This document shows, one piece after another, positions 1 through 60,124 of a DNA stretch of 60,124 nucleotides. Positions within the stretch are counted from its first letter, which is position 1. The number at the start of each line of letters is the position of its first letter. A program made the translations under genes and the position numbers. The stretch covers positions 1 through 60,124 of the forward strand of contig JBBTUN010000010.1 in the NCBI GenBank assembly GCA_038063735.1. The letters are read 5' to 3'. Below the pieces are notes generated by a model, which saw only the letters and a list, made by a program, of their open reading frames with translations, did not search any database and was not told where the DNA came from. This DNA is from Patescibacteria group bacterium. GTDB lineage: Bacteria > Patescibacteriota > Microgenomatia > Curtissbacterales > GWA2-41-24.

Positions 1-261
1 GATCAAATAAAACAAAATACAAGGTTTTTGGCATCACCTATTAGGTTACGCAAATATTTCCCTGACAATTTAGTTTATGGGGAAACTTATGTCCCGATTA
101 AATTAAGACTTAAGGCTTATTTTTCAGGATTTTTAAAACAGCCGATTCTTGCCAGCTATATATTTATAGTAAATACTTATTGTCGCATTAAAGCAGTAAA
201 TGCTGAAAAAATATTAAACGCTAAATGGCCAATTGCCATTAGTACAAAGGCTTTAAAATGA
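1..261 (+). CDS. 3' end of an upstream gene (partial, product unknown)
   Basis: Frame 1 is open from base 1, with no stop before the TTG at 28. The stop TGA at 259-261 overlaps the next ATG (ATGA), so this is the tail of a translationally coupled gene. Confidence 0.4.
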   Translation, partial: DQIKQNTRFLASPIRLRKYFPDNLVYGETYVPIKLRLKAYFSGFLKQPILASYIFIVNTYCRIKAVNAEKILNAKWPIAISTKALK

Positions 262-1760
262 AAAAGTTATTATTTATCGTATTTATCAGTTTAGCAACGT
301 TTATTTTAGTAGTCCTTTCAGTAAAAGGACAGTTCGGTCATCCTGTTTACTTTCAATCAGAAAAAGACACAAGAGTAGGGGGGCCATTCGAATCAAGCAA
401 TAGTAACTCCAGATATGCACTAACAGAGGCAATTGTCGAGAGAGGCACCCTTTTTTTAGATGATTCGCTTGCTAAATTTTCTGCACCGGATATTGTCCAT
501 CACAATGGTAAATACTTCTCAATTTTTACCCCGGGTGTATCTTTCGTAGGTGTGCCATTTTATGCGTTAGGAAAAATTTTCGGTATGCCACAGTTATTTT
601 CGTACTCCATGAACGCACTATTTGGTTTAATCAATATGTTTTTAGTTGTTTGGCTGGCAAGAAAGTTTGGTGCAAGCTTCTATGCCTCCCTAATTAGTGG
701 ATTTTTATTCCTATTTGCGACCAACAGCCTTGCTTACGCCCTAACTTTTACACAACATCAACTAAGCACTACCTTAATCCTACTGGCATTGATTAACGCA
801 ATCGGTAAAAGAACGTTTATCAATAATATGTTGATTGGGCTAATTTTTTCTGCTGGCTTATTAGTTGATATACCAAATGTTCTGATGATGACACCGATCA
901 TGATCTACGTTTTTGTAAAACATTTTCAAAGTAACCCAGAGCAAAATAAATCAGCAAACTTTCCATTGAGACTTATTGTTCTCTCTGGCATCATTATAGG
1001 TATCGTTCCATTGTTTGCGCTTTTTGGTTGGTATAACTATCAAACAACAAGTTCTTATACTAAAATTGGGCAATTCATCGGAAGAGCAAATTATCCAGCC
1101 GATGAATTGGAAGTTCCTACCCCTAAAAATCCCAACAGAATACTATTGCCTTACGATACAAGGAAACAGCTTAACGGCCTATATATTTTGCTTTTGAGCA
1201 ATGAACGAGGTTGGTTATTTTATAGCCCGGTAATACTTGTTGGAATAATTGGTCTATATATCGCCTATCAAGATCAACAAAAAAGGCGGCTTGCGGTTTT
1301 ATCAACGTCAGTTGTTCTCATAACCATTATTTCTTACTCAATGTTCGGTGATCCGTGGGGAGGTTGGTCTTTTGGTCCAAGATATTTGATCCCAGCGGCT
1401 GCTATTTTGTCTTCTGCGATCGGAGTTGCTGTCGCCAAATATAAAAATAATATTTTGTTTGTATCAATTTTTATACTGCTTGCTGCTTATAGCTTAGCAA
1501 TTAGTTCTGTAGGTGCTTTAACAACTAGCGCTATTCCGCCAAGAGTTGAAGCAGTCAACTTAGCTAACCCAATTGCTTATACCTATGAATATAATTTTCA
1601 GTTTATAAATAACAATTTAACAAGTTCACTAATTTACAATCTTTATCTCTCGCAGATTTCGGTAAAAACATTCTTGTTCGTTTTTTACATCGTTTCAATT
1701 TTGGCATTTATAGTAATTTTAGTCTTTGAACTAGCAAATAAGAAAAAGGATGATCAATGA
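258..1760 (+). CDS. polytopic membrane glycosyltransferase, GT-C/ArnT-PMT-like (putative)
   Basis: 500 aa with about 12 hydrophobic spans. The N-terminal loop 'SRYALTEAIVERGTLFLDD...APDIVHHNGKYFS' is typical of lipid-carrier-dependent glycosyltransferases. ATGA overlaps at both ends. Confidence 0.5.
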   Translation: MKKLLFIVFISLATFILVVLSVKGQFGHPVYFQSEKDTRVGGPFESSNSNSRYALTEAIVERGTLFLDDSLAKFSAPDIVHHNGKYFSIFTPGVSFVGVPFYALGKIFGMPQLFSYSMNALFGLINMFLVVWLARKFGASFYASLISGFLFLFATNSLAYALTFTQHQLSTTLILLALINAIGKRTFINNMLIGLIFSAGLLVDIPNVLMMTPIMIYVFVKHFQSNPEQNKSANFPLRLIVLSGIIIGIVPLFALFGWYNYQTTSSYTKIGQFIGRANYPADELEVPTPKNPNRILLPYDTRKQLNGLYILLLSNERGWLFYSPVILVGIIGLYIAYQDQQKRRLAVLSTSVVLITIISYSMFGDPWGGWSFGPRYLIPAAAILSSAIGVAVAKYKNNILFVSIFILLAAYSLAISSVGALTTSAIPPRVEAVNLANPIAYTYEYNFQFINNNLTSSLIYNLYLSQISVKTFLFVFYIVSILAFIVILVFELANKKKDDQ

Positions 1761-3352
1761 TGGGAAGCGGCAAACTTGTCAATTTAGTCAAATATCTTGA
1801 TAGATACATACTTGTCTTGCTTACCGTTTTGCTTGTGGCAGTTTCGGCCTTGGCATTCTTAACTTTTTTTAACAATGGTTTGGGCCTTGCTTACAACGAT
1901 GCAAGGTCTCACTTGGATATTGGCAGGCGAGTTGTCGAAGGGCTTAAACCCGGCCTTGCCCAGTTGGGTTCTGTCTGGCTGCCTTTGCCTCACGCCTTGA
2001 TGGTCCCGACAATTTGGAATGATTTTATGTGGCATTCCGGCTTGTCTGGCGCCCTAATTTCTATGATTTCTTTTGTCGGAACCGGCCTTGTAATCTATCT
2101 TTTTCTTAAACTACTTGGTGTCGGACTTCTAGCAAGGTTAGTTGGAGTATTGGTTTTTGTTGCTAACCTTAATATTCTCTATTTGCAATCGACAGCCATG
2201 ACCGAGCTGCTTTTAATTTTCACCATGACTGCCGGAATTTATGAACTTGTGATGTGGCACAAAGATGAAAAGATTTTAAGTCTGGTAAAAGCTGCTTTTT
2301 GGATCATGATGGCAAGTTTGGTCCGCTACGACGGCTGGTTCCTATTGTTTTTTGCTGCCATTTTAATTATTTACCATACCGCAAGAAAAAGGGGTTTTAA
2401 GGCTGCCGAAGGTACGTTCATTTTATTTGCCACTCTTGCTGCATTTGGAATTGTCCTCTGGTTTGCCTGGAACCAGCTTATTTTTGGCGACGCCCTTTAT
2501 TTTGCTTTTGGACCTTATTCTGCCCGTGTTCAACAGGAACAACTGGCCCAGGCCGGGGTCTTGGCAACAAAAGGCGATATCTTCCTTTCTGCCAAAGTCT
2601 ATCTTTATGCTCTTCTTTACAACACCGGCGCTTTTACTGCCATTTTAGGAGTATTGGGAATGATTGTTTTTTGGCTCAACAAAAAAATAAACTCAAGTGT
2701 GCGTATTGCCAGTACGGCCCTTTTGGCGCCTTTTCTTTTTAATATTCTCGCGCTTTTTTTGGGCCATTCCGTCCTTTTTATCCAGGGAATTTCCGGCGAA
2801 ACCTGGTTTAATGTACGCTATGGTGTGATGATGCTGCCCACCATTGCCATCTTTGTAGGTTATTTGGTGCACAAGCTAGTTCCACTAAGATCCACAATCA
2901 TTGGCCTCTTTCTTTTTGTAACATTCTTTGCCTTTGCCAATGTCGATGCCGTAACCATTGATGATGCCAGGGTTGGTTCCAGCCAAAAAAATGTTGCCGA
3001 GGTTTCCGGTTGGCTTACCAAACATGCAAAAGACGAAAAAGGCTTTGTTCTCATTTCCGCAGCCTCCCATGATGCCATTATTTTTTCATCCGGTCTGCCG
3101 ATGAAAAGATTTATTCACGAAGGAACAGGTGCCTATTGGCAAAACGCAACTACCAGTCCAGACCGTTGGGCGCGCTGGATTGTTATGCGCACTAATGACC
3201 TTGGTGATTCAACCTTTAAACTAACTCAGGCGTCCGGTCAGCTGGAAAAATACGATCTGGTTAACAGTTATCCGTTTGCCGACATTTATCAACTTAAGAG
3301 TGAGTACCTAATAAATCTAAATACTGAACCGGTTTTGGGAAAACAAAAATGA
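1757..3352 (+). CDS. polytopic membrane glycosyltransferase, GT-C-like (putative), second copy
   Basis: 531 aa with many TM helices followed by a C-terminal soluble domain. The early loop 'NDARSHLDIGRRVVEGLKPGLAQLGSVWLPLPH' is present. ATGA overlaps with both neighbours. Confidence 0.45.
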   Translation: MMGSGKLVNLVKYLDRYILVLLTVLLVAVSALAFLTFFNNGLGLAYNDARSHLDIGRRVVEGLKPGLAQLGSVWLPLPHALMVPTIWNDFMWHSGLSGALISMISFVGTGLVIYLFLKLLGVGLLARLVGVLVFVANLNILYLQSTAMTELLLIFTMTAGIYELVMWHKDEKILSLVKAAFWIMMASLVRYDGWFLLFFAAILIIYHTARKRGFKAAEGTFILFATLAAFGIVLWFAWNQLIFGDALYFAFGPYSARVQQEQLAQAGVLATKGDIFLSAKVYLYALLYNTGAFTAILGVLGMIVFWLNKKINSSVRIASTALLAPFLFNILALFLGHSVLFIQGISGETWFNVRYGVMMLPTIAIFVGYLVHKLVPLRSTIIGLFLFVTFFAFANVDAVTIDDARVGSSQKNVAEVSGWLTKHAKDEKGFVLISAASHDAIIFSSGLPMKRFIHEGTGAYWQNATTSPDRWARWIVMRTNDLGDSTFKLTQASGQLEKYDLVNSYPFADIYQLKSEYLINLNTEPVLGKQK

Positions 3353-4350
3353 CAAAAAAGATTATCCTCTTGATAGTAGTGATCATTGGAATTTTTTCCA
3401 TCGCCGTAAGTTACCGGCAAAAAAAGACCTCAACAGAAACCCCTGAAGTGGAGAAGAGAGTGTGGCAGATAAAATCCATAGACACTATGAAATATTCCCG
3501 TGACCCAGCAGGGGAAAAACTAAATGATCCTACTTTTGACCGAGCTATCGAGGGGCAAGTCAAGGCAATTTCTCAAACTGGTGCCACCCATGTTGCTATA
3601 GGGACTCCCTACGACGAAAGGTTTATTCCCTTTTTAAACCGGTGGGTTACTGCTGCCAGAAAGTACAATCTAAAAGTTTGGTTCCGTGGCAATTTTTCCG
3701 GGTGGGAAGGCTGGTTTGGTTACAAAAAAGATTTAACCCGCGAAGGACATTTAGCCCTGATGCGCCAGTTTATTAATAGAAACGGAGAACTTTTCCAAAA
3801 CGGCGACCTTTTTACTCCTTGTCCGGAATGCGAAAATGGAGGCGCTGGTGATCCAAGACATAAAGGTGATGTTGAGGGATTTCGCGTCTTTATGATTGAG
3901 GAATTTCAAAGTGCGAACACCGAATTTAGAATTATCGGCAAAAATGTCAGAACAGTTAGTTCAATGAACTTTGATGTCGCAAATCTTGTAATGGACGAGC
4001 AAACCGCCAATGCCGTTGGCGATATGGTTGTTATCGACCATTATGTCAAAGAGCCTCAAAAGTTGGCAGACGATATAAGGACTTTAAGCCAGAAAACTCA
4101 AGCCAGAATTATGCTTGGAGAGTTTGGCGCCCCAATTCCGGATATCCACGGCAAGCAAACAGAAGAGGAGCAGGCTGGGTGGTTAGACGAGTTATTAAAT
4201 CTAATCCAAAGCCAAGAGGAAGTCATAGGGTTAAACTATTGGGTAGGATTTGGTGGCTCAACTGCTATTTTTAACAACGACTACAGCGCAAAACCCGCAG
4301 CCGAAATTGTCAAAAAATATTATACCCTCCCGGCACTCCCAAACCCATAA
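3349..4350 (+). CDS. membrane-anchored extracytoplasmic protein, possibly a TIM-barrel glycoside hydrolase
   Basis: 333 aa with an N-terminal TM anchor. It has alternating beta/alpha-like segments with conserved acidic residues (ENGG...; LGEFGAP). It is coupled to the two GT-C genes. The function is not secure. Confidence 0.3.
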   Translation: MTKKIILLIVVIIGIFSIAVSYRQKKTSTETPEVEKRVWQIKSIDTMKYSRDPAGEKLNDPTFDRAIEGQVKAISQTGATHVAIGTPYDERFIPFLNRWVTAARKYNLKVWFRGNFSGWEGWFGYKKDLTREGHLALMRQFINRNGELFQNGDLFTPCPECENGGAGDPRHKGDVEGFRVFMIEEFQSANTEFRIIGKNVRTVSSMNFDVANLVMDEQTANAVGDMVVIDHYVKEPQKLADDIRTLSQKTQARIMLGEFGAPIPDIHGKQTEEEQAGWLDELLNLIQSQEEVIGLNYWVGFGGSTAIFNNDYSAKPAAEIVKKYYTLPALPNP

Positions 4351-4385
4351 CACATTTATATAGCATTCAAATAAGATTGATCTGT

Positions 4386-4535
4386 GAGCTTGCTGAAAAC
4401 TTACCGTTTTCTGTCATTCCGAACTCGTTTCGGAATCTGATAATAGATCCTGAACCATGTTCAGGATGACAAATAGTTGGTTTGTTGCAATAACGTTTCC
4501 CTGTAAATTCGAAGCTGATAGATTTTCAGCAAGCT
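4386..4535. repeat. nested palindromic element (REP/MITE-like or structured RNA)
   Basis: Outer arms agcttgctgaaaa (4387-4399) and ttttcagcaagct (4523-4535) enclose two perfect hairpins: attccgaa/ttcggaat (4416-4436) and atcctgaac/gttcaggat (4447-4467). Confidence 0.55.
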
Positions 4536-4548
4536 TTACTGTATTAAC

Positions 4549-4577
4549 TTGACAGGCTCATAACAATATGTTATAAC
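4549..4577 (+). promoter_or_regulatory. sigma70-like promoter (TTGACA, 17 nt spacer, TATAAC)
   Basis: TTGACA at 4549-4554 and TATAAC at 4572-4577, about 38 nt upstream of the ATG at 4615. Confidence 0.5.
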
Positions 4578-4614
4578 ATATCCCTTCTGCCTGGATATTT
4601 CTTGCCCCAACATA

Positions 4615-5517
4615 ATGAACAAAAGAAAGTTTAAATTGTTTTTACCCGCTTTGGCAGGAATTCTTCTGTTTATTTTTCTTGCGTCAAGTGTGAACATTCC
4701 GGTTTTTGCAAATGAAGCGTCCCCTTCGGCTGCGACATCTTTGGGGTCAATTACCGTTTGCAAGGTAGTTGTGGGTGAAGATGGCAATATAGTTGATGGT
4801 TCCGCTAGTCCCGGCACTACTTTTTCTATTTCTGGAATCAACCCGTCTCCCAATTCCGGCGGTGCATCGGTAGGTGTAATTGGAACCTCAGTATTTACAT
4901 CGCCACTTATATTTAATAAAGATATATTCGCATCTTTTTTGGGAAATGATGCCCAGTGCACGACTTATTCTGGTCTTGCCATTGGTGCTTACTACTATGG
5001 TGAGGAATCTATAGTCCCCGCAAGCGGTTGGGAAGAGCCCAAATACAACGATCAATTTACCACACCGGTAGTGACACTCTCGGATTTTTTCGCATATGAC
5101 AATAATCTATTCGATGGCAACACGTTAAATGACGACTTACGAAATCGGAATGCAGATGGCCACATAGTACTCAACGACCAGAGGCCAGACAGAACCCTGA
5201 TTGTTCTAAATCAATTTGAAGAGGACGGTGCTAATACCGGTGACCCAAGCCCATCACCATCACCAACACCAAGCCCAACACCTGGACCATCAACCCAACC
5301 GTCGCCTACATCTGCACCAAGTCCGTCAACAGGCGGATCTGGTAACACCAATAGCAATAGTTCAGGCGGTGGCACAGTTTTGGGTACATCAACAGGACCA
5401 CAAGTTTTGGCAGCAACCGGGAGTTCTAACTCGTTTGCTTTGGCAATATCGGGATTTGGTATGATTGGGGCAGGAATATGGCAGTTAAAAAGGGTAAAGG
5501 GCCTAGGGTCAAGGTAA
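4615..5517 (+). CDS. sortase-anchored surface protein (LAXTG-type sorting signal)
   Basis: Signal peptide (MNKRKFKLFLPALAGILLFIFLASSVNIPVFA) and a Pro/Ser/Thr linker. The C-terminus is 'LAATG' followed by a hydrophobic stretch and then 'KRVKGLGSR'. A sortase gene lies immediately downstream. Confidence 0.75.
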   Translation: MNKRKFKLFLPALAGILLFIFLASSVNIPVFANEASPSAATSLGSITVCKVVVGEDGNIVDGSASPGTTFSISGINPSPNSGGASVGVIGTSVFTSPLIFNKDIFASFLGNDAQCTTYSGLAIGAYYYGEESIVPASGWEEPKYNDQFTTPVVTLSDFFAYDNNLFDGNTLNDDLRNRNADGHIVLNDQRPDRTLIVLNQFEEDGANTGDPSPSPSPTPSPTPGPSTQPSPTSAPSPSTGGSGNTNSNSSGGGTVLGTSTGPQVLAATGSSNSFALAISGFGMIGAGIWQLKRVKGLGSR

Positions 5518-6113
5518 AAAGTAGGAATCGAAGAGTTCACAGTTCACAGTTGACAGTTCACGGTTTCAGAGCAAAACTTCAGTTTGTTTTTTCCATTTTT
5601 TTGATTTTGCTGGGGGTGGTACTGGTTGGTTACGCGGCGAGTAAAAACTTTGATTTTAATATCCAGCGGTCTAACAATCCGACAACTCAACAACCTGTTA
5701 CAACCAGGACTCAGTTTAGCAAAATAAAATCAATAAGTATTCCTAAGATAGAGCGCGATTTGGCAGTTTCCGACGGCAAGTTTGAAAATGGTAGGTGGGA
5801 AGTTGCTGCGGAAGGAGTGTCTTTTTATACACAATCTGCTTTGCCTGAAGCTGGTGGCAATACGGTTTTGTATGGGCACAACAAGGCGCGAATTTTGGGA
5901 GGACTTGTAGATATGAGGAAAGGTGACATGATCGAATTGAGACTTGAGAATGGAGAATTAAGAAATTATGAGGTCACCGAAACAAAAACGATAAAACCAA
6001 CAGACGTTAGTATATTGAGTACATCTACCGATACAATTTTAACAATTTACACTTGTAGTGGATTTTTGGACACTTCGAGGTTTGTAGTGTTGGCAAAACT
6101 AGTAGTAGAGTGA
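5478..6113 (+). CDS. sortase (transpeptidase)
   Basis: Motifs 'NTVLYGHN', 'ILTIYTCSG' (TLxTC) and 'SRFVV', plus an N-terminal TM helix. The start is uncertain because the first ~30 codons run through an AGTTCAC heptamer array and overlap the upstream gene by 40 nt. Confidence 0.8.
   Translation: MAVKKGKGPRVKVKSRNRRVHSSQLTVHGFRAKLQFVFSIFLILLGVVLVGYAASKNFDFNIQRSNNPTTQQPVTTRTQFSKIKSISIPKIERDLAVSDGKFENGRWEVAAEGVSFYTQSALPEAGGNTVLYGHNKARILGGLVDMRKGDMIELRLENGELRNYEVTETKTIKPTDVSILSTSTDTILTIYTCSGFLDTSRFVVLAKLVVE
5534..5568 (+). repeat. heptamer array (AGTTCAC AGTTCAC AGTTGAC AGTTCAC GGTTTCA)
   Basis: Direct reading of 5534-5568. It lies inside the annotated 5' end of the sortase ORF. Confidence 0.9.
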
Positions 6114-6173
6114 TGGAAAAATAACCCATAAAAGTTCAATTGGCCTCAGTCAAATTTCTTAACAAAAAATTGC

Positions 6174-6202
6174 TTGACATTATTTTCGATAAGGAATATA
6201 TT
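6174..6202 (+). promoter_or_regulatory. sigma70-like promoter (TTGACA, 17 nt spacer, TATATT)
   Basis: TTGACA at 6174-6179 and TATATT at 6197-6202, upstream of the ATG at 6242. Confidence 0.45.
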
Positions 6203-6241
6203 CACGTTGTTTCGTAGTTGCCTGCCCGGTAGTTAATTATT

Positions 6242-6499
6242 ATGAACCAACCGGATCAGGACTTTTCGACTCAAAAAATTACACCCCAGCTCATCTCAAG
6301 GATCATAGATGCTCTTCATAACAAAGCTTATGGTTCTATAGAAATTTACGTTGAGAATTATAATGTTATACAAATAACAGAAAGAACCATAACCAAGCTC
6401 GCCAAAAAAGTTGAACCCAGAAAGTTTTCGATATCTGTAACCAGAAATGCGCCACCGCAGATACAAGGGCAACAGCAGAGTTCGGCACGGGTTGAATAG
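6242..6499 (+). CDS. small YezD/DUF2292-like protein
   Basis: 85 aa. 'YGSIEIYVENYNVIQITERTITKL' matches the YezD-type motif (GS-[IV]-x-[IV]-x-[IV]-x-x-G-x-[IV]-x-x-[IV]-E). Confidence 0.5.
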   Translation: MNQPDQDFSTQKITPQLISRIIDALHNKAYGSIEIYVENYNVIQITERTITKLAKKVEPRKFSISVTRNAPPQIQGQQQSSARVE

Positions 6500-6527
6500 G
6501 GCAAAGAGAACTGAAATTTATCCTGAG

Positions 6528-7148
6528 ATGCAAAAAAAATTACTGCCGATCATTCTGATAATATTACCTTTAGTATTTTTTGTTCCAGTTGTTTTTGCTT
6601 CTTCTTTGCAGGTTTCCAAGAGCTCCGGTTTTTCCAGTAGTGATACGAATTTCAATGCCGGGGAAAAAGTGTACACCAGAACAGCAAGCGATAGTTCCGG
6701 CAACGGTAAAAAGGTCCTGAATATACGGGATAATCAATATAACTTAATAAGGAGCGTGGACCTGGTTCAAGCCGGTAACAATTTTTCTGCAAACTTCGAT
6801 GCGCCGAGTTCTGAAGGATATTACTCGCTCGAGGCGGTAATAGAAGGAGAGGGCGCCAGTTCCAAAAGTGTGAAGACAATAAAAGTTGGAGGTCCAAGTG
6901 GCGCCAATATTAAGGTAAACGTAAATAGCAATGTGAAGGGGACGAGTGTATCAAATGTATCAGATGTACCAAAAGTATCGAAAGCGGAGTCAGATAATGA
7001 TAAAGATGTCCAGGCAAATACCGTAAGCCCGGCTCCGGAAGTATATAGCAGCCAAAGCAGTTTGACCGGTGAGATAAAGCCCGCGAAAAGCAATTGGTTT
7101 TTCAAATTTTTTACCAATATCTTTTCTTTCTTCTGGCCCTTCAAGTAA
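6528..7148 (+). CDS. secreted/surface protein, unknown function
   Basis: The internal ATG at 6528 gives a classical signal peptide, MQKKLLPIILIILPLVFFVPVVFASS. The longer ORF from 6447 would overlap the previous gene. Confidence 0.55.
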   Translation: MQKKLLPIILIILPLVFFVPVVFASSLQVSKSSGFSSSDTNFNAGEKVYTRTASDSSGNGKKVLNIRDNQYNLIRSVDLVQAGNNFSANFDAPSSEGYYSLEAVIEGEGASSKSVKTIKVGGPSGANIKVNVNSNVKGTSVSNVSDVPKVSKAESDNDKDVQANTVSPAPEVYSSQSSLTGEIKPAKSNWFFKFFTNIFSFFWPFK

Positions 7149-7230
7149 TTTTAAATTTTAAATTTGTAATTTATTACCTGTGATAATTTAATCTTCTAAT
7201 TTATCCTTTTGATACATTAAAGTAGAGGTC

Positions 7231-7258
7231 TTGACAAAAAAAACATGGTGTTTATAAT
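7231..7258 (+). promoter_or_regulatory. sigma70-like promoter (TTGACA, 16 nt spacer, TATAAT)
   Basis: TTGACA at 7231-7236 and TATAAT at 7253-7258, upstream of the ATG at 7304. Confidence 0.55.
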
Positions 7259-7303
7259 AGCCGAACTGCCTGTGCTTCTGCCTAAATTCTTGCCCAGAGA
7301 TTA

Positions 7304-8143
7304 ATGATTGAAACTCAAACGGACAAACCGAGCGTGACATTTACGATTCCTTCCTGGATCTTGGCAATTGGAAAATTTGTTGATTATGCTGCTAAGACTG
7401 CCTCTCTCGGTACAAAAGCTGCGGTTGAGGGAATCAGGGGCGCAGGACAATCTGACAGGGAGGGGACCGATGAGACAAAACCCGTGGAAGATAAAGCAAC
7501 GCCCCCCAGGAAATTTAATTTTCATTTTAAAAAAGTTAACTTTAATTTCTTGAAAAAGTTAAGGCTGGAAAAAATTAAAGGAATTAAAGCACCATTTAAA
7601 AAACACCCAAAAATTGCAATAGCAGTTTTGGTGTTTATTTTGGCGGTAGTGTTTGCCACATTCAAAATTGCAAAGCCCAGCCAATCCGTTAGCAACAGTA
7701 TAGACAGTATAACTTCCGGTATTAATTCATTGGCAAAAGTAAATGTAAATAGAAAGTTCGAAGTACCTATAAAAAACAAGGACGGTTCGGAAACGGGAGA
7801 GAAGTTGGGGATTACAATAACTACCATTGAAAAGACTAACGAGATTCTAATTAAGAACAGTCCGGCAAAAACAAAAAACGGAAAGATTTTCTTGGTCCTT
7901 AATATAGAGATCCAGAATGACACCAAAAAACAATTAACTGTAAGGCCTGTGGATATGGTTAGGCTTATAGGTGACGACGGGCGTAGTTATGCTCCGGACG
8001 TTCACAATAACGAAGTTTCGGCTGAACCAGTATCGCTGAGAAAAACCAGAGTTGGATATGTTGTTGACGGAAGCAAAAATAGCTTCAAACTTTTGGTGGG
8101 TGAGGTTAGGGGACAGCAGGAACCGATCGAAGTTAGTTTTTAG
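7304..8143 (+). CDS. membrane-anchored protein with a DUF4352-like C-terminal beta domain
   Basis: Central TM helix (IAIAVLVFILAVVFATF). The C-terminal 'KIFLVLNIEIQNDTKKQLTVRPVDMVRLIGDDGRSYAP' resembles DUF4352. Confidence 0.45.
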   Translation: MIETQTDKPSVTFTIPSWILAIGKFVDYAAKTASLGTKAAVEGIRGAGQSDREGTDETKPVEDKATPPRKFNFHFKKVNFNFLKKLRLEKIKGIKAPFKKHPKIAIAVLVFILAVVFATFKIAKPSQSVSNSIDSITSGINSLAKVNVNRKFEVPIKNKDGSETGEKLGITITTIEKTNEILIKNSPAKTKNGKIFLVLNIEIQNDTKKQLTVRPVDMVRLIGDDGRSYAPDVHNNEVSAEPVSLRKTRVGYVVDGSKNSFKLLVGEVRGQQEPIEVSF

Positions 8144-8147
8144 TTGA

Positions 8148-8176
8148 TTGACAAAGTAGTTTTTTGTCTGTAGACT
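8148..8176 (+). promoter_or_regulatory. candidate promoter (TTGACA, 17 nt spacer, TAGACT)
   Basis: TTGACA at 8148-8153 and TAGACT at 8171-8176. Confidence 0.35.
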
Positions 8177-8258
8177 AATTTTTAAGTTAACTGTCCGCAG
8201 GCTGGAGCTGTATAAAGTAAAGATTCTGCCCAAAACAAAATAGAATATAACCGACCGC

Positions 8259-8310
8259 AAACGGAGGTTCGTTTCTAAGTTATAAAACTTAGTGATGAAC
8301 CTCCGTTTTT
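8259..8310 (+). terminator. intrinsic-terminator-like hairpin in the leader of the repeat-protein gene
   Basis: The perfect 12-bp arms aaacggaggttc (8259-8270) and gaacctccgttt (8297-8308) enclose an inner ctaagt/acttag stem. A T-run ends at 8310, 44 nt before the ATG at 8354. Confidence 0.55.
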
Positions 8311-8353
8311 GTATAAGAAAAACGGGAAAAGTATGAAAGGAGGTGAAAAAAAT

Positions 8354-9577
8354 ATGAACAAAATTGCAATTAAACTTGCAACTGCTGTTTCTACAGGTGC
8401 CTTGGTAGTTTCTTCATTTGCAACTCCACTTCTGGCTACAACGGTTGAAATTTCTGGTAACGGTTCTGACAGTGACAACACTGTTGAAGTTAATCAAACC
8501 AATACAACAGCTGTTAATCAAAGCAACACAGCTAATATCTCCAACAACATTGACGTTGACGTAGATACCGGAGACAACGATGCAAACGACAACACAGGTG
8601 GCGATGTTTCAATCGACACAGGTGATGCCAATGCAACTGTTGGAGTTTCCACAACGGTAAACTCAAACCAGGCGAGCGTTAACGGATGTTGCCCAGATGA
8701 CGTTACTTTGAAAATAAAAGGTAACGGATCTGACAGCGGGAACAATGATGAGAACAAAATTAAGTTCAATTCAACAAACGCCAATGTTATAAGTCAAGAC
8801 AATAATGCAAACGTTAACAACGATGTCGATTTAGATCTCGACACAGGTTATAACGATGCAAACGACAACACAGGTGGCGATGTTTCCGTAACGACTGGTG
8901 ATGCTGATGCAACTGTTACTGTAAGTAACAATGCAAACGCAAATTGGGCGGCCGTAACCGGCGGCGGTAGCGGCGGCGGACTGGCTGTTGAAATTTCTGG
9001 TAACGGTTCTGACAGTGACAACACTGTTGAGGTCGGTTTGACAACCGTTAACACGATCAACCAGTCAAACAATGCTGATATCTCCAACAACATCGATGTC
9101 GATGCTGATACCGGAGACAACGATGCAAATGACAACACAGGTGGCGATGTTTCAATCGACACAGGTGATGCCAATGCAGACGTTGATGTCAGTAATATGG
9201 CTAACTTTAATGCAGCAGAACTAGCAGGATGTGGTTGTGTTGAAGATCTCGACGTACTTGTAAAAGGAAACGGGACAGACAGTGACAACACTGTTAAGCT
9301 CAACCTTGGATCAATTCTGGCAGCCGTTCAGACTAACTCATTTGATAATGGGGAAAAGTGTGACGGCATTGATGTTGACCTTGACACCGGTGGTAACGAT
9401 GCCAAAGACAACACTCACGGCGGTGATCCATCCATCACTACTGGTGATGCTGATGCAGACGTAGATGTAGAGAACACTGCAAACTCTAACGTACTTGGAG
9501 ATGTGGATTTTGATCTTCCAACGCAAGAAGGAAGCTCTATGTCTGTTCTTTTAATACTTTTGGCTCTTCTGGGTTAA
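8354..9577 (+). CDS. secreted Asn/Asp/Thr-rich 'GNGSDS...NTGGD...TGDA' repeat protein (4 modules)
   Basis: The ATG at 8354 is preceded by AAAGGAGGTG. A signal peptide is present. Four modules of about 95 aa carry motifs such as 'N-x-A-x-[IV]-x-N-x-[IV]-D-x-D-x-DTG-x-NDA-x-DNTGGDVS-x-x-TGDA-x-A-x-V', and Cys clusters separate the modules. The C-terminal tail is hydrophobic. Confidence 0.7.
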   Translation: MNKIAIKLATAVSTGALVVSSFATPLLATTVEISGNGSDSDNTVEVNQTNTTAVNQSNTANISNNIDVDVDTGDNDANDNTGGDVSIDTGDANATVGVSTTVNSNQASVNGCCPDDVTLKIKGNGSDSGNNDENKIKFNSTNANVISQDNNANVNNDVDLDLDTGYNDANDNTGGDVSVTTGDADATVTVSNNANANWAAVTGGGSGGGLAVEISGNGSDSDNTVEVGLTTVNTINQSNNADISNNIDVDADTGDNDANDNTGGDVSIDTGDANADVDVSNMANFNAAELAGCGCVEDLDVLVKGNGTDSDNTVKLNLGSILAAVQTNSFDNGEKCDGIDVDLDTGGNDAKDNTHGGDPSITTGDADADVDVENTANSNVLGDVDFDLPTQEGSSMSVLLILLALLG

Positions 9578-9789
9578 AAGTAATTCCTGATTTCTTGGAG
9601 GGCTACCTTTCGGTAGGATCACTCTTACAAAAGGGTAAGCCCCCAAGAAAGATGGAAAGTAATGGATAGCAGTTGGTAGCAGGTAGCTGGTAGATAGTGA
9701 TAACAAAAAATAGTATTCGAGCTTGTCGAGAATTACAAAAAAAAGAAGAAGTTCTCGATCAACTCGAACAATAAAATAAGTAGATATAA

Positions 9790-11985
9790 ATGAATAAATT
9801 TAAAAGAAGCATAGTTTCAATATTTCTGGCAATAAGCTTGGTTATCAATCCAAGCTCTATGGTTTTTGCCGGGAATGACCCGGGACTTGATGCTCCATCA
9901 GTTTCTGAGGTTACACCAACTCCCGAACCGTCGCCTTCTTCAAGTCCGGAGATTACTTCCACACCCTCACCAACTCCGGTATCAACCAGTGACGGACCAA
10001 CCAATTATGATCCAAACGACAGGGATGGTGATGAAGAAACTCTTGAGGAAGACGCTATTCATGATGCAGAAAGAGAGGCAAGGTGGCAGGAATACCAGGC
10101 TTGGTTGGCAACCCAAGGACCAGGAGACCAGGAATCGACCGGTGGAGTTGACGGCGGCGGCAACGTCGGTGACACCAGTATTCAAACGGGAGACGCCAAT
10201 GCAAACGGGGTACTGGTCACCAGTGCCAATACAACAGCTGTCTCTACGGATGATCCTACTTGCGGAGCGTGTGCCACAGACACGAGCGTCACAAATAGCC
10301 AGAACGGATCCGGGTCGGATAATGCGGCAACAGTTAACAATAATAATAATTCAACGGTTGTCATAGACAATGACGCAAATGTACAAAATAATCTTGATTT
10401 TGATGCAAACAGCGGAAACAACGATGCATCGGCAAACGTCGGTGACAGCGAGATTATTACAGGAGATGCCAATGTGGTAGTTACGGTAATTACAGACGCA
10501 AACCAGGTTGCACTTGGTGTTTACCAGTTTGATGTTAACGGAAACCAGAATGGCGACATAATCCTCGATCCGGGGAGCTTGATTGCACAAAATATCGGCA
10601 ACGGATCCGGTTCGACAAATGATTCCACAATAAATAATAACAATACTAGCGTAGAAACTATAAATAACGACGGAGAAATTATTAATAATATTGATATTGA
10701 TGCGAATACGGGTTACAACACAGCCAGTAAAAATACGGGTGGCGACAGCATAATTGAAACAGGCGACGCAAGTGTTGTTGCAAATGTAATCAATTCGCTA
10801 AATACGGTGGTTGACGGGGCACTAAATGTTGTAAACATATTTGGGGATATGGTTGGAAATATTGTACAGCCACAAGCACCGGTTCAATCGACTGCAACTT
10901 CCGCTTGTGGATGCGGACCATGCTCTTCTAGTGCAACAGCCGGAAATTTAGGGAATGGGAGCGACTCAGAAAACAATGCAACCGTTAATAGTACAAACAC
11001 AGATACGACAAATATGACCAATAATGCGACGGTTGAAAATAATTTGGATCTTGACGGCAATACGGGCGGGAACACTACGAGCTTTAACACAGGTGGTGAA
11101 AGCTCTATAGAAACAGGGGAAGTTGAAGTTAAGGCAAATGTTGTAAACGTTGCAAACATAAACGTTTCCAGCGGCGACTGCAGCCCGGTTTACATGGTCT
11201 TTATCAATGACGTTTCCGGAAACTGGAAGGGGCAAATTTTGGGCGCAGCGCCGGGTACGTATTTTTACACATCCAGTGGAGAATTCTATTTTATAGACAG
11301 TAATGGCCAGTTGGTAGCCGTAAACCAAAATAACGGAGCAGATTCTACTAACAATGCAACTGTTAATAATACAAATACAACTACAACAAATATCACCAAT
11401 AACGGAACTGTCACTAATAATATAAATATTGACGCAAATACGGGTAACAATGAGGCGAGTAAGAATACAGGGGGAAATTCCGATATTTCCACCGGAGACG
11501 CGAACATTGCAGTAAACGTTATTAACTTTATAAATTCGAATTTTTCCGGCCGTAAAGTTGTGATGACACTAGTCAACGTTTTCGGGTCCTGGCTAGGTAA
11601 TTTTGTACCGGCCGGATACGCCGGGGACATTCCAAATCCGCAGGCGCAGGCAACAGGTGGATCAGATTCATCAAGTTCCAGCTCTTCTGGTGGCTCTTCC
11701 GGCATAAATAGTAACGGCGGCGGGATAAACACAGTTGTTATCGGTGGTCAGACGTTGTCTGCATCAGATAATAATATTGCCCGTTTTGGTGAGGAGAATG
11801 AGTTAGCAGATGCGTTTGTTGGTGGACAGCAGGAACCAATAATTGCAAAATACAAAGCCTTAAATAGCCTTGAAAGAACAGGCATTCCTGTTCCACTTAG
11901 AATACTCTTAATTATGGCCCCGCTCGCTTTGGGCACATATCTGCTGAGAAGGAAATTAGCCTCAATAGCACTAAAAAGCAAGTAA
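9790..11985 (+). CDS. large surface repeat protein of the same NTGG/TGDA family, with an LxxTG-type anchor
   Basis: 731 aa with a signal peptide and a PT-rich linker. At least 5 'NTGG-x-S-x-I-x-TGDA' modules are present. The C-terminus is 'LERTG', then a hydrophobic helix, then 'RRK'. Confidence 0.7.
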   Translation: MNKFKRSIVSIFLAISLVINPSSMVFAGNDPGLDAPSVSEVTPTPEPSPSSSPEITSTPSPTPVSTSDGPTNYDPNDRDGDEETLEEDAIHDAEREARWQEYQAWLATQGPGDQESTGGVDGGGNVGDTSIQTGDANANGVLVTSANTTAVSTDDPTCGACATDTSVTNSQNGSGSDNAATVNNNNNSTVVIDNDANVQNNLDFDANSGNNDASANVGDSEIITGDANVVVTVITDANQVALGVYQFDVNGNQNGDIILDPGSLIAQNIGNGSGSTNDSTINNNNTSVETINNDGEIINNIDIDANTGYNTASKNTGGDSIIETGDASVVANVINSLNTVVDGALNVVNIFGDMVGNIVQPQAPVQSTATSACGCGPCSSSATAGNLGNGSDSENNATVNSTNTDTTNMTNNATVENNLDLDGNTGGNTTSFNTGGESSIETGEVEVKANVVNVANINVSSGDCSPVYMVFINDVSGNWKGQILGAAPGTYFYTSSGEFYFIDSNGQLVAVNQNNGADSTNNATVNNTNTTTTNITNNGTVTNNINIDANTGNNEASKNTGGNSDISTGDANIAVNVINFINSNFSGRKVVMTLVNVFGSWLGNFVPAGYAGDIPNPQAQATGGSDSSSSSSSGGSSGINSNGGGINTVVIGGQTLSASDNNIARFGEENELADAFVGGQQEPIIAKYKALNSLERTGIPVPLRILLIMAPLALGTYLLRRKLASIALKSK

Positions 11986-12255
11986 TAAATCATCTTTTGC
12001 CATTGTTTGATTTTAAGAAGACCTCTTTGTCCCAGTTGACATAAATCTGCAGTTAAATTAAGTTATAAAAACGGAATTAGGACAAATTCCCCCAAGTTAC
12101 TTTTTTTAATATGAACTGCCCAAATTGCTACTTTTTGGCCGATAACTTTATCGTTAATTATTTTAATTTTGATATTAAAACGTACCTTTTTGGTACAGAT
12201 TCGTATGGATGCCCGCGCGACCTTTGGCGGGTGAAGAAGGGAGGTGATAAAAATA

Positions 12256-12846
12256 ATGAAATTAACTTATAAAATTGGAACAGGTATTGCTACTGCAGCT
12301 TTATTTGCAAGTGCTTTTGCTCCGGCAATAATGGCAGACAATACAATTACAGAAAACGGTGCCGGATCGACCAACACAATTTCTGTTACAAACACTTGTT
12401 CCGCAACTGTAGTCCAGGCTAACGATTCTGATATTTCCGTTAAAGTAAAACAAACCGCAAATACCGGTGGCAATGAAGCCAATAAAAATACCGGTGGCGA
12501 TGTTTCTATTTTAACCGGAGATGTAAGTCAAACGGCATCAGTATCTATTGCTGGTTCTACAAACACGGCTGTTGCTCCTAGCTGCTGTGGATGTGAACAA
12601 GTTACACCGGCCGCAGATATTAGCCTAAATGGCGCAGATACGACAAACGCTGTTGTTACAAACACAGTTAAACTGACGAGCGCAACTCAGGCTAATAAAA
12701 CTAAAGTCAAAGCAAGAATAAAACAGAAGGCTAAGACTGGAAAGAATAAGGCCAACGAAAACACCAATGGAGTTGTTGATGTTACAACCGGTGGTGTTAC
12801 AGGTGTTGTAGGTGTTGCAGTAAGCGCACCCTCTAACACACTTTGA
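12256..12846 (+). CDS. short secreted NTGG/TGD repeat protein (2 modules)
   Basis: The ATG at 12256 follows GGGAGGTG. Signal peptide MKLTYKIGTGIATAALFASAFAPAIMA. Motifs 'NTGGNEANKNTGGDVSILTGDV' and 'SCCGCE' are present. Confidence 0.65.
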   Translation: MKLTYKIGTGIATAALFASAFAPAIMADNTITENGAGSTNTISVTNTCSATVVQANDSDISVKVKQTANTGGNEANKNTGGDVSILTGDVSQTASVSIAGSTNTAVAPSCCGCEQVTPAADISLNGADTTNAVVTNTVKLTSATQANKTKVKARIKQKAKTGKNKANENTNGVVDVTTGGVTGVVGVAVSAPSNTL

Positions 12847-12931
12847 TGTAGTTAGATAAGCGATTCTTAGGTTAATATTAGTTAAACTTAAGAATAACGG
12901 ATTACTCAGGAAGAGGATCCAAAACCAAAAT

Positions 12932-12957
12932 GCCCCTGCCCAACGCCGGGGCTTTTT
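12932..12957 (+). terminator. weak intrinsic terminator candidate
   Basis: gcccc (12932-12936) pairs with ggggc (12948-12952), followed by TTTTT. Confidence 0.35.
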
Positions 12958-13010
12958 GGTGGAAAAGAACAATCTAGCAATAGAGCAGTGTAACGATGTA
13001 ATATTGTACT

Positions 13011-14054
13011 GTGATCCACAAAAAAATAATTCACCATGTCAGACACTTCCATCATCACTTTTTACCCCACAACCATGTTGATGGGAGAGAACATAGTGCC
13101 CACGCTCTTTCTGTTGTAGCTCTTTCTGTATATTTTTCGGTTTTTGTACTTAGCAGTGTCGGATTTTATTTTATAAAGGCAAATGCCCCGCAAATTTTGG
13201 GTGCTGTCACTTTTTCTGCAGATCAAATTATTTCGCTTACAAACGCAAAAAGGGCCCAAAACGGGTTGGGGGCGGTTACTTTTAACCCACTACTTGCGCA
13301 AGCGGCAACGCAGAAGGCTAGTAATATGTTTTCGGAAAATTATTGGGCGCACAATTCTCCCAGCGGCAGGACTCCGTGGAGCTTTATTTCTGCTGCCGGT
13401 TATAAATATGTTTATGCGGGGGAGAACCTGGCGCGGGATTTTTCTGACGCGTCGTCGGTTGTCAATGCCTGGATGAATTCGCCTTCGCATAGAAGCAATT
13501 TGCTAGACAAAAACTTTAAGGAAATTGGTGTTGCCGTTGCCGATGGCAATTTAACAGGTAACAGCGGGATACTGGTGGTGCAAATGTTCGGGACACCGAC
13601 GTCTCAGATTCCAACGACACCTACTTTGGCCCTAGCATCGCCTGCGCCCTCGCCAAGCATTGCACCCGCATCGCGCGTGCCTGCGGCGAGCCCTGCGGTT
13701 GCACAAGCGCTACAATCGCCTTTGCCATCCCCGAGTCCTGTGCTTGAGGTTGCTCAGGCCTCTCCCACTCCAGCTCCAACAAGTGTGACTATTGCTCAAA
13801 CCGACGACGTGATTACGCCGACTTCCCAAGCTAACACAAGTGAAGCAAGAGTACTTGCGAGCCGTCAGTTTTCGATTGCCCGCGGGATATCTTTTGGCTT
13901 AATTGCTTTTATATTCTTAATGTTTGTTGCCGAAGTGATATTTGTTGCAAAACGCGAGAATTTACACTTGAGAAGCGGAATTTTTGCTCACCTTGGCTTG
14001 TTGGCATTCGTCTTGATTGTAATTTGGTATGCTGTTTCCGGAGCAATCCTTTGA
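13011..14054 (+). CDS. CAP/SCP (YkwD-like) domain protein with a Pro/Ser/Ala linker and a C-terminal membrane anchor
   Basis: 'NAKRAQNGL...YWAHNSPSGRTPWSFI...GENLA...AWMNSPSHRSNLL...FKEIGVAV' is a CAP-domain signature. TM segments lie at both ends. Confidence 0.7.
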   Translation: MIHKKIIHHVRHFHHHFLPHNHVDGREHSAHALSVVALSVYFSVFVLSSVGFYFIKANAPQILGAVTFSADQIISLTNAKRAQNGLGAVTFNPLLAQAATQKASNMFSENYWAHNSPSGRTPWSFISAAGYKYVYAGENLARDFSDASSVVNAWMNSPSHRSNLLDKNFKEIGVAVADGNLTGNSGILVVQMFGTPTSQIPTTPTLALASPAPSPSIAPASRVPAASPAVAQALQSPLPSPSPVLEVAQASPTPAPTSVTIAQTDDVITPTSQANTSEARVLASRQFSIARGISFGLIAFIFLMFVAEVIFVAKRENLHLRSGIFAHLGLLAFVLIVIWYAVSGAIL

Positions 14055-14162
14055 CAAAGTCAAAGGGAAATTTTTAATTTTAAATTAGAAATTTGAAATT
14101 AATTTAAAAAATTTAGTTTTAAAACATTAAAAATTATAAATTTAAAATTGTAAATTAAACAA

Positions 14163-14417
14163 ATGACTAAAAAACTCGATACAACCTGGCACTTGTTTTT
14201 GTATGCGGCGTTTTTGGTTGGGGCAGCTGCTGTTTATTTGTCGCGCTATGACTCTTACAGACAGTTTGTGGTACTCGCCCTGTTGGTTATTTTTTATATT
14301 GTTTGGGCTATTGCGTACCACCATGTTAAGGGGGACGTGACGAAGAAATTGTTTTTAGAATATCTTCTGATTGCGCTTATCGCCTTGGGGGCAGGGTATT
14401 TAGTTTTGATGAGTTGA
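14163..14417 (+). CDS. small integral membrane protein (3 TM)
   Basis: 84 aa, hydrophobic throughout, with no recognisable family. Confidence 0.45.
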   Translation: MTKKLDTTWHLFLYAAFLVGAAAVYLSRYDSYRQFVVLALLVIFYIVWAIAYHHVKGDVTKKLFLEYLLIALIALGAGYLVLMS

Positions 14418-14489
14418 TATCCCCGCTTGACGATCCCGTATCGTTACGGTGACCTCTTGAATTCTTTCAAAGTTTTCAAGGTAAACAGG

Positions 14490-14585
14490 GTGAGCTATGA
14501 ACTATGAACTGTGAACCATTAACCGTTCTTGAAATCAGGGTAAACCACGAACTTTTCACTTTTCACTTATCACTTATCACTTTTT
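14490..14585. repeat. composite heptamer arrays (ATGAACT family, then TCACTTW x4)
   Basis: 14490-14527 reads gagctATGAACTATGAACTGTGAACCATTAACCG. 14553-14585 reads ttttcac ttttcac ttatcac ttatcac. This is the left copy of the repeat that flanks hicBA. Confidence 0.85.
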
Positions 14586-14590
14586 AATTC

Positions 14591-14614
14591 TCACGGATTG
14601 ATGACGCAGTAATT
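14591..14614 (-). pseudogene. remnant of a pilin 3' end (last 7 codons, NYCVINP*)
   Basis: The reverse complement reads aat tac tgc gtc atc aat ccg tga, which gives the same peptide as the end of the pilin gene at 15326-15349. An in-frame TAA lies immediately upstream. Confidence 0.55.
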
Positions 14615-14699
14615 TTAGCTTCGAATTTTTCTTAACTTGCACCTTCTAGCCTCCACGGGCTGCCCTTGTGCCTATTGGTGCCTAGATTAAAGAAGGAAT

Positions 14700-14918
14700 T
14701 TACTTACGGAATAAATCAGAAGGGAGTTGAGATTGTCTGATAATACTTCTCAACGTACCAATAGGTATTTCTGTTGAGTGAAATGCTACAGTCGTATGGG
14801 CTCCCGTTTTTGGATTGAAGTATTGTTTGTGACTGCTTTTGCTAACATTTACCACAAACCCATTTTGTAAAAGAATTGACTCTATCGCACGAGGTTTTAG
14901 GGGTACCAGTTTTGGCAT
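14700..14918 (-). CDS. hicA: HicA-family mRNA interferase toxin
   Basis: 72 aa. 'LKPRAIESILLQNGFVVNVSKSSHKQYFNPKTGAHTTVAFHSTEIPIGTLRSIIRQSQL' fits the HicA pattern (GF...SHxxF...TVxxH...GTLxxI). Confidence 0.8.
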   Translation of the reverse strand: MPKLVPLKPRAIESILLQNGFVVNVSKSSHKQYFNPKTGAHTTVAFHSTEIPIGTLRSIIRQSQLPSDLFRK

Positions 14919-14921
14919 TTG

Positions 14922-15179
14922 TCAGTTGCTAAACCTGATAGGTTGGGAAACGCTGATCTCGGTAACGCCCATATAATAGTCATCAGAATCTGGCTGTGGC
15001 ACCTCGGTTTTTGTTTTTACGAGGCCTTCAACGTGGCAAGTAATAGCGTTCTTCACGTTTTTTTTCGCTTCTTCTAATGTTTTTCCAAAGTCTGAAATAC
15101 CTAATGTCGGTACATCGGCGATGTAGTTGGATCCTCCCTTACGGATGACTACATGGTAGCGTAAGACTGTAGTTTTCAT
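14922..15179 (-). CDS. hicB: HicB-family antitoxin (short form, UPF0150 fold)
   Basis: 'YHVVIRKGGSNYIADVPTLGISDFGKTLEEAKKNVKNAI' matches the HicB N-terminal domain. It sits 3 nt upstream of hicA. The start is taken at the ATG at 15179 (MKTTVLRY); the ORF track extends to 15206. Confidence 0.7.
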   Translation of the reverse strand: MKTTVLRYHVVIRKGGSNYIADVPTLGISDFGKTLEEAKKNVKNAITCHVEGLVKTKTEVPQPDSDDYYMGVTEISVSQPIRFSN

Positions 15180-15248
15180 ACGTGGATAGTATACCATAAG
15201 GAGCATTTTATGATTTACGCCAGATCTGCTTTTTTGGCCTGGTAAAAA

Positions 15249-15320
15249 GAACTATGAACCGTGAACTATGAACCGTGAACTTTTCACTTATCACTTATCA
15301 CTTTTCACTTATCACTTTTT
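15249..15320. repeat. composite heptamer arrays (GAACTAT/GAACCGT, then TCACTTW x5)
   Basis: This is the right copy of the repeat flanking hicBA. It directly abuts the pilin stop codon at 15326. Confidence 0.85.
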
Positions 15321-15325
15321 AAATC

Positions 15326-15967
15326 TCACGGGTTGATGACGCAGTAGTTTCTATTACCGTTCCAAGCGTAGCTTGCGCCACACGGTGGGTTTGATGTTGG
15401 AACATTTTTATTATCTTGGTCTTTTGTGTTCTCTAGTGTGGCAGATATAACATAGGAATTATTTGGGCTTGAACTATCGTAATAGTAGTCTTGGGTTGTG
15501 GAACCAGAAAATGCAGGGTCTTTTGGCAATGGACTCATATATGTGACGGCTGGGGGATCTGGCGTTCCTGTTGCGTCACAAACAAAAACGGTTCCCCAGC
15601 TTTTTGCTGTTATGTCCCCGGTAACATTGCATTTAATTCTTCCAGCTTGCCCTGTGGTTTCGGTACTTGGGTATTTGCCGTTTTGTTGAAAGTATATTTC
15701 TAAAGCTTGCTGGACTGCTTTAAGATCGGATTTCCTTTTATTATCCCTGCCCTTCATCTGCGCGTTTGTGTAGGAAACGGTGGCAACGGCCATTAAAATG
15801 GCGATTATGGAGATGACCACCAACAATTCAATCAGGGTAAACCCTGTTGAATTGCGGTTAATGGTTAATGGTTGATGGTTAATGGCTCTTTTTCTAAATC
15901 TATGAACTATGAACTGTGAACTATGAACTATCTCGGGCAAGGACATACTTTTATGATAGCAAGTCAA
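15326..15967 (-). CDS. type IV pilin-like protein (prepilin-type N-terminus)
   Basis: 'GFTLIELLVVISIIAILMAVATVSY' is a class III signal/pilin helix. The C-terminal Cys pair ends in 'NYCVINP'. The leader of about 40 aa is encoded by heptamer arrays. Confidence 0.8.
   Translation of the reverse strand: MTCYHKSMSLPEIVHSSQFIVHRFRKRAINHQPLTINRNSTGFTLIELLVVISIIAILMAVATVSYTNAQMKGRDNKRKSDLKAVQQALEIYFQQNGKYPSTETTGQAGRIKCNVTGDITAKSWGTVFVCDATGTPDPPAVTYMSPLPKDPAFSGSTTQDYYYDSSSPNNSYVISATLENTKDQDNKNVPTSNPPCGASYAWNGNRNYCVINP
15856..15930. repeat. heptamer arrays inside the pilin 5' region (TTAATGG family and ATGAACT family)
   Basis: 15856-15885 reads ggttaatggttaatggttgatggttaatgg. 15902-15930 reads atgaactatgaactgtgaactatgaacta. 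Confidence 0.9.
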
Positions 15968-16057
15968 AGTTAAAAGTCAAAGTCCCTTCGAAAGATCTCC
16001 CTTCAAAAACTTCAGGGTAAACAGGGCAAGCAAAAATCAAAGGCGCAGGGAATTTAA

Positions 16058-16087
16058 CCTGTCGCTTGTCTCTTGTCACTTGTCGCG
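16058..16087. repeat. heptamer array CTTGTCN x4
   Basis: cctgtcg cttgtct cttgtca cttgtcg, lying between the divergent pilin and dockerin-protein genes. Confidence 0.8.
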
Positions 16088-16106
16088 CTAATATGGACTT
16101 ATAGCG

Positions 16107-17231
16107 ATGAAAAAGAGGTTGAAGGTCGGGACAAGATTGAGGCGGGTGAGAAAGTTGGAAACCAGGCACTTTATACTTGGGACTGCTCTTGTTTTCTCTT
16201 TAGGCGTTTTTGTGTTTTCTTTGTTAACAAGACAGGCTTTTGCGGCTGTTGCTGTAGTTTCCCCGTCTAATATGCAGGGTTGGGTATTTGAGGTTAACAG
16301 CCCGGATGGTATAGGAACATTTGTTGCAGGCCCCGCTACTCCGCCAGGCGGAATTGGCAGTGTGCGTTTATTTACGGGAACAAATGGGACTTTAGCAATT
16401 GCTTTTCATAACATTTCTTATGCAAGCCTTAAGTTGAGCGATATCACTAAATTAGATTATTCAACTTACGCACAAACAATCAGTGCTAACTATCCGAGGT
16501 TAATAATGGATGTTACCACCGAGTTTGGGACAGATACTCTTTATTTTGATCCTACAGCGCAAAGTCAAGCAGCTGCTAAAAATGTATGGCAAAACTGGAA
16601 TGCTAAAGATGGCAATTGGACGGCATCATTATTTCCAGGATTTACGGGCGGGACTCTTTCACAGTATGTTACTTATGTAGGTGGATTTTCTTCCCAAAAT
16701 GTCACTGTTATTAACAGGCCAGATACGACTGGAGGTTTGAGAATGGAAATTGGTCCAGGTTCGGCAGGTGATGTATTTGACGGGAACGTGGACAACTTTA
16801 CCATTGGTATTTTGGGTGTTGACATGACTTATGATTTTGAGCCGGATGTGGCACCGACGCCTATACCTACACCTTCGCCAAGCCTCAGTCCAAGCCCTAC
16901 ACCTATACCTACACCTTCTCCGAGCGTCAGTCCAAGCGCAAGTCCTGCACCGAGTCCGACGCCTCCACCGAAAGGTACGCCGCCTTGTTATTTCACAGAT
17001 TCTCAGGGGGCACAACGCGGATATGGGGATGTGAACAATAATAGAATTGTCAATGCAACTGATGCCATTCTAGTCTTAAGAAGCATTTTTGGAATTAATC
17101 CTGTCCTTACCGGTGACAACAAGAAAGCAGCGGATGTAAATGTTAATGGTAGAGTAAATGCTTCGGATGCCACTCTTATCTACCAATTTGTTTTTGGGAT
17201 CACAAATACCTTTAAGGCCTGTTCCAAATAG
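16107..17231 (+). CDS. secreted protein with an N-terminal beta-rich domain, a PT/PS linker and a C-terminal dockerin-like module
   Basis: Signal anchor present. The duplicated Ca-binding segments 'DVNNNRIVNATDAILVLRSIFG' and 'DVNVNGRVNASDATLIYQFVFG' resemble a type I dockerin. Confidence 0.65.
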   Translation: MKKRLKVGTRLRRVRKLETRHFILGTALVFSLGVFVFSLLTRQAFAAVAVVSPSNMQGWVFEVNSPDGIGTFVAGPATPPGGIGSVRLFTGTNGTLAIAFHNISYASLKLSDITKLDYSTYAQTISANYPRLIMDVTTEFGTDTLYFDPTAQSQAAAKNVWQNWNAKDGNWTASLFPGFTGGTLSQYVTYVGGFSSQNVTVINRPDTTGGLRMEIGPGSAGDVFDGNVDNFTIGILGVDMTYDFEPDVAPTPIPTPSPSLSPSPTPIPTPSPSVSPSASPAPSPTPPPKGTPPCYFTDSQGAQRGYGDVNNNRIVNATDAILVLRSIFGINPVLTGDNKKAADVNVNGRVNASDATLIYQFVFGITNTFKACSK

Positions 17232-17290
17232 GCATTTACCTATGTTTTTGGTGTCAAATGTGCTTGTTTGGTCTATTTAGGCTGTTTGAT

Positions 17291-17319
17291 TTGACATTTG
17301 GGGGGTTTTAAGATATATT
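17291..17319 (+). promoter_or_regulatory. sigma70-like promoter (TTGACA, 17 nt spacer, TATATT)
   Basis: TTGACA at 17291-17296 and TATATT at 17314-17319, 15 nt upstream of the ATG at 17334. The TTG start at 17298 used by the ORF track lies immediately after the -35 box, inside this promoter. Confidence 0.55.
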
Positions 17320-17333
17320 TGCACAACTTGAAA

Positions 17334-19106
17334 ATGAGGAAATTCGCAGCACAGGCTGTTTTTTTATTCCTAATTGGTATTTTCGTATTCTCCTTAGCCA
17401 CCGGGCAGGTATTTGCCGCAACTCAGGTTTCTCCATCTAACATGAATGGTTGGGCGTTTGCGGTTCAGAGTCCGGATGGTTCCGGAACCTTTGTAACTGG
17501 TCCGGCGACAGCACCATTGGGAAATGGAAGTGCAAGGTTGTTTACTGGTACGAATGGTAATCAGGCAACTGCTATACACAACACGGGTTTTTCTGGGACT
17601 TTAGTTTCGGATATCACTAAATTAGATTATTCAACTTACGCACAAACAATCAGTGCTAACTATCCGAGGTTAATAATGGATGTTACCACCGAGTTTGGGA
17701 CAGATACTCTTTATTTTGATCCTACAGCGCAAAGTCAAGCAGCTGCTAAAAATGTATGGCAAAACTGGAATGCTAAAGATGGCAATTGGACGGCATCATT
17801 ATTTCCAGGATTTACGGGCGGGACTCTTTCACAGTATGTTACTTATGTAGGTGGATTTTCTTCCCAAAATGTCACTGTTATTAACAGGCCAGATACGACT
17901 GGAGGTTTGAGAATGGAAATTGGTCCAGGTTCGGCAGGTGATGTATTTGACGGGAACGTGGACAACTTTACCATTGGTATTAGTGGTGCTGATACTACCT
18001 ATGACTTTGATCCGGATGTGCTTGGTGTGGCTGCACCTACGGTTACAACAACTGCAGCCAGCGCTATTCTCACAACAACTGCAACACTAAACGGTACTGC
18101 TAACCCAAACGGTGATGCCACAACCGGTTGGTTTAGGTATGCGACAGTTAACCCGGGAACCTGCGATGATACTTTTGGAACAAGAGCGCCCGTAAGTGGG
18201 GGAACCAGTTTGGGTTCAGGATCAACAGCGGTTGTGTATAGCCAGCCAATTACAGGTTTAACGTCCGGTGGTACATATTACTTTTGTGCAATTGCTTCTA
18301 ACGGTGGTGGAACAGGTATTGGATCTGTTATGAGCTTTACTACGACAGTTTTAAATGATATTGATGCGGATGGAGTTTCTGATGTGAGTGATAACTGTCC
18401 CGCTGTAGCCAACGGCCTTGCACAGGCAGGTATACCTGGTGTGGGGAATCAGACTAACTCGGATTCTGTAATGGGTAATGGGCCAAAAATACCCGGTGAT
18501 GATCTCACTCGTCCAAACTCTGACAACCAGGGTGACGCTTGTGACACAGATGATGACAACGACGGGCTGCTGGATGTAAATGATGGCAGTATTCTTTCTG
18601 CATGTGGGGCTTTTGATGGACAAGCTGCTGGCCACGCGGATCCAACTCGTGGGGATATAACATCGTCGGATGGTAACGGACCTTCTTGGGACACGGATAA
18701 CGATGGGGTTGTGGACGGTATTGAGTGTACTGTTGGTACCAATCCAAGAACGGCAGCTGCAGCCGATAGGTTTGCTTGTAACAATTATGTACAGAATACC
18801 CTTGGTATAGCCATAAATGGTGACGCGGACAATGACGGTTTGCTAAACTCATGGGAAGTTTGCCATTGGAATACTTCACCGACAAACGCCAATAGCGATG
18901 GTGATGTGTTGGGGGACTGCAAAGAAGTTATGGATATAAACGGTAATAGCATTGTCGACAGTGGTGACGCTACGCTGGTCAAGCGTGCTTATTTTGGAAT
19001 TGACGTTCCGGACTGGAATATGGATATCAACGGGAATGGGATAGTTAATGTTAGCGATGGGACTCTGATTTTGCAAAAGGTTTTTGGAGTATATCCTTGT
19101 CTTTAG
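17334..19106 (+). CDS. secreted multidomain protein: shared N-domain, Fn3/PKD-like domain, thrombospondin type-3-like Ca repeats, and dockerin
   Basis: Signal peptide MRKFAAQAVFLFLIGIFVFSLATGQVFA. Other motifs are 'LNGTANPNGDATTGWFRY...GLTSGGTYYFCAIASN', Asp-rich 'DTDDDNDGLLDVND', 'DTDNDGVVDG' and 'DADNDGLLNSWE', and the C-terminal 'DINGNSIVDSGDATLVKRAYFG'/'DINGNGIVNVSDGTLILQKVFG'. Confidence 0.65.
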   Translation: MRKFAAQAVFLFLIGIFVFSLATGQVFAATQVSPSNMNGWAFAVQSPDGSGTFVTGPATAPLGNGSARLFTGTNGNQATAIHNTGFSGTLVSDITKLDYSTYAQTISANYPRLIMDVTTEFGTDTLYFDPTAQSQAAAKNVWQNWNAKDGNWTASLFPGFTGGTLSQYVTYVGGFSSQNVTVINRPDTTGGLRMEIGPGSAGDVFDGNVDNFTIGISGADTTYDFDPDVLGVAAPTVTTTAASAILTTTATLNGTANPNGDATTGWFRYATVNPGTCDDTFGTRAPVSGGTSLGSGSTAVVYSQPITGLTSGGTYYFCAIASNGGGTGIGSVMSFTTTVLNDIDADGVSDVSDNCPAVANGLAQAGIPGVGNQTNSDSVMGNGPKIPGDDLTRPNSDNQGDACDTDDDNDGLLDVNDGSILSACGAFDGQAAGHADPTRGDITSSDGNGPSWDTDNDGVVDGIECTVGTNPRTAAAADRFACNNYVQNTLGIAINGDADNDGLLNSWEVCHWNTSPTNANSDGDVLGDCKEVMDINGNSIVDSGDATLVKRAYFGIDVPDWNMDINGNGIVNVSDGTLILQKVFGVYPCL

Positions 19107-19345
19107 GAAGTTATCCTTTTTAAATATTTGGTATAATCTTCTAATAAATTTTTAATTTTTAGTTTTAAATTTTCATACAAATCTAAATTCTTTAATTTTT
19201 AAACGTTAAGACATTTAAAATTCATTTAGAGTTTAGAATTGTGTCGTCGGAGTGTACTGTATCCGCCGACGCTATATCCTACGCTAAAGCTACGGATATC
19301 AAGAAAGCTTTGGTGGACAGGTCGGTAACTGTATCAAATGATTAT

Positions 19346-19418
19346 CGGGGATTAGCTCAGTTGGTAGAGCGCGTCGTTCGGGACGGCGAGGCCCGCGGTT
19401 CGAATCCGCGATCCCCGA
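19346..19418 (+). tRNA. tRNA-Pro (anticodon CGG)
   Basis: The cloverleaf was folded by hand: CGGGGAT/ATCCCCG acceptor, GCTC/GAGC D-stem, anticodon loop TTCGGGA, T-arm CGCGG-TTCGAAT-CCGCG. No CCA is encoded. Confidence 0.85.
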
Positions 19419-19491
19419 CCCTTCGCCCAATTTGACAGCACAACAATTTGACAGCTAAATAGGTAGAGCGGTAAGCTGTAAGTAGCTGCCC

Positions 19492-19659
19492 ATGAAAGAA
19501 GCAAAGAGTGAGAGAGACAGAGAGACAGAGAAAAAAAAGGAATCTACAACTTTTTCCAAGTTTTTAAGTGACCCGCTGATTGCTTCTGCGCTTTTGGTTT
19601 TTGCGTTTATCGCGCTTATGTTTTCTTTGACGGAATTCTTGAAAGCGAGAGGGTTTTAA
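19492..19659 (+). CDS. 55-aa small membrane protein (below the ORF-track cutoff)
   Basis: The ATG at 19492 gives MKEAKSERDRETEKKKESTTFSKFLSDPLIASALLVFAFIALMFSLTEFLKARGF. Its TAA abuts the ATG at 19660 with no intergenic nucleotide (TAAATG). Confidence 0.45.
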   Translation: MKEAKSERDRETEKKKESTTFSKFLSDPLIASALLVFAFIALMFSLTEFLKARGF

Positions 19660-20070
19660 ATGGACGAAAGACTTCTTAGGCCCTCCACACTTGCTCTTCA
19701 GGGTTTGATACTCGTCTTTTCTTTGTGCCTAATTTATTTTACATTTGTATTTTATCCAAGCGTTGTAAAAGAGAAAAAGTTCGCAATAAATTTTAAGACA
19801 CCCTTCAGCTCCAAAGTAGTAGCCGGTGCCGAAACATTCCCAGTCGTTACAAGTGATTACAAGATTACTTACTCGAAAGACTCGGGTATTTATTATATGT
19901 TAGTGCAAGGTGCGTCTATCGATAAGTATGTAGAAAATAAGGCCGCGGCACAGCTCACCCTTAAAAATAGCCTTTCCTCAGAATCCCTTTGCAGTGAAAA
20001 AGTAATTTATTCTTCGGCTTCGTCGCTTGACCTTCCGGAGGAGTATAAATCCACCTCGAACTGTAATTAG
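19660..20070 (+). CDS. membrane-anchored hypothetical protein
   Basis: 136 aa with an N-terminal TM helix and no recognisable domain. Confidence 0.45.
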   Translation: MDERLLRPSTLALQGLILVFSLCLIYFTFVFYPSVVKEKKFAINFKTPFSSKVVAGAETFPVVTSDYKITYSKDSGIYYMLVQGASIDKYVENKAAAQLTLKNSLSSESLCSEKVIYSSASSLDLPEEYKSTSNCN

Positions 20071-20102
20071 GTTTACATGGTTCATAGTTCGTGGTTCATA
20101 GA
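20071..20102 (+). repeat. heptamer array (GTTTACA TGGTTCA TAGTTCG TGGTTCA TAG)
   Basis: It starts at the base after the stop codon of the 19660 gene. Confidence 0.85.
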
Positions 20103-20183
20103 AGGATCTCTTTGAAATTCGGAAAATGCGAGTTCTCCCGAAAGTTTCGTCTTAAAGTTGATATAATCGAGTGGTTGTTGTTA

Positions 20184-20255
20184 GCCCCTGTAGCTCAATG
20201 GATAGAGCATGGACGTCCTAAGTCTGGGATGGGGGTTCGATTCCCTTCAGGGGCA
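20184..20255 (+). tRNA. tRNA-Arg (anticodon CCU)
   Basis: GCCCCTG/CAGGGGC acceptor, GCTC/GAGC D-stem, anticodon loop GTCCTAA, T-loop TTCGATT. The anticodon and T stems contain some G-U pairs. Confidence 0.75.
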
Positions 20256-20256
20256 C

Positions 20257-20295
20257 AAGGTCGGTAAAGTCAGTGAGTCTGGTAGGGTCTGTAAG
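20257..20295 (+). repeat. GTCRGTRA-type short repeat block, copy A (abuts the tRNA-Arg 3' end)
   Basis: aaggtcggtaaagtcagtgagtctggtagggtctgtaag. About 85% identical to copy B at 22591-22628. Confidence 0.75.
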
Positions 20296-20401
20296 TTACG
20301 GAAAATACCGATTATTACAAATATTACCGGTGTTACTGGTTGCGCTGACTTATACTGATGTTACTGAATTTACCGATTTGTACTGATTCTACCGAAAATT
20401 A

Positions 20402-21079
20402 ATGACTTATACGCTGGATAAAAGAATTTTATTAGTAAGAACAATAGGAAATTTTTTGGTTTTGGGCACAATTATTTCCATAGGTTTTACCTTTTGGCCC
20501 ATTATGTCAACCGTTGCCAGGCACAATATAGAAAAGTGGCAGGGGAAGAAGTTTGAGGCTTCTGCGCTTGCCACAGCCAGCAGCCAATCTTTTGGCTCAC
20601 TTCTTGGCAAAAGCGACGAGAACATAAAAATACTTGTTCCAAAGGACCCTAACTTTTCCATTATCGTTGAGAAAATTGGTGCGGATGCGACAATTGTGCC
20701 TAATGTAGATGCTTCCAATAAGGAAATCTATACCGCGGCATTAAGAAGGGGAGTTGCCCATGCGCTGGGTACTTCGTTTCCAGGTCAGCCCGGTGTGACA
20801 TATTTGTTTGCACACTCGACAGATACGATATTTAACGTTCCAAGGTATAACGCAGTTTTTTACCTTCTAAACGATTTGACGCCGGGGGACAGGGTGGTCA
20901 TATTTTTCAATAACAAACGCTACGATTATGCGGTTTCCGAGAAAAAAATCACCGAACCGGAAGATGTGGGGTATTTTACTTTAAAGACAACTGAGCAAAT
21001 ACTTGTTTTGCAGACATGTTATCCACCGGGAACCACCTGGAAAAGGCTTTTGGTGGTGGCAAAGCCGGTGAGTAGTTGA
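20402..21079 (+). CDS. sortase (second copy)
   Basis: 'VTYLFAHS', 'ILVLQTCYPPGT' (TLxTC-type motif) and 'KRLLVV', plus an N-terminal TM helix. Confidence 0.75.
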   Translation: MTYTLDKRILLVRTIGNFLVLGTIISIGFTFWPIMSTVARHNIEKWQGKKFEASALATASSQSFGSLLGKSDENIKILVPKDPNFSIIVEKIGADATIVPNVDASNKEIYTAALRRGVAHALGTSFPGQPGVTYLFAHSTDTIFNVPRYNAVFYLLNDLTPGDRVVIFFNNKRYDYAVSEKKITEPEDVGYFTLKTTEQILVLQTCYPPGTTWKRLLVVAKPVSS

Positions 21080-21159
21080 TGGTTCATGGTTCGTGGTTCG
21101 TAGTTCGTAGTTCATGGTTCATGGTTGGTGGTAGCTATGCTCTACGAACTATGAACTAT
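21073..21159. repeat. inverted heptamer arrays between convergent genes (terminator-like hairpin)
   Basis: 21073-21133 reads tagttgatggttcatggttcgtggttcgtagttcgtagttcatggttcatggttggtggtag. 21141-21159 reads tctacgaactatgaactat, in the complementary sense. The arrays overlap both stop codons. Confidence 0.8.
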
Positions 21160-22394
21160 TTTAGATTTATCGAGTAGAGGTTGGGAAGAGAATTTTCCGC
21201 CTGGGTCAATGTTGTCAAGATGATGAGCCTTGAGCCTGACGGGTGCGCAAAAACAAACCCATTGACGAATTTTCCGGTATAAATTGTCATTTTATTGTTG
21301 CCATCTGTTTCTATAATAGAAATGAGGTCTTTTTGGGCAATGACCAGGTGTTTTGAGTCCGGAAACCAGGAGATGTTAATTAAATCTGTAAGGTCCGGCA
21401 ATGTGTAATCTTTTTTGAGCTTAAGGTCGTAAACCTTATTTTTACCTTCCCCGTTTTTGTAAAGAATCTTTTCTTCGTCCGGCGAAAACATGAGGCCGGA
21501 AGGGGAGTAGTTAATTAGGTTCACAGTAGACGGTTCACGGTTCACGGTTTTTTTAGTGTTTTGGGTGGTTGGGGATTGTTTAACGCTTTTTGGTGTTGGA
21601 GACGGTTTGGTGCTGGCAATTTGCGCCGAAGTGGTGGCATCTTTTACAGAATCAGGGGCAAGAATTGCAGAAGTTTTAGCCCTTTCGTCCAATATTTGTT
21701 GCCAGCTCGTGAGTGTTGCAGCTAGTGAACCGGTTACGTCTTTTGCGCTCTGGTCGGATTTTTCGCTGTCCACTAGCAAATTAGCACTTGCCGTTCCGTT
21801 TTCGTCTTCGAACCGGGCGATTAGTTCTTTTGAATCCGGGTTCCAAATAAATCTGCTTTTAGAATAATCTGTACCAGGGGTGTTTTTGGCAAGCAGCTTA
21901 GTATTTTGCCTAAACGGAAACGGGCTGTTGTCCATTGGCAATAGATATAATCCACCGCGTTCTCCTGGAACCGCGTAGACGATTTTGGCGCCATCCAGAG
22001 ACAAAGTAGGGTTGGTGCTGCCCGTGGTGGTTAGCGGTTTAATCTCCGGCGCTAGGGGGAACAGAAGGGCATTTATTTCTGTTGCCAGGTCTTCTTTGAT
22101 GTCGACGTCTTTTTCCCAAGTCGTGTAGCCGTCTTTTTCTATACGGACTTTGTAAGTCCTTGGTTCAAGATAAGCGATGTTTGTGTTGGTTGCGGAAGTT
22201 AGCCGGCCGTCTAAAAAAACGTTTGCACCCGTGGGTGTTGAAGTTGCGACGATAAGGCCGGTTCTGTCTATAGTGCCTTTTTTAAGGTTTGGCTTGAAGC
22301 CGCGGGCATAAAAAATTGCTCCGAGAGCAACTAAAAGTACGATTCCTGTTATGCCAAGTGTAAAAAAAACGCGATATTTGGAAAGATGGGTCAT
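21156..22394 (-). CDS. membrane-anchored PEGA-domain / TolB-like beta-propeller protein
   Basis: N-terminal TM helix. The PEGA-like segment is 'TPTGANVFLDGRLTSATNTNIAYLEPRTYKVRIEKDGYTTWEKDVDI'. The C-terminal repeats are 'WNPDSKELIA', 'FSPDEEKILY' and 'WFPDSKHLVI'. Confidence 0.6.
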   Translation of the reverse strand: MTHLSKYRVFFTLGITGIVLLVALGAIFYARGFKPNLKKGTIDRTGLIVATSTPTGANVFLDGRLTSATNTNIAYLEPRTYKVRIEKDGYTTWEKDVDIKEDLATEINALLFPLAPEIKPLTTTGSTNPTLSLDGAKIVYAVPGERGGLYLLPMDNSPFPFRQNTKLLAKNTPGTDYSKSRFIWNPDSKELIARFEDENGTASANLLVDSEKSDQSAKDVTGSLAATLTSWQQILDERAKTSAILAPDSVKDATTSAQIASTKPSPTPKSVKQSPTTQNTKKTVNREPSTVNLINYSPSGLMFSPDEEKILYKNGEGKNKVYDLKLKKDYTLPDLTDLINISWFPDSKHLVIAQKDLISIIETDGNNKMTIYTGKFVNGFVFAHPSGSRLIILTTLTQAENSLPNLYSINLK

Positions 22395-22590
22395 TTCGGT
22401 AAAATCGGTAGTGGATAAATCATTCTAATTTGTACGTTCGAGCTTAGTAAGTTAGGTGTTAGATAACGACTAGTTACTGCTGTTTGTAATAGGTATTCTA
22501 TCAAGCGCGCGAGGTAAGAGCAAGGAAGATAGTTTGATATATCAAAAGCACTGTTTGATATTGTTTGATTGGTGAGATCGGTGAGTTGGC

Positions 22591-22628
22591 AAGGTCAGTA
22601 AAGTCGGTGAGTCGGTATGGTCGGTAAG
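22591..22628 (+). repeat. GTCRGTRA-type short repeat block, copy B
   Basis: aaggtcagtaaagtcggtgagtcggtatggtcggtaag. Confidence 0.75.
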
Positions 22629-22650
22629 GCACCAAAAATCCTTTTTTCTG

Positions 22651-22679
22651 TTGACAAAGAGAATTGCGGGGAATATATA
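22651..22679 (+). promoter_or_regulatory. sigma70-like promoter (TTGACA, 17 nt spacer, TATATA)
   Basis: TTGACA at 22651-22656 and TATATA at 22674-22679. The 5' UTR of about 80 nt contains ATTTTAA heptamers (22699-22740). Confidence 0.5.
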
Positions 22680-22757
22680 GATACAAGAAAGATGCAAGAA
22701 TTTTAAATTTTAAATTTTAAATTTATAATTTCGAATAATTAAAACAAACATAATAAA

Positions 22758-24353
22758 ATGAGGGAATATCTTAGGCCGTCCGTTAGTACGTTTGCTGACG
22801 AGTCGTTGGATTTTGGGGGTGGAGTAATTGTGTCTAGCACTAGCGACATTGAGCATTTTAATTCGCTTCCAGATTCAGGCGGCACTTTAGAACTGCGAGA
22901 AAGTAAGCCCAGGGACAAAAAGCATTTTTCAAAACGGGTTCTTGTACTTGCCAATCTTGTGCCAAAACCGCTGCAAAAGTCGGTTGAAGGGGTACTTTTG
23001 CTGGCTGCTGCCGGACTGTCTACGGGTGCCGTTTGCGGAAAGGATGAGGAAAAATTGCCGGGTATTGATGAGGCTTACGTTGTTAACCAGGCCGTGGTCG
23101 CCAGGTCTCTCAATCCAAACGGAATCTTTCAGTATCCTGTTCCCATTGATGGTAGATATCTAATTCAGCGCGGTTATACAGAAATAGATGAACATGACAA
23201 ACAGCATAATGGTGAAGACGTTATTAATGGCCAACTGGATCATTCTAAGACATGGCTAACTTTTCCTGTGCTTTCAATCGGAGATGGTAATGCCTGTTTG
23301 AATCCCAAGAATAGGCAGGGCACAGCGGTTTTTATAACTCACAACGTTAGCGGAAGAATTATTTATTCATATTATGGTCATTTGGATAAATACTTCAAAA
23401 AAATTCCTAATTGCCTAGACGAAAACGGAAAACCCACCGGCCTTGGCATTTTTGTAGATCGTGGGCAAATTATCGGCTATGCCGGGGCAACTGGTATGGC
23501 AAATCCCAATCTATTGCATTTACACTTCTCTGTAAGTGGATCAAGCGGTGCAAATTTTGATGCCTATGATGTTTGGAACACGCGCGAGTTTATTCCCAAC
23601 ATAACGGGAACCAATGGCAAGTATTGCGGACCAAAAACCCTTTGGGTAAATTGCCCAGTTGATCCGAATAAGAAGGCTGACCTTGTGCCTACGGTTGTTC
23701 CTATTGCCACACTTGCGCCGGTAGAGACTGTTGGGGTGCCAAGTACGGTGGTTATTAATAAAAATACTTTTACGCCAGCGCCTGAGCCGACGGTTGCGCC
23801 TGTTTTAAGGCTCGAAGATCTTGATCCTTATAATCCTGCCGAGCGGGCCAGGTGGGCTGAGCTTGCCCAGAAAAAGATATTAGATACCGCTTGGAAATTT
23901 GTAAATGACCTTACGTCGGGTACCGGGGCAGACCTTGAAGATGCTTATAACTTGCAGATTCCGGAAAGTCTGGAGTCTGCGCGCTTAAAGGATAATGGGT
24001 TATATGGGCATAAGGCTAGCATGGAAATTCTTGAGGGGTGCAGTTTGGAGATGGATCCAAGTTTGACAAGAGATGTGGTTGTAAGTTTCCCGGTAGGTAC
24101 GGGTGTTCCAAGGAATCTGGATGAAGTAAGTTATCTAAATTATCAACAGGGCTATCAGAGAGAAAGGGTAAAAGTTTTTATTAGCCTGACACATAATAGG
24201 GCCGATGCTCATGGTACCAGACTAGGTTTTAAAAGATTTGATGTGGGAGACCCTTACACCCAACCATATATTACCTTTGAGGTAGTCGGGAAAGATGTAT
24301 ATATAGCCGAACCTAGATTTTGCACTTATGAGAACTCAACGTTAAGGCGTTAA
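22758..24353 (+). CDS. M23/LytM-family metallopeptidase domain protein
   Basis: 'HNGED' (HxxxD), 'YYGHLDKY', 'GQIIGYAGATGMANPNLLHLHFSV' (HxH). Confidence 0.7.
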   Translation: MREYLRPSVSTFADESLDFGGGVIVSSTSDIEHFNSLPDSGGTLELRESKPRDKKHFSKRVLVLANLVPKPLQKSVEGVLLLAAAGLSTGAVCGKDEEKLPGIDEAYVVNQAVVARSLNPNGIFQYPVPIDGRYLIQRGYTEIDEHDKQHNGEDVINGQLDHSKTWLTFPVLSIGDGNACLNPKNRQGTAVFITHNVSGRIIYSYYGHLDKYFKKIPNCLDENGKPTGLGIFVDRGQIIGYAGATGMANPNLLHLHFSVSGSSGANFDAYDVWNTREFIPNITGTNGKYCGPKTLWVNCPVDPNKKADLVPTVVPIATLAPVETVGVPSTVVINKNTFTPAPEPTVAPVLRLEDLDPYNPAERARWAELAQKKILDTAWKFVNDLTSGTGADLEDAYNLQIPESLESARLKDNGLYGHKASMEILEGCSLEMDPSLTRDVVVSFPVGTGVPRNLDEVSYLNYQQGYQRERVKVFISLTHNRADAHGTRLGFKRFDVGDPYTQPYITFEVVGKDVYIAEPRFCTYENSTLRR

Positions 24354-24428
24354 CTTATAGTATATTAATTTTAAACCCTATAACATATTTTCTTGACATT
24401 GGTTTTTAAAATGGACTAATCTGAAAGT

Positions 24429-24701
24429 ATGCCAGTTTCCCCGGTTGCCGGCGTGCCGCCGCTTAGCACGCTACACGATTTTGACAGGAGAATTAGTAAT
24501 TTTGCGCCTTACTATATTGCTCCGGGTTTAACCAAGAAAAATTTTTACAGGGAGAATGGGCAGATAATACTAGCTTCTATGGTAGCTCTTACTTTGCTTG
24601 TTTTCCTTTTTCTGACTACCAGTGGGGTGCTAGCGTCAGCTCGTCCCATGAGTGGTGAAGCAATTGATTCTGCTATGCAACTTTCCCCGTACGCTTTCTA
24701 G
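24429..24701 (+). CDS. small membrane protein, hypothetical
   Basis: 90 aa with one TM helix (ILASMVALTLLVFLFLTTSGVLA). Confidence 0.35.
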   Translation: MPVSPVAGVPPLSTLHDFDRRISNFAPYYIAPGLTKKNFYRENGQIILASMVALTLLVFLFLTTSGVLASARPMSGEAIDSAMQLSPYAF

Positions 24702-24877
24702 TTGTAAACCTAAAATTCCAGCAAAAGTAGCAAAAGGCCAGGCTTTTAGCTTGGCTGTCACCCCGGCTTAAAGCCTGGCCTTAAGCCGGGTGTTGATCTT
24801 TGTGGTATAATTCGCGCTGTTTAAAACCAGACATGAGCGAAAGAAATGTACATCGTGCGGTGAGGGGACCAAGAGCT

Positions 24878-25540
24878 ATGCTTGCAGAAGCTATGCTTTT
24901 TGGGAGCGCAGCGTTGGTTGCATGTGGTGGAGGAGACGGTAAGAGTGCTAAGACTCCGGAAGGGGGAGCGCTAGGAGTAGATGTCGTTCCGACTGTTGGA
25001 GCAACTGTTGGGCCAACCGAAGCACCAACGATTGTACCTACAGCTACGGCCGCAAAGCCTGAGAGTTTGAGTCCGCAAGAACTGATTAGTGCCGGTGACG
25101 ACGTAAGTAAGATGTTTAGAGAGGGCTTTGACGGCTTAGACGTTAGCACAATACCGTACGATAAAATTCCACAACCTGCGCAAAGGGACCTGCAGTCTAT
25201 ACTGGACGCGGTAAGTATATGCACAGGGAAAGTGCCATACCCTTATCGTGATGATGCCGAAAAACAGAGGATGGCGCAGGATCCAACTTTTCTTATCACC
25301 GGTCTCTCCGGCCTTTGCGCGCTTGCCGGCGAGGCTTCCTTAAGGTTTTATAATGCGCTTGACAACGATCCTGCAAGGCAATCGCAGTTCGAGCAGGCTA
25401 ATATGCAGATGGAAATAATTCATCTCTCAATGTTGAAAGGATTTTCGCAGATACATACGAATGTTCCGTTTAAGCCTTCATTTTGGCAGAGCCAGAAGCA
25501 GCAATTTTATCCATTCGGAGCTACCGGCACTTCTAATTGA
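24878..25540 (+). CDS. putative lipoprotein
   Basis: The ATG at 24878 gives MLAEAMLFGSAALVAC|GGGDG (lipobox L-V-A-C). A GAGGGG motif lies about 12 nt upstream. Confidence 0.55.
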   Translation: MLAEAMLFGSAALVACGGGDGKSAKTPEGGALGVDVVPTVGATVGPTEAPTIVPTATAAKPESLSPQELISAGDDVSKMFREGFDGLDVSTIPYDKIPQPAQRDLQSILDAVSICTGKVPYPYRDDAEKQRMAQDPTFLITGLSGLCALAGEASLRFYNALDNDPARQSQFEQANMQMEIIHLSMLKGFSQIHTNVPFKPSFWQSQKQQFYPFGATGTSN

Positions 25541-25595
25541 AGGAATTTTTTACTTGACACTTCGTTCCTATTTGACCTAAGCTGAAAGTAGACGT

Positions 25596-26477
25596 ATGCC
25601 TGTCCAATCTGCGGTTAGTGATAAGAGTGGGGTTGTTGATTCTGATCCAAATGGTTTGTTGGGTGGTTTGTCGCCCAACGCCGTTCCTTCTTTTCCCGCT
25701 GGTGGCGCCAGGGCGCAGCCTGCACCCGCCGGAGGTTCTGGTAGTTCCCCAAAGAAGGGTTTATTCCATAATGCAAAGTGGTTTGTGTTATTGGCACTTC
25801 TCGTATTGATAGTTGCTTTCATCGCTTTCTTTTTGAACCCCGCTAAGCCTTTGGGGAAAGTGCCCACCTCAACGCCAAACAATTTGGAGGAATTTGTGGC
25901 TCCAATTAATGTTTCGGATGTGTTGTTTCCAAGCGATTTCCAACGGGACATATTCTTAAAAAACTTCCAGGATGCTGCCAAAACCGGTGATAGTTTAACC
26001 AGATATAAGCTGCTTGATGATAATTACACCAGGCTTTTGGGGTTTTACACTCAAGATCATGACCCAAAAACCCGCGAGGTGCTAACACAATATTCTACCT
26101 ATATGAAGAGTAACTATGCTGACCAAGCCCAAAAGAACAGTTATGCTGTGCCTTGCTACGATTTGGGTTGCGGAAAGGCCAATTACCTCGACGAGGCAAA
26201 AAGCATAAAAGAAACAATCGATGCCAGTACTGTCCTGGAAAAGGATCTCAAAGATAATTTAGACAAAAATTTTGAGGCTGCAGCATTTTCTGCTTCTAAA
26301 GAAGCGCAATTTTCGTATTACGAACAGGTTTTCCAGTCGCTTAAGGGCAGCTATGAAAAGACCAAAGACAACAATTTAAAAGAGATAGCAATTAAATTGC
26401 GGGATTTTATAAAGGCAAGTTATGCTGATTTGTACGAGGTGAATTTGAAAATTAAGCCGGACTTATTTGATATATGA
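25596..26477 (+). CDS. bitopic membrane protein with a helical ectodomain (partner A of giant protein A)
   Basis: 293 aa with a TM helix (WFVLLALLVLIVAFIAFFL). It is a paralog of 30046..30861, sharing 'RYKLL[DE][DE]N[YF]..L.GFYT' and the Cys pair C-x-D-x-x-C-G. Its stop overlaps the next ATG (ATGA). Confidence 0.6.
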   Translation: MPVQSAVSDKSGVVDSDPNGLLGGLSPNAVPSFPAGGARAQPAPAGGSGSSPKKGLFHNAKWFVLLALLVLIVAFIAFFLNPAKPLGKVPTSTPNNLEEFVAPINVSDVLFPSDFQRDIFLKNFQDAAKTGDSLTRYKLLDDNYTRLLGFYTQDHDPKTREVLTQYSTYMKSNYADQAQKNSYAVPCYDLGCGKANYLDEAKSIKETIDASTVLEKDLKDNLDKNFEAAAFSASKEAQFSYYEQVFQSLKGSYEKTKDNNLKEIAIKLRDFIKASYADLYEVNLKIKPDLFDI

Positions 26478-29400
26478 GAAAACTTTTCTTATTTTCGGTT
26501 GTTTTTATAGCAGCGTTTTTGTTTTTTGTTAGTGCCGGAGCCAGGAAAGCTAATGCACTAGAATTGGGGTCTTCGGCCATAGTTTCTGGATGGCTTGATA
26601 ACACGACCGGGACTATACCGATTACAGTAACGGTTTCGTTTTATTCGGGGGCTGCCGGCAGCCCATTCTTGCTTCCTGCGCCGAATCCTCAAGTTTATGT
26701 GGTGCCGGTAGGACAAAGGGTTTCGGCAAGCTATGCAGATTTTACAGATCGCGGGTGGTATCAGATAAGCTGGGGAACAAGTTGTACAGACCCACCGGTA
26801 CAAACCAGTAATGCAGTCGTACCGGGTGCTTATATTTTTGCCAGCCAGGATGTACACTGCACGACTCCAAATGCGACACCTTCGATTTCTAACACTGCTT
26901 GCGCCAATTTTGGCTGGACTTTGGCGGGTGTTGGCAGTAACGGTGCCAATATCTCCTCATTTGAGATTTTTATGTCGCAGACCCAAAGCGACCTTACGTC
27001 AAATGGTGGTGATCCTGCAATTGGTCCTTACGTTAGTAAGACATCTACTGCGAGATCCCACGACTTTGGCGCACTTTCGCCTGGCACGTATTATGTGAGG
27101 GTGAGGGCAGTTTCGCCGCAGGGAATTGGCAGTTGGTCTTCGGTTAACCAGTTTACCTGCGCACCGGCAGGGTTGGCACCAGTTGCAGCCTCGGGTTTAA
27201 ACGCATCCAGAAGTTGCAACGGCTCCGGAGCGATTACTGCCAATATTGTCAACGTCGCCTTTACTTGGACAAGGTCTACTCCGACGCCAAGTGACGAGCA
27301 ATGGATAGATTATTCTGTTTTCAACAACAATTTTGGGGGCGGGTATGCGAATGCTGGTGTGAATGGTGCAAGTTCCTACAACGGTACAGGATTTGCCCAG
27401 AATATCCGCTATTATTGGCGAATAAACAACAGGTATGGCACAAACTGGTATCCATCGGCAACGGGCAGTTTTGTAACGCCGACTTGCCCGCCCGGAAGTG
27501 TTGGCGGACCGACTCCGCCTCCTGTCTCGCCACCGCCGCTGCCACCTGGAGATATTTCAATAACTGGTGTTGCAGACTGCAGTCTGGGTGGAACGAAATT
27601 AAATTGGAGTATTTCGTACCTTCCTGTTCCGTCTGGTTGGCAACAAATAGAGACAGGAATTTCGTACGCTCCGCTTGCAATCGGTTCACAAGGGTTTGTG
27701 CAGCCCAGTTTTTGGGTTGGGGCAAGCCCTCACTTCTATACAAATGTTCAAGTTCAGAATGAAACTATAACGATACCTTTTGGAGTCACAAATCCTCTTC
27801 CTAATGCTTCCCGCTCGGGGGCGGGATATGCGCCATATACAAGCACCAATAACTTTGGCCAAACATACACTTACTACGCATGGGCTTTTTATAGTGTTGA
27901 AAATCCGCCAGGTTCGGGATCCTGGCAAACCGGGCAAACTGTATCTGCCGGTTCAATAACGATTACAAACCCGGCAAGTTGTGCGCCGGCTATTACTTAC
28001 TCAATAACCGCTAGTGGCACCACAGATTGCATTGACGGGACAAATGCCAAGGTCCATTTAACTTGGACTTCGGACACGGATAATACAACTTATACGATTT
28101 ATAAAGATGGGGTTGCGCAGTCTCCGACAGTTGTCGGGGTGGGGCGGTCGTGGGATTCGGGGCCTGAACCGTCGGGGCAAACGCCCTCGTGGGTGGTGCG
28201 GGGAACCGGAGGGGTAGCCGGGACGGTAAATTCGAATGCGGCTTCTGTGACTACCGCTGCCTGTGAACCTCCGCCCGCAAATCCGGCTCAACTTTCGATA
28301 TCGATTTCATGTAACGGGTCAAATCCTGAAGTTTTCTTTAGATTTACCGATTGGTCTACGAATGAAGACGGGTTTTGGCTTGACGTCAATACCCAACCTT
28401 GGACTGGTCCAACGGCGCCTTCGCCTTGGGGAGTTAAAACTATTACCAGCACTCTTGCTCAAAAAGTTGCAGTTGGGCTACCGAAGCGAACGTTTACTTG
28501 GAACAATGCGGTTTCGACTAACACGGCGGGTCCGCTGGATCTTGGTGGTGATGTTGATGGTGTTACCCCCGGTGCCCAGCTTACACCCGCCAAAAGCACC
28601 AAATATTACTGGCGTGTTAAGGCTTTTAACGCCAGCAGACAAAGTGAGCACGTTTATCCCGCTTCCGGTACTATTGCGCCCGGCGCTTATTTTGAAACGC
28701 TCTCGTGTACACCAAATTATGATTTAAGTGCCAGAATAGTACCTAATTCCTGGAACAAGCAAATTTTTGACGTTGGTGAAACGGCAACACTTAAGGTTGA
28801 GATTACAAATTTACAAACGTCAACAGCGGCTTCCGCGCCTTCGAAGCTTTACTTTTTTCCGGATGGTGTCGGTTTACCTGTTTGCAAAAACCTGGTGGAT
28901 GGGACCTTGGACCCGACTTCTTCTCCGGCAACAGGCGTGCCAAAGGATGCAACGGGTATTGCGAACCAATCGTATGATGTCCTGCCAATTCCTGTTGCGG
29001 ATCCGCTGGTTCCCGGCAGCGGTACGCGGACAATTGATGTAGAGTTTATAGTAAGTAATACGCCAACTAGTTTAACCGGTTATGCGTATGTTGTCCCGTC
29101 GTGTTCTTTTTTGCCGGACATTGGTATAGACCCTAATTTTTTTAACAACCAATCCTTCGGGTTTACGTATATTGTAGGTTCGGATGGGTTTTTTGAAACG
29201 CAGGGCGGAGATGTAGGCGCAGTCGGCAATGTTTCGGTTGCCGTTAAATCCAGCGGCCTTGGGCTTTACCAGTCGGATTATGTGATTGCTGCCGACGATA
29301 TTGAAGATGAGGTGGTTTCTAAAAAAGGTTGGATGCTTGAGAATTACAACAAAAAGTTTGTGCCAACTGGCGGTTTATACGAGCTTTTTGATAAGAAGTT

Positions 29401-29911
29401 TAAAGGTGGAGCTACTTCAACGTGTTCGTTTACGCTATCTACTGCAATAAATTATTGCAGTGGGAATTTGACATTTAACACCTCCGATAGCGCGCCGATT
29501 GGGGATCATGTGTATTTTGTGGAGGGTAACTTGAGAATAAAGAAAAATTTTGAGCTAAATGCAGCAAGCACAATGGTCTTTTTGGTCAATGGCAATGTAA
29601 CTGTCGATCTGCGTGAGAACGGAACAGGACCTTTTGTTAATAGGGTTGACGGCATTTATATTGTCAAAGGGGTATTTTACGATAGCGATGTGGCCGATGC
29701 CGGAATTGCCACGCCTGCTGACGCCTTAACTTTAAACGGTGCACTTTACGCTGAAAATCTCGCGGGCGGGCTTAACTTAAAGCGTTATTTTACAGGACCA
29801 TATAATGCTACTAACGCCCCAAATAGGTTTGTATGGGATCCAAAATATATTATCAAGCTAACCGACTTGATTGGAATAAAATCGATACAGTGGAGGGAAG
29901 TAGCGCCCTAA
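26474..29911 (+). CDS. giant secreted multidomain protein A (Fn3-like modules plus a C-terminal beta-helix-like module)
   Basis: 1145 aa with signal peptide MRKLFLFSVVFIAAFLFFVSAGARKANA. Motifs include 'QDVHCTTPN', 'YYWR[IV]', 'STNEDGFWLDV', a Pro-rich hinge and 'GFFETQGGDVG'. The protein ends 'WREVAP'. Confidence 0.65.
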   Translation: MRKLFLFSVVFIAAFLFFVSAGARKANALELGSSAIVSGWLDNTTGTIPITVTVSFYSGAAGSPFLLPAPNPQVYVVPVGQRVSASYADFTDRGWYQISWGTSCTDPPVQTSNAVVPGAYIFASQDVHCTTPNATPSISNTACANFGWTLAGVGSNGANISSFEIFMSQTQSDLTSNGGDPAIGPYVSKTSTARSHDFGALSPGTYYVRVRAVSPQGIGSWSSVNQFTCAPAGLAPVAASGLNASRSCNGSGAITANIVNVAFTWTRSTPTPSDEQWIDYSVFNNNFGGGYANAGVNGASSYNGTGFAQNIRYYWRINNRYGTNWYPSATGSFVTPTCPPGSVGGPTPPPVSPPPLPPGDISITGVADCSLGGTKLNWSISYLPVPSGWQQIETGISYAPLAIGSQGFVQPSFWVGASPHFYTNVQVQNETITIPFGVTNPLPNASRSGAGYAPYTSTNNFGQTYTYYAWAFYSVENPPGSGSWQTGQTVSAGSITITNPASCAPAITYSITASGTTDCIDGTNAKVHLTWTSDTDNTTYTIYKDGVAQSPTVVGVGRSWDSGPEPSGQTPSWVVRGTGGVAGTVNSNAASVTTAACEPPPANPAQLSISISCNGSNPEVFFRFTDWSTNEDGFWLDVNTQPWTGPTAPSPWGVKTITSTLAQKVAVGLPKRTFTWNNAVSTNTAGPLDLGGDVDGVTPGAQLTPAKSTKYYWRVKAFNASRQSEHVYPASGTIAPGAYFETLSCTPNYDLSARIVPNSWNKQIFDVGETATLKVEITNLQTSTAASAPSKLYFFPDGVGLPVCKNLVDGTLDPTSSPATGVPKDATGIANQSYDVLPIPVADPLVPGSGTRTIDVEFIVSNTPTSLTGYAYVVPSCSFLPDIGIDPNFFNNQSFGFTYIVGSDGFFETQGGDVGAVGNVSVAVKSSGLGLYQSDYVIAADDIEDEVVSKKGWMLENYNKKFVPTGGLYELFDKKFKGGATSTCSFTLSTAINYCSGNLTFNTSDSAPIGDHVYFVEGNLRIKKNFELNAASTMVFLVNGNVTVDLRENGTGPFVNRVDGIYIVKGVFYDSDVADAGIATPADALTLNGALYAENLAGGLNLKRYFTGPYNATNAPNRFVWDPKYIIKLTDLIGIKSIQWREVAP

Positions 29912-29925
29912 AGGCCGAAGGCCTT

Positions 29926-30039
29926 TAGTAGATAGTTGACAGTAGACGGTTGACAGAAGGAAAAAACTGTTAACCATGAACCGTGAACCGTGAACCGTGA
30001 ACCGTGAACTATTAATTATTAACTATTAACTATTAACTA
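29926..30039. repeat. archetypal composite heptamer hairpin element
   Basis: The structure is (AGTAGAT AGTTGAC AGTAGAC GGTTGAC), then aaggaaaaaactgttaac, then (CATGAAC CGTGAAC x4), then (TATTAAT TATTAAC x3). It is preceded by the hairpin aaaggcc-gaa-ggccttt (29909-29927). Confidence 0.9.
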
Positions 30040-30045
30040 AATAAC

Positions 30046-30861
30046 ATGCCTAAACTGCCTGAAAACCGTAAAGAAAGAGAGTTTGAACTTTTAAACAAGG
30101 ATTCCTGGAATAGGGGAAGTCTTGTCAAGCAAAAACCTTTCCATAGACCGAGGAATTTAAAGCTGCCCAAAAAACCGATCGGCATTTTGCTAGTTGCAGT
30201 TATTGTCTTGGGCGGGCTTTATATCTTTGTCCAGAAATATTACCCTGATTTGCTAAAACCTAAAGCGCCAATCCAAACGGAAGCTAAAGATTTTGAGTAC
30301 CCTGTCGACATTAATAAAATTTCTTACCCGAGCGATGTATTAAAGGAAAAGTTTTTGGCCAACTTCAAAAGTGCTTCCCTGGAAAAAGACAGCGACAAAA
30401 GATACAAACTCTTAGAGGAGAACTTTATTATGCTGCGGGGCTTTTACACGGCCAGCTCCGGATACGACTACCGCGTACAACTGGAGGCGTTTACCGACTA
30501 CATGAAGAAGAACTTTCCTAAGCAAGTCGAGATAAATAAAAATTTATACAACTATCTTTGTATCGATAAACAATGCGGGGAAGTAAAAAGCCCCAATGAG
30601 ATTGTCACGATAGCTGCCGAAATTGCCAAAGAAGATGCAATCAACAGCCAGGTTAAAGAGGCAGTGCTTAGAAACTTTGATGCTGCAGGTTTGAATGAAA
30701 AGGACCAATCGGCAAACTTCTATTTAAGCGCCTACTCAATGTTAATATCCGAGGCCAGGCGCACAAAGGACGCAGACGTTAAGGTAACAACCACCAAACT
30801 ATACGATTTTATCGTCAAGAGTTTCCCCGACATCAAAATTCCTGATGATTTAAAACTATAG
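30046..30861 (+). CDS. bitopic membrane protein with a helical ectodomain (partner B)
   Basis: 271 aa with a TM helix (IGILLVAVIVLGGLYIF). Paralog of 25596..26477. It ends 5 nt before the next gene. Confidence 0.6.
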   Translation: MPKLPENRKEREFELLNKDSWNRGSLVKQKPFHRPRNLKLPKKPIGILLVAVIVLGGLYIFVQKYYPDLLKPKAPIQTEAKDFEYPVDINKISYPSDVLKEKFLANFKSASLEKDSDKRYKLLEENFIMLRGFYTASSGYDYRVQLEAFTDYMKKNFPKQVEINKNLYNYLCIDKQCGEVKSPNEIVTIAAEIAKEDAINSQVKEAVLRNFDAAGLNEKDQSANFYLSAYSMLISEARRTKDADVKVTTTKLYDFIVKSFPDIKIPDDLKL

Positions 30862-30866
30862 TTTAT

Positions 30867-33800
30867 ATGAGAAAGTTTGTTTTTGGAGTTGCGCTATTTC
30901 TAGGGCTGTTTTTTTTAAAATCGGTAAGCGCAGATGCAGCTTTGGCTGCGACCATTAGTGGAATACTGGACAACAGGCAGGGAAGCATTCCGGTAACGGT
31001 AAGTCTTTATGTTACCAACGAAAGCGGTGGCTCTGCAGGAAGTTTCTCTCAAACAGTCGCGCAGGGCACGAGTTCAACTTTTTTTCAAACTATCACATCC
31101 GGGGATTTTCCATCCGTTACCTGGTTTACGTCTTGCAACTCGGGAGCTACTACCACTTCCGGGTCTGCCGGAGCATATACTTTCACCCCTCAGGACGTTC
31201 ACTGCACAACGCCCAATTCCACCGTTTCTTTAACTTCTACAAGTTGTGCCGGCACAACAGGTAATGTTGGGTGGAAGGTTAATTTATATCCTGCGCCCAA
31301 CAATACCCCAAACATTGCCAACTTTAAGATTTTTAAGGCAGTTGCGCCCGCCTCGGCGGATACGGATACTTCGCCGATAACGGTTCCGTTGGGTACCAGT
31401 CCGTATAGTCAAAATTTAACCGGACTTTCTACCGGAGCTTATAATGTTAAAGTAGTTGCATATGCAAATAGCCCGGATGGTGGCAGCAGCGTAAGCGCTA
31501 CAGGCCAATTTACTTGCAATACAACAGTAGTAACAGTGCCGACTAACCTGGTTTCGACTGTTACCTGTTCCGGGAGCAATGTGCGAGTAGACTTTACATG
31601 GGCTGCGGCGGCGGGTACTACAATTGTCGGGTATTATGTCGAAACGAGTACGGCAATTACTGATCCCGGGCCTGGCGGTAGCTGGAATGGTCCGGGGGTT
31701 ACGCCCAGCCCTCCAACCAATACTTATGCAAAGATAGAAAGTGGTCTTTCCGGTGCCACAACTTACTGGTGGCATGTTAAGGCAACGCCCCAAACAGGCT
31801 CACTCTTGTATTCTAGTTCTTTGCAGTTTACAACAAACCCGCTAAGCAGCTGCTATCAAGCTGCGAATGCAAGGGAGACAAAAACGTGTTATGGCGGGAA
31901 TACAGGGGATATAAATTTCATTTGGGACACGGCAACACCGACGTTTGCAATTACTTCGCAATACATACAGTTTTCGACAGATCCGAATTTTGTAGCTAGT
32001 TCCGATTGGAGTGTGACGGTGGATGCGGCAAGTTATACGTTCTACAGTTTTAACACATATTTCCTCCCTGCTACCCGTTACTGGCGGATAAAAACACAGA
32101 TGGGTGGCCAGTGGTATTATTCGAATGCCAGGTTATTTTGGACGCCTAGTCAATGTAACACCGGGGTTTCTATGACAGCTGGGGGCGTTAGTTATTGCGC
32201 AGGGGATACACCATCATTCCGTTTTCAGCTGCTACCTTCCGGACAGCAACCTTTGGCGTACTATGTGGGTACGGGGCCGAATGGTTTAAACGTTACGTTC
32301 GTCGCTGCCTTTGACAACTATAGTTTGGACTTAGACAATGGACCATCCGGACATTACTGGCTTAGACATTGGAATTTTGCTGCTGCTTACTATGATTTGG
32401 GCAATTTAGCGCCGGCAAGCTGTTCGGCAGCGGTTAATACACCTGCAGCGCCTACAAGTTTGGGTTACCCCGCATTAAATACAACCTGCGATGTTAATAA
32501 AAAACCTCACGTTGGTTTTACTTTTAAGGATAATTCTACCAATGAAAATGAATTTTGGCTGGAAGTTTCTTCGCAGCCGTTTACCGGACCATCGACGACC
32601 AATCCGGATAACGTGTGGGCAAAGAAGGTAATTACCAGGACTGATGGTACAACAACGGGGGATACAATTACATTCGACTGGTATGACGCGACTACAACCA
32701 ACACGGCCGGGAGGATGGAATTTCCCAATGCTAATCCGCAGGCACCGCCGGCGAGTGAGCTTGTGCCCCTGGATTATGTCAGCTACTACTGGAGGGTTAG
32801 GGCGTATAACAGTGGATCAGCTATTTCCAGCGCAATTATGTACCCCAATGGTTCTGCTTTGAGTACGAGTGTTCCCACCGGCCTTTCATTTATGATTACG
32901 CCCCCCTGCCAGCTTCGCCATGATTTGAAAACAGAAATTGTTTCCGGGTCCTGGAGAAATAGCAGCGGGGTGCAAACACAATCGTTTGTGGCCAGCGAAA
33001 ATGTAAGTGTGGATGTTTTGGTTACTAATGTAGTAGGGGCGAATGTAACGACTTCGCCTGCACTCACTCCTCTTTATTTCTACTATAAGGGTGGTGCAAG
33101 CATGCCTGACTGTACAGTAGGTACCTCAGGAGGTACGGCACCGCCAGACGGAGCAATCCCTGCAGTTCCCCAGCTTTACACCATCAATGCCCTAGCACCC
33201 GGGGATACACAGACCATAACGGTGCTATTTAACGTGGGTAGCAGTGTTAGCGCATTTACTGCGTATGCATACGCAGCGCCAACATGTACTTTTACCGATT
33301 TGGGTACCGACCCCTCTTGGGGAAACAACAAATCCAATGGTTTTTCGTATACTGTCGGAGTTAACGGGTTTTTTGAGACATTTCGCGGTGATGTGGGGTC
33401 TGGAGGGAAAATAAGTGTGGGGGTTAATTCTTCTGCTTTTGCTACCCCGATATACCAATCGGAATATGCAATTGGCGCTGTTGACATTAATAATACGAAT
33501 TCGAATGTACAATCTAAAAACAATCTTGAGCTTGACGGATATTCAAAGAATTTAGTTCCGTCCGGTGGCGTTTACAAGTACTTTGCAGACAGGTTTTTGG
33601 CGAAAGCAAAGGCAAATGATCCTCTAGGCCAAACGTGTACTCTTACACATGGTGCCACCTATAATCTGGGGAACAAATTTTATTACTGTGCAGGAACCGC
33701 AAATATTGATGCGCTAAGTCTTGTGTCTGGCAACCCTGTATTTTTTATCGATGGTGACCTGAACATAAATAATAATGCTGGCTGGAACACCCCTTCGAAC

Positions 33801-34133
33801 GTAAATTCTGTTGTGTTTATTGTCAAGGGAAACATAAATGTGGCAACTTCGGTGCAAACTATTCGCGCTGTTTTAATTGCAGGCGGATCGTTTACAGACG
33901 GAACTAATGGTGGAGAAATATCGACGGGTATGGGTACTTCCGGCAAGCTTTTGATATGGGGTGCTCTTTATGTTGATGGGCAAATGAATTTGGTAAGGCA
34001 TTGGGGTGGAGGAGACATTGGTTTGAATGCAACTACACCTTCACTACAGGCTGCCAGCTATTTTGCCAACATTCCTTTACTTAACTCGATTCTTTCAACA
34101 TCTCCGGTTGGTTGGAAGGAAGTGGCGCCGTAA
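30867..34133 (+). CDS. giant secreted multidomain protein B (paralog of A)
   Basis: 1088 aa with signal peptide MRKFVFGVALFLGLFFLKSVSADA. The motifs 'QDVHCTTPN', 'YYWRVRA', 'STNENEFWLEV' and 'GFFETFRGDVG' occur in the same order as in A. The protein ends 'WKEVAP'. Confidence 0.65.
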   Translation: MRKFVFGVALFLGLFFLKSVSADAALAATISGILDNRQGSIPVTVSLYVTNESGGSAGSFSQTVAQGTSSTFFQTITSGDFPSVTWFTSCNSGATTTSGSAGAYTFTPQDVHCTTPNSTVSLTSTSCAGTTGNVGWKVNLYPAPNNTPNIANFKIFKAVAPASADTDTSPITVPLGTSPYSQNLTGLSTGAYNVKVVAYANSPDGGSSVSATGQFTCNTTVVTVPTNLVSTVTCSGSNVRVDFTWAAAAGTTIVGYYVETSTAITDPGPGGSWNGPGVTPSPPTNTYAKIESGLSGATTYWWHVKATPQTGSLLYSSSLQFTTNPLSSCYQAANARETKTCYGGNTGDINFIWDTATPTFAITSQYIQFSTDPNFVASSDWSVTVDAASYTFYSFNTYFLPATRYWRIKTQMGGQWYYSNARLFWTPSQCNTGVSMTAGGVSYCAGDTPSFRFQLLPSGQQPLAYYVGTGPNGLNVTFVAAFDNYSLDLDNGPSGHYWLRHWNFAAAYYDLGNLAPASCSAAVNTPAAPTSLGYPALNTTCDVNKKPHVGFTFKDNSTNENEFWLEVSSQPFTGPSTTNPDNVWAKKVITRTDGTTTGDTITFDWYDATTTNTAGRMEFPNANPQAPPASELVPLDYVSYYWRVRAYNSGSAISSAIMYPNGSALSTSVPTGLSFMITPPCQLRHDLKTEIVSGSWRNSSGVQTQSFVASENVSVDVLVTNVVGANVTTSPALTPLYFYYKGGASMPDCTVGTSGGTAPPDGAIPAVPQLYTINALAPGDTQTITVLFNVGSSVSAFTAYAYAAPTCTFTDLGTDPSWGNNKSNGFSYTVGVNGFFETFRGDVGSGGKISVGVNSSAFATPIYQSEYAIGAVDINNTNSNVQSKNNLELDGYSKNLVPSGGVYKYFADRFLAKAKANDPLGQTCTLTHGATYNLGNKFYYCAGTANIDALSLVSGNPVFFIDGDLNINNNAGWNTPSNVNSVVFIVKGNINVATSVQTIRAVLIAGGSFTDGTNGGEISTGMGTSGKLLIWGALYVDGQMNLVRHWGGGDIGLNATTPSLQAASYFANIPLLNSILSTSPVGWKEVAP

Positions 34134-34152
34134 AAACTGCGGAGCAGTTTTG

Positions 34153-34280
34153 GTGGACAGTAGACAGTTCACAGTAGACGGTTAACAGTTAATTGTTCAC
34201 GGTTCACGGTGAGAAAGTTGACAGAAAGCGGTTCACGGTTCACAGAAAAGAGTTAACGGTCAACCGTTTACGGTTTACAG
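34153..34280 (+). repeat. long degenerate heptamer array, GTTCAC sense
   Basis: ggacagtagacagttcacagtagacggttaacagttaattgttcacggttcacggtgagaaagttgacagaaagcggttcacggttcacag... It is preceded by the hairpin aaaactgc-gga-gcagtttt (34133-34151). Confidence 0.9.
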
Positions 34281-34281
34281 A

Positions 34282-34632
34282 TTAGGGTTTAACAGAATTT
34301 TTCAAAGCGTTTATTCTTTTTGCCAAATTATCTACTCGTGGGTAAATTTCTTCGAATTCATTAGGTGTAATGTATTTAAGCTCTAAACAGATCTTTAAAA
34401 GTGGTACTAATTCATAACACGAGCCACGAGATATGTCTAAAAAATGACGAAAATCCTTTTTACTTCTTGAAGAACCTTCTGCAATGTTTAAAGAGATGGA
34501 AACAACAGCTCTTCTAATCTGGCTGGTAAGACCGAAAAGCTCTTCTCTGGGAAACTTTTTGCTAAATTTGTAAATATCTAAAGCTAGTTTTAAGGAGTCT
34601 TGGTAAACATTTAAATTTTCAAAACTCAGCAT
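34282..34632 (-). CDS. four-helix-bundle protein (23S rRNA intervening-sequence protein / Avd-like family)
   Basis: 'FENLNVYQDSLKLALDIYKFSKKFPREELFGLTSQIRRAVVSISLNIAEGSSRSKKDFRHFLDISRGSCYEL' is the family signature. Confidence 0.8.
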   Translation of the reverse strand: MLSFENLNVYQDSLKLALDIYKFSKKFPREELFGLTSQIRRAVVSISLNIAEGSSRSKKDFRHFLDISRGSCYELVPLLKICLELKYITPNEFEEIYPRVDNLAKRINALKNSVKP

Positions 34633-34643
34633 TTGTTTTATTC

Positions 34644-34762
34644 TACTATGAACAGTGAACCATTTACTGCCTACCGTGAACTGTCCGCTGTGAACTTCTG
34701 ACCTATTTTATCTTACTACGAACTATCAACTATGAACCATGAACTGTTAACTGTGAACTTTG
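34644..34762 (+). repeat. long degenerate heptamer array, GTGAAC sense (inverted relative to 34153-34280)
   Basis: ctactatgaacagtgaaccatttactgcctaccgtgaactgtccgctgtgaacttctgacc...ctacgaactatcaactatgaaccatgaactgttaactgtgaac. Confidence 0.9.
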
Positions 34763-34806
34763 ATCCACTTAATACCCGTTTAGGTTAACAAATTTTAAAG
34801 CGCTAC

Positions 34807-35865
34807 TTGATGAAATTTGCGCCAGATGTTAAAAATGCTGCGATGTTTTCTTTGCCCGTTTTTTCTTCAAAGAGGCTTGGAATTGATCTTGGAACATCTA
34901 ATTGCCTGGTTTGGTCCTCCGGTGAAGGTGTGGTTATTTCCGAGCCTAGCGTCGTTGCTATTGACTCCGGCTCGGGCAAAGTGGTTGCTGTTGGTACACA
35001 GGCCCACGAGATGCTGGGGAAGACCGGCAGTGATTTAGTTGCGCAAAAGCCTCTGCGCGACGGAGTAGTGGCCGACTATTTAGTTTGCGAGGCCATGCTT
35101 AAGTATTTTTTGGATCGAGTTTTGAAATCTTCGCGGTTTTTGAAGCCCGAAGTAATGGTTTGCGTGCCTTACGGGATAACTCAGGTAGAAAGAAGGGCAG
35201 TTTTGGAAGCTACGCTCTCTGCGGGCGCCAAAACCGCCTATTTAATAGAGGCGCCGCTTGCGGCCGCAATAGGTGCCAAGCTGCCCATAGACGCGCCTTA
35301 CGGGTCCATGATCGTAGATATAGGTGGAGGCCAGGTGGGAGCAGCGGTTGTTTCCTTGGGAGGAATAGTTGCGGCAGGCAGTGCGCGTGCCGGCGGAGAC
35401 AAATTGAATGAAGCGATAATCACTTACGTTAAGAGAATTCACAATTTGGTAATAGGAGACCGTATGGCCGAGGAAATAAAAACTACAATAGGTTCGGCCA
35501 TTCCTATCAACCCCAAAAAAACCATGGATATAAAGGGGAGAGATTCTATTTCCGGCATGCCTAAAACAACGGTTGTGGATTCCTTAGAGGTAAATGAAGC
35601 GATTAGTCCTATTCTCGGGGCGATTATTGCCACTATAAAGCAGGTTTTGGAGCAAACACCACCTGAGTTGTCATCGGATATTATTGACCGCGGAATCGTG
35701 CTTTGCGGGGGCTCCAGTTATTTAAAGGGTTTGGATAGATATGTGAGTTCCCAGATTGGGGTTAGCGCACACGTTGCCGAGGATGCGATGCAGTGTGTAG
35801 TTTATGGAACCGGCATTGCGCTTGAAAATGTTGATAATTGGCGAAGAATAGTGCAGAAGAGGTAG
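34807..35865 (+). CDS. mreB: rod-shape/actin-like protein MreB
   Basis: 'GIDLGTSNCLVW', 'VVAIDSGSGKVVAVGTQAHEMLGKT', 'PLRDGVVADY', 'MIVDIGGG', 'GIVLCGGSS'. The first codon is TTG, so the true start may be the internal Met (MFSLPVF). Confidence 0.85.
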   Translation: MMKFAPDVKNAAMFSLPVFSSKRLGIDLGTSNCLVWSSGEGVVISEPSVVAIDSGSGKVVAVGTQAHEMLGKTGSDLVAQKPLRDGVVADYLVCEAMLKYFLDRVLKSSRFLKPEVMVCVPYGITQVERRAVLEATLSAGAKTAYLIEAPLAAAIGAKLPIDAPYGSMIVDIGGGQVGAAVVSLGGIVAAGSARAGGDKLNEAIITYVKRIHNLVIGDRMAEEIKTTIGSAIPINPKKTMDIKGRDSISGMPKTTVVDSLEVNEAISPILGAIIATIKQVLEQTPPELSSDIIDRGIVLCGGSSYLKGLDRYVSSQIGVSAHVAEDAMQCVVYGTGIALENVDNWRRIVQKR

Positions 35866-35867
35866 GC

Positions 35868-35935
35868 GGTTCATGGTTCATGGTATTTTGAAAATAGTCT
35901 TTTCTATTAACTATTGACCACTAACTATGAACTAT
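35868..35935. repeat. inverted heptamer pair directly after the mreB stop (terminator-like)
   Basis: ggttcatggttcatggt (35868-35884) is followed by ctattaactattgaccactaactatgaactat (35904-35935). Confidence 0.75.
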
Positions 35936-36709
35936 TTTGTTCTACTTTGCATCTAATTGAGTAGAGGTAACGGAAAATTTCTAAATTTTAATTTCTAAAT
36001 TTTAATTTCTCTTAAATTGTGTTGGGGTTGACCTAAAAAATACAAAAACAAAAAAATTGATGTTACATTTTTGCATTTTTTAACCTATTCGAGCGCCGCT
36101 TGGCGCGAAATTTTTAGTAGCAGTGTATCTACCGGCTTGCCAGTCTACCCTAAATAGTTGATTCGGTTGATACAACAGGTTAATCGGAGATAGAGAATTA
36201 AAGTATTTTTTTAACGTCGCCAGCGCTGTTTTAGTGGCCAATTTCTTGCCGGTTGGTTAGTATTGTTGGCATAAAAGACCGGCGGCTGACGACACTTTTG
36301 AAGCTAAATTGTAATTTCAGTGCCTTTTTTGGTTTTTGTCCCCAGCTACGAATATGGTCCTCGATTTATCCAGGGAATTGTGTTTTGTTGTTTTTCGTGG
36401 CAAAGAGAGCATGTTGACGTTGGGAGAACTTTTTGGATTGTTAACGTAGCTGGAGCTATTGAGCAAAATTGTTTGTTGAGGCTAGAAAAATTGCTACGGG
36501 TAGAATTATCGCAAAAGTAAAAGATGTTGGAAGTGTCTTAGTTTTTTGTATCATTAGGTATCTATGTATATGATATGGCGCTTTTTATATATCAGATATA
36601 TGTCAACTAGCTTCAATATTGAGGCTGAATTGGGCTATTTAGAGTTGAATGAGTTAGAATATTAATGTAACGAAGAACAATTTTATACCTAAAAATTTGG
36701 AGGCGATGA

Positions 36710-37510
36710 ATGGACCCAAAACGGCAGATTAATAATAAAGATATACCAATGGTCGGCAGGCGAATAGATATATTTGGCGTAGGCGTCGATGATATCTCGC
36801 GTGATTTGGCAGTTGAAAAGATTATGAATTTGGCTCGGGACAAGAAAAAGGGTCATTGTGTGGTAACTATTAACAGTGAATTTGTGATGATGGCCAGACG
36901 AAACCGCAAATTTGCCCAAATATTGCAAAACGCCGATTTAGCCTTGCCGGATGGCTGGTGGATCGCCTTTTTGAAGCTAATTTCGGGTGGCAAGGCACAA
37001 GACAGGGTAACAGGTGTAGATCTGGTGGAAGTGGTCTGCCGGCAAGCAAGCGAAAAGGCTATTACAATAGGCTTTTTGGGTGGTTTTGGTAGTGTAGCAG
37101 CAACCGTGGCAAAGCGCCAAAAATCGAAGCTAAATAGCCTCAAGGTTTTGATAGCCGAACCTGGAGATACAACAAAAGGCGCTGATTCGAGGCTAAAAAG
37201 TCGATTTTCTCACCTGGGTAGGGTCGATGTGCTTTTTGTTGCCTATGGCATGGGTAAGCAGGAGTTTTGGATAGACAGAATGCAAAAAAAGTTGAATGTT
37301 GGGGTATTTATTGGGGTAGGTGGTGCTTTTGACTATTTGAGTGGCGCGAAAAAAAGGGCGCCGGATGTGTTACAAAATTTGGGGCTTGAATGGTTATGGC
37401 GACTTTTTTGGCAACCGACAAGAATTTGGCGACAAAGAATTATCCCGGTGTTTTTTTTGATGATTTTGGCAAAATTGGCAAAAGAGAAAGTTTTTCGAAA
37501 AGTTTTTTGA
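36710..37510 (+). CDS. WecB/TagA/CpsF-family glycosyltransferase
   Basis: 'IDIFGVGVDDIS', 'VVTINSEFVMMA', 'ADLALPDGWWI', 'LFVAYGMGKQEFWI'. SD sequence TTGGAGG. Confidence 0.7.
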   Translation: MDPKRQINNKDIPMVGRRIDIFGVGVDDISRDLAVEKIMNLARDKKKGHCVVTINSEFVMMARRNRKFAQILQNADLALPDGWWIAFLKLISGGKAQDRVTGVDLVEVVCRQASEKAITIGFLGGFGSVAATVAKRQKSKLNSLKVLIAEPGDTTKGADSRLKSRFSHLGRVDVLFVAYGMGKQEFWIDRMQKKLNVGVFIGVGGAFDYLSGAKKRAPDVLQNLGLEWLWRLFWQPTRIWRQRIIPVFFLMILAKLAKEKVFRKVF

Positions 37511-37826
37511 AAAGTAAAATTTTTGACAAATTTTTCAAAATTTAAAAATAAGGGCTCCTAGTATATTGTTATTAACGCTTTTTTAAAGCTTATAGATAAT
37601 TTTAAATTTTAAATTTTTAATTTTAAATTTTTAACGATCTGGCTTTAAAAATGATGCATTTGGCTAGGTTAAATAACTTACTCAAAATTGTATTTTTTGC
37701 TAAAAAGTTTCTCTAAAAAATATTGACTGATAGTAAAATTAGTGTATTTTTGTCGTTGATGGTTTTTGACCTTTGATGCTAGACTGAAGTTGTGGCTTAG
37801 GGCCCAGCTTTAACTGCCATATTCTT

Positions 37827-38711
37827 ATGCCTAAGTACGTTCCCGATATTACTACAGACAGATGGGTAATTATTGCCGAGGGTAGGACTAAAAGACCTAC
37901 AGATAACAAGCCAATTGCGCCCAATGTAAATAAAATATGTGTTTTTTGTCCCGGGTTTGAGCGTTTGCCTGGAGAAGAGCTATTTAGAATAGGCGAAGGC
38001 GAGCCTTACGAACGTGGCTGGAAAGTGCGGGTAATTGCCAATAAATACCCAATAACAGATTTCCATGAGGTCATCGTTCATTCTCCCGATGACGAAGTGG
38101 ATATAGACAGGCTGCCACTTGCGCAGATAGAGGCGATAATAAACGCTTATCGGGCCAGATTCAATGCAAATGCTACTCGCGGTCACGTTATAATTTTTAA
38201 CAACGTTGGTGAGGCCGCAGGAGCCTCGATAAAACATCCACATTCTCAGCTTGTTGTTGTTCCAAAGCAAATCAATATCGATACGCTTGCGCTCGAGCCT
38301 ATTGTAAACGTCGTCCGCGACAATAAGTTCTTTGTTGTTTTTTGTCCGGATTTTTCCCAATGGCCATTTGAGGTTTGGATTGCACCCAAAACGCGCGGCA
38401 AGTTTTTTGGGGAAATAACGGACGATGAAATAAAAGATTTGGCTTTTCTATTAAAAGAGACATTAAATAGGTTGTTTTTCCATCTGGCTGGGGCTAAGCA
38501 TATTCATCCCGGTATGCCGATGGTGCCGTTTAACGCCGGGCCTGCGTATAATTACTATATTCATCATGGAAAAGACTGGTATTTGAGAATTGTGCCAAGA
38601 CTTGTGCATAGGGCGGGGTTTGAACTCGGAACAGGAATTCAGGTTAACTTAGTAGACCCGTCGGACGCTGCCGAGACGCTGAGGCAGGAGGTAGAGAGTA
38701 CGAGTAGTTAA
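37827..38711 (+). CDS. galT: galactose-1-phosphate uridylyltransferase (HIT superfamily)
   Basis: 'CVFCPG' and the 'KHPHSQLVV' active-site motif. Confidence 0.75.
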   Translation: MPKYVPDITTDRWVIIAEGRTKRPTDNKPIAPNVNKICVFCPGFERLPGEELFRIGEGEPYERGWKVRVIANKYPITDFHEVIVHSPDDEVDIDRLPLAQIEAIINAYRARFNANATRGHVIIFNNVGEAAGASIKHPHSQLVVVPKQINIDTLALEPIVNVVRDNKFFVVFCPDFSQWPFEVWIAPKTRGKFFGEITDDEIKDLAFLLKETLNRLFFHLAGAKHIHPGMPMVPFNAGPAYNYYIHHGKDWYLRIVPRLVHRAGFELGTGIQVNLVDPSDAAETLRQEVESTSS

Positions 38712-38742
38712 TAGTAAATGGTTAAGGGTTGATGGGTAGAGT

Positions 38743-39543
38743 TTAGGCTTGAGCTAGTATTTGTCGGATTATAGTTTTGGTGTCTTCGGGGCCTTCTACT
38801 TTGCAATAATCTATGGATGTTTTTGTGACTGCATAATCGTTTCCGCCGGGGAAGATAGCATCCCCAATAAAGAGCATGTTCTTAATTTTTACCTTCAAAA
38901 ATTTTTCCATTTGATACAGCCCATAGGCTTTGTCGATGCCTTTTTTGGTTATATCAATAGATGTATATCCTGCCGAATGAACGGCTAAATCTGGTAGATG
39001 TTTTTCCAGGTGGCTTGCAATTTTTAGCTTCAAAGGAGTATTTTCCTCTTTCCATTTGGTTTTGAGTTCTACGCCTTCATCGCCCAGGGCTTTTACTACA
39101 TCTTGTCCTAAAGCGGACCAAGTTACCTGAGTCCCACGATTTTCGATTACCTGGCCATAAGTTTTTTGTGGTTTTTGGTAGCTGATTTCTTTAAATACCT
39201 TCTCGAAGGCTGACATAATCCTGGCAATTTCATCTTTTGACAAATCATGTTCGTATACTTTTTCCCACCCGTTATCATAACGGAAGAAAGTTGTAGCAGT
39301 AACCGGGAACAAGGATAAATTTGTTAGAAGATTTTCTGGTATTTTTAACTCGTTTAAAAACTGGTGTTGGAAGAGTTCCAGCTTGCCACCGCCGATAACT
39401 GCCACTTTCTTGACCGTAAGCAGCTTTTCAATGAGTTTGCCCATCTCCTGGTCAATAGTTGACTTAGTTGGTGCGAGTGTGCCGTCGAGGTCAAAGACAA
39501 TAAGGTCTTTGTTTTTTATGCTTTTTTGGCTGGTAATATCCAT
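38743..39543 (-). CDS. HAD-IIB phosphatase/phosphomannomutase-like hydrolase
   Basis: 'IVFDLDGTLAP' (DxDGT) and 'GDAIFPGGNDY'. The start is taken at the ATG at 39543 (MDITSQ); the ORF track extends to a TTG at 39642. Confidence 0.65.
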   Translation of the reverse strand: MDITSQKSIKNKDLIVFDLDGTLAPTKSTIDQEMGKLIEKLLTVKKVAVIGGGKLELFQHQFLNELKIPENLLTNLSLFPVTATTFFRYDNGWEKVYEHDLSKDEIARIMSAFEKVFKEISYQKPQKTYGQVIENRGTQVTWSALGQDVVKALGDEGVELKTKWKEENTPLKLKIASHLEKHLPDLAVHSAGYTSIDITKKGIDKAYGLYQMEKFLKVKIKNMLFIGDAIFPGGNDYAVTKTSIDYCKVEGPEDTKTIIRQILAQA

Positions 39544-39673
39544 GTAATCGAAGAATAAGCCTGGAAATATTTTAGCATATCCTTTTAAAAACCAAAAAAG
39601 GGGATTGTGAGAATGACAGGTGATTATTTTAGCCTCAAACAAAGCTAAGATAATGCTTATAGGTTACGGGATG

Positions 39674-40423
39674 TTATTTATTGAGGATATTTAGTACTTG
39701 TTTATGGACTAAGCCATTTGAAAATATTCCAGTGTCTGATGCGAGGGAGAAACGGCCGTTAAAATCGGTGAACTTGCCACCGGCCTCTTCGACCAGAATT
39801 GCAGGTGCAGCGTAGTCCCAAATGGAACCATGACCGGAGATATTAACATCGGCTTGACCTTTTAAAACCATGTTTAGCCCATTGCAATCACTCGCACCGC
39901 GTTTTCCTTGCGACATTTTTGCAATTGTCACGACATTATTTACATTGTTGCTGGCAATGAAATGGTTTATGGAACTATGGACAATAAAGCTTTTTTGGAG
40001 GTCTCTGACTTTTGAGACATGAGTTTTTTTGCCATTCAGAAAAGTACCCTTTTCTCTTTGACATGTAAATATTTCGTTGGTTGCAGGGGAGTTGTATATA
40101 CCTATTATAGGTTTTCCATCTTCTAATACGGCGAGTAATGTACCCCAGTCTTTGATACCTCTTACGAAAGATTTTGTGCCGTCAATGGGGTCAACAACCC
40201 ATTGATATTTAGCTTTTGGATTTGTATTCTCAAGTTCCTCACCGATAAAGCCATGATCTGGAAATTTATCCAGCACAATTTGTCTGATTGCTTTTTCAGC
40301 CTCGATATCGGCTTTGGTGACAGGGCTGCTGTCGGGTTTGTAGGTGACTTTAGGGATATGCTTAAAGTAACTTAGGGCGATTTGGCCACCCTCTTTTGCT
40401 GCTTTGATTGCGATGTCTAACAT
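39674..40423 (-). CDS. inositol monophosphatase family protein
   Basis: 'FIGEE' and 'WVVDPIDGTKSFVRG'. Confidence 0.8.
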   Translation of the reverse strand: MLDIAIKAAKEGGQIALSYFKHIPKVTYKPDSSPVTKADIEAEKAIRQIVLDKFPDHGFIGEELENTNPKAKYQWVVDPIDGTKSFVRGIKDWGTLLAVLEDGKPIIGIYNSPATNEIFTCQREKGTFLNGKKTHVSKVRDLQKSFIVHSSINHFIASNNVNNVVTIAKMSQGKRGASDCNGLNMVLKGQADVNISGHGSIWDYAAPAILVEEAGGKFTDFNGRFSLASDTGIFSNGLVHKQVLNILNK

Positions 40424-40702
40424 GTTTGATTTTGAGTATAGAAGTTATTGAGCAGTTTTGCAATTTCTAAAAAGGAAAGTTTTTTGACAAAAAATAGGGG
40501 TAATAAATTTATTCAACGGAAATCTTGGGGGATTTAGGGTTTGAAGAGAATCTGCGGCTTCTTCCTAAGTCTTAAGCTATTGATCTATGCGTCGGATTTG
40601 GAAGTGTACGCCGTTTATACGGTCTGTTACGGCCTCCTGGCTTTGGAAATGGGAGGGTTTTTCCGTCATGGGGCTTATAGAAAGTGAAAAAAATGAAAGA
40701 AT

Positions 40703-40915
40703 TTATTGATTTAGGGAAGTGTCGCCGGACTTTACCGCTCCCAATAGCCATAAAACAGCTTCTTTCTTATATCTGCGATCCCCGCGGGAGTTTATACGGA
40801 TTGCGGGAAGTTTACCCCGCTTGCCCCATCTTTTTACTGTGAGGGGAGCAACGCGAAGAATCTTTGCTACTTCTTTTACTGTTAACAAATCCGGCCAGTC
40901 GTCTCCTAGTGACAT
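40703..40915 (-). CDS. excisionase/MerR-type helix-turn-helix DNA-binding protein
   Basis: 'LLTVKEVAKILRVAPLTVKRWGKRGKLPAIRINSRGDRRY'. Confidence 0.65.
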   Translation of the reverse strand: MSLGDDWPDLLTVKEVAKILRVAPLTVKRWGKRGKLPAIRINSRGDRRYKKEAVLWLLGAVKSGDTSLNQ

Positions 40916-40917
40916 AT

Positions 40918-40955
40918 TAAATGGTTGATGGTTGATAGTTTATGGTTCATAGTTA
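40918..40955 (+). repeat. heptamer array abutting the HTH gene start codon
   Basis: taaATGGTTG ATGGTTG ATAGTTT ATGGTTC ATAGTTA. Confidence 0.85.
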
Positions 40956-41135
40956 AGCTGGCAGAAGTTTATGATTGTGAGTGAGTCTTATTACAAAACT
41001 AGCAAATCATTTACGGACTCGAATATATCAACAAAAAAAAATTTAATCAACCCCTCAAAATTGGAGTAAAGTAGGAAAATTGCCATTATTGCGCGATTTG
41101 ACCTTTTTTACCCTATTGTTCATATAATTAAGGGA

Positions 41136-41534
41136 GTGATGGTTTCGTCCAATAAATTTTGGGGGTTTGTGTTTGTAGTTGGTGTTTTTACACTTTCTAT
41201 TCTTTTGTATGCCTTTTTTTCGACCAGTAATGATAAAACCGAAGCAAGCACGGTTCAGGAAACTTCGAATGGTGATTTGGTTGTCGTGGTTGATGACAAA
41301 GGTTTTAAGCCTCGGACAACAGAAGCTGGCGTAGGCACGTCTGTGAAATGGGTTAACAGAGGTGCAGGCGTGCATAGTGTTACATTTGGGGTTAGTGCCA
41401 GTCTTGAAAATTTGACCCATATAGACCAGGCCCTAAAGCCTTTCGAGACTTTGACTTTTAAGTTTGAGAAGAGCGGTAGTTTTAATTATTATGACAAAAA
41501 TTCCGGGTTTACCGGGGTAATTGAAGTCAAATGA
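41136..41534 (+). CDS. membrane-anchored cupredoxin-fold-like protein (no obvious Cys copper ligand)
   Basis: 'VVVDDKGFKPRTTEAGVGTSVKWVNRGAGVHSVTF...FKFEKSGSFNYYD'. Confidence 0.4.
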   Translation: MMVSSNKFWGFVFVVGVFTLSILLYAFFSTSNDKTEASTVQETSNGDLVVVVDDKGFKPRTTEAGVGTSVKWVNRGAGVHSVTFGVSASLENLTHIDQALKPFETLTFKFEKSGSFNYYDKNSGFTGVIEVK

Positions 41535-41911
41535 AAAAAAGAAAACCGACAGTGGCCAAAAAGTTTTTTGTACTAGGGACCGTGATGTTGTGGTTTATCA
41601 TAGTTGTATTTTCTTTGTATGTTCTAAAAGTCGGCGGCCACTTAAAACCCAAAGCGGCTGGTGTTGAAAATGCCGGGTTTAATGTAAGCGGTCGGGTTAC
41701 TTTTGATGGTAAAGCTGCTGCGGGTGCGAAAATTACAGCTAATGGTGGTGACACAAATAATTATACTTATACGGATTCCAGTGGAAACTTCTCCTTTGAA
41801 GGGTTGTTCGGAACTTACGCGTTAAGGATAGAAAAAGAGGGTTACAAATCTACCGAAGTAAATGTAGTCGCCCAAGACGGTGAGTTTCAAAATATTGCTT
41901 TATTTAAGTAA
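41531..41911 (+). CDS. carboxypeptidase-regulatory-like (CarboxypepD_reg) domain protein
   Basis: 'VSGRVTFDGKAAAGAKITA...YTDSSGNFSFEGLFGTYALRIEKEGYKS'. ATGA overlap with the upstream gene. Confidence 0.6.
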   Translation: MKKRKPTVAKKFFVLGTVMLWFIIVVFSLYVLKVGGHLKPKAAGVENAGFNVSGRVTFDGKAAAGAKITANGGDTNNYTYTDSSGNFSFEGLFGTYALRIEKEGYKSTEVNVVAQDGEFQNIALFK

Positions 41912-41981
41912 ATTAGTAAAAACGACTAACGTTTTGTATTCTCTAATCATTGGGATTAAAAATTCCGTTAGTCGTTTTTGA

Positions 41982-42572
41982 TTACTTTAGTTCAACTTTA
42001 GCACCCGCGGTTTCTAATTTTGTTTTAGCTTCGCTTGCTGCTTCTTTACCAACGCCTTCCAAAACAGTCTTTGGTGCACTATCGACCAAGGTTTTTGCTT
42101 CTGCAAGGCCTAGGGTGGGAACAAGTTCCCGGACGGCTTTGATTACCGAGATTTTATTTGCTCCGCCATCTGCAAGTACAACATTAAATGTTGTTTGTTC
42201 GGATGCGCCTTCATCGCCACCTGCCGGTGCTCCTGCTGCTGCAACTGCCATGGGGGCTGCTGCGGAAACTCCGAATTTTTCCTCAAGAGCATGAACCAGT
42301 TCTGAAAGTTCAAGCACAGAAAGTTCTTCAATTGATTTGATGATCTTTTCGAGATTTGCGGATACTGCCTTTGTTGGCTTTGATACCGCTTTTTTTTCTT
42401 CTTTTGCTTCTTTGTTAATTTCTGCTTTTACTTCTTGAACAGCTTCTTTAGCGTCACTAGCTGCGTCTGCCGCCTTTTCTGCTGATTTTTCAGCATCTTG
42501 GGCAGCCCCTTGTGCTTCTGTGGTAGCTTTTTCTGCCTGATCGTTTTGTGGTTTTTGATCGTCATCTGCCAT
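41982..42572 (-). CDS. rplL: ribosomal protein bL12 (L7/L12) with an N-terminal extension of about 70 aa
   Basis: The C-terminal 125 aa are canonical ('[29 protein letters not shown]...[54 protein letters not shown]'). The ATG at 42572 is preceded by GGGAGGTGA. Confidence 0.9.
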
Positions 42573-42595
42573 ATTACTTTGTCACCTCCCTTGAA

Positions 42596-42630
42596 AGTTT
42601 ATAGTTTATAGTTAACGGTTCATGGTTCAT
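42596..42630. repeat. heptamer array filling the rplJ-rplL spacer
   Basis: agtttat agtttat agttaac ggttcat ggttcat. The last unit contains the rplJ stop codon. Confidence 0.9.
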
Positions 42631-43175
42631 TGGGATTTGCTTTCTTTTATTGCGTTGAGTGCATAGACTAGGTTTCTTAGGTTTGCCCCCAGGACAGAAA
42701 TAATTCCATAAATTGGGGCATTGAGCGATCCAACAACTTTTGCGCGCAGTACATCTTTTGATGGAATCTTTGAAATTTCTTCAACTCTTGCACTTTCTAA
42801 AAAGTCAGAGCCAAAGAAACCAAACTTGAAAATGGGTAAGCCTAGTGTTTTGTTGCTTTCTGAGGTAATTTTTATAGGTGCTATTTCGTCGTCGTATGCA
42901 AGAACGGTTGCAGTTGGGCCAACCAGGTGTGTCTCTTGTTGATCTTTTGATATTTTATGGCCGGAAGACTTGAGAGAAAGTTTTATTAAATTATTTTTTT
43001 CGACGAGAAATTCGCCTCCGGCTACTTTAATTTTTGCGCGGAGGTCGGCTATTTGGTTTGCAGTAAGACCGCGGTAATCTGCAAAAGTTACAGTTTTTGC
43101 CCTTGCGAATTTTTCCGTAAGACTTTGAACCTTTTCTTCTTTAATTTCGCGTGCTGTTTTGTCGTGTTTTTTCAT
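42627..43175 (-). CDS. rplJ: ribosomal protein uL10
   Basis: 'KVQSLTEKFARAKTVTFADYRGLTANQIADLRAKIKVAGGEFLVEKNNL'. The start is taken at the ATG at 43175; the ORF track starts at a TTG at 43190. Confidence 0.9.
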   Translation of the reverse strand: MKKHDKTAREIKEEKVQSLTEKFARAKTVTFADYRGLTANQIADLRAKIKVAGGEFLVEKNNLIKLSLKSSGHKISKDQQETHLVGPTATVLAYDDEIAPIKITSESNKTLGLPIFKFGFFGSDFLESARVEEISKIPSKDVLRAKVVGSLNAPIYGIISVLGANLRNLVYALNAIKESKSQ

Positions 43176-43185
43176 TTTATTTAGT

Positions 43186-43215
43186 TCCAAAGAAAAACGC
43201 CTTCAAAGAGGCGTT
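43186..43215 (-). terminator. short hairpin plus U-run just upstream of rplJ (possible L10-leader-type attenuator)
   Basis: On the minus strand: ACGCCU-cuuuga-AGGCGU followed by UUUUCUUU. Confidence 0.35.
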
Positions 43216-43389
43216 GATTAGTCAAAAAGTTTAAATTTTTGATCTTTTTCTTCCTCCTTCGCAAAAAGCTTCGGAGGACTTCGCCTGCGCAGCCTGATTA
43301 AGCTTTTGGGGCCGCTGCGGTCTTTGGACTCGAAAGAAGAATATCAGTTGAGGGAAGGTTTGTCAATCAGCGCCTTGGGAGTACGAAAA

Positions 43390-43437
43390 AAGCCTCAAAG
43401 TAGAGCCATTTATTGCAGGCTAAAAAATTTGAGGCTT
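43390..43437 (-). terminator. hairpin with flanking T/A runs (bidirectional terminator shape)
   Basis: The arms aagcctcaaa (43390-43399) and tttgaggctt (43428-43437) have an A-run on one side and a T-run on the other. It lies immediately downstream of the micro-ORF. Confidence 0.45.
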
Positions 43438-43445
43438 TTTCTTTC

Positions 43446-43538
43446 TTACATTGCTTTTTCCTCTTCTTTTTCCTCTTCTTCTTCGTCTTTTTCTTCTTCG
43501 TCTTCTCCGTCAGTTGTTACAGTTGTGTCATCGATCAT
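43446..43538 (-). CDS. 30-aa highly acidic micro-ORF (unannotated in the track)
   Basis: The ATG at 43538 is preceded by AAGGAGGTGAT with a spacer of about 5 nt. The peptide is MIDDTTVTTDGEDEEEKDEEEEEKEEEKAM, with stop TAA at 43448-43446. Confidence 0.4.
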   Translation of the reverse strand: MIDDTTVTTDGEDEEEKDEEEEEKEEEKAM

Positions 43539-43849
43539 TTAATATCACCTCCTTTTTGGCTCCATTTTATGGATGCTCTATTATTTCTCTAGAGGGACAA
43601 CCTGCGGTTTTCCCTTTTGTATTGCCCTTTCCCCTGTGGAAAATTTTGTACAGACAAAGCCTGATACAAAATTGACTTTAGGTTATTAAACTAAAACCCT
43701 TTTTTCTCCTCGCCACAGAACACGACACGAAGGCAGTAGGGGAAATTGGTAGGGGAAAATTATCAGATGAGACAATGCTTTGTCAAGCTTGACAAAAATT
43801 TATCCGACATTAAATAAAAATGTTGATTTGTTTAGATTACTGGAGCAAT

Positions 43850-44758
43850 TTATTTGAGTGTAGGGACTTCTAATCTTATGCTTGGCCCCATCGAGGTTGT
43901 GAGTACAGCGCTGGTGATTTTTGAAAGTCCAATGGCACTAGTTAACGCTTTTACGTTTTGAGAAAGTTCATCCGGCTTTTGTGAAACCTTGCCTATTTTT
44001 GTATGAATAATAGGTGCGGTAGGGTCACTTTTTATGACAGCTTTTGTGTCGGGAGGCGCGTCCAAAAATTTCTCCGGTGTTTCTGTTACCGTGCCATTTT
44101 TTGGATTTGGCATTAAGCCTTTTGGTCCCAGGATTTTCGCAACTTTTGCCAAGATTGGCATGAATTTAGGTGTGGCGACTACCTGATCAAAATCGCGAGT
44201 TGCTTTTAGCGCACCGCTTTCTATGTCTGCAATTGTTTTATCTGTGGCCCAAATAATTCCTTTGTTGTCCGTGTCCTTCTTTTTGTCTGAAAAAATTAAA
44301 ACCTTTTTTTGTTTAACTTCGGTTTTGAGGTGAGGCATGGACAAGCTGACTTTTAAGTTTTTATCCGTGACATTTAGGTGAATTTCGACGGTTGAATCGA
44401 ATTTTGTAGTGGCGGTTTTGGGCAGTATATCCAGTGCGTCTGCTAAGGTATAATTTTTATCTTCGACTAAGGCTTTTGCAGCCAAATATTTAGCCCCTTT
44501 GTGATGAGTGCTCTTTTTTGTTTTTGTTGGCTTTGGCTTTGCTGCTGGTGTCTCTTCTTTTAACTCTGCCTGATTTTGGCCAGACAAATCTTTTTGCTCT
44601 TCGGGCGTTTCTGCCCGGGGGACCTGTTCTTGAGAAGGAACTTCTTCCTTTTTAACTTTTGCATTTATGCCAACGAGTTTTTCGGCATGCTTTCTTGCAG
44701 TTTTAATTTCTTTATCCTGTGAGGACAAATCGATGACCTTAACTCTTGTCGTTCCCAT
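43850..44758 (-). CDS. rplA: ribosomal protein uL1 with an N-terminal extension of about 80 aa
   Basis: The canonical part starts near 'KGAKYLAAKALVEDKNYTLADALDILPK...' and includes 'LGPKGLMPNPKNGTVT'. Confidence 0.9.
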   Translation of the reverse strand: MGTTRVKVIDLSSQDKEIKTARKHAEKLVGINAKVKKEEVPSQEQVPRAETPEEQKDLSGQNQAELKEETPAAKPKPTKTKKSTHHKGAKYLAAKALVEDKNYTLADALDILPKTATTKFDSTVEIHLNVTDKNLKVSLSMPHLKTEVKQKKVLIFSDKKKDTDNKGIIWATDKTIADIESGALKATRDFDQVVATPKFMPILAKVAKILGPKGLMPNPKNGTVTETPEKFLDAPPDTKAVIKSDPTAPIIHTKIGKVSQKPDELSQNVKALTSAIGLSKITSAVLTTSMGPSIRLEVPTLK

Positions 44759-44764
44759 GTTTAC

Positions 44765-45187
44765 TTACGCCAGCTCAACTCCCATTGAGCGTGCAGTTCC
44801 TTGTACAATTTTTACAGCAGCGTCTAAATTTGTAGTGTTAAGGTCGGGCATTTTTTCCTCTGCTATTTTTTTGGCTTGATCCAAAGTTAGTTTCCCAACT
44901 GTTTGTTTGCCGGTGGTTTGAGCACCCTTTTCTAAATTAAGAGCCTTTTTTATAAGTATGGCCACAGGCGGTTTTTTAACGATAAAGGCGAATGTTCTGT
45001 CTTCAAAAATTGTTATGACCACAGGCAGCGGAGTTCCTTGCTGCTCTTTAGTTCTTTCGTTGAAGGCTTTAACAAAGTCCATAATTGGAACTCCCTGTGG
45101 AGAAAGGGCTGTTCCCACAGGCGGTGCTGCGGTTGCCTGTCCGCCTTTTAAGGTTATTTTGACTAGTGCTTTTACCTTTTTTGCCAT
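44765..45187 (-). CDS. rplK: ribosomal protein uL11
   Basis: 'MAKKVKALVKITLKGGQATAAPPVGTALSPQGVPIMDFVKAFNERT'. Confidence 0.95.
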   Translation of the reverse strand: MAKKVKALVKITLKGGQATAAPPVGTALSPQGVPIMDFVKAFNERTKEQQGTPLPVVITIFEDRTFAFIVKKPPVAILIKKALNLEKGAQTTGKQTVGKLTLDQAKKIAEEKMPDLNTTNLDAAVKIVQGTARSMGVELA

Positions 45188-45292
45188 ATTAAAGGATAGT
45201 GCAGATAATAGCAGATTTGCGCTGATTTTTCCAGAAGCTTAAACTCTCGAACTATATTTTTCGATTATTGGTTAATTTAGGGTTTCTAAGGT

Positions 45293-46195
45293 TTAATCAC
45301 TTTCCAAGGCGTCGTATATTGCTTTGGATAAGGCGGCTATGTTTTCAGCTGCGTCAGCAGGTGCCGGAGTCTGGGATAAAAATACAAATATATAATCACT
45401 TTTTTTACCGACTACTATTGCGGCATCATGCCGAAAATTATCGAGCTCTCCCGTTTTGTGGCCGACTTTTACATCTTTTGGTAAGTATCTTGGTATCCTA
45501 TCGTTTATTTTTTGCTTAAAAAGCAAGAGACTCATCTCGCTTGAGGCTTGCCTGGAAACGGCAGTTTTGGTGTATATCCTCTCTAAAATTTGCGCTGTAG
45601 CACTGGCAGTTGTTTCAGGATAATCTTGAATAGTTAGATTGAAGCCGTTTATTCCTTTGTTTTTAAGGAATGTGTCGGTTTTTGCCCAGCCCACTTTTTC
45701 GGCCAAGAGAATTGCCGAGTTATTGTCAGAAATAGTGATCATGCTCTCCAACGCTTTTCCAACAGTTAACCCTGGCGCAAGTTCAAGGTTTTTTTGAAGT
45801 TCGCCTTTGTCCAGGGAATCGTAGACCTTGTACATTACGGCGAGTTTATAAATACTGGCGCTTGCGAAAGTATCTGTCGCGTTTATTTCATAGGTATGAT
45901 TTTTTTTGAGGTTCTTGATTACAACTGCGTATTTACCAGGGAGGTTTATTACAGAGCTTTCCAGTAACTGCTGGATTTTTTGATTGGTGTCTTTTACTAG
46001 TGGCGGTGTTGGTTTTGTTGTTGATTTTTGGATCGGGGGTGAGAAGGAAGGAGTTTGTATATTCCCTTGCCCATTTTCATTTTTTTTGTAAAAAACGGTG
46101 AATAAGAAAATGATTATGGCGCATATCAGCAGGATTTTTGGAAGCCACGGATAATGAGATTTTTTAGAGAATTTTTTTATGTATCGGTATCGCAC
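45293..46195 (-). CDS. class A beta-lactamase-like serine hydrolase (membrane-anchored)
   Basis: SxxK ('SASIYK'), SDN ('ISDNNS') and KTG ('HKTGEL') motifs in the canonical order. N-terminal TM helix. Confidence 0.7.
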   Translation of the reverse strand: MRYRYIKKFSKKSHYPWLPKILLICAIIIFLFTVFYKKNENGQGNIQTPSFSPPIQKSTTKPTPPLVKDTNQKIQQLLESSVINLPGKYAVVIKNLKKNHTYEINATDTFASASIYKLAVMYKVYDSLDKGELQKNLELAPGLTVGKALESMITISDNNSAILLAEKVGWAKTDTFLKNKGINGFNLTIQDYPETTASATAQILERIYTKTAVSRQASSEMSLLLFKQKINDRIPRYLPKDVKVGHKTGELDNFRHDAAIVVGKKSDYIFVFLSQTPAPADAAENIAALSKAIYDALESD

Positions 46196-46236
46196 TTTAC
46201 GACTTTAACAATTTTTGGTTTTAAATTGCAACGGAT

Positions 46237-47079
46237 TTAGAGTTTGGCGACTTGGAGAAAATCGAGCTCGACAGGAGTTTCCCGTCCGAAGATGGAGACT
46301 AACACTTTTAATTTGCCTTTTTCCTCATCAATTTCGGAAATCGTGCCTAAAAATTCGGAGAACGGCCCATCTGTAATTTTTACGGCTTCACCCTGGCCAA
46401 AAGCAGTTTTGAACTTAGGTGCTTCAAGACTCATGAAGCGCTTAATTGTTGCAACTTCGTCTTCCGGCAGGGGAGTTGGTTTGTTTGACGTGCCAATAAA
46501 GCCGGTTATGCCAGGAGTTGTGCGAACGGCAAGCCAGGTAAAATCGTCCAAGATCATATTAATAAGTAAGTAACCCGGGAATATTTTTTCTTTGACAGTA
46601 TTTTTTTTGCCTTCTTTAATTTCTATTTTGTCTTGAGTTGGGACAAGAATATCAACTATTTTGTCTTGCAGTTTTTGCGACTCGATTCTTTGCTTTAGAG
46701 TTGCAGCTACTTTGGATTCGTGACCGGAATAGGTGTGAACGACGTACCAATGGGTACCCTTTGAAACTGGGGTATCCACCGGGCGGGGTTTGGATTTTGG
46801 CTCGGAAGAATCGGTAGTGTCGGTAGAATCAGTGGGTTCGGTGGGGGTAGTAGAGTCTGTGCTGTCGGTTGGATCGGTAGATTCAGTAGAGTCAGTAACA
46901 TCGGTAGTGTCGGTAGTAACTTCGGGTTCCGTAGGTTTGTTGTGAGGTTCGTCGATAGGGTCGTTTACTGCATGAGCGTCATCGCTCAAATTTTCGTCAG
47001 GAGTGGCAGTAGATTCTTCTTCTACCTTTGTCTCTTCTGACTCATCTGTACCCTTATTGTTCTTGTCATCGTCTTGCAT
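46237..47079 (-). CDS. nusG: transcription elongation factor NusG with an acidic N-terminal extension of about 105 aa
   Basis: The NGN domain starts at '[15 protein letters not shown]'. The KOW domain is '[22 protein letters not shown]'. SD sequence AAGGGAGGA. The ATG directly abuts the secE stop. Confidence 0.9.
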
Positions 47080-47271
47080 TTATTGTCCTCCCTTTAGAAA
47101 TTTTTCCACCATTATTGTAAAAAATGCGTCAAGCCCAGAAATGTAGGCTCCAATTATGACCGAAACCATAAATACAAGAATTGTCAGCCTTATTGTTTCG
47201 GCGCGTGTTGGCCAAACTACTCTATCTAGTTCTGCTTTCGATTCCTTTATGTAGGTTATAGGATTGAACAT
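47080..47271 (-). CDS. secE: preprotein translocase subunit SecE
   Basis: 63 aa. 'ESKAELDRVVWPTRAETIRLTILVFMVSVIIGAYISGLD'. Confidence 0.85.
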   Translation of the reverse strand: MFNPITYIKESKAELDRVVWPTRAETIRLTILVFMVSVIIGAYISGLDAFFTIMVEKFLKGGQ

Positions 47272-47476
47272 TTTTTAATCCTTAAACAATCTATTAGGGT
47301 TAAAGCCACTAAAAAATCTCCCCTCAATTGTCAAGGTTGGTGAGTATGATAACAGAAGTATCAAAAGTAGTACAAGTATCAAAGGTAAAGAGACGGAGGG
47401 AACAGAATGGATATGGGAGTCAAAAGAACAGTAGGTTGATTTGGGATACGCATTTGGAGGATAATTTTGGTTATCT

Positions 47477-48361
47477 ATGAAAAAGGTTAGAAAGGCCGTT
47501 ATACCGGCAGCCGGTTTTGGAACCAGGTTTTTGCCTGCAACAAAAGCCATGCCCAAGGAAATGCTGCCGATTGTAGATAAGCCGATTATTCAGTATGTGG
47601 TTGAGGAAGCAATTGAGGCGGGGATTGAGCAGATAATTTTGGTTACCGGTTGGCACAAGCGGGCGATCGAGGACCATTTTGATAAACATTTTGAACTTGA
47701 AGCGAGACTGGAGAAGGATGGAAAGATGGAGTTACTTGAGGAGGTCAGGCGAATTTCGGAACTAGCTAACTTTGTCTACGTTCGCCAGAAAGAAGCGCTT
47801 GGTAATGGGCATGCACTTTTGGTGGCGAAGGAAATTGTTGGAGACGAACCTGTTGTGATGCTTTGGGGGGATGATTTTGTGGCAGCAGAGCCATCCAGGA
47901 CAAAACAAATGATTGCAGCGTATGAAAAATACGGCACATCAATTTTATCCGGAATTCGCACGACGGATCCGGGTGACACAAAAAAATATGGATATGTTGG
48001 CGGACGCGACGTTGGTGATGGGGTTATTGAAATAGACCAGTTTATAGAAAAACCCGGGCCAGATAAGGCACCTTCTAACCTGGCTGTGGTTTCGGGGTTT
48101 TTGTTTACACCCGATATTTTTGAGGCGTTGGAGCGGGCGATACCGGAAACAATAGATCGCGGGAACGAGCTTTATTATGTTGATGGAGTTAACAATCTGA
48201 TGAAGGATGGCAAGAAGGTGCACGCGATAGAAGTTAAAAACAGTAAATATTATGATTGTGGTAGTAAGGTTGGTTATTTAAAGACGGTTGTAGATTACGG
48301 CTTAAAACATGAAGATGTGAGAGAAGAGTTTAGCGACTACCTTAAGAAACTGGATTTGTAA
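47477..48361 (+). CDS. galU: UTP-glucose-1-phosphate uridylyltransferase
   Basis: 'KAVIPAAGFGTRFLPATKAMPKEMLPIVDKPIIQY'. Confidence 0.9.
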   Translation: MKKVRKAVIPAAGFGTRFLPATKAMPKEMLPIVDKPIIQYVVEEAIEAGIEQIILVTGWHKRAIEDHFDKHFELEARLEKDGKMELLEEVRRISELANFVYVRQKEALGNGHALLVAKEIVGDEPVVMLWGDDFVAAEPSRTKQMIAAYEKYGTSILSGIRTTDPGDTKKYGYVGGRDVGDGVIEIDQFIEKPGPDKAPSNLAVVSGFLFTPDIFEALERAIPETIDRGNELYYVDGVNNLMKDGKKVHAIEVKNSKYYDCGSKVGYLKTVVDYGLKHEDVREEFSDYLKKLDL

Positions 48362-48405
48362 TAATTTTTGCAAAATTTTAGTCTTCAGATATAATCCTAA
48401 AGTAA

Positions 48406-48798
48406 ATGACAAAGCACTTGGCGATTTTGGGGAGTTGGGCAATTGAGGAGATATTTAGCGGTCGCAAAAAGATTGAGGGTAGATTCTCCAAAATTAAAAT
48501 TGATCCATTTGGAAAAGTTGCCCGTGGAGACGTCGTTCTTATGAAAATTCCCGGAGAAAAAATTGTAGGGCAATTTATAGTAGACAGGGTGATTTACTTT
48601 GATCATCCCAGAAGCGAAGAGGTAGAGCTTATCAAAGAAACTTATGGCCGCGAATTGGCGGTGCCAGTGGGGTTTTGGCAGGAACACGAGAAAGTTAATT
48701 TTGTAACTTTAATGTTTATTAAAAGTGCTACCAAGTTTATTGTGGCTCCTGTTGTTAAGAAAAAGGATTTAAGGCCCTGGGTGGTGCTGGAACAATGA
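48406..48798 (+). CDS. ASCH/PUA-like domain protein (tentative)
   Basis: 130 aa. 'WAIEEIFSGRKKIEGRFSK...GDVVLMK..GEKIVGQF' resembles ASCH domains. Confidence 0.3.
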   Translation: MTKHLAILGSWAIEEIFSGRKKIEGRFSKIKIDPFGKVARGDVVLMKIPGEKIVGQFIVDRVIYFDHPRSEEVELIKETYGRELAVPVGFWQEHEKVNFVTLMFIKSATKFIVAPVVKKKDLRPWVVLEQ

Positions 48799-48851
48799 CA
48801 AATGGCCAAACCCCAATGACAAAAATTTGGAGTTTGGAATTTTGTAATTGG

Positions 48852-49199
48852 TCATTTTTTGATTCTTATCTTCGGTTTGTCGATGCCGAAGGAATGGAGT
48901 CTGGCAGCCATTTTTTTTGAAGAGACAAAAATTGTGTCGCTCTGGTTTAGAAGTAGTTTTGTATAAAATCCGGGAATGGGTGGGTTAGAAAAGTTTTGCG
49001 CCCAGATAAATTTTTTTCCCATGAGCCTTGAAAATAATACGGCTGCCATTTGAGAGGCCTTGGGTTTTTCTACAAGAACAACATCTGCTTTTTTATTTCG
49101 CTTTATTTTTTTGAGAATTTTTTTAAAAGGAGTATTTGCACTTATTGTTAGTACGCTTTTTGAGGTTAGTACCAGTGTTTCTTTTTTTACATTTTCCAC
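48852..49199 (-). CDS. hypothetical protein (glycosyltransferase N-terminal-like fragment?)
   Basis: 115 aa with weak resemblance to GT4 N-terminal halves ('ADVVLVEKPKASQMAAVLFSRLMGKKFIW'). Confidence 0.25.
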   Translation of the reverse strand: MENVKKETLVLTSKSVLTISANTPFKKILKKIKRNKKADVVLVEKPKASQMAAVLFSRLMGKKFIWAQNFSNPPIPGFYTKLLLNQSDTIFVSSKKMAARLHSFGIDKPKIRIKK

Positions 49200-49421
49200 T
49201 TATGCAGACTGTGAGTCGATTTAAACCTAATTTGTTGTTTTTGGCAAGCCCCAAAATGAACATCCATATTTTGGGGGTAAAGGGGCAAAATATGTGATTT
49301 GACATTTTGTAACCGATACTAATATGATTAGTTTAGAAAGTTGAGTCCTTGCGCTTTAGATCTTCTTAATAGATACAAGAATGTTTTCCATAAAAATTTG
49401 ATGAAAGGAGTGTGATAGGTA

Positions 49422-49691
49422 ATGACAACTAAGTTATTTGTTGGGAATTTAGCGTATTCAATGACCTCCGACGACTTGCGGGCTGCGTTTGCAAAGGTTG
49501 GAGATGTACTTGACGCCAATGTCGTGATGGACAAGCAAACCGGCAGGTCCCGAGGTTTTGGTTTTGTTGAAATGAAAAGTGAGGAAGATGCTAAAAAGGC
49601 TATGGATACTCTAAACGGAACGGAAGTGGATGGCCGCAAGATTTTTGTGTCGGAAGCGAAACAAAAAGAAGAGAATCGTAACCAGGAGTAA
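49422..49691 (+). CDS. RRM-type RNA-binding protein
   Basis: RNP2 'LFVGNL' and RNP1 'RGFGFVEM'. Confidence 0.9.
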   Translation: MTTKLFVGNLAYSMTSDDLRAAFAKVGDVLDANVVMDKQTGRSRGFGFVEMKSEEDAKKAMDTLNGTEVDGRKIFVSEAKQKEENRNQE

Positions 49692-49693
49692 AT

Positions 49694-50245
49694 TTAATTT
49701 AACAATTCCCAATTTTTGAGGATTTGAAAAAAAACTGCCCTGTATTCTTGAGGGCTTGAAAAATAATTGTCTTGTGTTAACTCGACAAGGTAGTAGAGGT
49801 TGTTTTTCTTTGTAACTGCTGTTTTGAAGTAATTTGTGTCCTGATAGTAATAGAAGCTGTTGTTTCCAAATGTGGTGGGCTTGATATAGTACGGAATCTC
49901 AACGTTTTTTGTGACCGTAACTTTTAGCTTAACTTTATTTGATAAAAATTTTTCCACTACATCCGGAGGTTCTTTTTTGCTATCAATTTGAGTACCGACC
50001 CATTGTTTTGGGAAGTGAACTTTATATTTGTATGTTGAGTTCGTGTGTGCTGTCCACTTTTGGGCAGGATCCATTTTGGCGGACAAGGCTATAGTGCCAA
50101 AGCCCTCGTAGTGACTGTCTATTGCTGTTTCTACATCTGCCTGGGACTGGTTGAAAAACTTGGACAGATAAAGAATAGTTGCGGCTATGAAAAGAAATAT
50201 CAGAAGGGGAATGACGATATTCCCATTTTTTGTTTTTACCCTCAT
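49694..50245 (-). CDS. membrane-anchored hypothetical protein
   Basis: 183 aa with an N-terminal TM helix. Confidence 0.4.
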   Translation of the reverse strand: MRVKTKNGNIVIPLLIFLFIAATILYLSKFFNQSQADVETAIDSHYEGFGTIALSAKMDPAQKWTAHTNSTYKYKVHFPKQWVGTQIDSKKEPPDVVEKFLSNKVKLKVTVTKNVEIPYYIKPTTFGNNSFYYYQDTNYFKTAVTKKNNLYYLVELTQDNYFSSPQEYRAVFFQILKNWELLN

Positions 50246-50318
50246 TAATTTATGATTGCATAGATGTGGTTCTATTCCTAGCTTGATAAATTGTTAGGCT
50301 TATTGTTGGTTTCTTCAA

Positions 50319-50723
50319 CTATTGAAAGTTTATTAGTTTGCCATTTTCGTCCAGCTCGATGAAATGGTGGACCCTGCCTTCACGAAAATCCGCACACTGA
50401 TTTTTTGGATCGTCGTCTATTTTCTGTCTTGGCTTGTGTGCTATGTCCAAAACCCAATCATCTGCAACTTTGCCTAGGCATGGCCCATTGACCATATCAA
50501 GCCCTTCTTGTTTATTTTTGATGTAAAGATTCAGCGCGTTTTTGAGGGCATCTTCATTGTCTTTGAAATCGGCAGGAGTCGAGGTTGGCTTTGCGATTGC
50601 ACCACTTGCTTGGGGCTCTTTTGTTGGTGCTGTTACGGTACTACGCGTGGAGGCAAGGTAAACAATGGTGAAAAGCACAACGAATCCAGTTACAATGGCA
50701 AGTGAATATAATATTTTTTTCAC
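50319..50723 (-). CDS. secreted/anchored hypothetical protein
   Basis: 134 aa with an N-terminal hydrophobic helix and two conserved-looking Cys residues. Confidence 0.4.
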   Translation of the reverse strand: MKKILYSLAIVTGFVVLFTIVYLASTRSTVTAPTKEPQASGAIAKPTSTPADFKDNEDALKNALNLYIKNKQEGLDMVNGPCLGKVADDWVLDIAHKPRQKIDDDPKNQCADFREGRVHHFIELDENGKLINFQ

Positions 50724-50773
50724 TGTTTTTATTTTACAACTTTTTGTGGGCCCTCTGTTTAGATTTATTTGGT

Positions 50774-51883
50774 CTATTTAATTTCAATAAATTTTGCAGC
50801 CCTTCCAAGGACTTTTGCGCCATGCGTGCCCACCACAACCAGGTCTTCCAGGCGAACACCACCCCATTTAAAGTAAAGGCCGGGTTCTACGGAGAAAATC
50901 ATGCCGCGTTCTAAAATGTCTTTTGATTTTGCTCCCAGAGACGGCCCTTCGTGAACTTGTAGGCCTATACCGTGGCCGAGTGAGTGCAAGAAGTGGTCAC
51001 CAACGCCAACTTTTTTAAAGGTGTGAGCTGCAGATTCAAAAACCGCTTTTGCTTTGATCTTCGGCTTAATATTGGCGATTGCTGCTTTTTGGGCTTTTAG
51101 CACAAGGTTAAATATTTTTCTTTGCTCTCCACTTGCTTTTCCTATAAAAACCGTTCGGGAAAAATCGGCGCAATAGTTTTGGTATTTGGCTCCAAAGTCA
51201 AACAGAAGTGTATCGCCAATTACTAGTCGTCTATCGCTGGTGACGTGATGAGGTTTGGCGGAATTTGGACCGGAGGCAACAATAGGTTCGAAAGCCTGGC
51301 TTTGGTGCGTAAAGTGCCAAGTTATGGATTTTAGCTTTTCTGATATTTCTGCTTCTGTCTGGCCGATTTTGATTGTTTTTAAAATTTGTGTGAATGCGCG
51401 ACTTGTAATGTTTTGGGCTTTTTCTATCTTTTCTATTTCTTTTTCTGTCTTAACTGCTCGTAAATTTTCTATTAAATGATTAGTGGGGGTAAGCTTGGAT
51501 TTTTTTGCCAAAAGTCTAAATTTTTTGTGCTCTGCTACGGTTATGTCGTGAGCTTCAAAACCCACCTTCGCTAAAGCTTCGGTGGGCAAGCCCACCTGCA
51601 AACTATCTTTGATAAAGTCTTCATATTCGTTTCTTTCTGTAGCGATTTTTACTATTAAATTGTCAGACTTCAATTTTGAGGCCTCGGCTTGGTAAAGTCT
51701 TGCGGTGATTAGCGTCGATTTGTTTTTACCAATTACCAAAAGCGCCTCTCGTTCTTGCGGCGAAACGCCTTTAAAACCGGTTAGGTAAAAAATGTTTACC
51801 TGGTTGGTTATTAAAAGACCATCGAGTTTATTATCGTTTAATAGTTGTTGTACTTTGTCCTGCATAGCTCTGGAATTATACAA
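50774..51883 (-). CDS. M24-family Xaa-Pro aminopeptidase
   Basis: 'HSLGHGIGLQVHEGP', 'VEPGLY', 'VRLEDLVVV'. Confidence 0.85.
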   Translation of the reverse strand: MYNSRAMQDKVQQLLNDNKLDGLLITNQVNIFYLTGFKGVSPQEREALLVIGKNKSTLITARLYQAEASKLKSDNLIVKIATERNEYEDFIKDSLQVGLPTEALAKVGFEAHDITVAEHKKFRLLAKKSKLTPTNHLIENLRAVKTEKEIEKIEKAQNITSRAFTQILKTIKIGQTEAEISEKLKSITWHFTHQSQAFEPIVASGPNSAKPHHVTSDRRLVIGDTLLFDFGAKYQNYCADFSRTVFIGKASGEQRKIFNLVLKAQKAAIANIKPKIKAKAVFESAAHTFKKVGVGDHFLHSLGHGIGLQVHEGPSLGAKSKDILERGMIFSVEPGLYFKWGGVRLEDLVVVGTHGAKVLGRAAKFIEIK

Positions 51884-51937
51884 GAAGTGTAGTGAGGCTT
51901 GGCAAACTAGCTTTAAACGGGATAAACTTAAGTTATA

Positions 51938-53068
51938 GTGAGGGATGCGGTTGCAGAAATGTTAGAAAAGCCTTTGAGTAGACGAACTTTTAATAGAGGG
52001 CTCGGAGCCGGAGCGTTGGCGGCGGCGGCGGCCTTAAGTGGTTTAGGCTACGGTAAATCAAGGTACCCTGATGTTGTCGGTAGGAAAATTGATGAGAAAT
52101 ATGACCTTTTTTTAAAAAGGGCCAAAGGTGGACTTGAAAGAATTGGTTTTGATTGGGAAAAAGGTAAGGTTGGGGGAGTAACTATAGAGTCTTTGGCACA
52201 AAATCCCCCGGAAGGGTTCGATTTATTGCTGCCTGGTTTGACGGATGATGAGAAAAAAGTGTTATTTGAGCCAGAAGTAGGCAGGATTCCGGTTGCGGGC
52301 AAAGAGGTGTTGGGGAAATTTGATTATGGTACAGAGCAAGGCCTAATGAACATTTCTACATTGCTTTCTCTTGAAAATAGAATCAGAGAAAAGATGGTAA
52401 ACAATGCAGACGACCGTGTTGTTGGTTTGAGCGAGCTTACTCCAAGGTTTTTGACCGCGCTGGCTGCGACAGAATCTGGAGGAGACCCGCATGCGGAATC
52501 TGATGCCGGAGCTTGTGGAATATTTCAAATAATGCCACATATTGGTGAAGCGATGGGTTTGACGGTAGTAAGGGACAAGGAGGAGCCTGATAGGCTTACC
52601 AAGGATCAGAGGTTTAATGTTGATGATTCTACCAACGCAATTTTAACGTATATTGCTGATGAAGACGGCAGATTTAAAAATTTAGGCTACGATTTGCAGG
52701 CAGTTCATGATGGCGCGCCCAATTTATATAGAGCTATTAAAAAATATGTTGAGTTTAATTATGGTTTTCCTCTTCCAGAAACAGATTTTGATGTAGATTT
52801 TGGAACAGAAGACGCAAACATGTCTGAGGTAGAAAGACAAAAGGATATGTATAGGTCAGTAGTAGCGGGAACGATGCCTATTCATGGTGAGAAAGTAAGG
52901 CCCGTCACGATATATCATTTAATAGAGGATGAATCGACTCGTGGTATGTTTGATGAAGGAAACGACTTGGGCAACCAATATTTGTACAGGATTATAGCTT
53001 CGGAAATGATCATGAGTCAGCTCAAAGTTCAAATTGGTAAACTTGTCCAAATGCCAAAAGCCGCATAA
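51938..53068 (+). CDS. lytic transglycosylase (SLT-domain) protein with a twin-arginine-like signal
   Basis: 'LSRRTFNRGLGAGALAAAAALSG' and 'ATESGGDPHAESDAGACGIFQIMP'. Confidence 0.6.
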   Translation: MRDAVAEMLEKPLSRRTFNRGLGAGALAAAAALSGLGYGKSRYPDVVGRKIDEKYDLFLKRAKGGLERIGFDWEKGKVGGVTIESLAQNPPEGFDLLLPGLTDDEKKVLFEPEVGRIPVAGKEVLGKFDYGTEQGLMNISTLLSLENRIREKMVNNADDRVVGLSELTPRFLTALAATESGGDPHAESDAGACGIFQIMPHIGEAMGLTVVRDKEEPDRLTKDQRFNVDDSTNAILTYIADEDGRFKNLGYDLQAVHDGAPNLYRAIKKYVEFNYGFPLPETDFDVDFGTEDANMSEVERQKDMYRSVVAGTMPIHGEKVRPVTIYHLIEDESTRGMFDEGNDLGNQYLYRIIASEMIMSQLKVQIGKLVQMPKAA

Positions 53069-53140
53069 AAAAGTAGCTTTGGGTATTCAATAAGATTGTT
53101 TCCAGTTTCCAGTATCTAGTTTATAATGACACCTATTGAT

Positions 53141-53211
53141 ACGGGCGTCGTTCAGTGGTAGGACTTCGGTCTCCAAAACCGATAACGAGGGTTCGATTCC
53201 TTCCGCCCGTG
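53141..53211 (+). tRNA. tRNA-Trp (anticodon CCA)
   Basis: ACGGGCG/CGCCCGT acceptor, anticodon arm TCGGT-CTCCAAA-ACCGA, T-arm GAGGG-TTCGATT-CCTTC. Confidence 0.85.
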
Positions 53212-53239
53212 CAAGTATTTCTATCTATCTAACTAATTT

Positions 53240-54697
53240 TTATTGCGGGGATTTGATGCAGTAGTTAAAGGCGCTGTTGTTGGGGATGCCGAGATCCAAA
53301 TATGGCGATGCAGGGTTTGTTACCGGGTCGAAATCGTTCGCTATACATTTTGCGTTGGCATTTCCGTATAATTCAGGGTCGTTGGCGTTTTCGAGTTTTG
53401 TCCACAGAACAAATACTTTTTGGTTTGTAGAAGTCCTGTAACAATAGACATTTGTTGCAAAGTTGTCGCAAGCACCTGTCGTTATTGGTGGATATGTGCA
53501 AGGTAGTGGATCTCCGGTGTTTGTTGCTAGCGGGTCAGTGCATGTGCTTGGCGGCGTGATGACGTCTGCGTATGTAATATCTAATTTTGGAGCATTGCCG
53601 TAAATGGGTCTTGCCGGGTCGCCTGGGTCTGTAACAGAACCGTCGTAAGAAACTCCTATTCTACCAGCACAAGACCCAAGGGGTGTTCCGTTATCAAGCC
53701 AGAATAAAAGTACGTCTCTTGGTGTCGGGCCTGCCCAGCCAGAGAGGCTATTGAGATCACTGATTGAAGACGTAATGTCGAAGGAAACTGTGCCGGGTGG
53801 GTTCCAGACAACGATATCCGGGGGAATTGTCTCGGTTGTATGAGCTTTGTTCATTTCGGTTGCCCACCCGGATCCGTCTGCGGGCGAGGCCGGTGTTAAC
53901 GTTTTTTCTGCACGGAATTTTGTTTTTACAGGTGTGTTTGCGTCGTAAAATGAATCTGGTTGGGGCATACTGTAAGGCGGGACTGCGTTTCTCATTGAAA
54001 AAGTTATTGTAGCTGAGGAGATAGTTTTTCCGGCAGGAATATTGACATTTCTGAACATCATGAAGCTATTTCTTGTGTTAAGGCAATTCGTTTCAAATGG
54101 TTTTCCGACAGGTACATCGCTGACTGCGGTGTCAAAAAATCCGGTGCTGGGTCCGGAACTGATGTATTTTCCGTCGTCTGCTGAGGCTGTTACCGAATAA
54201 GAGACATTATTTGTTGCAGCGACCTGACCATTTGCAGCTGTTTGTTGATTGTACGGATAGTTCATGATTGTTTTTACAATGTTTGCGAGTTGGGAAATTA
54301 CGCTGGTTTGCAAAGGGTCCTTTGGTAATTTATCAAGATAGCCGGCGAGGTTTGGAATCCACGACTCACTATAAGGATATGAAACATAATCCAGTGATGG
54401 GTTGGCGACTAAATCTGTAGGTGGATAGTGGTGATTGTCGGTAAAATATGCTGTTAGGGCACTAGCGACTGCCGAGAGGTCACCCTTTCTCCTGGCGTCC
54501 TTACCTTTTTCGCGTGCGTTGTTGGTGGAATATAAAATTGCGCTTGCAAGAACTGCCATTATTCCAACAACGACCAGGATTTCGATGAGAGTGAAAGCGG
54601 GCTTGGTTCGTGGTTCGTGGTTGGTGGTTCGTGGTCTGTTAAATTTTTTTCTGAGACTGTGAACTATGAACCATAAACTACTAACTATCTTGGGCAT
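53240..54697 (-). CDS. large type IV pilin-like protein (485 aa)
   Basis: 'AFTLIEILVVVGIMAVLASAILYSTNNAREKGKDARRKGDL'. The large C-terminal domain ends 'NYCIKSPQ'. The leader is encoded by heptamer arrays. Confidence 0.75.
   Translation of the reverse strand: MPKIVSSLWFIVHSLRKKFNRPRTTNHEPRTKPAFTLIEILVVVGIMAVLASAILYSTNNAREKGKDARRKGDLSAVASALTAYFTDNHHYPPTDLVANPSLDYVSYPYSESWIPNLAGYLDKLPKDPLQTSVISQLANIVKTIMNYPYNQQTAANGQVAATNNVSYSVTASADDGKYISSGPSTGFFDTAVSDVPVGKPFETNCLNTRNSFMMFRNVNIPAGKTISSATITFSMRNAVPPYSMPQPDSFYDANTPVKTKFRAEKTLTPASPADGSGWATEMNKAHTTETIPPDIVVWNPPGTVSFDITSSISDLNSLSGWAGPTPRDVLLFWLDNGTPLGSCAGRIGVSYDGSVTDPGDPARPIYGNAPKLDITYADVITPPSTCTDPLATNTGDPLPCTYPPITTGACDNFATNVYCYRTSTNQKVFVLWTKLENANDPELYGNANAKCIANDFDPVTNPASPYLDLGIPNNSAFNYCIKSPQ
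54604..54690. repeat. bipartite heptamer arrays inside the pilin leader
   Basis: tggttcgtggttcgtggttggtggttcgtgg (54604-54634), then the A/T-rich spacer, then ctgtgaactatgaaccataaactactaactatc (54657-54690). Confidence 0.9.
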
Positions 54698-54738
54698 TAG
54701 TTTAAGGTTAACGCTTTTTGATGATTAGATCAAGAAAA

Positions 54739-56742
54739 CTATCTGGGGGAACGGATACAATAGTTGAGATAATGTGAGCTGCCGCCAGGTGGTGGTACGA
54801 TTGTTGAGTCATTGTCGTTACAGACGGCGCTGTCTTTAGGGCTATTATAAATATCCGGATCGCCAGTGTTTTCTAGTTGTATCCAAAGAACAAAATTTTT
54901 TCGGTTTGACGAGACTCGATAGCAGATTATGAAACTTTTATCGTTGCAAGCGGTACCTGTGCCTGAACCCCCGGGAAGATCCGGCGGAATTATGGGTGGT
55001 TCGGGATTGACTATTACAGAGCATGTCGCGTTTTGAGCACCACTTGTTACAGTCACGGTGAATGGGGAGCCTACGGAAGTGTTATATGATGTGGAAAACG
55101 GAGTGCCGCTTCCGGTGGTGTTGGATGAATTAGGTGCGGACCATGAATAGGTTCCGGTTCCTCCGGACGCTGCAAAGGAAGCGTTTGCGTTTGGTAACGT
55201 GAATGTTTGTGAGGCCGGACTGCAGACAAGTGGCGTTGCGGAGACATTTACCGACAAAGTATCTGAACCGGTTCCCCCGGGGCCGGTGCAAGTTAGATCG
55301 TACACCGTAGTGGCTGTTAGGTTTGTTGTATCGAATCCGGGAGGGTCTGCCATAGAAATTGCGCTGCTTGTAGTAGGACCGCCTGTCAGGGAACACGATG
55401 CGTCTGTGGAGTTTGCAACTGACCAGCTAAGGCGTGCGTTTGTGCCGCTGGTGATGTTGATAGAATTTCCTTGTGGTGTGCCGCCACTTTCGGGTCTGCC
55501 TTTTAGGTCTGGAATTGGTGCTGGTGTTGACCAGTTAATGGTTATGATGGGGGCTGTTCCAAGGCCGACTGCCGCACCGTCGTTGGCAACCGGCACCCTG
55601 CCGCCGCAATTAGGGTAAGCGCCTGGATTAGTTGTTCCGTCGTCTTCCCAATATATGTTTATATGCAGTGAAGAGTTGGTCCATCCCGATTGGTTTACTA
55701 AATCCTGGATTATTGTTTTGAGATCGGGGCTTTTGAGGTCGTTGGGGTTTACCGGAGTTGGATACCAGACAGGTATAGGTGTTGAGGAGTTTGCCCCCCA
55801 TTTGATTACACCTGCATCAGCTGTTTTTGGACGGCTTCCCCAATCGTTACCATCTACTATTTGCTGCGCATTTGTACTTAATTCAGCTCGAAACCTGCTT
55901 TTTATAAAACCTGGGGCTACGGCGTTAGAAGAATTGTCACCCACTCCACTATCGTTTCTTGGAGTAAAGGCAATTGTGGCACTATCGACAGTGCTGTCTT
56001 TTGGGATAGGGCCATTTAGGGTAAATCGCATGTAGGAATCTCGAGTTTGGGCACATTCAAATGGATGCCCCATCGGATTGTCGGTAACTGTGTTTTGAAA
56101 CTCATTGTTCTCCCTTATTCGTTTTGCATCGTCTTCGGAGGCTACGATAGTACCTGTTACTGACCCGGCAGCGGCGACACGGCCAGTAACATTTTTAGAT
56201 TGAGCAAGGTTATTAGCTGTTGTATTAAGTGAATTGAAAGGTTTTTTAATGATCATGGCAACCTGTTGAATTAAACTTGCTGTGGGGTCTTTGGGAATTT
56301 TTTGTAGATAAGGTGCTAGATCCGGGATCCAGTTTTCGTTGTAAGGATAGGATGAATAATCCAAGTTGAGGTTGGTTGTGTCAGTGGGTGGGTAGTGTCC
56401 GAAGTCGGCATAATAGGCAACCAGAGCGGTGGCGATTGCTTGCAAATCACCTTTTCTCCTGGCGTCCTTACCTTTTTCGCGCGCGTTGTTGGTGGAGTAT
56501 AAAATTGCGCTTGCAAGAACTGCCATTATTCCAACAACGACCAGGATTTCGATGAGAGTGAAACCACGTTTGGTTCGTGGTCGGTGGTTCGTCCTTCCTT
56601 TGTCAGGATAAATGGTTGGTAGTATATTAGATTTTTTTCTGAACCTATTAACTATGAACCCTTCATGAATCAGGGTAAACCATGAACTATTAACTATTTT
56701 ATGCACTATCTTCAGGTTAATTGGTTTTGGGGTCAAAATCAA
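54739..56742 (-). CDS. very large type IV pilin-like protein (667 aa)
   Basis: 'GFTLIEILVVVGIMAVLASAILYSTNNAREKGKDARRKGDL' is nearly identical to the 53240 paralog at the DNA level. The C-terminus is 'NYCIRSPR'. The TTG start is uncertain. Confidence 0.7.
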   Translation of the reverse strand: MILTPKPINLKIVHKIVNSSWFTLIHEGFIVNRFRKKSNILPTIYPDKGRTNHRPRTKRGFTLIEILVVVGIMAVLASAILYSTNNAREKGKDARRKGDLQAIATALVAYYADFGHYPPTDTTNLNLDYSSYPYNENWIPDLAPYLQKIPKDPTASLIQQVAMIIKKPFNSLNTTANNLAQSKNVTGRVAAAGSVTGTIVASEDDAKRIRENNEFQNTVTDNPMGHPFECAQTRDSYMRFTLNGPIPKDSTVDSATIAFTPRNDSGVGDNSSNAVAPGFIKSRFRAELSTNAQQIVDGNDWGSRPKTADAGVIKWGANSSTPIPVWYPTPVNPNDLKSPDLKTIIQDLVNQSGWTNSSLHINIYWEDDGTTNPGAYPNCGGRVPVANDGAAVGLGTAPIITINWSTPAPIPDLKGRPESGGTPQGNSINITSGTNARLSWSVANSTDASCSLTGGPTTSSAISMADPPGFDTTNLTATTVYDLTCTGPGGTGSDTLSVNVSATPLVCSPASQTFTLPNANASFAASGGTGTYSWSAPNSSNTTGSGTPFSTSYNTSVGSPFTVTVTSGAQNATCSVIVNPEPPIIPPDLPGGSGTGTACNDKSFIICYRVSSNRKNFVLWIQLENTGDPDIYNSPKDSAVCNDNDSTIVPPPGGSSHYLNYCIRSPR
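56570..56697. repeat. bipartite heptamer arrays plus a degenerate second 'FTLI' codon string in the pilin leader
   Basis: ttggttcgtggtcggtggttcgt (56570-56592). 56641-56697 reads gaacctattaactatgaacccttcatgaatcagggtaaaccatgaactattaactat. Confidence 0.85.
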
Positions 56743-56752
56743 GGCTGCGGAG

Positions 56753-56852
56753 AAATTTTTAATTTTTAATTTAAAATTTTTATTAAAATCATAATTTTAA
56801 AAAATTTAAACAATTAAAATTGATTTAAAATTTAGAACTTAAAATTTAAAAT
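56753..56852. repeat. AT-only heptamer-like array (ATTTTAA/AATTTAA family)
   Basis: aaatttttaatttttaatttaaaatttttattaaaatcataattttaaaaaatttaaacaattaaaattgatttaaaatttagaacttaaaatttaaaatt. Confidence 0.8.
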
Positions 56853-56857
56853 TGGGC

Positions 56858-57046
56858 TTAGACTTTTGCTTCTTTGTGTTCCTGGACCTTACGACACCGT
56901 TTGCAGTATTTTTTTAGAGCTATTTTTACATTTTGGCCTTTGTTTTTAATGGTCATGTTGTCCGTGTTTTTTTCTGTCACGTAGTTTTGCGACTTACAAA
57001 CTGTGCACGTTAGATTTATTATTGTTCGCCTTGATTTTTTTGCCAT
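56858..57046 (-). CDS. rpmG: ribosomal protein bL33
   Basis: '[18 protein letters not shown]...[17 protein letters not shown]' (Cys4 type). Confidence 0.9.
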
Positions 57047-57106
57047 GTTGATTAGTTAGATAGTTTGGTAGTTCGATAGATCGATAGTTGGTTAGTTCGT
57101 TAGAAC
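57047..57106. repeat. degenerate heptamer array (TAGTTNG family)
   Basis: gttgattagttagatagtttggtagttcgatagatcgatagttggttagttcgttagaac, lying between the four-helix-bundle gene and rpmG. Confidence 0.75.
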
Positions 57107-57126
57107 TTGACAGTGTGTCAGTATAA

Positions 57127-57498
57127 CTAATCTTGGAGTGATTGTTCAAGCCTGTAAAGCATTTTGGATATTTCTGTTGCAAGATTGTATGCATGATTAA
57201 ATTCTGAATTATCAATGTAAGTTAGTTGTTCAACAATGTGGAGACAAGTTAGAGACTCTCTTAAAGAACCTAGGGAATCATGAAGAAATTTTCTAAAATC
57301 TTTTTTTGTTCTTCGACCTGATCCCTCTGCAATATTTAAGGCGATTGATACGGCTGATCTTCTGATTTGGGATTGAAGGCCGAATATTTCACTTTTGGGA
57401 AACTTCGTGCTTATTTTGTAAATATAAAGTGAGTATTCTACCGCTTTTTGCCAGACTAGGAGCTTTTCGAATCTAAAACTTGCTATCTGCCTATCCAT
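57127..57498 (-). CDS. four-helix-bundle protein (23S rRNA IVS protein / Avd-like family), second copy
   Basis: 'FEKLLVWQKAVEYSLYIYKISTKFPKSEIFGLQSQIRRSAVSIALNIAEGSGRRTKKDFRKFLHDSLGSLRE'. Confidence 0.8.
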   Translation of the reverse strand: MDRQIASFRFEKLLVWQKAVEYSLYIYKISTKFPKSEIFGLQSQIRRSAVSIALNIAEGSGRRTKKDFRKFLHDSLGSLRESLTCLHIVEQLTYIDNSEFNHAYNLATEISKMLYRLEQSLQD

Positions 57499-57514
57499 CT
57501 AACGAACTACCCAT

Positions 57515-58771
57515 CTAATTACTATATTTGTATGTCCCTTTTATTATTTGCCAGGACCCTCCGGGGCCTGTAGTAAATTGGGCTGATGCAAGACCTGAAT
57601 CGTAAGTGAGGCTTGCGCTGTTTTTGATAAGCATCGATTTGGAGACCAGCGCTGTTACCTGGGCCGAGTTTGAAAGCTCTGAACCGCCGTCGAGGGCGTA
57701 GAATATGGCATTGACACCGCTATTTTGGATTTTTACAGCATCGCTTGCCGTTGATGTGGTTGCCACAAGTATGTAACCCTTAGGACTAGAGCTAGTAGGT
57801 GTAAAACCGCCGCTATTTGCTGTGACGATTTTCCCTCCAACTATGAGCACAGAGCCGCTGGATCCAAATGAGTTGTTAAGTTTTAGGGAGGCAGAGTTTT
57901 GGATGGTAACATCGCCTGTTACATATATGGGGCCGTTCATTATGGCGGTTGCAGTGTTGGAGAGTGTCAGGTTGCCAATATACTTTTGCGGCCCAAGGTT
58001 TGGTGAGCCGCTCGATATGGAGCACGTACCGGTGCAGTTAGTAATCCCTCCTGCTGTTGCAGCATCTTGCCAATATTGGTAATCAAGTGTTGGCATTTGA
58101 GATGCTGTTTGGTTTTGGTGTTTTGTGCCTGTGACGGTGGGATCGGGAGTTGTGATTGTCCCGACCGCGTAGGCATTCCCGACAATCCTGGATGACCCGG
58201 TACCGCTTATGCTGCCAGCCCCGGTTTTGTTTGAATAGACCGTGCCGGTGATAGTTGCTGAATTTTCCATATCGACACCACCGGTGCCCACTTGAACCGC
58301 GTAATTAAATTCTATGATAGTGTTGTCTATGCCTACATCAAGTTTAATTACCCTTTTGTTTTTCGGTGAGGTAGCGTTTGGGACGTAACCCGTTGCTGTT
58401 ACAGTTTTAAGGTTTGATGATTTGTTTGCGACGGTTACTGTGAACGTGCCGGTTGTGCCAAGCGCTGTGTTTGTTTCTCCCGAATAAGCGCCGGCAGTTT
58501 GGTTGAGCTGCCAAAGAGCTCTTTCTATGCCAGCCTCCGAAAGGCTATTTGCTTCTTCTCCCGTAACAGACCCGGAACCAAATCTTAGTAAATCTGCAGT
58601 TCTTCCAAACAGGCTTGCAGTTAGTATTAGAACTACGGCTATAAAAATTAGGCCAAAGACGAGAATTTGGCCGGGATAGTTGGTGGTTGATAGTTGATGG
58701 TTGATAGTCTTTACGGCTTTGCACGTTTTCTTTCCATGAACTACTAACCACGAACTATTAACTAATTTCAT
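57515..58771 (-). CDS. pilus-associated protein with an N-terminal TM helix and a beta-helix-like body (PilX-like position)
   Basis: 'GQILVFGLIFIAVVLILTASLFG', then Gly/Thr/Asn/Ser-rich repeats such as 'GPIYVTGDVTIQNSASLKLNN..GSVLIVGGKIVTAN'. Overlaps the upstream gene by 4 nt. Confidence 0.55.
   Translation of the reverse strand: MKLVNSSWLVVHGKKTCKAVKTINHQLSTTNYPGQILVFGLIFIAVVLILTASLFGRTADLLRFGSGSVTGEEANSLSEAGIERALWQLNQTAGAYSGETNTALGTTGTFTVTVANKSSNLKTVTATGYVPNATSPKNKRVIKLDVGIDNTIIEFNYAVQVGTGGVDMENSATITGTVYSNKTGAGSISGTGSSRIVGNAYAVGTITTPDPTVTGTKHQNQTASQMPTLDYQYWQDAATAGGITNCTGTCSISSGSPNLGPQKYIGNLTLSNTATAIMNGPIYVTGDVTIQNSASLKLNNSFGSSGSVLIVGGKIVTANSGGFTPTSSSPKGYILVATTSTASDAVKIQNSGVNAIFYALDGGSELSNSAQVTALVSKSMLIKNSASLTYDSGLASAQFTTGPGGSWQIIKGTYKYSN
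58676..58768. repeat. bipartite heptamer arrays in the 5' end of the 57515 gene
   Basis: atagttggtggttgatagttgatggttgatagtc (58676-58709) and ccatgaactactaaccacgaactattaactaatt (58735-58768). Confidence 0.9.
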
Positions 58772-59349
58772 TTGTTTCTTAAAAGAGCTGTTGCTTCTCT
58801 TTCTATGTCTTGGGTTTTGCTGCCAGTTGTTGCTGAAAGCTTAATTTTGGCTGTGACTTCTGTAGCCTGGGCCGGGGTAGCATTGTTGTATGTAAAGGTA
58901 AGGTCGGATACCCTGGTTGCTACTATTTTGTTTAAACTAGATCTTGTGCTTGTGGCTGTGGGATAAACAATTTTTTTCAGTATCGTATTGTCGGTTGCGT
59001 CTCTTTTGTACTGGATATAGTCAAAGTTGGTGCCGCCATCAAAGGGTTCGTTTGTGGCATTAAGCGGCCAGATTTGCAGAATGATTAGATTTGCTCCTGT
59101 CGTATCCGGTCCGCAAGGTGTACAACTGGCTACAATCGATTGGCTCTCCCGAATTTGATTGATCATTTCGTCCAGAACAACTTTATTGTCTTCTGTAATT
59201 GTTATAAGTGCGCTTTGATCCTGGAAAAATTTGAAATGATTGATAAAGATATAGCCTAAAGTGAGCATGACAAATCCTAAGAGAGCTGCCGCTATTAACA
59301 GCTCTACAAGGGTTAAGCCTTTAATGCGTTTTGGAGTGTTAAATACCAT
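58768..59349 (-). CDS. minor pilin-like protein (prepilin-type N-terminus)
   Basis: 'KGLTLVELLIAAALLGFVMLTLGYIF'. Confidence 0.65.
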   Translation of the reverse strand: MVFNTPKRIKGLTLVELLIAAALLGFVMLTLGYIFINHFKFFQDQSALITITEDNKVVLDEMINQIRESQSIVASCTPCGPDTTGANLIILQIWPLNATNEPFDGGTNFDYIQYKRDATDNTILKKIVYPTATSTRSSLNKIVATRVSDLTFTYNNATPAQATEVTAKIKLSATTGSKTQDIEREATALLRNK

Positions 59350-59800
59350 TTTCGTAAATTAGCGTGTCCATGTGTACTTGCCTTGTTGTACTATTTACCA
59401 CCCAGGTAACGTTGATTGAGACCTGTTTGATTTGCGTTGAGCTTTGATAGTTACTAACGGTGAGCGTTGCAGCGCCTTGCGGTAACTTAGACAAGTTAGG
59501 ATCTGCAAATGGGCCGGAGGCAGGTAGTGAGGCAAAGGCAGTGTTTCTTAAATCCTCGACCTTTTTGGATGCAATTTTTGATGCAGTAGATTGCAGGTTT
59601 GATTGGCGGGTTAGGGTTAAGGTGCCTGACGCCGTTAAGAGAATTGCGGTAAGAATAATTAAGATAAATACGCTGAGGAGAACCTCGATGAGGGAGAAAC
59701 CAAAGCGTCTTTGGCGCTTGTTAACAGTTAACGGTTCACGGTTCACGGTTTTTTCTTTACTGTGAACTGTCAACTTCAAACTGTCGACTGACTTGGGCAT
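59339..59800 (-). CDS. minor pilin-like protein (prepilin-type N-terminus)
   Basis: 'FGFSLIEVLLSVFILIILTAILL'. The leader contains heptamer arrays. An in-frame GTG inside the array would give a conventional 15-aa leader. Confidence 0.65.
   Translation of the reverse strand: MPKSVDSLKLTVHSKEKTVNREPLTVNKRQRRFGFSLIEVLLSVFILIILTAILLTASGTLTLTRQSNLQSTASKIASKKVEDLRNTAFASLPASGPFADPNLSKLPQGAATLTVSNYQSSTQIKQVSINVTWVVNSTTRQVHMDTLIYENGI
59720..59790. repeat. inverted heptamer arrays in the minor-pilin leader
   Basis: gttaacagttaacggttcacggttcacggt (59720-59749), then ttttttctttac, then ctgtgaactgtcaacttcaaactgtcgac (59760-59790). Confidence 0.9.
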
Positions 59801-59882
59801 TAAGTTTATTTTAGCAAGAATTTAGTTAAGGCGCTTTCGCAAGTGGTAATAGGTGCTCGTATTTTGTAAAATGGGCAAAGTT

Positions 59883-59967
59883 GCTGGGATGGCAGAGTGG
59901 ACAATTGCAACGGTCTGTAAAACCGTCGCCCGAAAGGGCTCCGTAGGTTCAAATCCTACTCCCAGCA
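59883..59967 (+). tRNA. tRNA-Tyr (anticodon GUA, long variable arm)
   Basis: GCTGGGA/TCCCAGC acceptor, anticodon arm ACGGT-CTGTAAA-ACCGT, variable arm CGCCCGAAAGGGCTC, T-arm GTAGG-TTCAAAT-CCTAC. Confidence 0.85.
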
Positions 59968-60069
59968 CTTCGCAAATACTACGTATTTGCTCAGTGTAAA
60001 CACTTCTGCTCAGTGTGAACACAGGTTTTTTAGGAGGGAGGGGTGATTTGAAAAGCCCACCAGGTTTTC

Positions 60070-60124
60070 GCCGACGTGGCTCAGTGGTAGAGCACCTCAT
60101 TGGTAATGAGGAGGTCATGGGTTC
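60070..60124 (+). tRNA. tRNA-Thr (anticodon GGU), truncated by the window end
   Basis: GCCGACG TG GCTC AGTGGTA GAGC A CCTCA TTGGTAA TGAGG ... GGGTTC. Confidence 0.7.

Follow-up and report, generated by a model that had tools for sequence, protein, structure and literature searches.

The window (the whole stretch of 60,124 nt analysed here, with a G+C content of 42%, from a Microgenomates/Curtissbacteria-like member of the candidate phyla radiation in Hainich aquifer groundwater, 0.1 um fraction) carries two genes for small four-helix-bundle proteins. The first (copy 1) lies between a large surface-protein gene (1088 aa) and mreB, antisense to both, and is bracketed by oppositely oriented tandem arrays of 7-nt units, confirming what the initial annotation had read at this place. 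The features of this spacer are:

34132-34151 (+): small hairpin, AAAACTGC-gga-GCAGTTTT, read directly; overlaps the stop codon of the 1088-aa gene and marks the left insertion boundary
34153-34293: left arm (3' arm in gene sense), GTTnAnn heptamers in blocks 34153-34208 and 34229-34281; runs into the copy 1 stop codon (34282-34284)
34152-34242: left-arm segment of 91 nt (13 x 7) with no counterpart in a near-identical strain (alignment with L170 and L171)
34282-34632 (-): copy 1, four-helix-bundle gene (S23p / 23S-IVS protein, Avd-like), 116 aa, PF05635 and TIGR02436
34640-34765: right arm (5' arm in gene sense), nnTnAAC heptamers in blocks 34640-34697 and 34717-34765
34766-34806 (+): conserved motif upstream of mreB, TGATCCACTTAATACC...TTTAGGTTAAC...AAAGCGCTACTTGA; right insertion boundary in every relative (L091, L095, L096, L097 and L101)

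The second copy was said to be wedged between the pilus genes and rpmG, and it does have a pilus gene on one side and rpmG on the other:

56858-57046 (-): rpmG (L33)
57047-57106: copy 2 3' arm, degenerate (A)ACTAnC array of 60 nt between the gene and rpmG
57127-57498 (-): copy 2, second four-helix-bundle gene, 123 aa, PF05635 and TIGR02436
57499-57515: copy 2 5' arm, gatgggtagttcgttag in coding sense, 17 nt immediately preceding the start codon; repeats the beginning of the 3' arm in inverted form

The genes and their arms

Judged by profile scores, the membership of both window copies in PF05635/TIGR02436 is clear: copy 1 scored 124.7 bits against PF05635 (cut-off 33.8) and 116.5 bits against TIGR02436 (cut-off 24), and copy 2, which is 49% identical to it, 129.3 and 124.6 bits. 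The closest solved structure to copy 1 is the Xanthomonas homopentamer XCC0516 (PDB 2gsc, E = 2e-19), an entry with five chains. The signature Q38 R41 S45 N49 E52 G53 S71 E74 is 97-100% conserved among 95 members and complete in both window copies; the invariant residues, which include two Glu, an Arg, an Asn and a Gln, point to a conserved biochemical site of unnamed nature. Values of dN/dS between copy 1 and its orthologues were 0.07-0.15 (about 0.08), which indicates that the protein is functional and kept by strong purifying selection, the flipped copy described below included. Being antisense to its neighbours, copy 1 would need its own promoter; the promoter scan of the locus returned weak consensus matches only, and the terminator scan one weak terminator-like match, with no T run after the arms. 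No recombinase or transposase was found near copy 1, and the Rfam search of the window returned tRNAs and no rRNA.

In coding sense, the left arm starts directly past the copy 1 stop codon. The two arms are inverted with respect to each other over up to 43 nt at 77% complementarity, with several registers possible. It had been claimed that the flanks can pair into a long imperfect stem enclosing the gene, and folding of the 636-nt region on both strands bore this out: the flanks are predicted to pair around the gene (z = -5.5 for the minus and -3.2 for the plus strand), and co-folding of just the two arms gives -90 to -94 kcal/mol. We rejected the idea that the arms are specific to each other, because their mutual score is 37 and either arm scores up to 45-50 against unrelated arrays of the window, so that their resemblance does not exceed what unrelated arrays of the family show. 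The copy 1 stem is thus two same-family arrays in opposite orientation, not a co-evolved helix. The long arms are not conserved either, a strain with 99% identical protein being without 91 nt of the left arm and locus L091 having about four units per arm. The small hairpin at 34132-34151 is kept beside the cassette in L091, L172 and L170, and is probably the 1088-aa gene's own terminator.

For copy 2, a degenerate array on one side and a short flank on the other had been noted, and both are there, which confirms the observation for this copy as well: the two arms are inverted copies of each other at 13 of 14 positions, with a flank inverted-repeat z of 8.5.

Heptamer arrays across the window

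Self-similarity at period 7 was found in 249 windows of the sequence, against at most 31 at any other period, and 27 arrays were called, against 0-3 in shuffles; about 25 of these belong to the GTTnAnn family. Nearly all lie in spacers, starting a few to tens of bases past stop codons. The heptamer arms are not particular to the copy 1 gene, as the same array family is spread over the window, where it also forms inverted pairs with no gene between them:

15857-15928: gene-less inverted pair, GGTTAAT x4 then TATGAAC x4 (array calls, folding)
29928-30037: gene-less inverted pair directly past the stop codon of a 1145-aa gene
54592-54685: gene-less inverted pair with two pilin-like genes on either side, GGTTCGT x4 then TGAACTA-type
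58679-58762: gene-less inverted pair between pilus genes
59720-59788: gene-less inverted pair, GGTTCAC x2 ... GTGAAC (array calls, folding)

Such hairpin pairs fold at -20 to -36 kcal/mol, and for several the fold is far better on the strand opposite to that of the flanking genes. Four of the five gene-less hairpins of the window fold better on the plus strand; across the loci, the six gene-less hairpins with defined neighbours showed no strand trend.

Inverted heptamer arms across the family

We surveyed 79 loci with homologues (41-65% identical) in species-representative genomes labelled Patescibacteria, Omnitrophota, Planctomycetota, Nitrospirota, Bacteroidota, Chloroflexota, Acidobacteriota and others, and as a control gave each gene of the loci a score for inverted similarity between its two 150-nt flanks. 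Whether other family members carry flanking inverted arrays, a check proposed with the initial annotation, can be answered in the affirmative: flank scores of at least 30 were found for 55% of the 73 four-helix-bundle genes vs. 2.4% of the 627 others (Mann-Whitney P = 1e-19), and for 4.2% of the 191 small control genes. The 15 exceptions among the controls included seven four-helix-bundle paralogues, one GxxExxY gene and one IS200/RAYT-like gene. It is the four-helix-bundle family, not genes at large, that carries inverted arms. Strictly periodic arrays, likewise, occurred at 2.47 per kb within 200 nt of family genes vs. 0.21 per kb elsewhere in the loci (11.6x). As side observations on the exceptions, the RAYT-like gene, in locus L017, has a layout analogous to that of an armed cassette, and GxxExxY genes showed, in one locus (L081), inverted arms whose period is about 9-11 nt.

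The recurring design is a tandem heptamer array upstream of the family gene and its reverse complement downstream. Period 7 is constant across phyla and the heptamer sequence is variable, with GTTCAYR, GCAGTnG, GGTCTAG, ACAGAGY, CAGATAR, GTGAGTA, GAAACGT, GTCGACA, AGGATTn and more in different lineages. Over 95 distinct genes the arms had a median length of about 4.4 units (typically 4-5 heptamers), about 17 nt separated the 5' arm from the start codon, and the 3' arm started 0-7 nt past the stop codon or overlapped it. About 40-45% of family members were without detectable arms. Where the neighbours are co-directional, cassettes were in sense with them in 59 of 64 cases (92%), and some had been inserted inside operons, namely, atp, nuo, dnaN and pilus operons.

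Mismatches in 47 stems gave G.U counts of 70 vs. 82, with no sense-strand excess, and transversions dominated (231); because the sense-strand excess is missing, RNA-level pairing is not visibly under selection outside rRNA. Together with the unequal and unstable arms, these counts argue against a strong RNA-level constraint there. Arm polarity was modest, with G exceeding C in 27 of 37 5' arms and C exceeding G in 28 of 40 3' arms, and Shine-Dalgarno-like motifs were rare in 5' arms (3 of 41). The thought that heptamers might provide stop codons in every frame was dropped, since several families (e.g. ACAGAGC) contain none. We found no copies of the four-helix-bundle gene in phage genomes; the plasmid copies of Nostoc PCC 7120 adjoin ISL3 transposases and are without inverted arms.

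History of the site upstream of mreB

For comparison of the insertion site we anchored 75 related loci on MreB and mapped the neighbours, taking as the spacer the interval from the stop codon of the surface-protein gene to the TGATCY...TTTAGGTY motif upstream of mreB. In L095 and L097 (MreB 83-86% identical) the spacer is 23-25 nt long and has no array. In L096 a gene-less hairpin stands there, built of eleven GCTAGAT/GTTAGAT units and their inverse; in L101 and L117 a different paralogue (43-47% identical) with GAAGGTT-type arms; and in L102, L103 and L108 an unrelated gene of about 200 aa. The synteny check that had been called for thus showed that copy 1 is no ancestral occupant of the spacer: empty, hairpin-only and other-paralogue states occur among relatives whose MreB is 80-86% identical. 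The 23-nt spacer of the empty sites (L095 and L097) is too diverged to define a target-site duplication, and none was discernible there.

An orthologue of copy 1 (76% identical) occupies the same spacer in L091 (MreB 84% identical); there it runs in sense with its neighbours, and each arm has only about four units. BLAST alignment of the window with L091 showed collinear outer flanks and a reversed interior, with the breakpoints inside the arrays. A third orthologue, in L172, is also in sense. Because both are in sense and the breakpoints fall in the arrays, the simplest account of the antisense orientation in the window is a derived flip between the cassette's own inverted arms. At shorter range, a near-identical strain (99% identical protein; three substitutions in about 730 nt) lacks exactly the 91 nt, or 13 heptamers, of the left arm listed above. 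The inversion relative to L091 and this indel between strains answer the accompanying question of polymorphism at the locus. Eight independent contigs from several samples had copy 1 in one orientation only. Gene and arms have been gained, lost, replaced and inverted as a unit at the DNA level, and the arms grow and shrink by whole heptamers.

Heptamer type and protein type

Among the 57 cassettes with scorable arrays, heptamer-profile similarity was 0.74 at protein identities of at least 60% vs. about 0.48 below 50%, and protein and heptamer covaried (Mantel r = 0.36, P <= 0.0005). Paralogues that share a contig differ in heptamer (in L093, for example, one is of GTTCA type and one of CAATTGA type), and gene-less arrays resemble the heptamer of the cassette in their own locus over those of other loci (Wilcoxon P = 3e-7). 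Heptamer sequence thus follows protein type, not host. Since linkage of gene and arms would by itself give such covariation, it is no proof of binding; taken with the gene-less arrays, it fits specific recognition of the heptamer and, equally, plain co-inheritance of gene and arms.

In Xanthomonas campestris, a four-unit array of the heptamer GGGAATC lies at the start codon of XCC0516 (PMC4692102, supplementary table). The GGGAATC family there comprises 186 arrays, mostly of four units, with 70 in inverted pairs, and its authors did not connect the repeats with XCC0516 (PMC4692102). We put forward tentatively, as a joint proposition that we hold to be possible and rather less than probable, that S23p pentamers read tandem heptamers sequence-specifically, with each protomer taking one 7-nt unit, and that the intergenic heptamer excess (cyanobacterial STRR, Xanthomonas GGGAATC and the arrays described here) is the footprint of the S23p family, with the rRNA IVSs as a side branch.

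Interpretation and alternatives

The locus is probably one copy of a widespread, compact IVS-type cassette outside rRNA, namely, an S23p gene held tightly between inverted, lineage-specific heptamer arrays, and would be the element that has been familiar from 23S rRNA as the ORF-bearing IVS. That it is a mobile cassette whose ends are the arrays had been suggested initially, and the suggestion is supported by the gain, loss, replacement and inversion of the unit at the syntenic site. The cassette would have entered the spacer between the surface-protein gene and mreB as a unit; its interior would have flipped in this lineage by recombination between its own inverted arms, and the arms may have grown by slipped-strand or unequal exchange. 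In a read-through sense transcript, the arms could form double-stranded RNA open to cutting by RNase III, by analogy with the rRNA copies, and because it could be so cut, insertion inside transcription units such as atp, nuo, dnaN and pilus might be tolerable. More speculatively, the protein, predicted to be pentameric, may recognise its own heptamer arrays and the gene-less ones, as is suggested by arms of about 4-5 units, by the constant period with variable sequence and by the covariation. As for the gene-less hairpins of that heptamer family, they could serve as landing sites, reached by recombining with the arms, or be what is left after an ORF was lost.

A neighbouring explanation, which overlaps the cassette and shifts the emphasis to the partnership of protein and repeat, resembles the REP/RAYT systems: the pentamer would be a trans-acting factor of the dispersed arrays, each paralogue recognising, and perhaps maintaining or spreading, its own heptamer family, so that the arrays are the main product and the arms of the gene are its nearest targets, used for autoregulation. 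Heptamer type does track protein type; gene-less arrays of the same family stand in the locus (about 25 in the window); the 186-member Xanthomonas family has an array at the start codon of XCC0516; the period is constant across phyla where the sequence is not; arms of about 4-5 units face a homopentamer; the protein is under strong purifying selection; and the RAYT-like gene of L017 has an analogous layout. However, covariation could come from linkage alone, the two invariant glutamates are not expected of a plain nucleic-acid binder, and heptamer repeats are, in a passage of PMC4692102 citing Mrazek 2007, also ascribed to polymerase slippage alone, so that we think of this explanation as a possibility that falls short of being probable. 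An immobile, host-domesticated arrangement would differ more, the arrays being ordinary 3'-end hairpins (terminators, stabilisers or processing sites) and the gene a conserved RNA chaperone between two of them. Such an arrangement would suit window arrays that start a few to tens of bases past stop codons, hairpin pairs that fold at -20 to -36 kcal/mol and cassettes in sense inside operons, but we consider it unlikely in view of the variation of this site among close relatives (empty, hairpin alone, another paralogue), the insertions within otherwise universal operons and 23S rRNA, the several hairpins that are far better on the antisense strand and, at the locus, a single weak terminator-like match with no T run past the arms.

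Inverted arms, and the opposite orientation in a related species, are also what a phase-variable invertible switch (invertron) controlling mreB or the surface-protein gene would present. We judge such a switch very unlikely: the eight independent contigs from several samples agree in orientation, no recombinase was found nearby, and family members are in sense in 92% of cases, which speaks for a preferred state rather than a switch. Coincidence, in which an array-rich genome has by chance placed a gene between two oppositely oriented arrays, draws on the presence of about 25 arrays in 60 kb and on arms no more alike than unrelated arrays; it is very unlikely indeed, given that the layout recurs in unrelated phyla with unrelated heptamers, 20-fold over neighbouring genes, and that the arms keep fixed distances to start and stop codons. 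As for a remnant or accessory gene (Avd) of a diversity-generating retroelement (DGR), there are weak matches to bAvd (PF22296, 22.8 bits), NF033474 (20 bits) and the PHROG entry 'Avd protein of DGR', and the defence-system and phage libraries returned the expected weak Avd likeness only. These scores lie below the curated cut-offs (40 and 80 bits; for NF033474, 20-31 bits vs. 80), the copy 1 neighbours are the surface-protein gene and mreB, neither copy has a reverse transcriptase beside it, and the repeats on either side are arrays of 7-nt units rather than a template/variable repeat pair. We therefore rejected the DGR reading, whose probability is next to negligible.

Significance

The family is very large, a single-sequence search of 1.84 billion representatives yielding 17,855 clusters at 50% identity. 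PF05635/TIGR02436 has solved structures and, to our knowledge, no known function. An excess of intergenic heptamer repeats was described in 1990, 2007 and 2015. The heptamer repeats of the Coxiella IVS were described in 2016 (PMC4990558). ORF-bearing IVSs, their inverted repeats, the Coxiella heptamers and the intergenic heptamer excess are thus already known. In the literature that we searched, we found no paper linking the whole four-helix-bundle family to inverted heptamer arrays; coverage was incomplete, and an earlier description is possible. Our results suggest that the rRNA IVSs, the Coxiella heptamers and the intergenic heptamer excess are one phenomenon, a cassette of a gene and inverted heptamer arrays that lies mostly outside rRNA. 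With this cassette, an orphan family gains a testable nucleic-acid partner, its own heptamer, and the heptamer repeats gain a candidate protein; it also accounts for the presence of such genes inside otherwise conserved operons. If the proteins do read the heptamers, the repeat-protein partnership would be comparable to that of REP and RAYT, with each paralogue having its own heptamer family.

Comparison with known systems

With MITEs and foldback elements the cassette shares inverted terminal arms, presence or absence at syntenic sites and gene-less derivatives; it differs in that no target-site duplication could be made out at the diverged empty sites, in that the arms are arrays of variable length, and in its cargo, a conserved gene that is not a transposase. 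The Avd protein of DGRs has a homologous fold, forms a pentameric barrel and binds nucleic acid together with the reverse transcriptase, whereas the window copies have neither a reverse transcriptase nor template/variable repeats, and fall below the equivalog cut-off.

The Xanthomonas GGGAATC and Nostoc/Calothrix GGGGAYT (STRR) repeats are intergenic arrays, mostly of about four units, many of them in convergent inverted pairs, with position conserved and length variable between relatives (PMC4692102). One GGGAATC array abuts XCC0516, the solved homologue of the copy 1 protein. The Xanthomonas and Nostoc studies took the arrays as G-quadruplex-forming repeats and did not link them to a four-helix-bundle gene; the heptamers of the window are not G-rich.

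REP/REPIN-RAYT systems likewise have a single small gene enclosed by a repeat in inverted orientation; the repeat is scattered without a gene in spacers after genes as well, and there too the repeat type tracks the gene type. The window protein, however, is a four-helix bundle without the motifs of Y1 (IS200-like) transposases, so that the layout alone is analogous, and the repeats are tandem 7-mer arrays where the RAYT system has one palindrome. We know of no mobilisation activity for the four-helix-bundle protein.

ORF-bearing IVSs in 23S rRNA have been known since 1993 (Leptospira, Coxiella). The Coxiella IVS has an S23p ORF and terminal inverted repeats that are cut by RNase III, and the cut stem contains GACAGAT heptamers whose copy number differs by strain (PMC4990558). 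Our plasmid search gave a further case in Azospirillum lipoferum 4B (AZO_p2; L175), placed by Rfam within a 23S rRNA gene, some 1,140 nt in from the 5' end, and with no annotated gene over the S23p ORF, which stands between five heptamers (CAGAGGA/CGGATGA) and five inverted ones that form a near-perfect stem of about 30 bp. The window copies differ in lying between protein-coding genes, not in helix 45 of 23S rRNA, in the orientation of copy 1, antisense to its neighbours where the ORF of an rRNA IVS is in sense to the host transcript, and in arms that are long, imperfect and unequal where the Azospirillum stem is near-perfect. They share with the rRNA IVSs the protein family, an ORF that is looped out by a stem of terminal inverted repeats, and heptamer arms whose unit number varies by strain (91 nt, or 13 x 7, in the window). 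The geometry at copy 1 had been likened at the outset to that of an IVS lying between protein-coding genes, and the likeness holds down to the repeat unit, a genuine IVS, that of Azospirillum, having the same ORF family between five and five inverted heptamers.

Heptamer arrays around other genes of the window

The four-helix-bundle gene is not the only one in the window to lie between heptamer arrays. A hicA/hicB toxin-antitoxin pair (14486-15331 with its repeats) has on each side a composite repeat of about 100 nt, the two copies being in direct orientation, in which an ACTTATC/ACTTTTC array comes after a TGAAC-type heptamer array:

14700-14918 and 14922-15206, minus strand, hicA/hicB pair
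14486-14599 and 15247-15331, composite heptamer repeat

This is another small cassette with heptamer-array boundaries, here in direct orientation. The window also holds a second class of array, AATTTTA and its relatives, almost pure A+T and located, for the most part, upstream of a gene; none of them in the window has a four-helix-bundle gene beside it:

14059-14163, 22678-22746, 35976-36010, 37580-37643 and 56754-56853, A+T heptamer arrays

For several pilin-like genes the longest ORF starts within a heptamer array:

53240-54697, 57515-58771 and 59339-59800, pilin-like gene regions
54480-54625 and 56447-56592, 146-nt repeated segment, 93% identity

The N-terminal methylation motif of these genes falls about 30 residues into the longest ORF; therefore the real start codons are probably farther downstream, and the arrays there intergenic. 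Each copy of the 146-nt segment is close to the 5' end of a pilin-like gene, the two genes being neighbours.

Four close inverted pairs of heptamer arrays with no gene between them fold as RNA far better from the plus strand than from the minus strand (e.g., –36.0 vs. –16.3 kcal/mol), owing to numerous G.U pairs; at three of the four the flanking genes are on the minus strand:

15850-15935, 54590-54690, 58672-58766 and 59715-59792, gene-less hairpins

Surroundings of mreB

Relatives whose MreB is 80–86% identical share with the window a motif upstream of mreB, TGATCYAYTTAATAYC..TTTAGGTY..AAAGCGC.YCTTGA, probably its promoter or leader, which marks exactly the right edge of whatever fills the spacer between the large surface-protein gene and mreB:

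34766-34806, conserved motif upstream of mreB (also in comparison loci L091, L095-L097 and L101)

In one relative (L093/L113, JGI Ga0315284_10000025), mreB has a four-helix-bundle cassette on either side. The upstream one, at a distance of 3.4 kb, has arms of the GTTCA type; the arms of the other, which directly follows mreB, are of the CAATTGA type.

Repeats at genes in other genomes

Plasmids gamma and alpha of Nostoc sp. PCC 7120 (L173 and L174) encode an identical four-helix-bundle protein, WP_010994075.1. Each gene copy has an ISL3-type transposase upstream and a CTGCCYT heptamer array 3' of the stop codon, and an inverted partner of that array is absent upstream of the gene in both plasmids. 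Inverted repeats flank two other genes in the comparison loci:

L081 1245-1625, GxxExxY-family (PD-(D/E)XK-like) gene, flank score 68
L017 7573-8250, IS200/RAYT-like gene

The GxxExxY gene has inverted arrays of CGCAGAGG-type units on both sides, with a period of about 9–11 nt, and may represent a second small-gene family of the same design with a different period. The IS200/RAYT-like gene, on a contig that also carries a four-helix-bundle cassette, lies between inverted copies of a palindromic repeat (ggggacggtcc/ggaccgtccc), the classical REP-RAYT layout.

Follow-up and report, generated by a model that had tools for sequence, protein, structure and literature searches.

The window analysed here is a 60 kb stretch of DNA from a groundwater Microgenomates bacterium of the candidate phyla radiation (CPR), and it is densely occupied by short arrays of 7-nt units. 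Counting chains of at least three in-phase units, we found 21 heptamer arrays in the 60 kb, against a mean of 0.015 expected from 200 shuffles. The array density is 1.66 per 10 kb in the window, compared to 0.19 for 17 other CPR loci and 0.08 for loci outside the CPR. A profile search of genome contigs with the pilin alignment, which returned only distant generic pilins with a Collierbacteria as the best CPR match, served solely as the background for array density. In the element, an A-rich spacer separates four RGTTNAY units from about four complementary RYNAACY units, over a total length of ~85–100 nt, and the A-rich loop lies on the sense strand in every case. Identity among the copies in the window is ~60–70%, as judged by eye only. 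The 18 array loci of the 60 kb comprise 11 intergenic loci, 5 at gene 5′ ends, 1 in a linker and 1 that is ambiguous. The earlier note had tied the arrays to the pilin-type genes and a sortase, and missed that the family is genome-wide and mostly intergenic.

The coding copies are found at the extreme 5′ ends of genes for membrane-anchored proteins and in one interdomain linker. A motif scan detected the class III motif in five ORFs of the window, and all five (pilinA, pilinB, pilinC, pilinD and 58768–59349) match the type IV pilin motif PF07963 (IPR012902). A two-armed array is present in four of them; the fifth, 58768–59349, has an ordinary leader, MVFNTPKRIKG followed by LTLVELL. Arrays are thus not a property of all pilin-type genes, as had been stated, and the PilX-like gene E also carries one. 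The pilinA leader (54596–54697, minus strand) has 34 codons and encodes MPKIVSSLWFIVHSLRKKFNRPRTTNHEPRTKPA followed by FTLIE, with the PF07963 N_methyl match at residues 34–55; arm 1 occupies 54658–54685, the A-rich loop 54635–54655 and arm 2 approximately 54599–54632. The pilinB leader (56563–56706, minus strand) has 48 codons from GTG 56706. Its arm 1 is broken by an insert of GGTTTACCCTGATT at exactly 56668–56681, the second copy of the FTLI codon string noticed earlier in the leader of ORF 54739, and its degenerate arm 2 contains an additional segment. In pilinC (15842–15946, minus strand), the 35 codons from ATG 15946 encode MSLPEIVHSSQFIVHRFRKRAINHQPLTINRNSTG before FTLIE, with arm 1 at 15901–15928, the loop at 15884–15898 and arm 2 at 15856–15883. 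The pilinD leader (59699–59800, minus strand) has 34 codons, encoding MPKSVDSLKLTVHSKEKTVNREPLTVNKRQRRFG before FSLIE, with arm 1 at 59761–59788 and the loop at 59747–59760. The start context TAATGCCCAAG(A/T) is indeed common to pilinA and pilinD.

The N-terminal tail of gene E (58673–58771, minus strand) contains a two-armed array of ~31 codons between MK and GQILV (the TM helix). Arm 1 lies at 58735–58762, the loop at 58709–58735 and arm 2 at 58678–58705, and the ATG shares bases with the stop codon of the gene before it (ATGA). All peptides and DNA quoted in the earlier note were found where it placed them, and in five of five minus-strand genes the RGTTNAY arm, the A-rich spacer (AGAAAAA, read as R/K-K-K) and the complementary RYNAACY arm lie inside the ORF, upstream of G/A-F(T/S)LIE or of a TM helix. 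Two further arrays have a single arm. One, of four units (5534–5561, plus strand), is at the 5′ end of the sortase ORF 5478–6113 and is possibly coding; it starts 13 nt past the stop of 4615–5517. The sortase had been listed among the array-led genes, and an array is present there, but it has one arm only and contains an in-frame TTG (5550–5552) that could serve as an alternative start. The other (21518–21545, minus strand) is in frame in the low-complexity linker (..KKTVNREPSTVNL..) of the PEGA-domain protein 21156–22394, where TCT replaces a would-be in-frame TGA.

Class III leader peptides are hydrophilic or neutral and usually short (about 5–30 aa). The leaders described here are 33–48 aa, shorter than the 35–60 aa proposed earlier once the likely true starts are taken (GTG 56706 for pilinB and ATG 15946 for pilinC), and they include moderately hydrophobic segments of the IVHSSWFIV type. 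Reviews do allow very long and variable class III leader lengths (PMC10191384). One example of a predicted arm-1 peptide is IVSSLWFIVHSLR. No Peptidase_A24 gene was found among the window ORFs scanned.

The intergenic copies form the majority, and a stop codon is often only 0–25 nt away. Two-armed arrays occupy 21072–21159, between the convergent sortase (20402–21079) and PEGA genes, with stops in six of six frames, and 29927–30044, where an arm, a AGAAGGAAAAAA loop, at least five AACCGTG units and then AACTATT units have stops in all frames and terminate 2 nt 5′ of the ATG of 30046. A third begins 3 nt past the mreB stop (35868–35933). Arrays at 34156–34296 lie downstream of 30867–34133 and of the 23S_rRNA_IVP gene (34282–34632), and those at 34650–34763 separate the IVP gene from mreB (34807–35865). 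Further arrays are located at 42596–42630, between the rplJ stop and the strong rplL Shine–Dalgarno sequence (GGGAGGTG), at 40920–40954, 5 nt upstream of the start of an HTH/MerR-like gene (40703–40915), and, as a short array, at 20076–20099, 6 nt past the stop of 19660–20070. Two arrays are composite: 14489–14591, downstream of hicA, combines RTGAACY and ACTTWTC units, and 15249–15321, in the gap that separates hicB from the pilinC 3′ end, combines RTGAACY and ACTTATC units. The former includes a copy of GGTTTACCCTGATT (14533–14546), and a further copy lies at the true N-terminus of pilinC (15830–15843).

An Rfam search of the whole window returned tRNAs only, with no match at the arrays. In the consensus scan of 53–60 kb, intrinsic terminators were not in excess (7 found versus 7.8 expected) and the arrays coincided with none of them. 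A weak ComP_DUS match of pilinC raised the idea of a DNA uptake sequence, which was rejected because the motif is not enriched outside the arrays: GTTCAT, GTTCAC, ATGAAC and GTGAAC occur there 8, 6, 19 and 15 times, compared to 20, 12.5, 16 and 14 expected. A (GTTCAYR)3 scan of metagenome contigs gave more than 120 contigs with GC from 0.31 to 0.69 and without pilin context; it yielded no orthologues, and shows that the unit family is not lineage-specific.

Because a 7-nt repeat gives similar peptides in any case, peptide similarity alone is no proof of translation, a caution already given in the earlier note, which we uphold. Among the seven long intergenic arrays, 0 of 42 frames are open, each array having stops in all six, while every one of the five in-gene arrays has exactly one open frame, namely that of its own gene (Fisher p = 7e-8). 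The open frames of the database homologues are partly a retrieval effect, as these homologues were retrieved as ORFs. At the in-frame junction of unit 2, a TA followed by G occurs in 0 of 9 cases, compared to units 1 and 3, which end in TA in 15 of 18 (p = 5e-5), and the avoidance of TAG, TGA and TAA follows a 3-unit periodicity. Furthermore, variant units do occur exactly where the consensus unit would give an in-frame stop, for example ATCAACC in pilinC, ACGAACC/ACCAACC in pilinA and the TCT at 21518–21545. These comparative data indicate that the in-gene arrays are very probably translated.

The region upstream of the arrays points in the same direction. In pilinA, a promoter-like module (54705–54733, minus strand) consists of TTGATC (54728–54733), 17 nt, TAACCT (54705–54710), 7 nt and the ATG, and the plan TTGAY(C/T)-N17-TAAYCT-N6–7-ATG/GTG is kept in pilinB (TTGATT 56737–56742 and TAACCT 56714–56719, minus strand) and in L002, L005 (L005:12240) and L208. 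Other −10-like hexamers are found at an equal distance from the start in pilinC (TTGACT 15975–15980, 16 nt, TATCAT 15953–15958, 6 nt and ATG, minus strand), in pilinD, which has an extended −10 element (TGcTAAAAT, 59808–59816, minus strand), and in L211 and L005. The TAAYCT elements were found by upstream alignment and are missed under the strict hexamer rule of the promoter consensus scan, which showed no overall excess in 53–60 kb. The pilin starts have no Shine–Dalgarno sequence and lie 6–7 nt past the conserved −10 hexamer, which suggests that the pilin mRNAs are leaderless. A strong Shine–Dalgarno sequence precedes rplL elsewhere in the window, so that its absence here is specific to these genes. 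The earlier proposal that the only available start lies upstream of the array stands for pilinA, pilinB, pilinC (ATT only) and E, but not for the sortase or for pilinD, in which an in-frame GTG (59744–59746) in the first arm-2 unit, past the loop, is an alternative start.

The element is constrained at the nucleotide level, as conservation tracks the 7-nt unit and not the codon: it is 1.0/1.0/0.97/0.69/0.78/0.83/0.81 across the positions of the unit, compared to 0.84/0.90/0.86 across codon positions. In-frame Val codons are GTT in 17 of 18 cases, against a genomic GTT usage of 42% (p = 4e-6). Arm 1 has four units in phase 0 in nine of nine aligned genes, and four also in an insert in ribosomal protein L4 described below. 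Sense-strand folds range from −12 to −30 kcal/mol (z from −0.35 to −3.6). For 10 leaders, the RNAalifold consensus energy is only −2.6 kcal/mol and its covariation term +0.7, giving no covariation support, and double changes occur at three pairs only, each in a single sequence. The AUG lies outside the stem, 9–18 nt 5′ of it. The proposal of a 5′ mRNA hairpin controlling translation therefore looks weak. In 14 of 14 pilin leaders the fold of the antisense strand is better than that of the sense strand, and an antisense RNA was considered. We attribute the asymmetry to compositional skew and T-to-C stop avoidance in arm 2, since the sense strands of all contigs concerned are C-rich (GC skew −0.12 to −0.21), the L4 insert, with a G-rich sense strand, folds symmetrically, and strand disparity is reported for UBA1400 Microgenomates (PMC7143001).

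We compared the leaders and tails across orthologues. A profile of the five window leaders matched ~16 distinct pilin clusters with the pattern MPK(L/I)V(H/N)SS.F.V(H/N)..KK..N(H/R)(Q/E)P.T.N..G before FTLIE. For gene E, 112 of the 120 orthologues listed could be anchored as M..tail..GQ(I/V)L; among these, 36 have short tails and 9 carry both arms. In Curtissbacteria-like genomes the tails are between 2 and 70 aa long, a spread that the presence or absence of the element would explain. The closest E relatives (80–81% identity) are without the array, and insert-free orthologues include E in L005 (MKNKNGQ) and L212 and pilinD in L212. L212, the closest relative, has no array in any gene of the cluster. 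The pilinD relatives begin with MP and have a leader of either 11 aa (MPARNSKLSQG in L212) or 34–50 aa, and the start of the orthologues (MK.. or MP..) is the same whether the insert is present or absent. In proteins from other samples, the element was also found in frame, namely ribosomal protein L4 (P0058/L209) and a QueE-like protein (P0066), and the copies in the pilins, the PilX-like protein, the PEGA protein, L4 (L209) and the QueE-like protein are all read in the same frame. Orthologues differ by presence or absence of the whole element or by in-frame nested inserts, not by single units.

Taken together, the array is probably an element resembling the Rickettsia palindromic elements (RPEs), translated as an unusually long class III leader and tolerated rather than used as an on/off switch. 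Long translated leaders had been one of the explanations put forward earlier, and the single open frame, the stop avoidance, the promoter–ATG spacing and the kept orthologue starts all support it. We propose that selection would remove the stop codon from whichever unit falls in the frame of the gene, and that only one frame can be opened. The four pilins would start at an ATG or GTG 6–7 nt past the −10 hexamer on a leaderless mRNA, and the element would form a cytoplasmic class III leader of 33–48 aa. Prepilin peptidase would remove this leader, so that the mature pilin would be unaffected, and in the PilX-like protein the element would merely extend the cytoplasmic tail that precedes the TM helix. 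Its persistence could be due to the tolerance of these host segments for almost any sequence. If a modest 5′ stem-loop or an array of protein-bound heptads affected expression at all, this would be secondary.

The RPEs (Ogata et al. 2000; summarised in PMC10969869) and the present element are both multi-copy palindromes of ~100 bp, found in intergenic regions and in frame in unrelated genes, with one conserved open frame per family, tolerated protein sites and insert-free orthologues. In contrast to RPE arms, which are unique sequence, the arms here are arrays of tandem 7-nt units; the host is a CPR/Microgenomates bacterium, and the favoured coding site is a class III leader, predicted to be cleaved, or a cytoplasmic N-terminal tail. 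No transposase was noted, the E insertion site shows no target-site duplication and near-identical copies were not found in the window. As no evidence of transposition was found, 'mobile element' is used as an analogy only, and the likeness to RPEs is one of behaviour and not proven membership. Abundant, mostly intergenic tandem heptamers are also known as LSSRs (Mrazek 2007), cyanobacterial STRR and the TAACTGA repeats of Beggiatoaceae and cyanobacteria (PMC4679880). Like the arrays here, they often stand before start codons or over stops, are occasionally translated at protein ends and have lineage-specific unit sequences. However, they are almost always direct (169 direct sets and one inverted in BOGUAY; PMC4679880), while the present element is a complementary palindrome of fixed 4 + 4 architecture with an A-rich spacer and a different unit sequence. 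Long class III leaders, such as those of type IVb pilins and Streptococcus sanguinis type IVa pilins (PMC10191384), share the Gly/Ala end, the F-T/S-L-I-E motif and the hydrophobic helix, but 33–48 aa is at or beyond their long end, and the leaders here are encoded by repeat DNA with nucleotide-level conservation. REP/BIME, Correia and MITE-like palindromes are similar in that they occur densely between genes, form hairpins and often lie immediately 3′ of a gene, where they can serve as mRNA stabilisers or terminators. Here, neither a RAYT nor a transposase was seen, the arms consist of tandem heptamers, and frequent in-frame coding copies are atypical of REPs.

The invariant GTT and AAC cores at 7-nt spacing across diverged genes, and a promoter-plus-leader module on many pilins, run counter to a purely tolerated element; such order exceeds the plain decay of selfish DNA, and a function could exist. 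The array might be a functional cis-regulatory module, as a 5′ stem-loop influencing mRNA stability or initiation or as a series of 7-bp or 7-nt sites for a DNA- or RNA-binding protein, a reading we consider possible but rather unlikely. On leaderless mRNAs, a 5′UTR-type element would have to lie inside the ORF and would be hosted by the cleaved leader. The exact spacing of the cores while other positions drift, the fixed 4 + 4 units, the constant sense-strand position of the A-rich loop and the promoter–ATG–array order kept across species and non-orthologous pilins all fit such a role. So do L004, which has the same plan with a Shine–Dalgarno sequence and ATG in the loop between the arms, and L005, which has other heptamer unit types in the same plan of start, arm, RKK, arm and G before F. 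Precedents are a ribbon–helix–helix protein acting on heptad arrays, the pSM19035 omega protein, which binds contiguous WATCACW heptads (PMC9499535), and the TAACTGA heptamers just before start codons, proposed as regulator sites (PMC4679880). The omega operators and parS sites likewise consist of contiguous 7-bp units, direct and inverted (PMC9499535), and the ACTTATC arrays at 14548–14591 and 15279–15317, read as TATCACT, fit WATCACW. But the main RGTTNAY family differs, many copies have no promoter, and no ribbon–helix–helix partner or other candidate binding protein was found. Furthermore, the sense-strand hairpins are weak and without covariation, the AUG is outside the stem, an operator role is implausible for copies in the L4 loop, in the PEGA linker and 3′ of many genes, and L212 is array-free throughout the cluster. 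A more specific version, that promoter, ATG and array form a conserved regulatory cassette of leaderless Microgenomates pilin mRNAs that sets pilin expression, seems unlikely to us. In it, the cassette would be a translated 5′ element whose GUU/AAC heptads are bound by a DNA- or RNA-binding protein, or whose stem-loop switches between the 5′-terminal AUG and an internal start; it would be tolerated only because prepilin peptidase discards the peptide, and the copies between genes would take part in this recognition network as well.

It is improbable that arm 1 is an untranslated 5′UTR and that translation starts past the loop, with ordinary leaders of 10–17 aa and a fortuitous ORF extension. 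In pilinD, L210 and L005:12240, arm 2 does begin with an in-frame GTG or ATG that would give ordinary short leaders, which also counts against the tolerated long leader; in L208, an ATGAACC unit provides the start of the second pilin, whose 13 aa leader is made of arm-2 units, and in L004 the start is in the loop behind a real Shine–Dalgarno sequence. In the window, this reading would use the GTG in pilinD and near-cognate codons of the first arm-2 unit elsewhere (ACG in pilinB, ATT in pilinC and ATC in E), but pilinA has neither a canonical nor a near-cognate in-frame start past the loop, and the loops have no Shine–Dalgarno sequence, yet rplL has a strong one. The MPK/MK start and the −10 hexamer 6–7 nt upstream are conserved, and arm 1 is stop-free in the frame of the gene only, with in-frame TAG avoided, which would be needless if it were untranslated. 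Simple-sequence repeats act as on/off switches in Haemophilus and Neisseria, and the earlier note had suggested a contingency locus in which the gain or loss of one unit shifts the frame of the pilin. Since 7 nt is not a multiple of three and every other frame has stops, a one-unit change would abolish expression, and the number of units in intergenic arrays does vary, between 3 and 9. The 7-bp repeats of the Haemophilus influenzae HMW adhesins are comparable, with a 7-nt unit at the 5′ end of a surface-protein gene. The HMW tracts, however, are long, perfect and non-coding, lie between the promoter and the start, and vary in repeat number between isolates; the units here are heterogeneous, very probably translated and four per arm. 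With no more than ~2 identical units in a row within genes, four units of arm 1 in the L4 insert and in all nine genes, which come from several species, and P0001 and P0084 proteins identical on three contigs, phase variation of CPR pili, though attractive, is not supported and must be regarded as very improbable. Equally remote is a function for the conserved leader peptide itself, e.g. as a pro-peptide for the pilus machinery, with the DNA repeat as a by-product. The MPKLV(H/N)SS.F.V(H/N)... pattern of the ~16 pilin clusters would agree with it, but conservation follows the unit position, third codon positions are not relaxed (as the GTT usage for Val illustrates), the same sequence occurs in non-coding arrays and orthologues manage without the peptide.

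If the tolerated, RPE-like reading is true, selfish palindromes in genes of the Rickettsia type would extend to the candidate phyla radiation, and a signal peptide that is cut off anyway would be a new hiding place for selfish DNA. The pilin genes would also offer a testable case in which repeat DNA makes up the first 100 nt of leaderless mRNAs. Such pilins will be handled wrongly by programs that call start codons and signal peptides, and miscalls have already occurred: the L212 pilin was truncated by one caller, and the pilinB ORF was begun at the TTG of its own −35 box.

The type IV pilus cluster lies at 53–60 kb on the minus strand and contains, in listed order, pilinD (59339–59800), a pseudopilin with an ordinary leader (58768–59349), the PilX-like protein E (57515–58771), a 23S_rRNA_IVP protein followed by rpmG, and the large pilins pilinB (54739–56742) and pilinA (53240–54697); pilinC (15326–15967, minus strand) is found outside it. 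In the ORFs of pilinA–D and E, four RGTTNAY heptamers (arm 1), an A-rich loop (AGAAAAA...) and a run of complementary RYNAACY units (arm 2) precede G/A↓F(T/S)LIE or a TM helix. Chains of arm-1 or arm-2 units with at least three units in phase number 21 in the window, compared with 0.015 in shuffles. The earlier note's claim that arrays run in frame ahead of the mature N-terminus was confirmed at the sequence level for these five genes, with corrections to its details: most rather than all pilin-type genes carry an array (one of five class III-motif genes does not), pilinD has an in-frame GTG (59744–59746) directly after the loop in addition to the start upstream of its array, and better starts (GTG 56706, ATG 15946) reduce the leaders from 35–60 aa to 33–48 aa. 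The sortase counted among the array genes has a single arm only, which may be intergenic, as it begins 13 nt past the upstream stop codon and the ORF has an in-frame TTG at 5550.

Five independent lines of comparative evidence, i.e. frame, stop avoidance, start context, orthologues and other hosts, support the reading that the in-gene arrays are translated as long leaders. The long intergenic arrays have stops in all six frames (7/7, with 0/42 frames open), whereas each in-gene array has one open frame of six, always that of the gene (5/5). The comparison of 5/5 with 0/67 open frames gives Fisher p = 7e-8, and these frame-maintenance statistics use window data only and are free of ORF-call bias. 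Nine arm-1 sequences, of which the window supplies four and other contigs five, were aligned; their in-frame junction between units 2 and 3 reads TGG, TTG, CAG or AAG and never TAG (0/9), whereas TA ends units 1 and 3 in 15/18 cases (p = 5e-5). Variant units keep the frame of arm 2 open, as had been noticed: its in-frame unit is ATCAACC, ATTTACC, ACGAACC or ACCAACC, where ATTAACC or RTGAACC would make a stop, and the one array in frame within the linker of a PEGA-domain protein (21156–22394) has TCT in place of TGA.

The start context TTGAY(C/T)-N17-TAAYCT-N7-ATG/GTG is common to pilinA, pilinB and their relatives on three other contigs, and pilinC, pilinD and the pilins of contigs L211 and L005 have different -10-like hexamers 6–7 nt ahead of ATG. 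A Shine–Dalgarno sequence is absent from all these array-bearing starts (pilinA–D, L211, L005 and the pilinA/B relatives). A -10 hexamer 6–7 nt before ATG/GTG without a Shine–Dalgarno sequence is the signature of a leaderless mRNA, which places the start upstream of the array and suggests that these pilin mRNAs are leaderless. Gene E starts at an ATGA overlapping the stop codon of the preceding gene. The region's best sigma-70-like match (TTGTCA-17-TATATT, 10/12; 56600–56628, plus strand) is antisense inside the pilinB leader and is probably a chance match. In the same window, rplL (L7/L12; 41982–42572) has the strong Shine–Dalgarno sequence GGGAGGTG, with a heptamer array directly upstream of it, before a ~70-aa acidic, lysine-rich N-terminal extension ahead of the L12_N domain.

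Arm 1 has exactly four units, starting at codon phase 0, in 9/9 aligned genes and in an insert in ribosomal protein L4. Its conservation tracks unit position (1.0, 1.0 and 0.97 for GTT; 0.69–0.83 at other positions) and not codon position (0.84, 0.90 and 0.86), and GTT accounts for 17/18 in-frame Val codons of the arrays, against a 42% share of Val codons across the window (p = 4e-6). Both features point to the nucleotides, not the peptide, as being under constraint or homogenisation. There are three exact copies of the 14-mer GGTTTACCCTGATT on the minus strand: as the genuine G-F-T-L-I codons of pilinC (15830–15843), embedded in an intergenic array (14533–14546), and embedded in arm 1 of pilinB (56668–56681), where it bears out the second ‘FTLI’ codon string reported in that leader. 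GGTTTAC within this 14-mer fits the heptamer consensus, which suggests that arrays have recombined with the part of pilin genes that codes for the N-terminus.

Comparison with relatives indicates array turnover. Identical copies of the pilinA protein are encoded on three contigs of Hainich groundwater assemblies, of which the one from ENA ERZ1292619 (well H41, 0.1-µm fraction) is the longest at 103.6 kb. Orthologues of E carry the source labels Candidatus Curtissbacteria or Gottesmanbacteria, which places the organism among the Microgenomates-group CPR bacteria, and 112 of the 120 listed could be anchored by an M(K/R) start and GQ(I/V)L. Their tails between these points span 2–70 aa: 36 have at most 10 aa, 9 have both arms, 13 have a single arm or a decayed copy, and the remaining 54 have other, often visibly repeat-derived, sequence. 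The two closest relatives among those listed (80–81% identity) are without an array. Many of the orthologues P0099–P0195 have other repeat-like N-terminal tails, e.g. MKVKCQLLSVKCQN, ..FGHWKLKS and MKINQKQETGNQKQKLFSLKFNVSSFQFAS, the last in four clusters, and throughout Microgenomates the short cytoplasmic tail of E seems to be a general hotspot where repeats insert in frame. PilinD relatives all start with MP and have leaders of 34–50 aa, or of 11 aa on the closest relative, contig L212 (MPARNSKLSQG↓FSLLE, with TAATGCCC context as in pilinD), which has zero arrays across its pilus cluster. In another species with a syntenic cluster (L005), the pilinA orthologue shares the promoter and the array leader, in which a GC-rich palindrome is nested in frame, two other leaders have different heptamers in the same plan (start, arm, RKK, arm, G↓F), and gene E has no array. 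The GC-rich palindrome CCTGCCTGCCGGCAAGGCAGG lies in frame inside two L005 pilin leaders (10040–10070 and 12275–12300) and another, CGCTTCGCGCGCGAAGCG, is found on contig L003; these nested palindromes look like second-order insertions into the array leader. On the related contig L004, arm 1 is in the 5′UTR, a genuine Shine–Dalgarno sequence and ATG are in the loop, and arm 2 is in a 13-aa leader; tandem CCCTAGT/CCCTAAT heptamers resembling telomere repeats lie upstream of a pilin (L004:90–150). A profile built from the five window leaders and run against 1.84 billion representative proteins matched ~16 distinct pilin clusters, MPK(L/I)V(H/N)SS.F.V(H/N)..KK..N(H/R)(Q/E)P.T.N..G↓FTLIE, and also the two-armed element in frame in ribosomal protein L4 and a QueE-like protein, although these homologues are ORF calls and their open frames are partly a product of how they were found.

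The earlier note had also proposed a contingency switch, in which gain or loss of a 7-nt unit turns a pilin on or off. Such phase switching is not supported: the units are interrupted and fixed in number, and orthologues differ by whole elements or in-frame inserts. The other proposal, a regulatory mRNA hairpin, is weak in that form, and a hairpin is poorly supported as a selected feature: sense-strand folds of the leaders are modest (MFE −12 to −30 kcal/mol; z −0.35 to −3.6), RNAalifold gives ten leaders a consensus of −2.6 kcal/mol, its covariation term being positive, and stem pairs outside the invariant GUU:AAC triplets are often A·C mismatches. In 14/14 pilin leaders folding is much better on the antisense strand, but the sense strand of all these contigs is C-rich, and folding is symmetrical for the L4 insert, whose sense strand is G-rich; we attribute the asymmetry to strand compositional disparity together with T-to-C changes removing TGA from arm 2. 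Such disparity has been reported along the whole chromosome of the related Microgenomates UBA1400 (PMC7143001). The window resembles it: irrespective of gene direction, its plus strand is rich in G and T along the full length (GC skew +0.004 to +0.20). This is also the strand on which most array hairpins are stabler, because its G·U pairs become A·C mismatches on the other. Another cis-regulatory role, e.g. protein binding to heptads, may still apply: there is precedent in pSM19035 omega (PMC9499535) and in the proposed TAACTGA sites (PMC4679880), and the GTT/AAC cores and promoter–leader module have more order than neutral decay predicts.

The arrays belong to a genome-wide repeat with 18 loci in the window, 11 of them intergenic. 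Period-7 arrays reach a density of 1.66 per 10 kb here, against 0.19 for 17 other CPR loci and 0.08 for loci outside CPR. Intergenic arrays typically lie 0–25 nt past a stop codon; arrays are found downstream of mreB, rplJ, both sortases, 19660–20070, 26474–29911 and 30867–34133, and just upstream of the starts of rplL, 30046 and 40915. The behaviour of the element matches Rickettsia palindromic elements (PMC10969869), a likeness that we take as one of working and not as proven membership, and the building blocks match heptanucleotide simple-sequence repeats of many bacteria (PMC4679880 and references therein). We found no description in the literature of a two-arm heptamer palindrome in CPR or in class III leaders. 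The fixed-size palindrome formed by two complementary heptamer arrays, its occurrence in CPR, and its systematic occupation of class III leaders to give predicted prepilin leaders of 33–48 aa appear to be new. The GTTCAYR unit family and the inverted-array layout are not confined to CPR, since inverted (GTTCAYR)n ... (RTGAACY)n arrays around 30–100 nt central segments, some of them GC-rich terminator-like hairpins, are present in unrelated metagenome contigs (L094, L126, L142, L155 and L204; GC content 0.40–0.64).

Further period-7 families in the window consist of ACTTATC and AATTTTA units. The hicAB toxin–antitoxin pair (14700–15206) has the same composite array on both sides in direct orientation (14489–14591 and 15249–15321), in which RTGAACY units come first and ACTTATC/ACTTTTC units second. 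With the register shifted, the ACTTATC units become TATCACT heptads, a fit to the WATCACW heptads that pSM19035 omega binds, and these arrays could mark the edge of a cassette or serve as an operator. AT-rich AATTTTA/AAATTTT arrays, a third heptamer family, lie upstream of several genes (7145–7176, 14069–14159, 19145–19175, 22695–22736, 37595–37635 and 56752–56853). One of them precedes pilinB by ~100 nt, and they are candidate promoter-upstream elements. Other CPR loci have more heptamer types (AAATCCG, TAAAGCC and TAAACGC). Finally, there are two paralogous 23S_rRNA_IVP/bAvd-like four-helix-bundle genes, one (34282–34632) bracketed by large array blocks (34156–34296 and 34650–34763), and the other (57127–57498) within the pilin cluster, with a 24-nt tandem repeat (57053–57104) after it.
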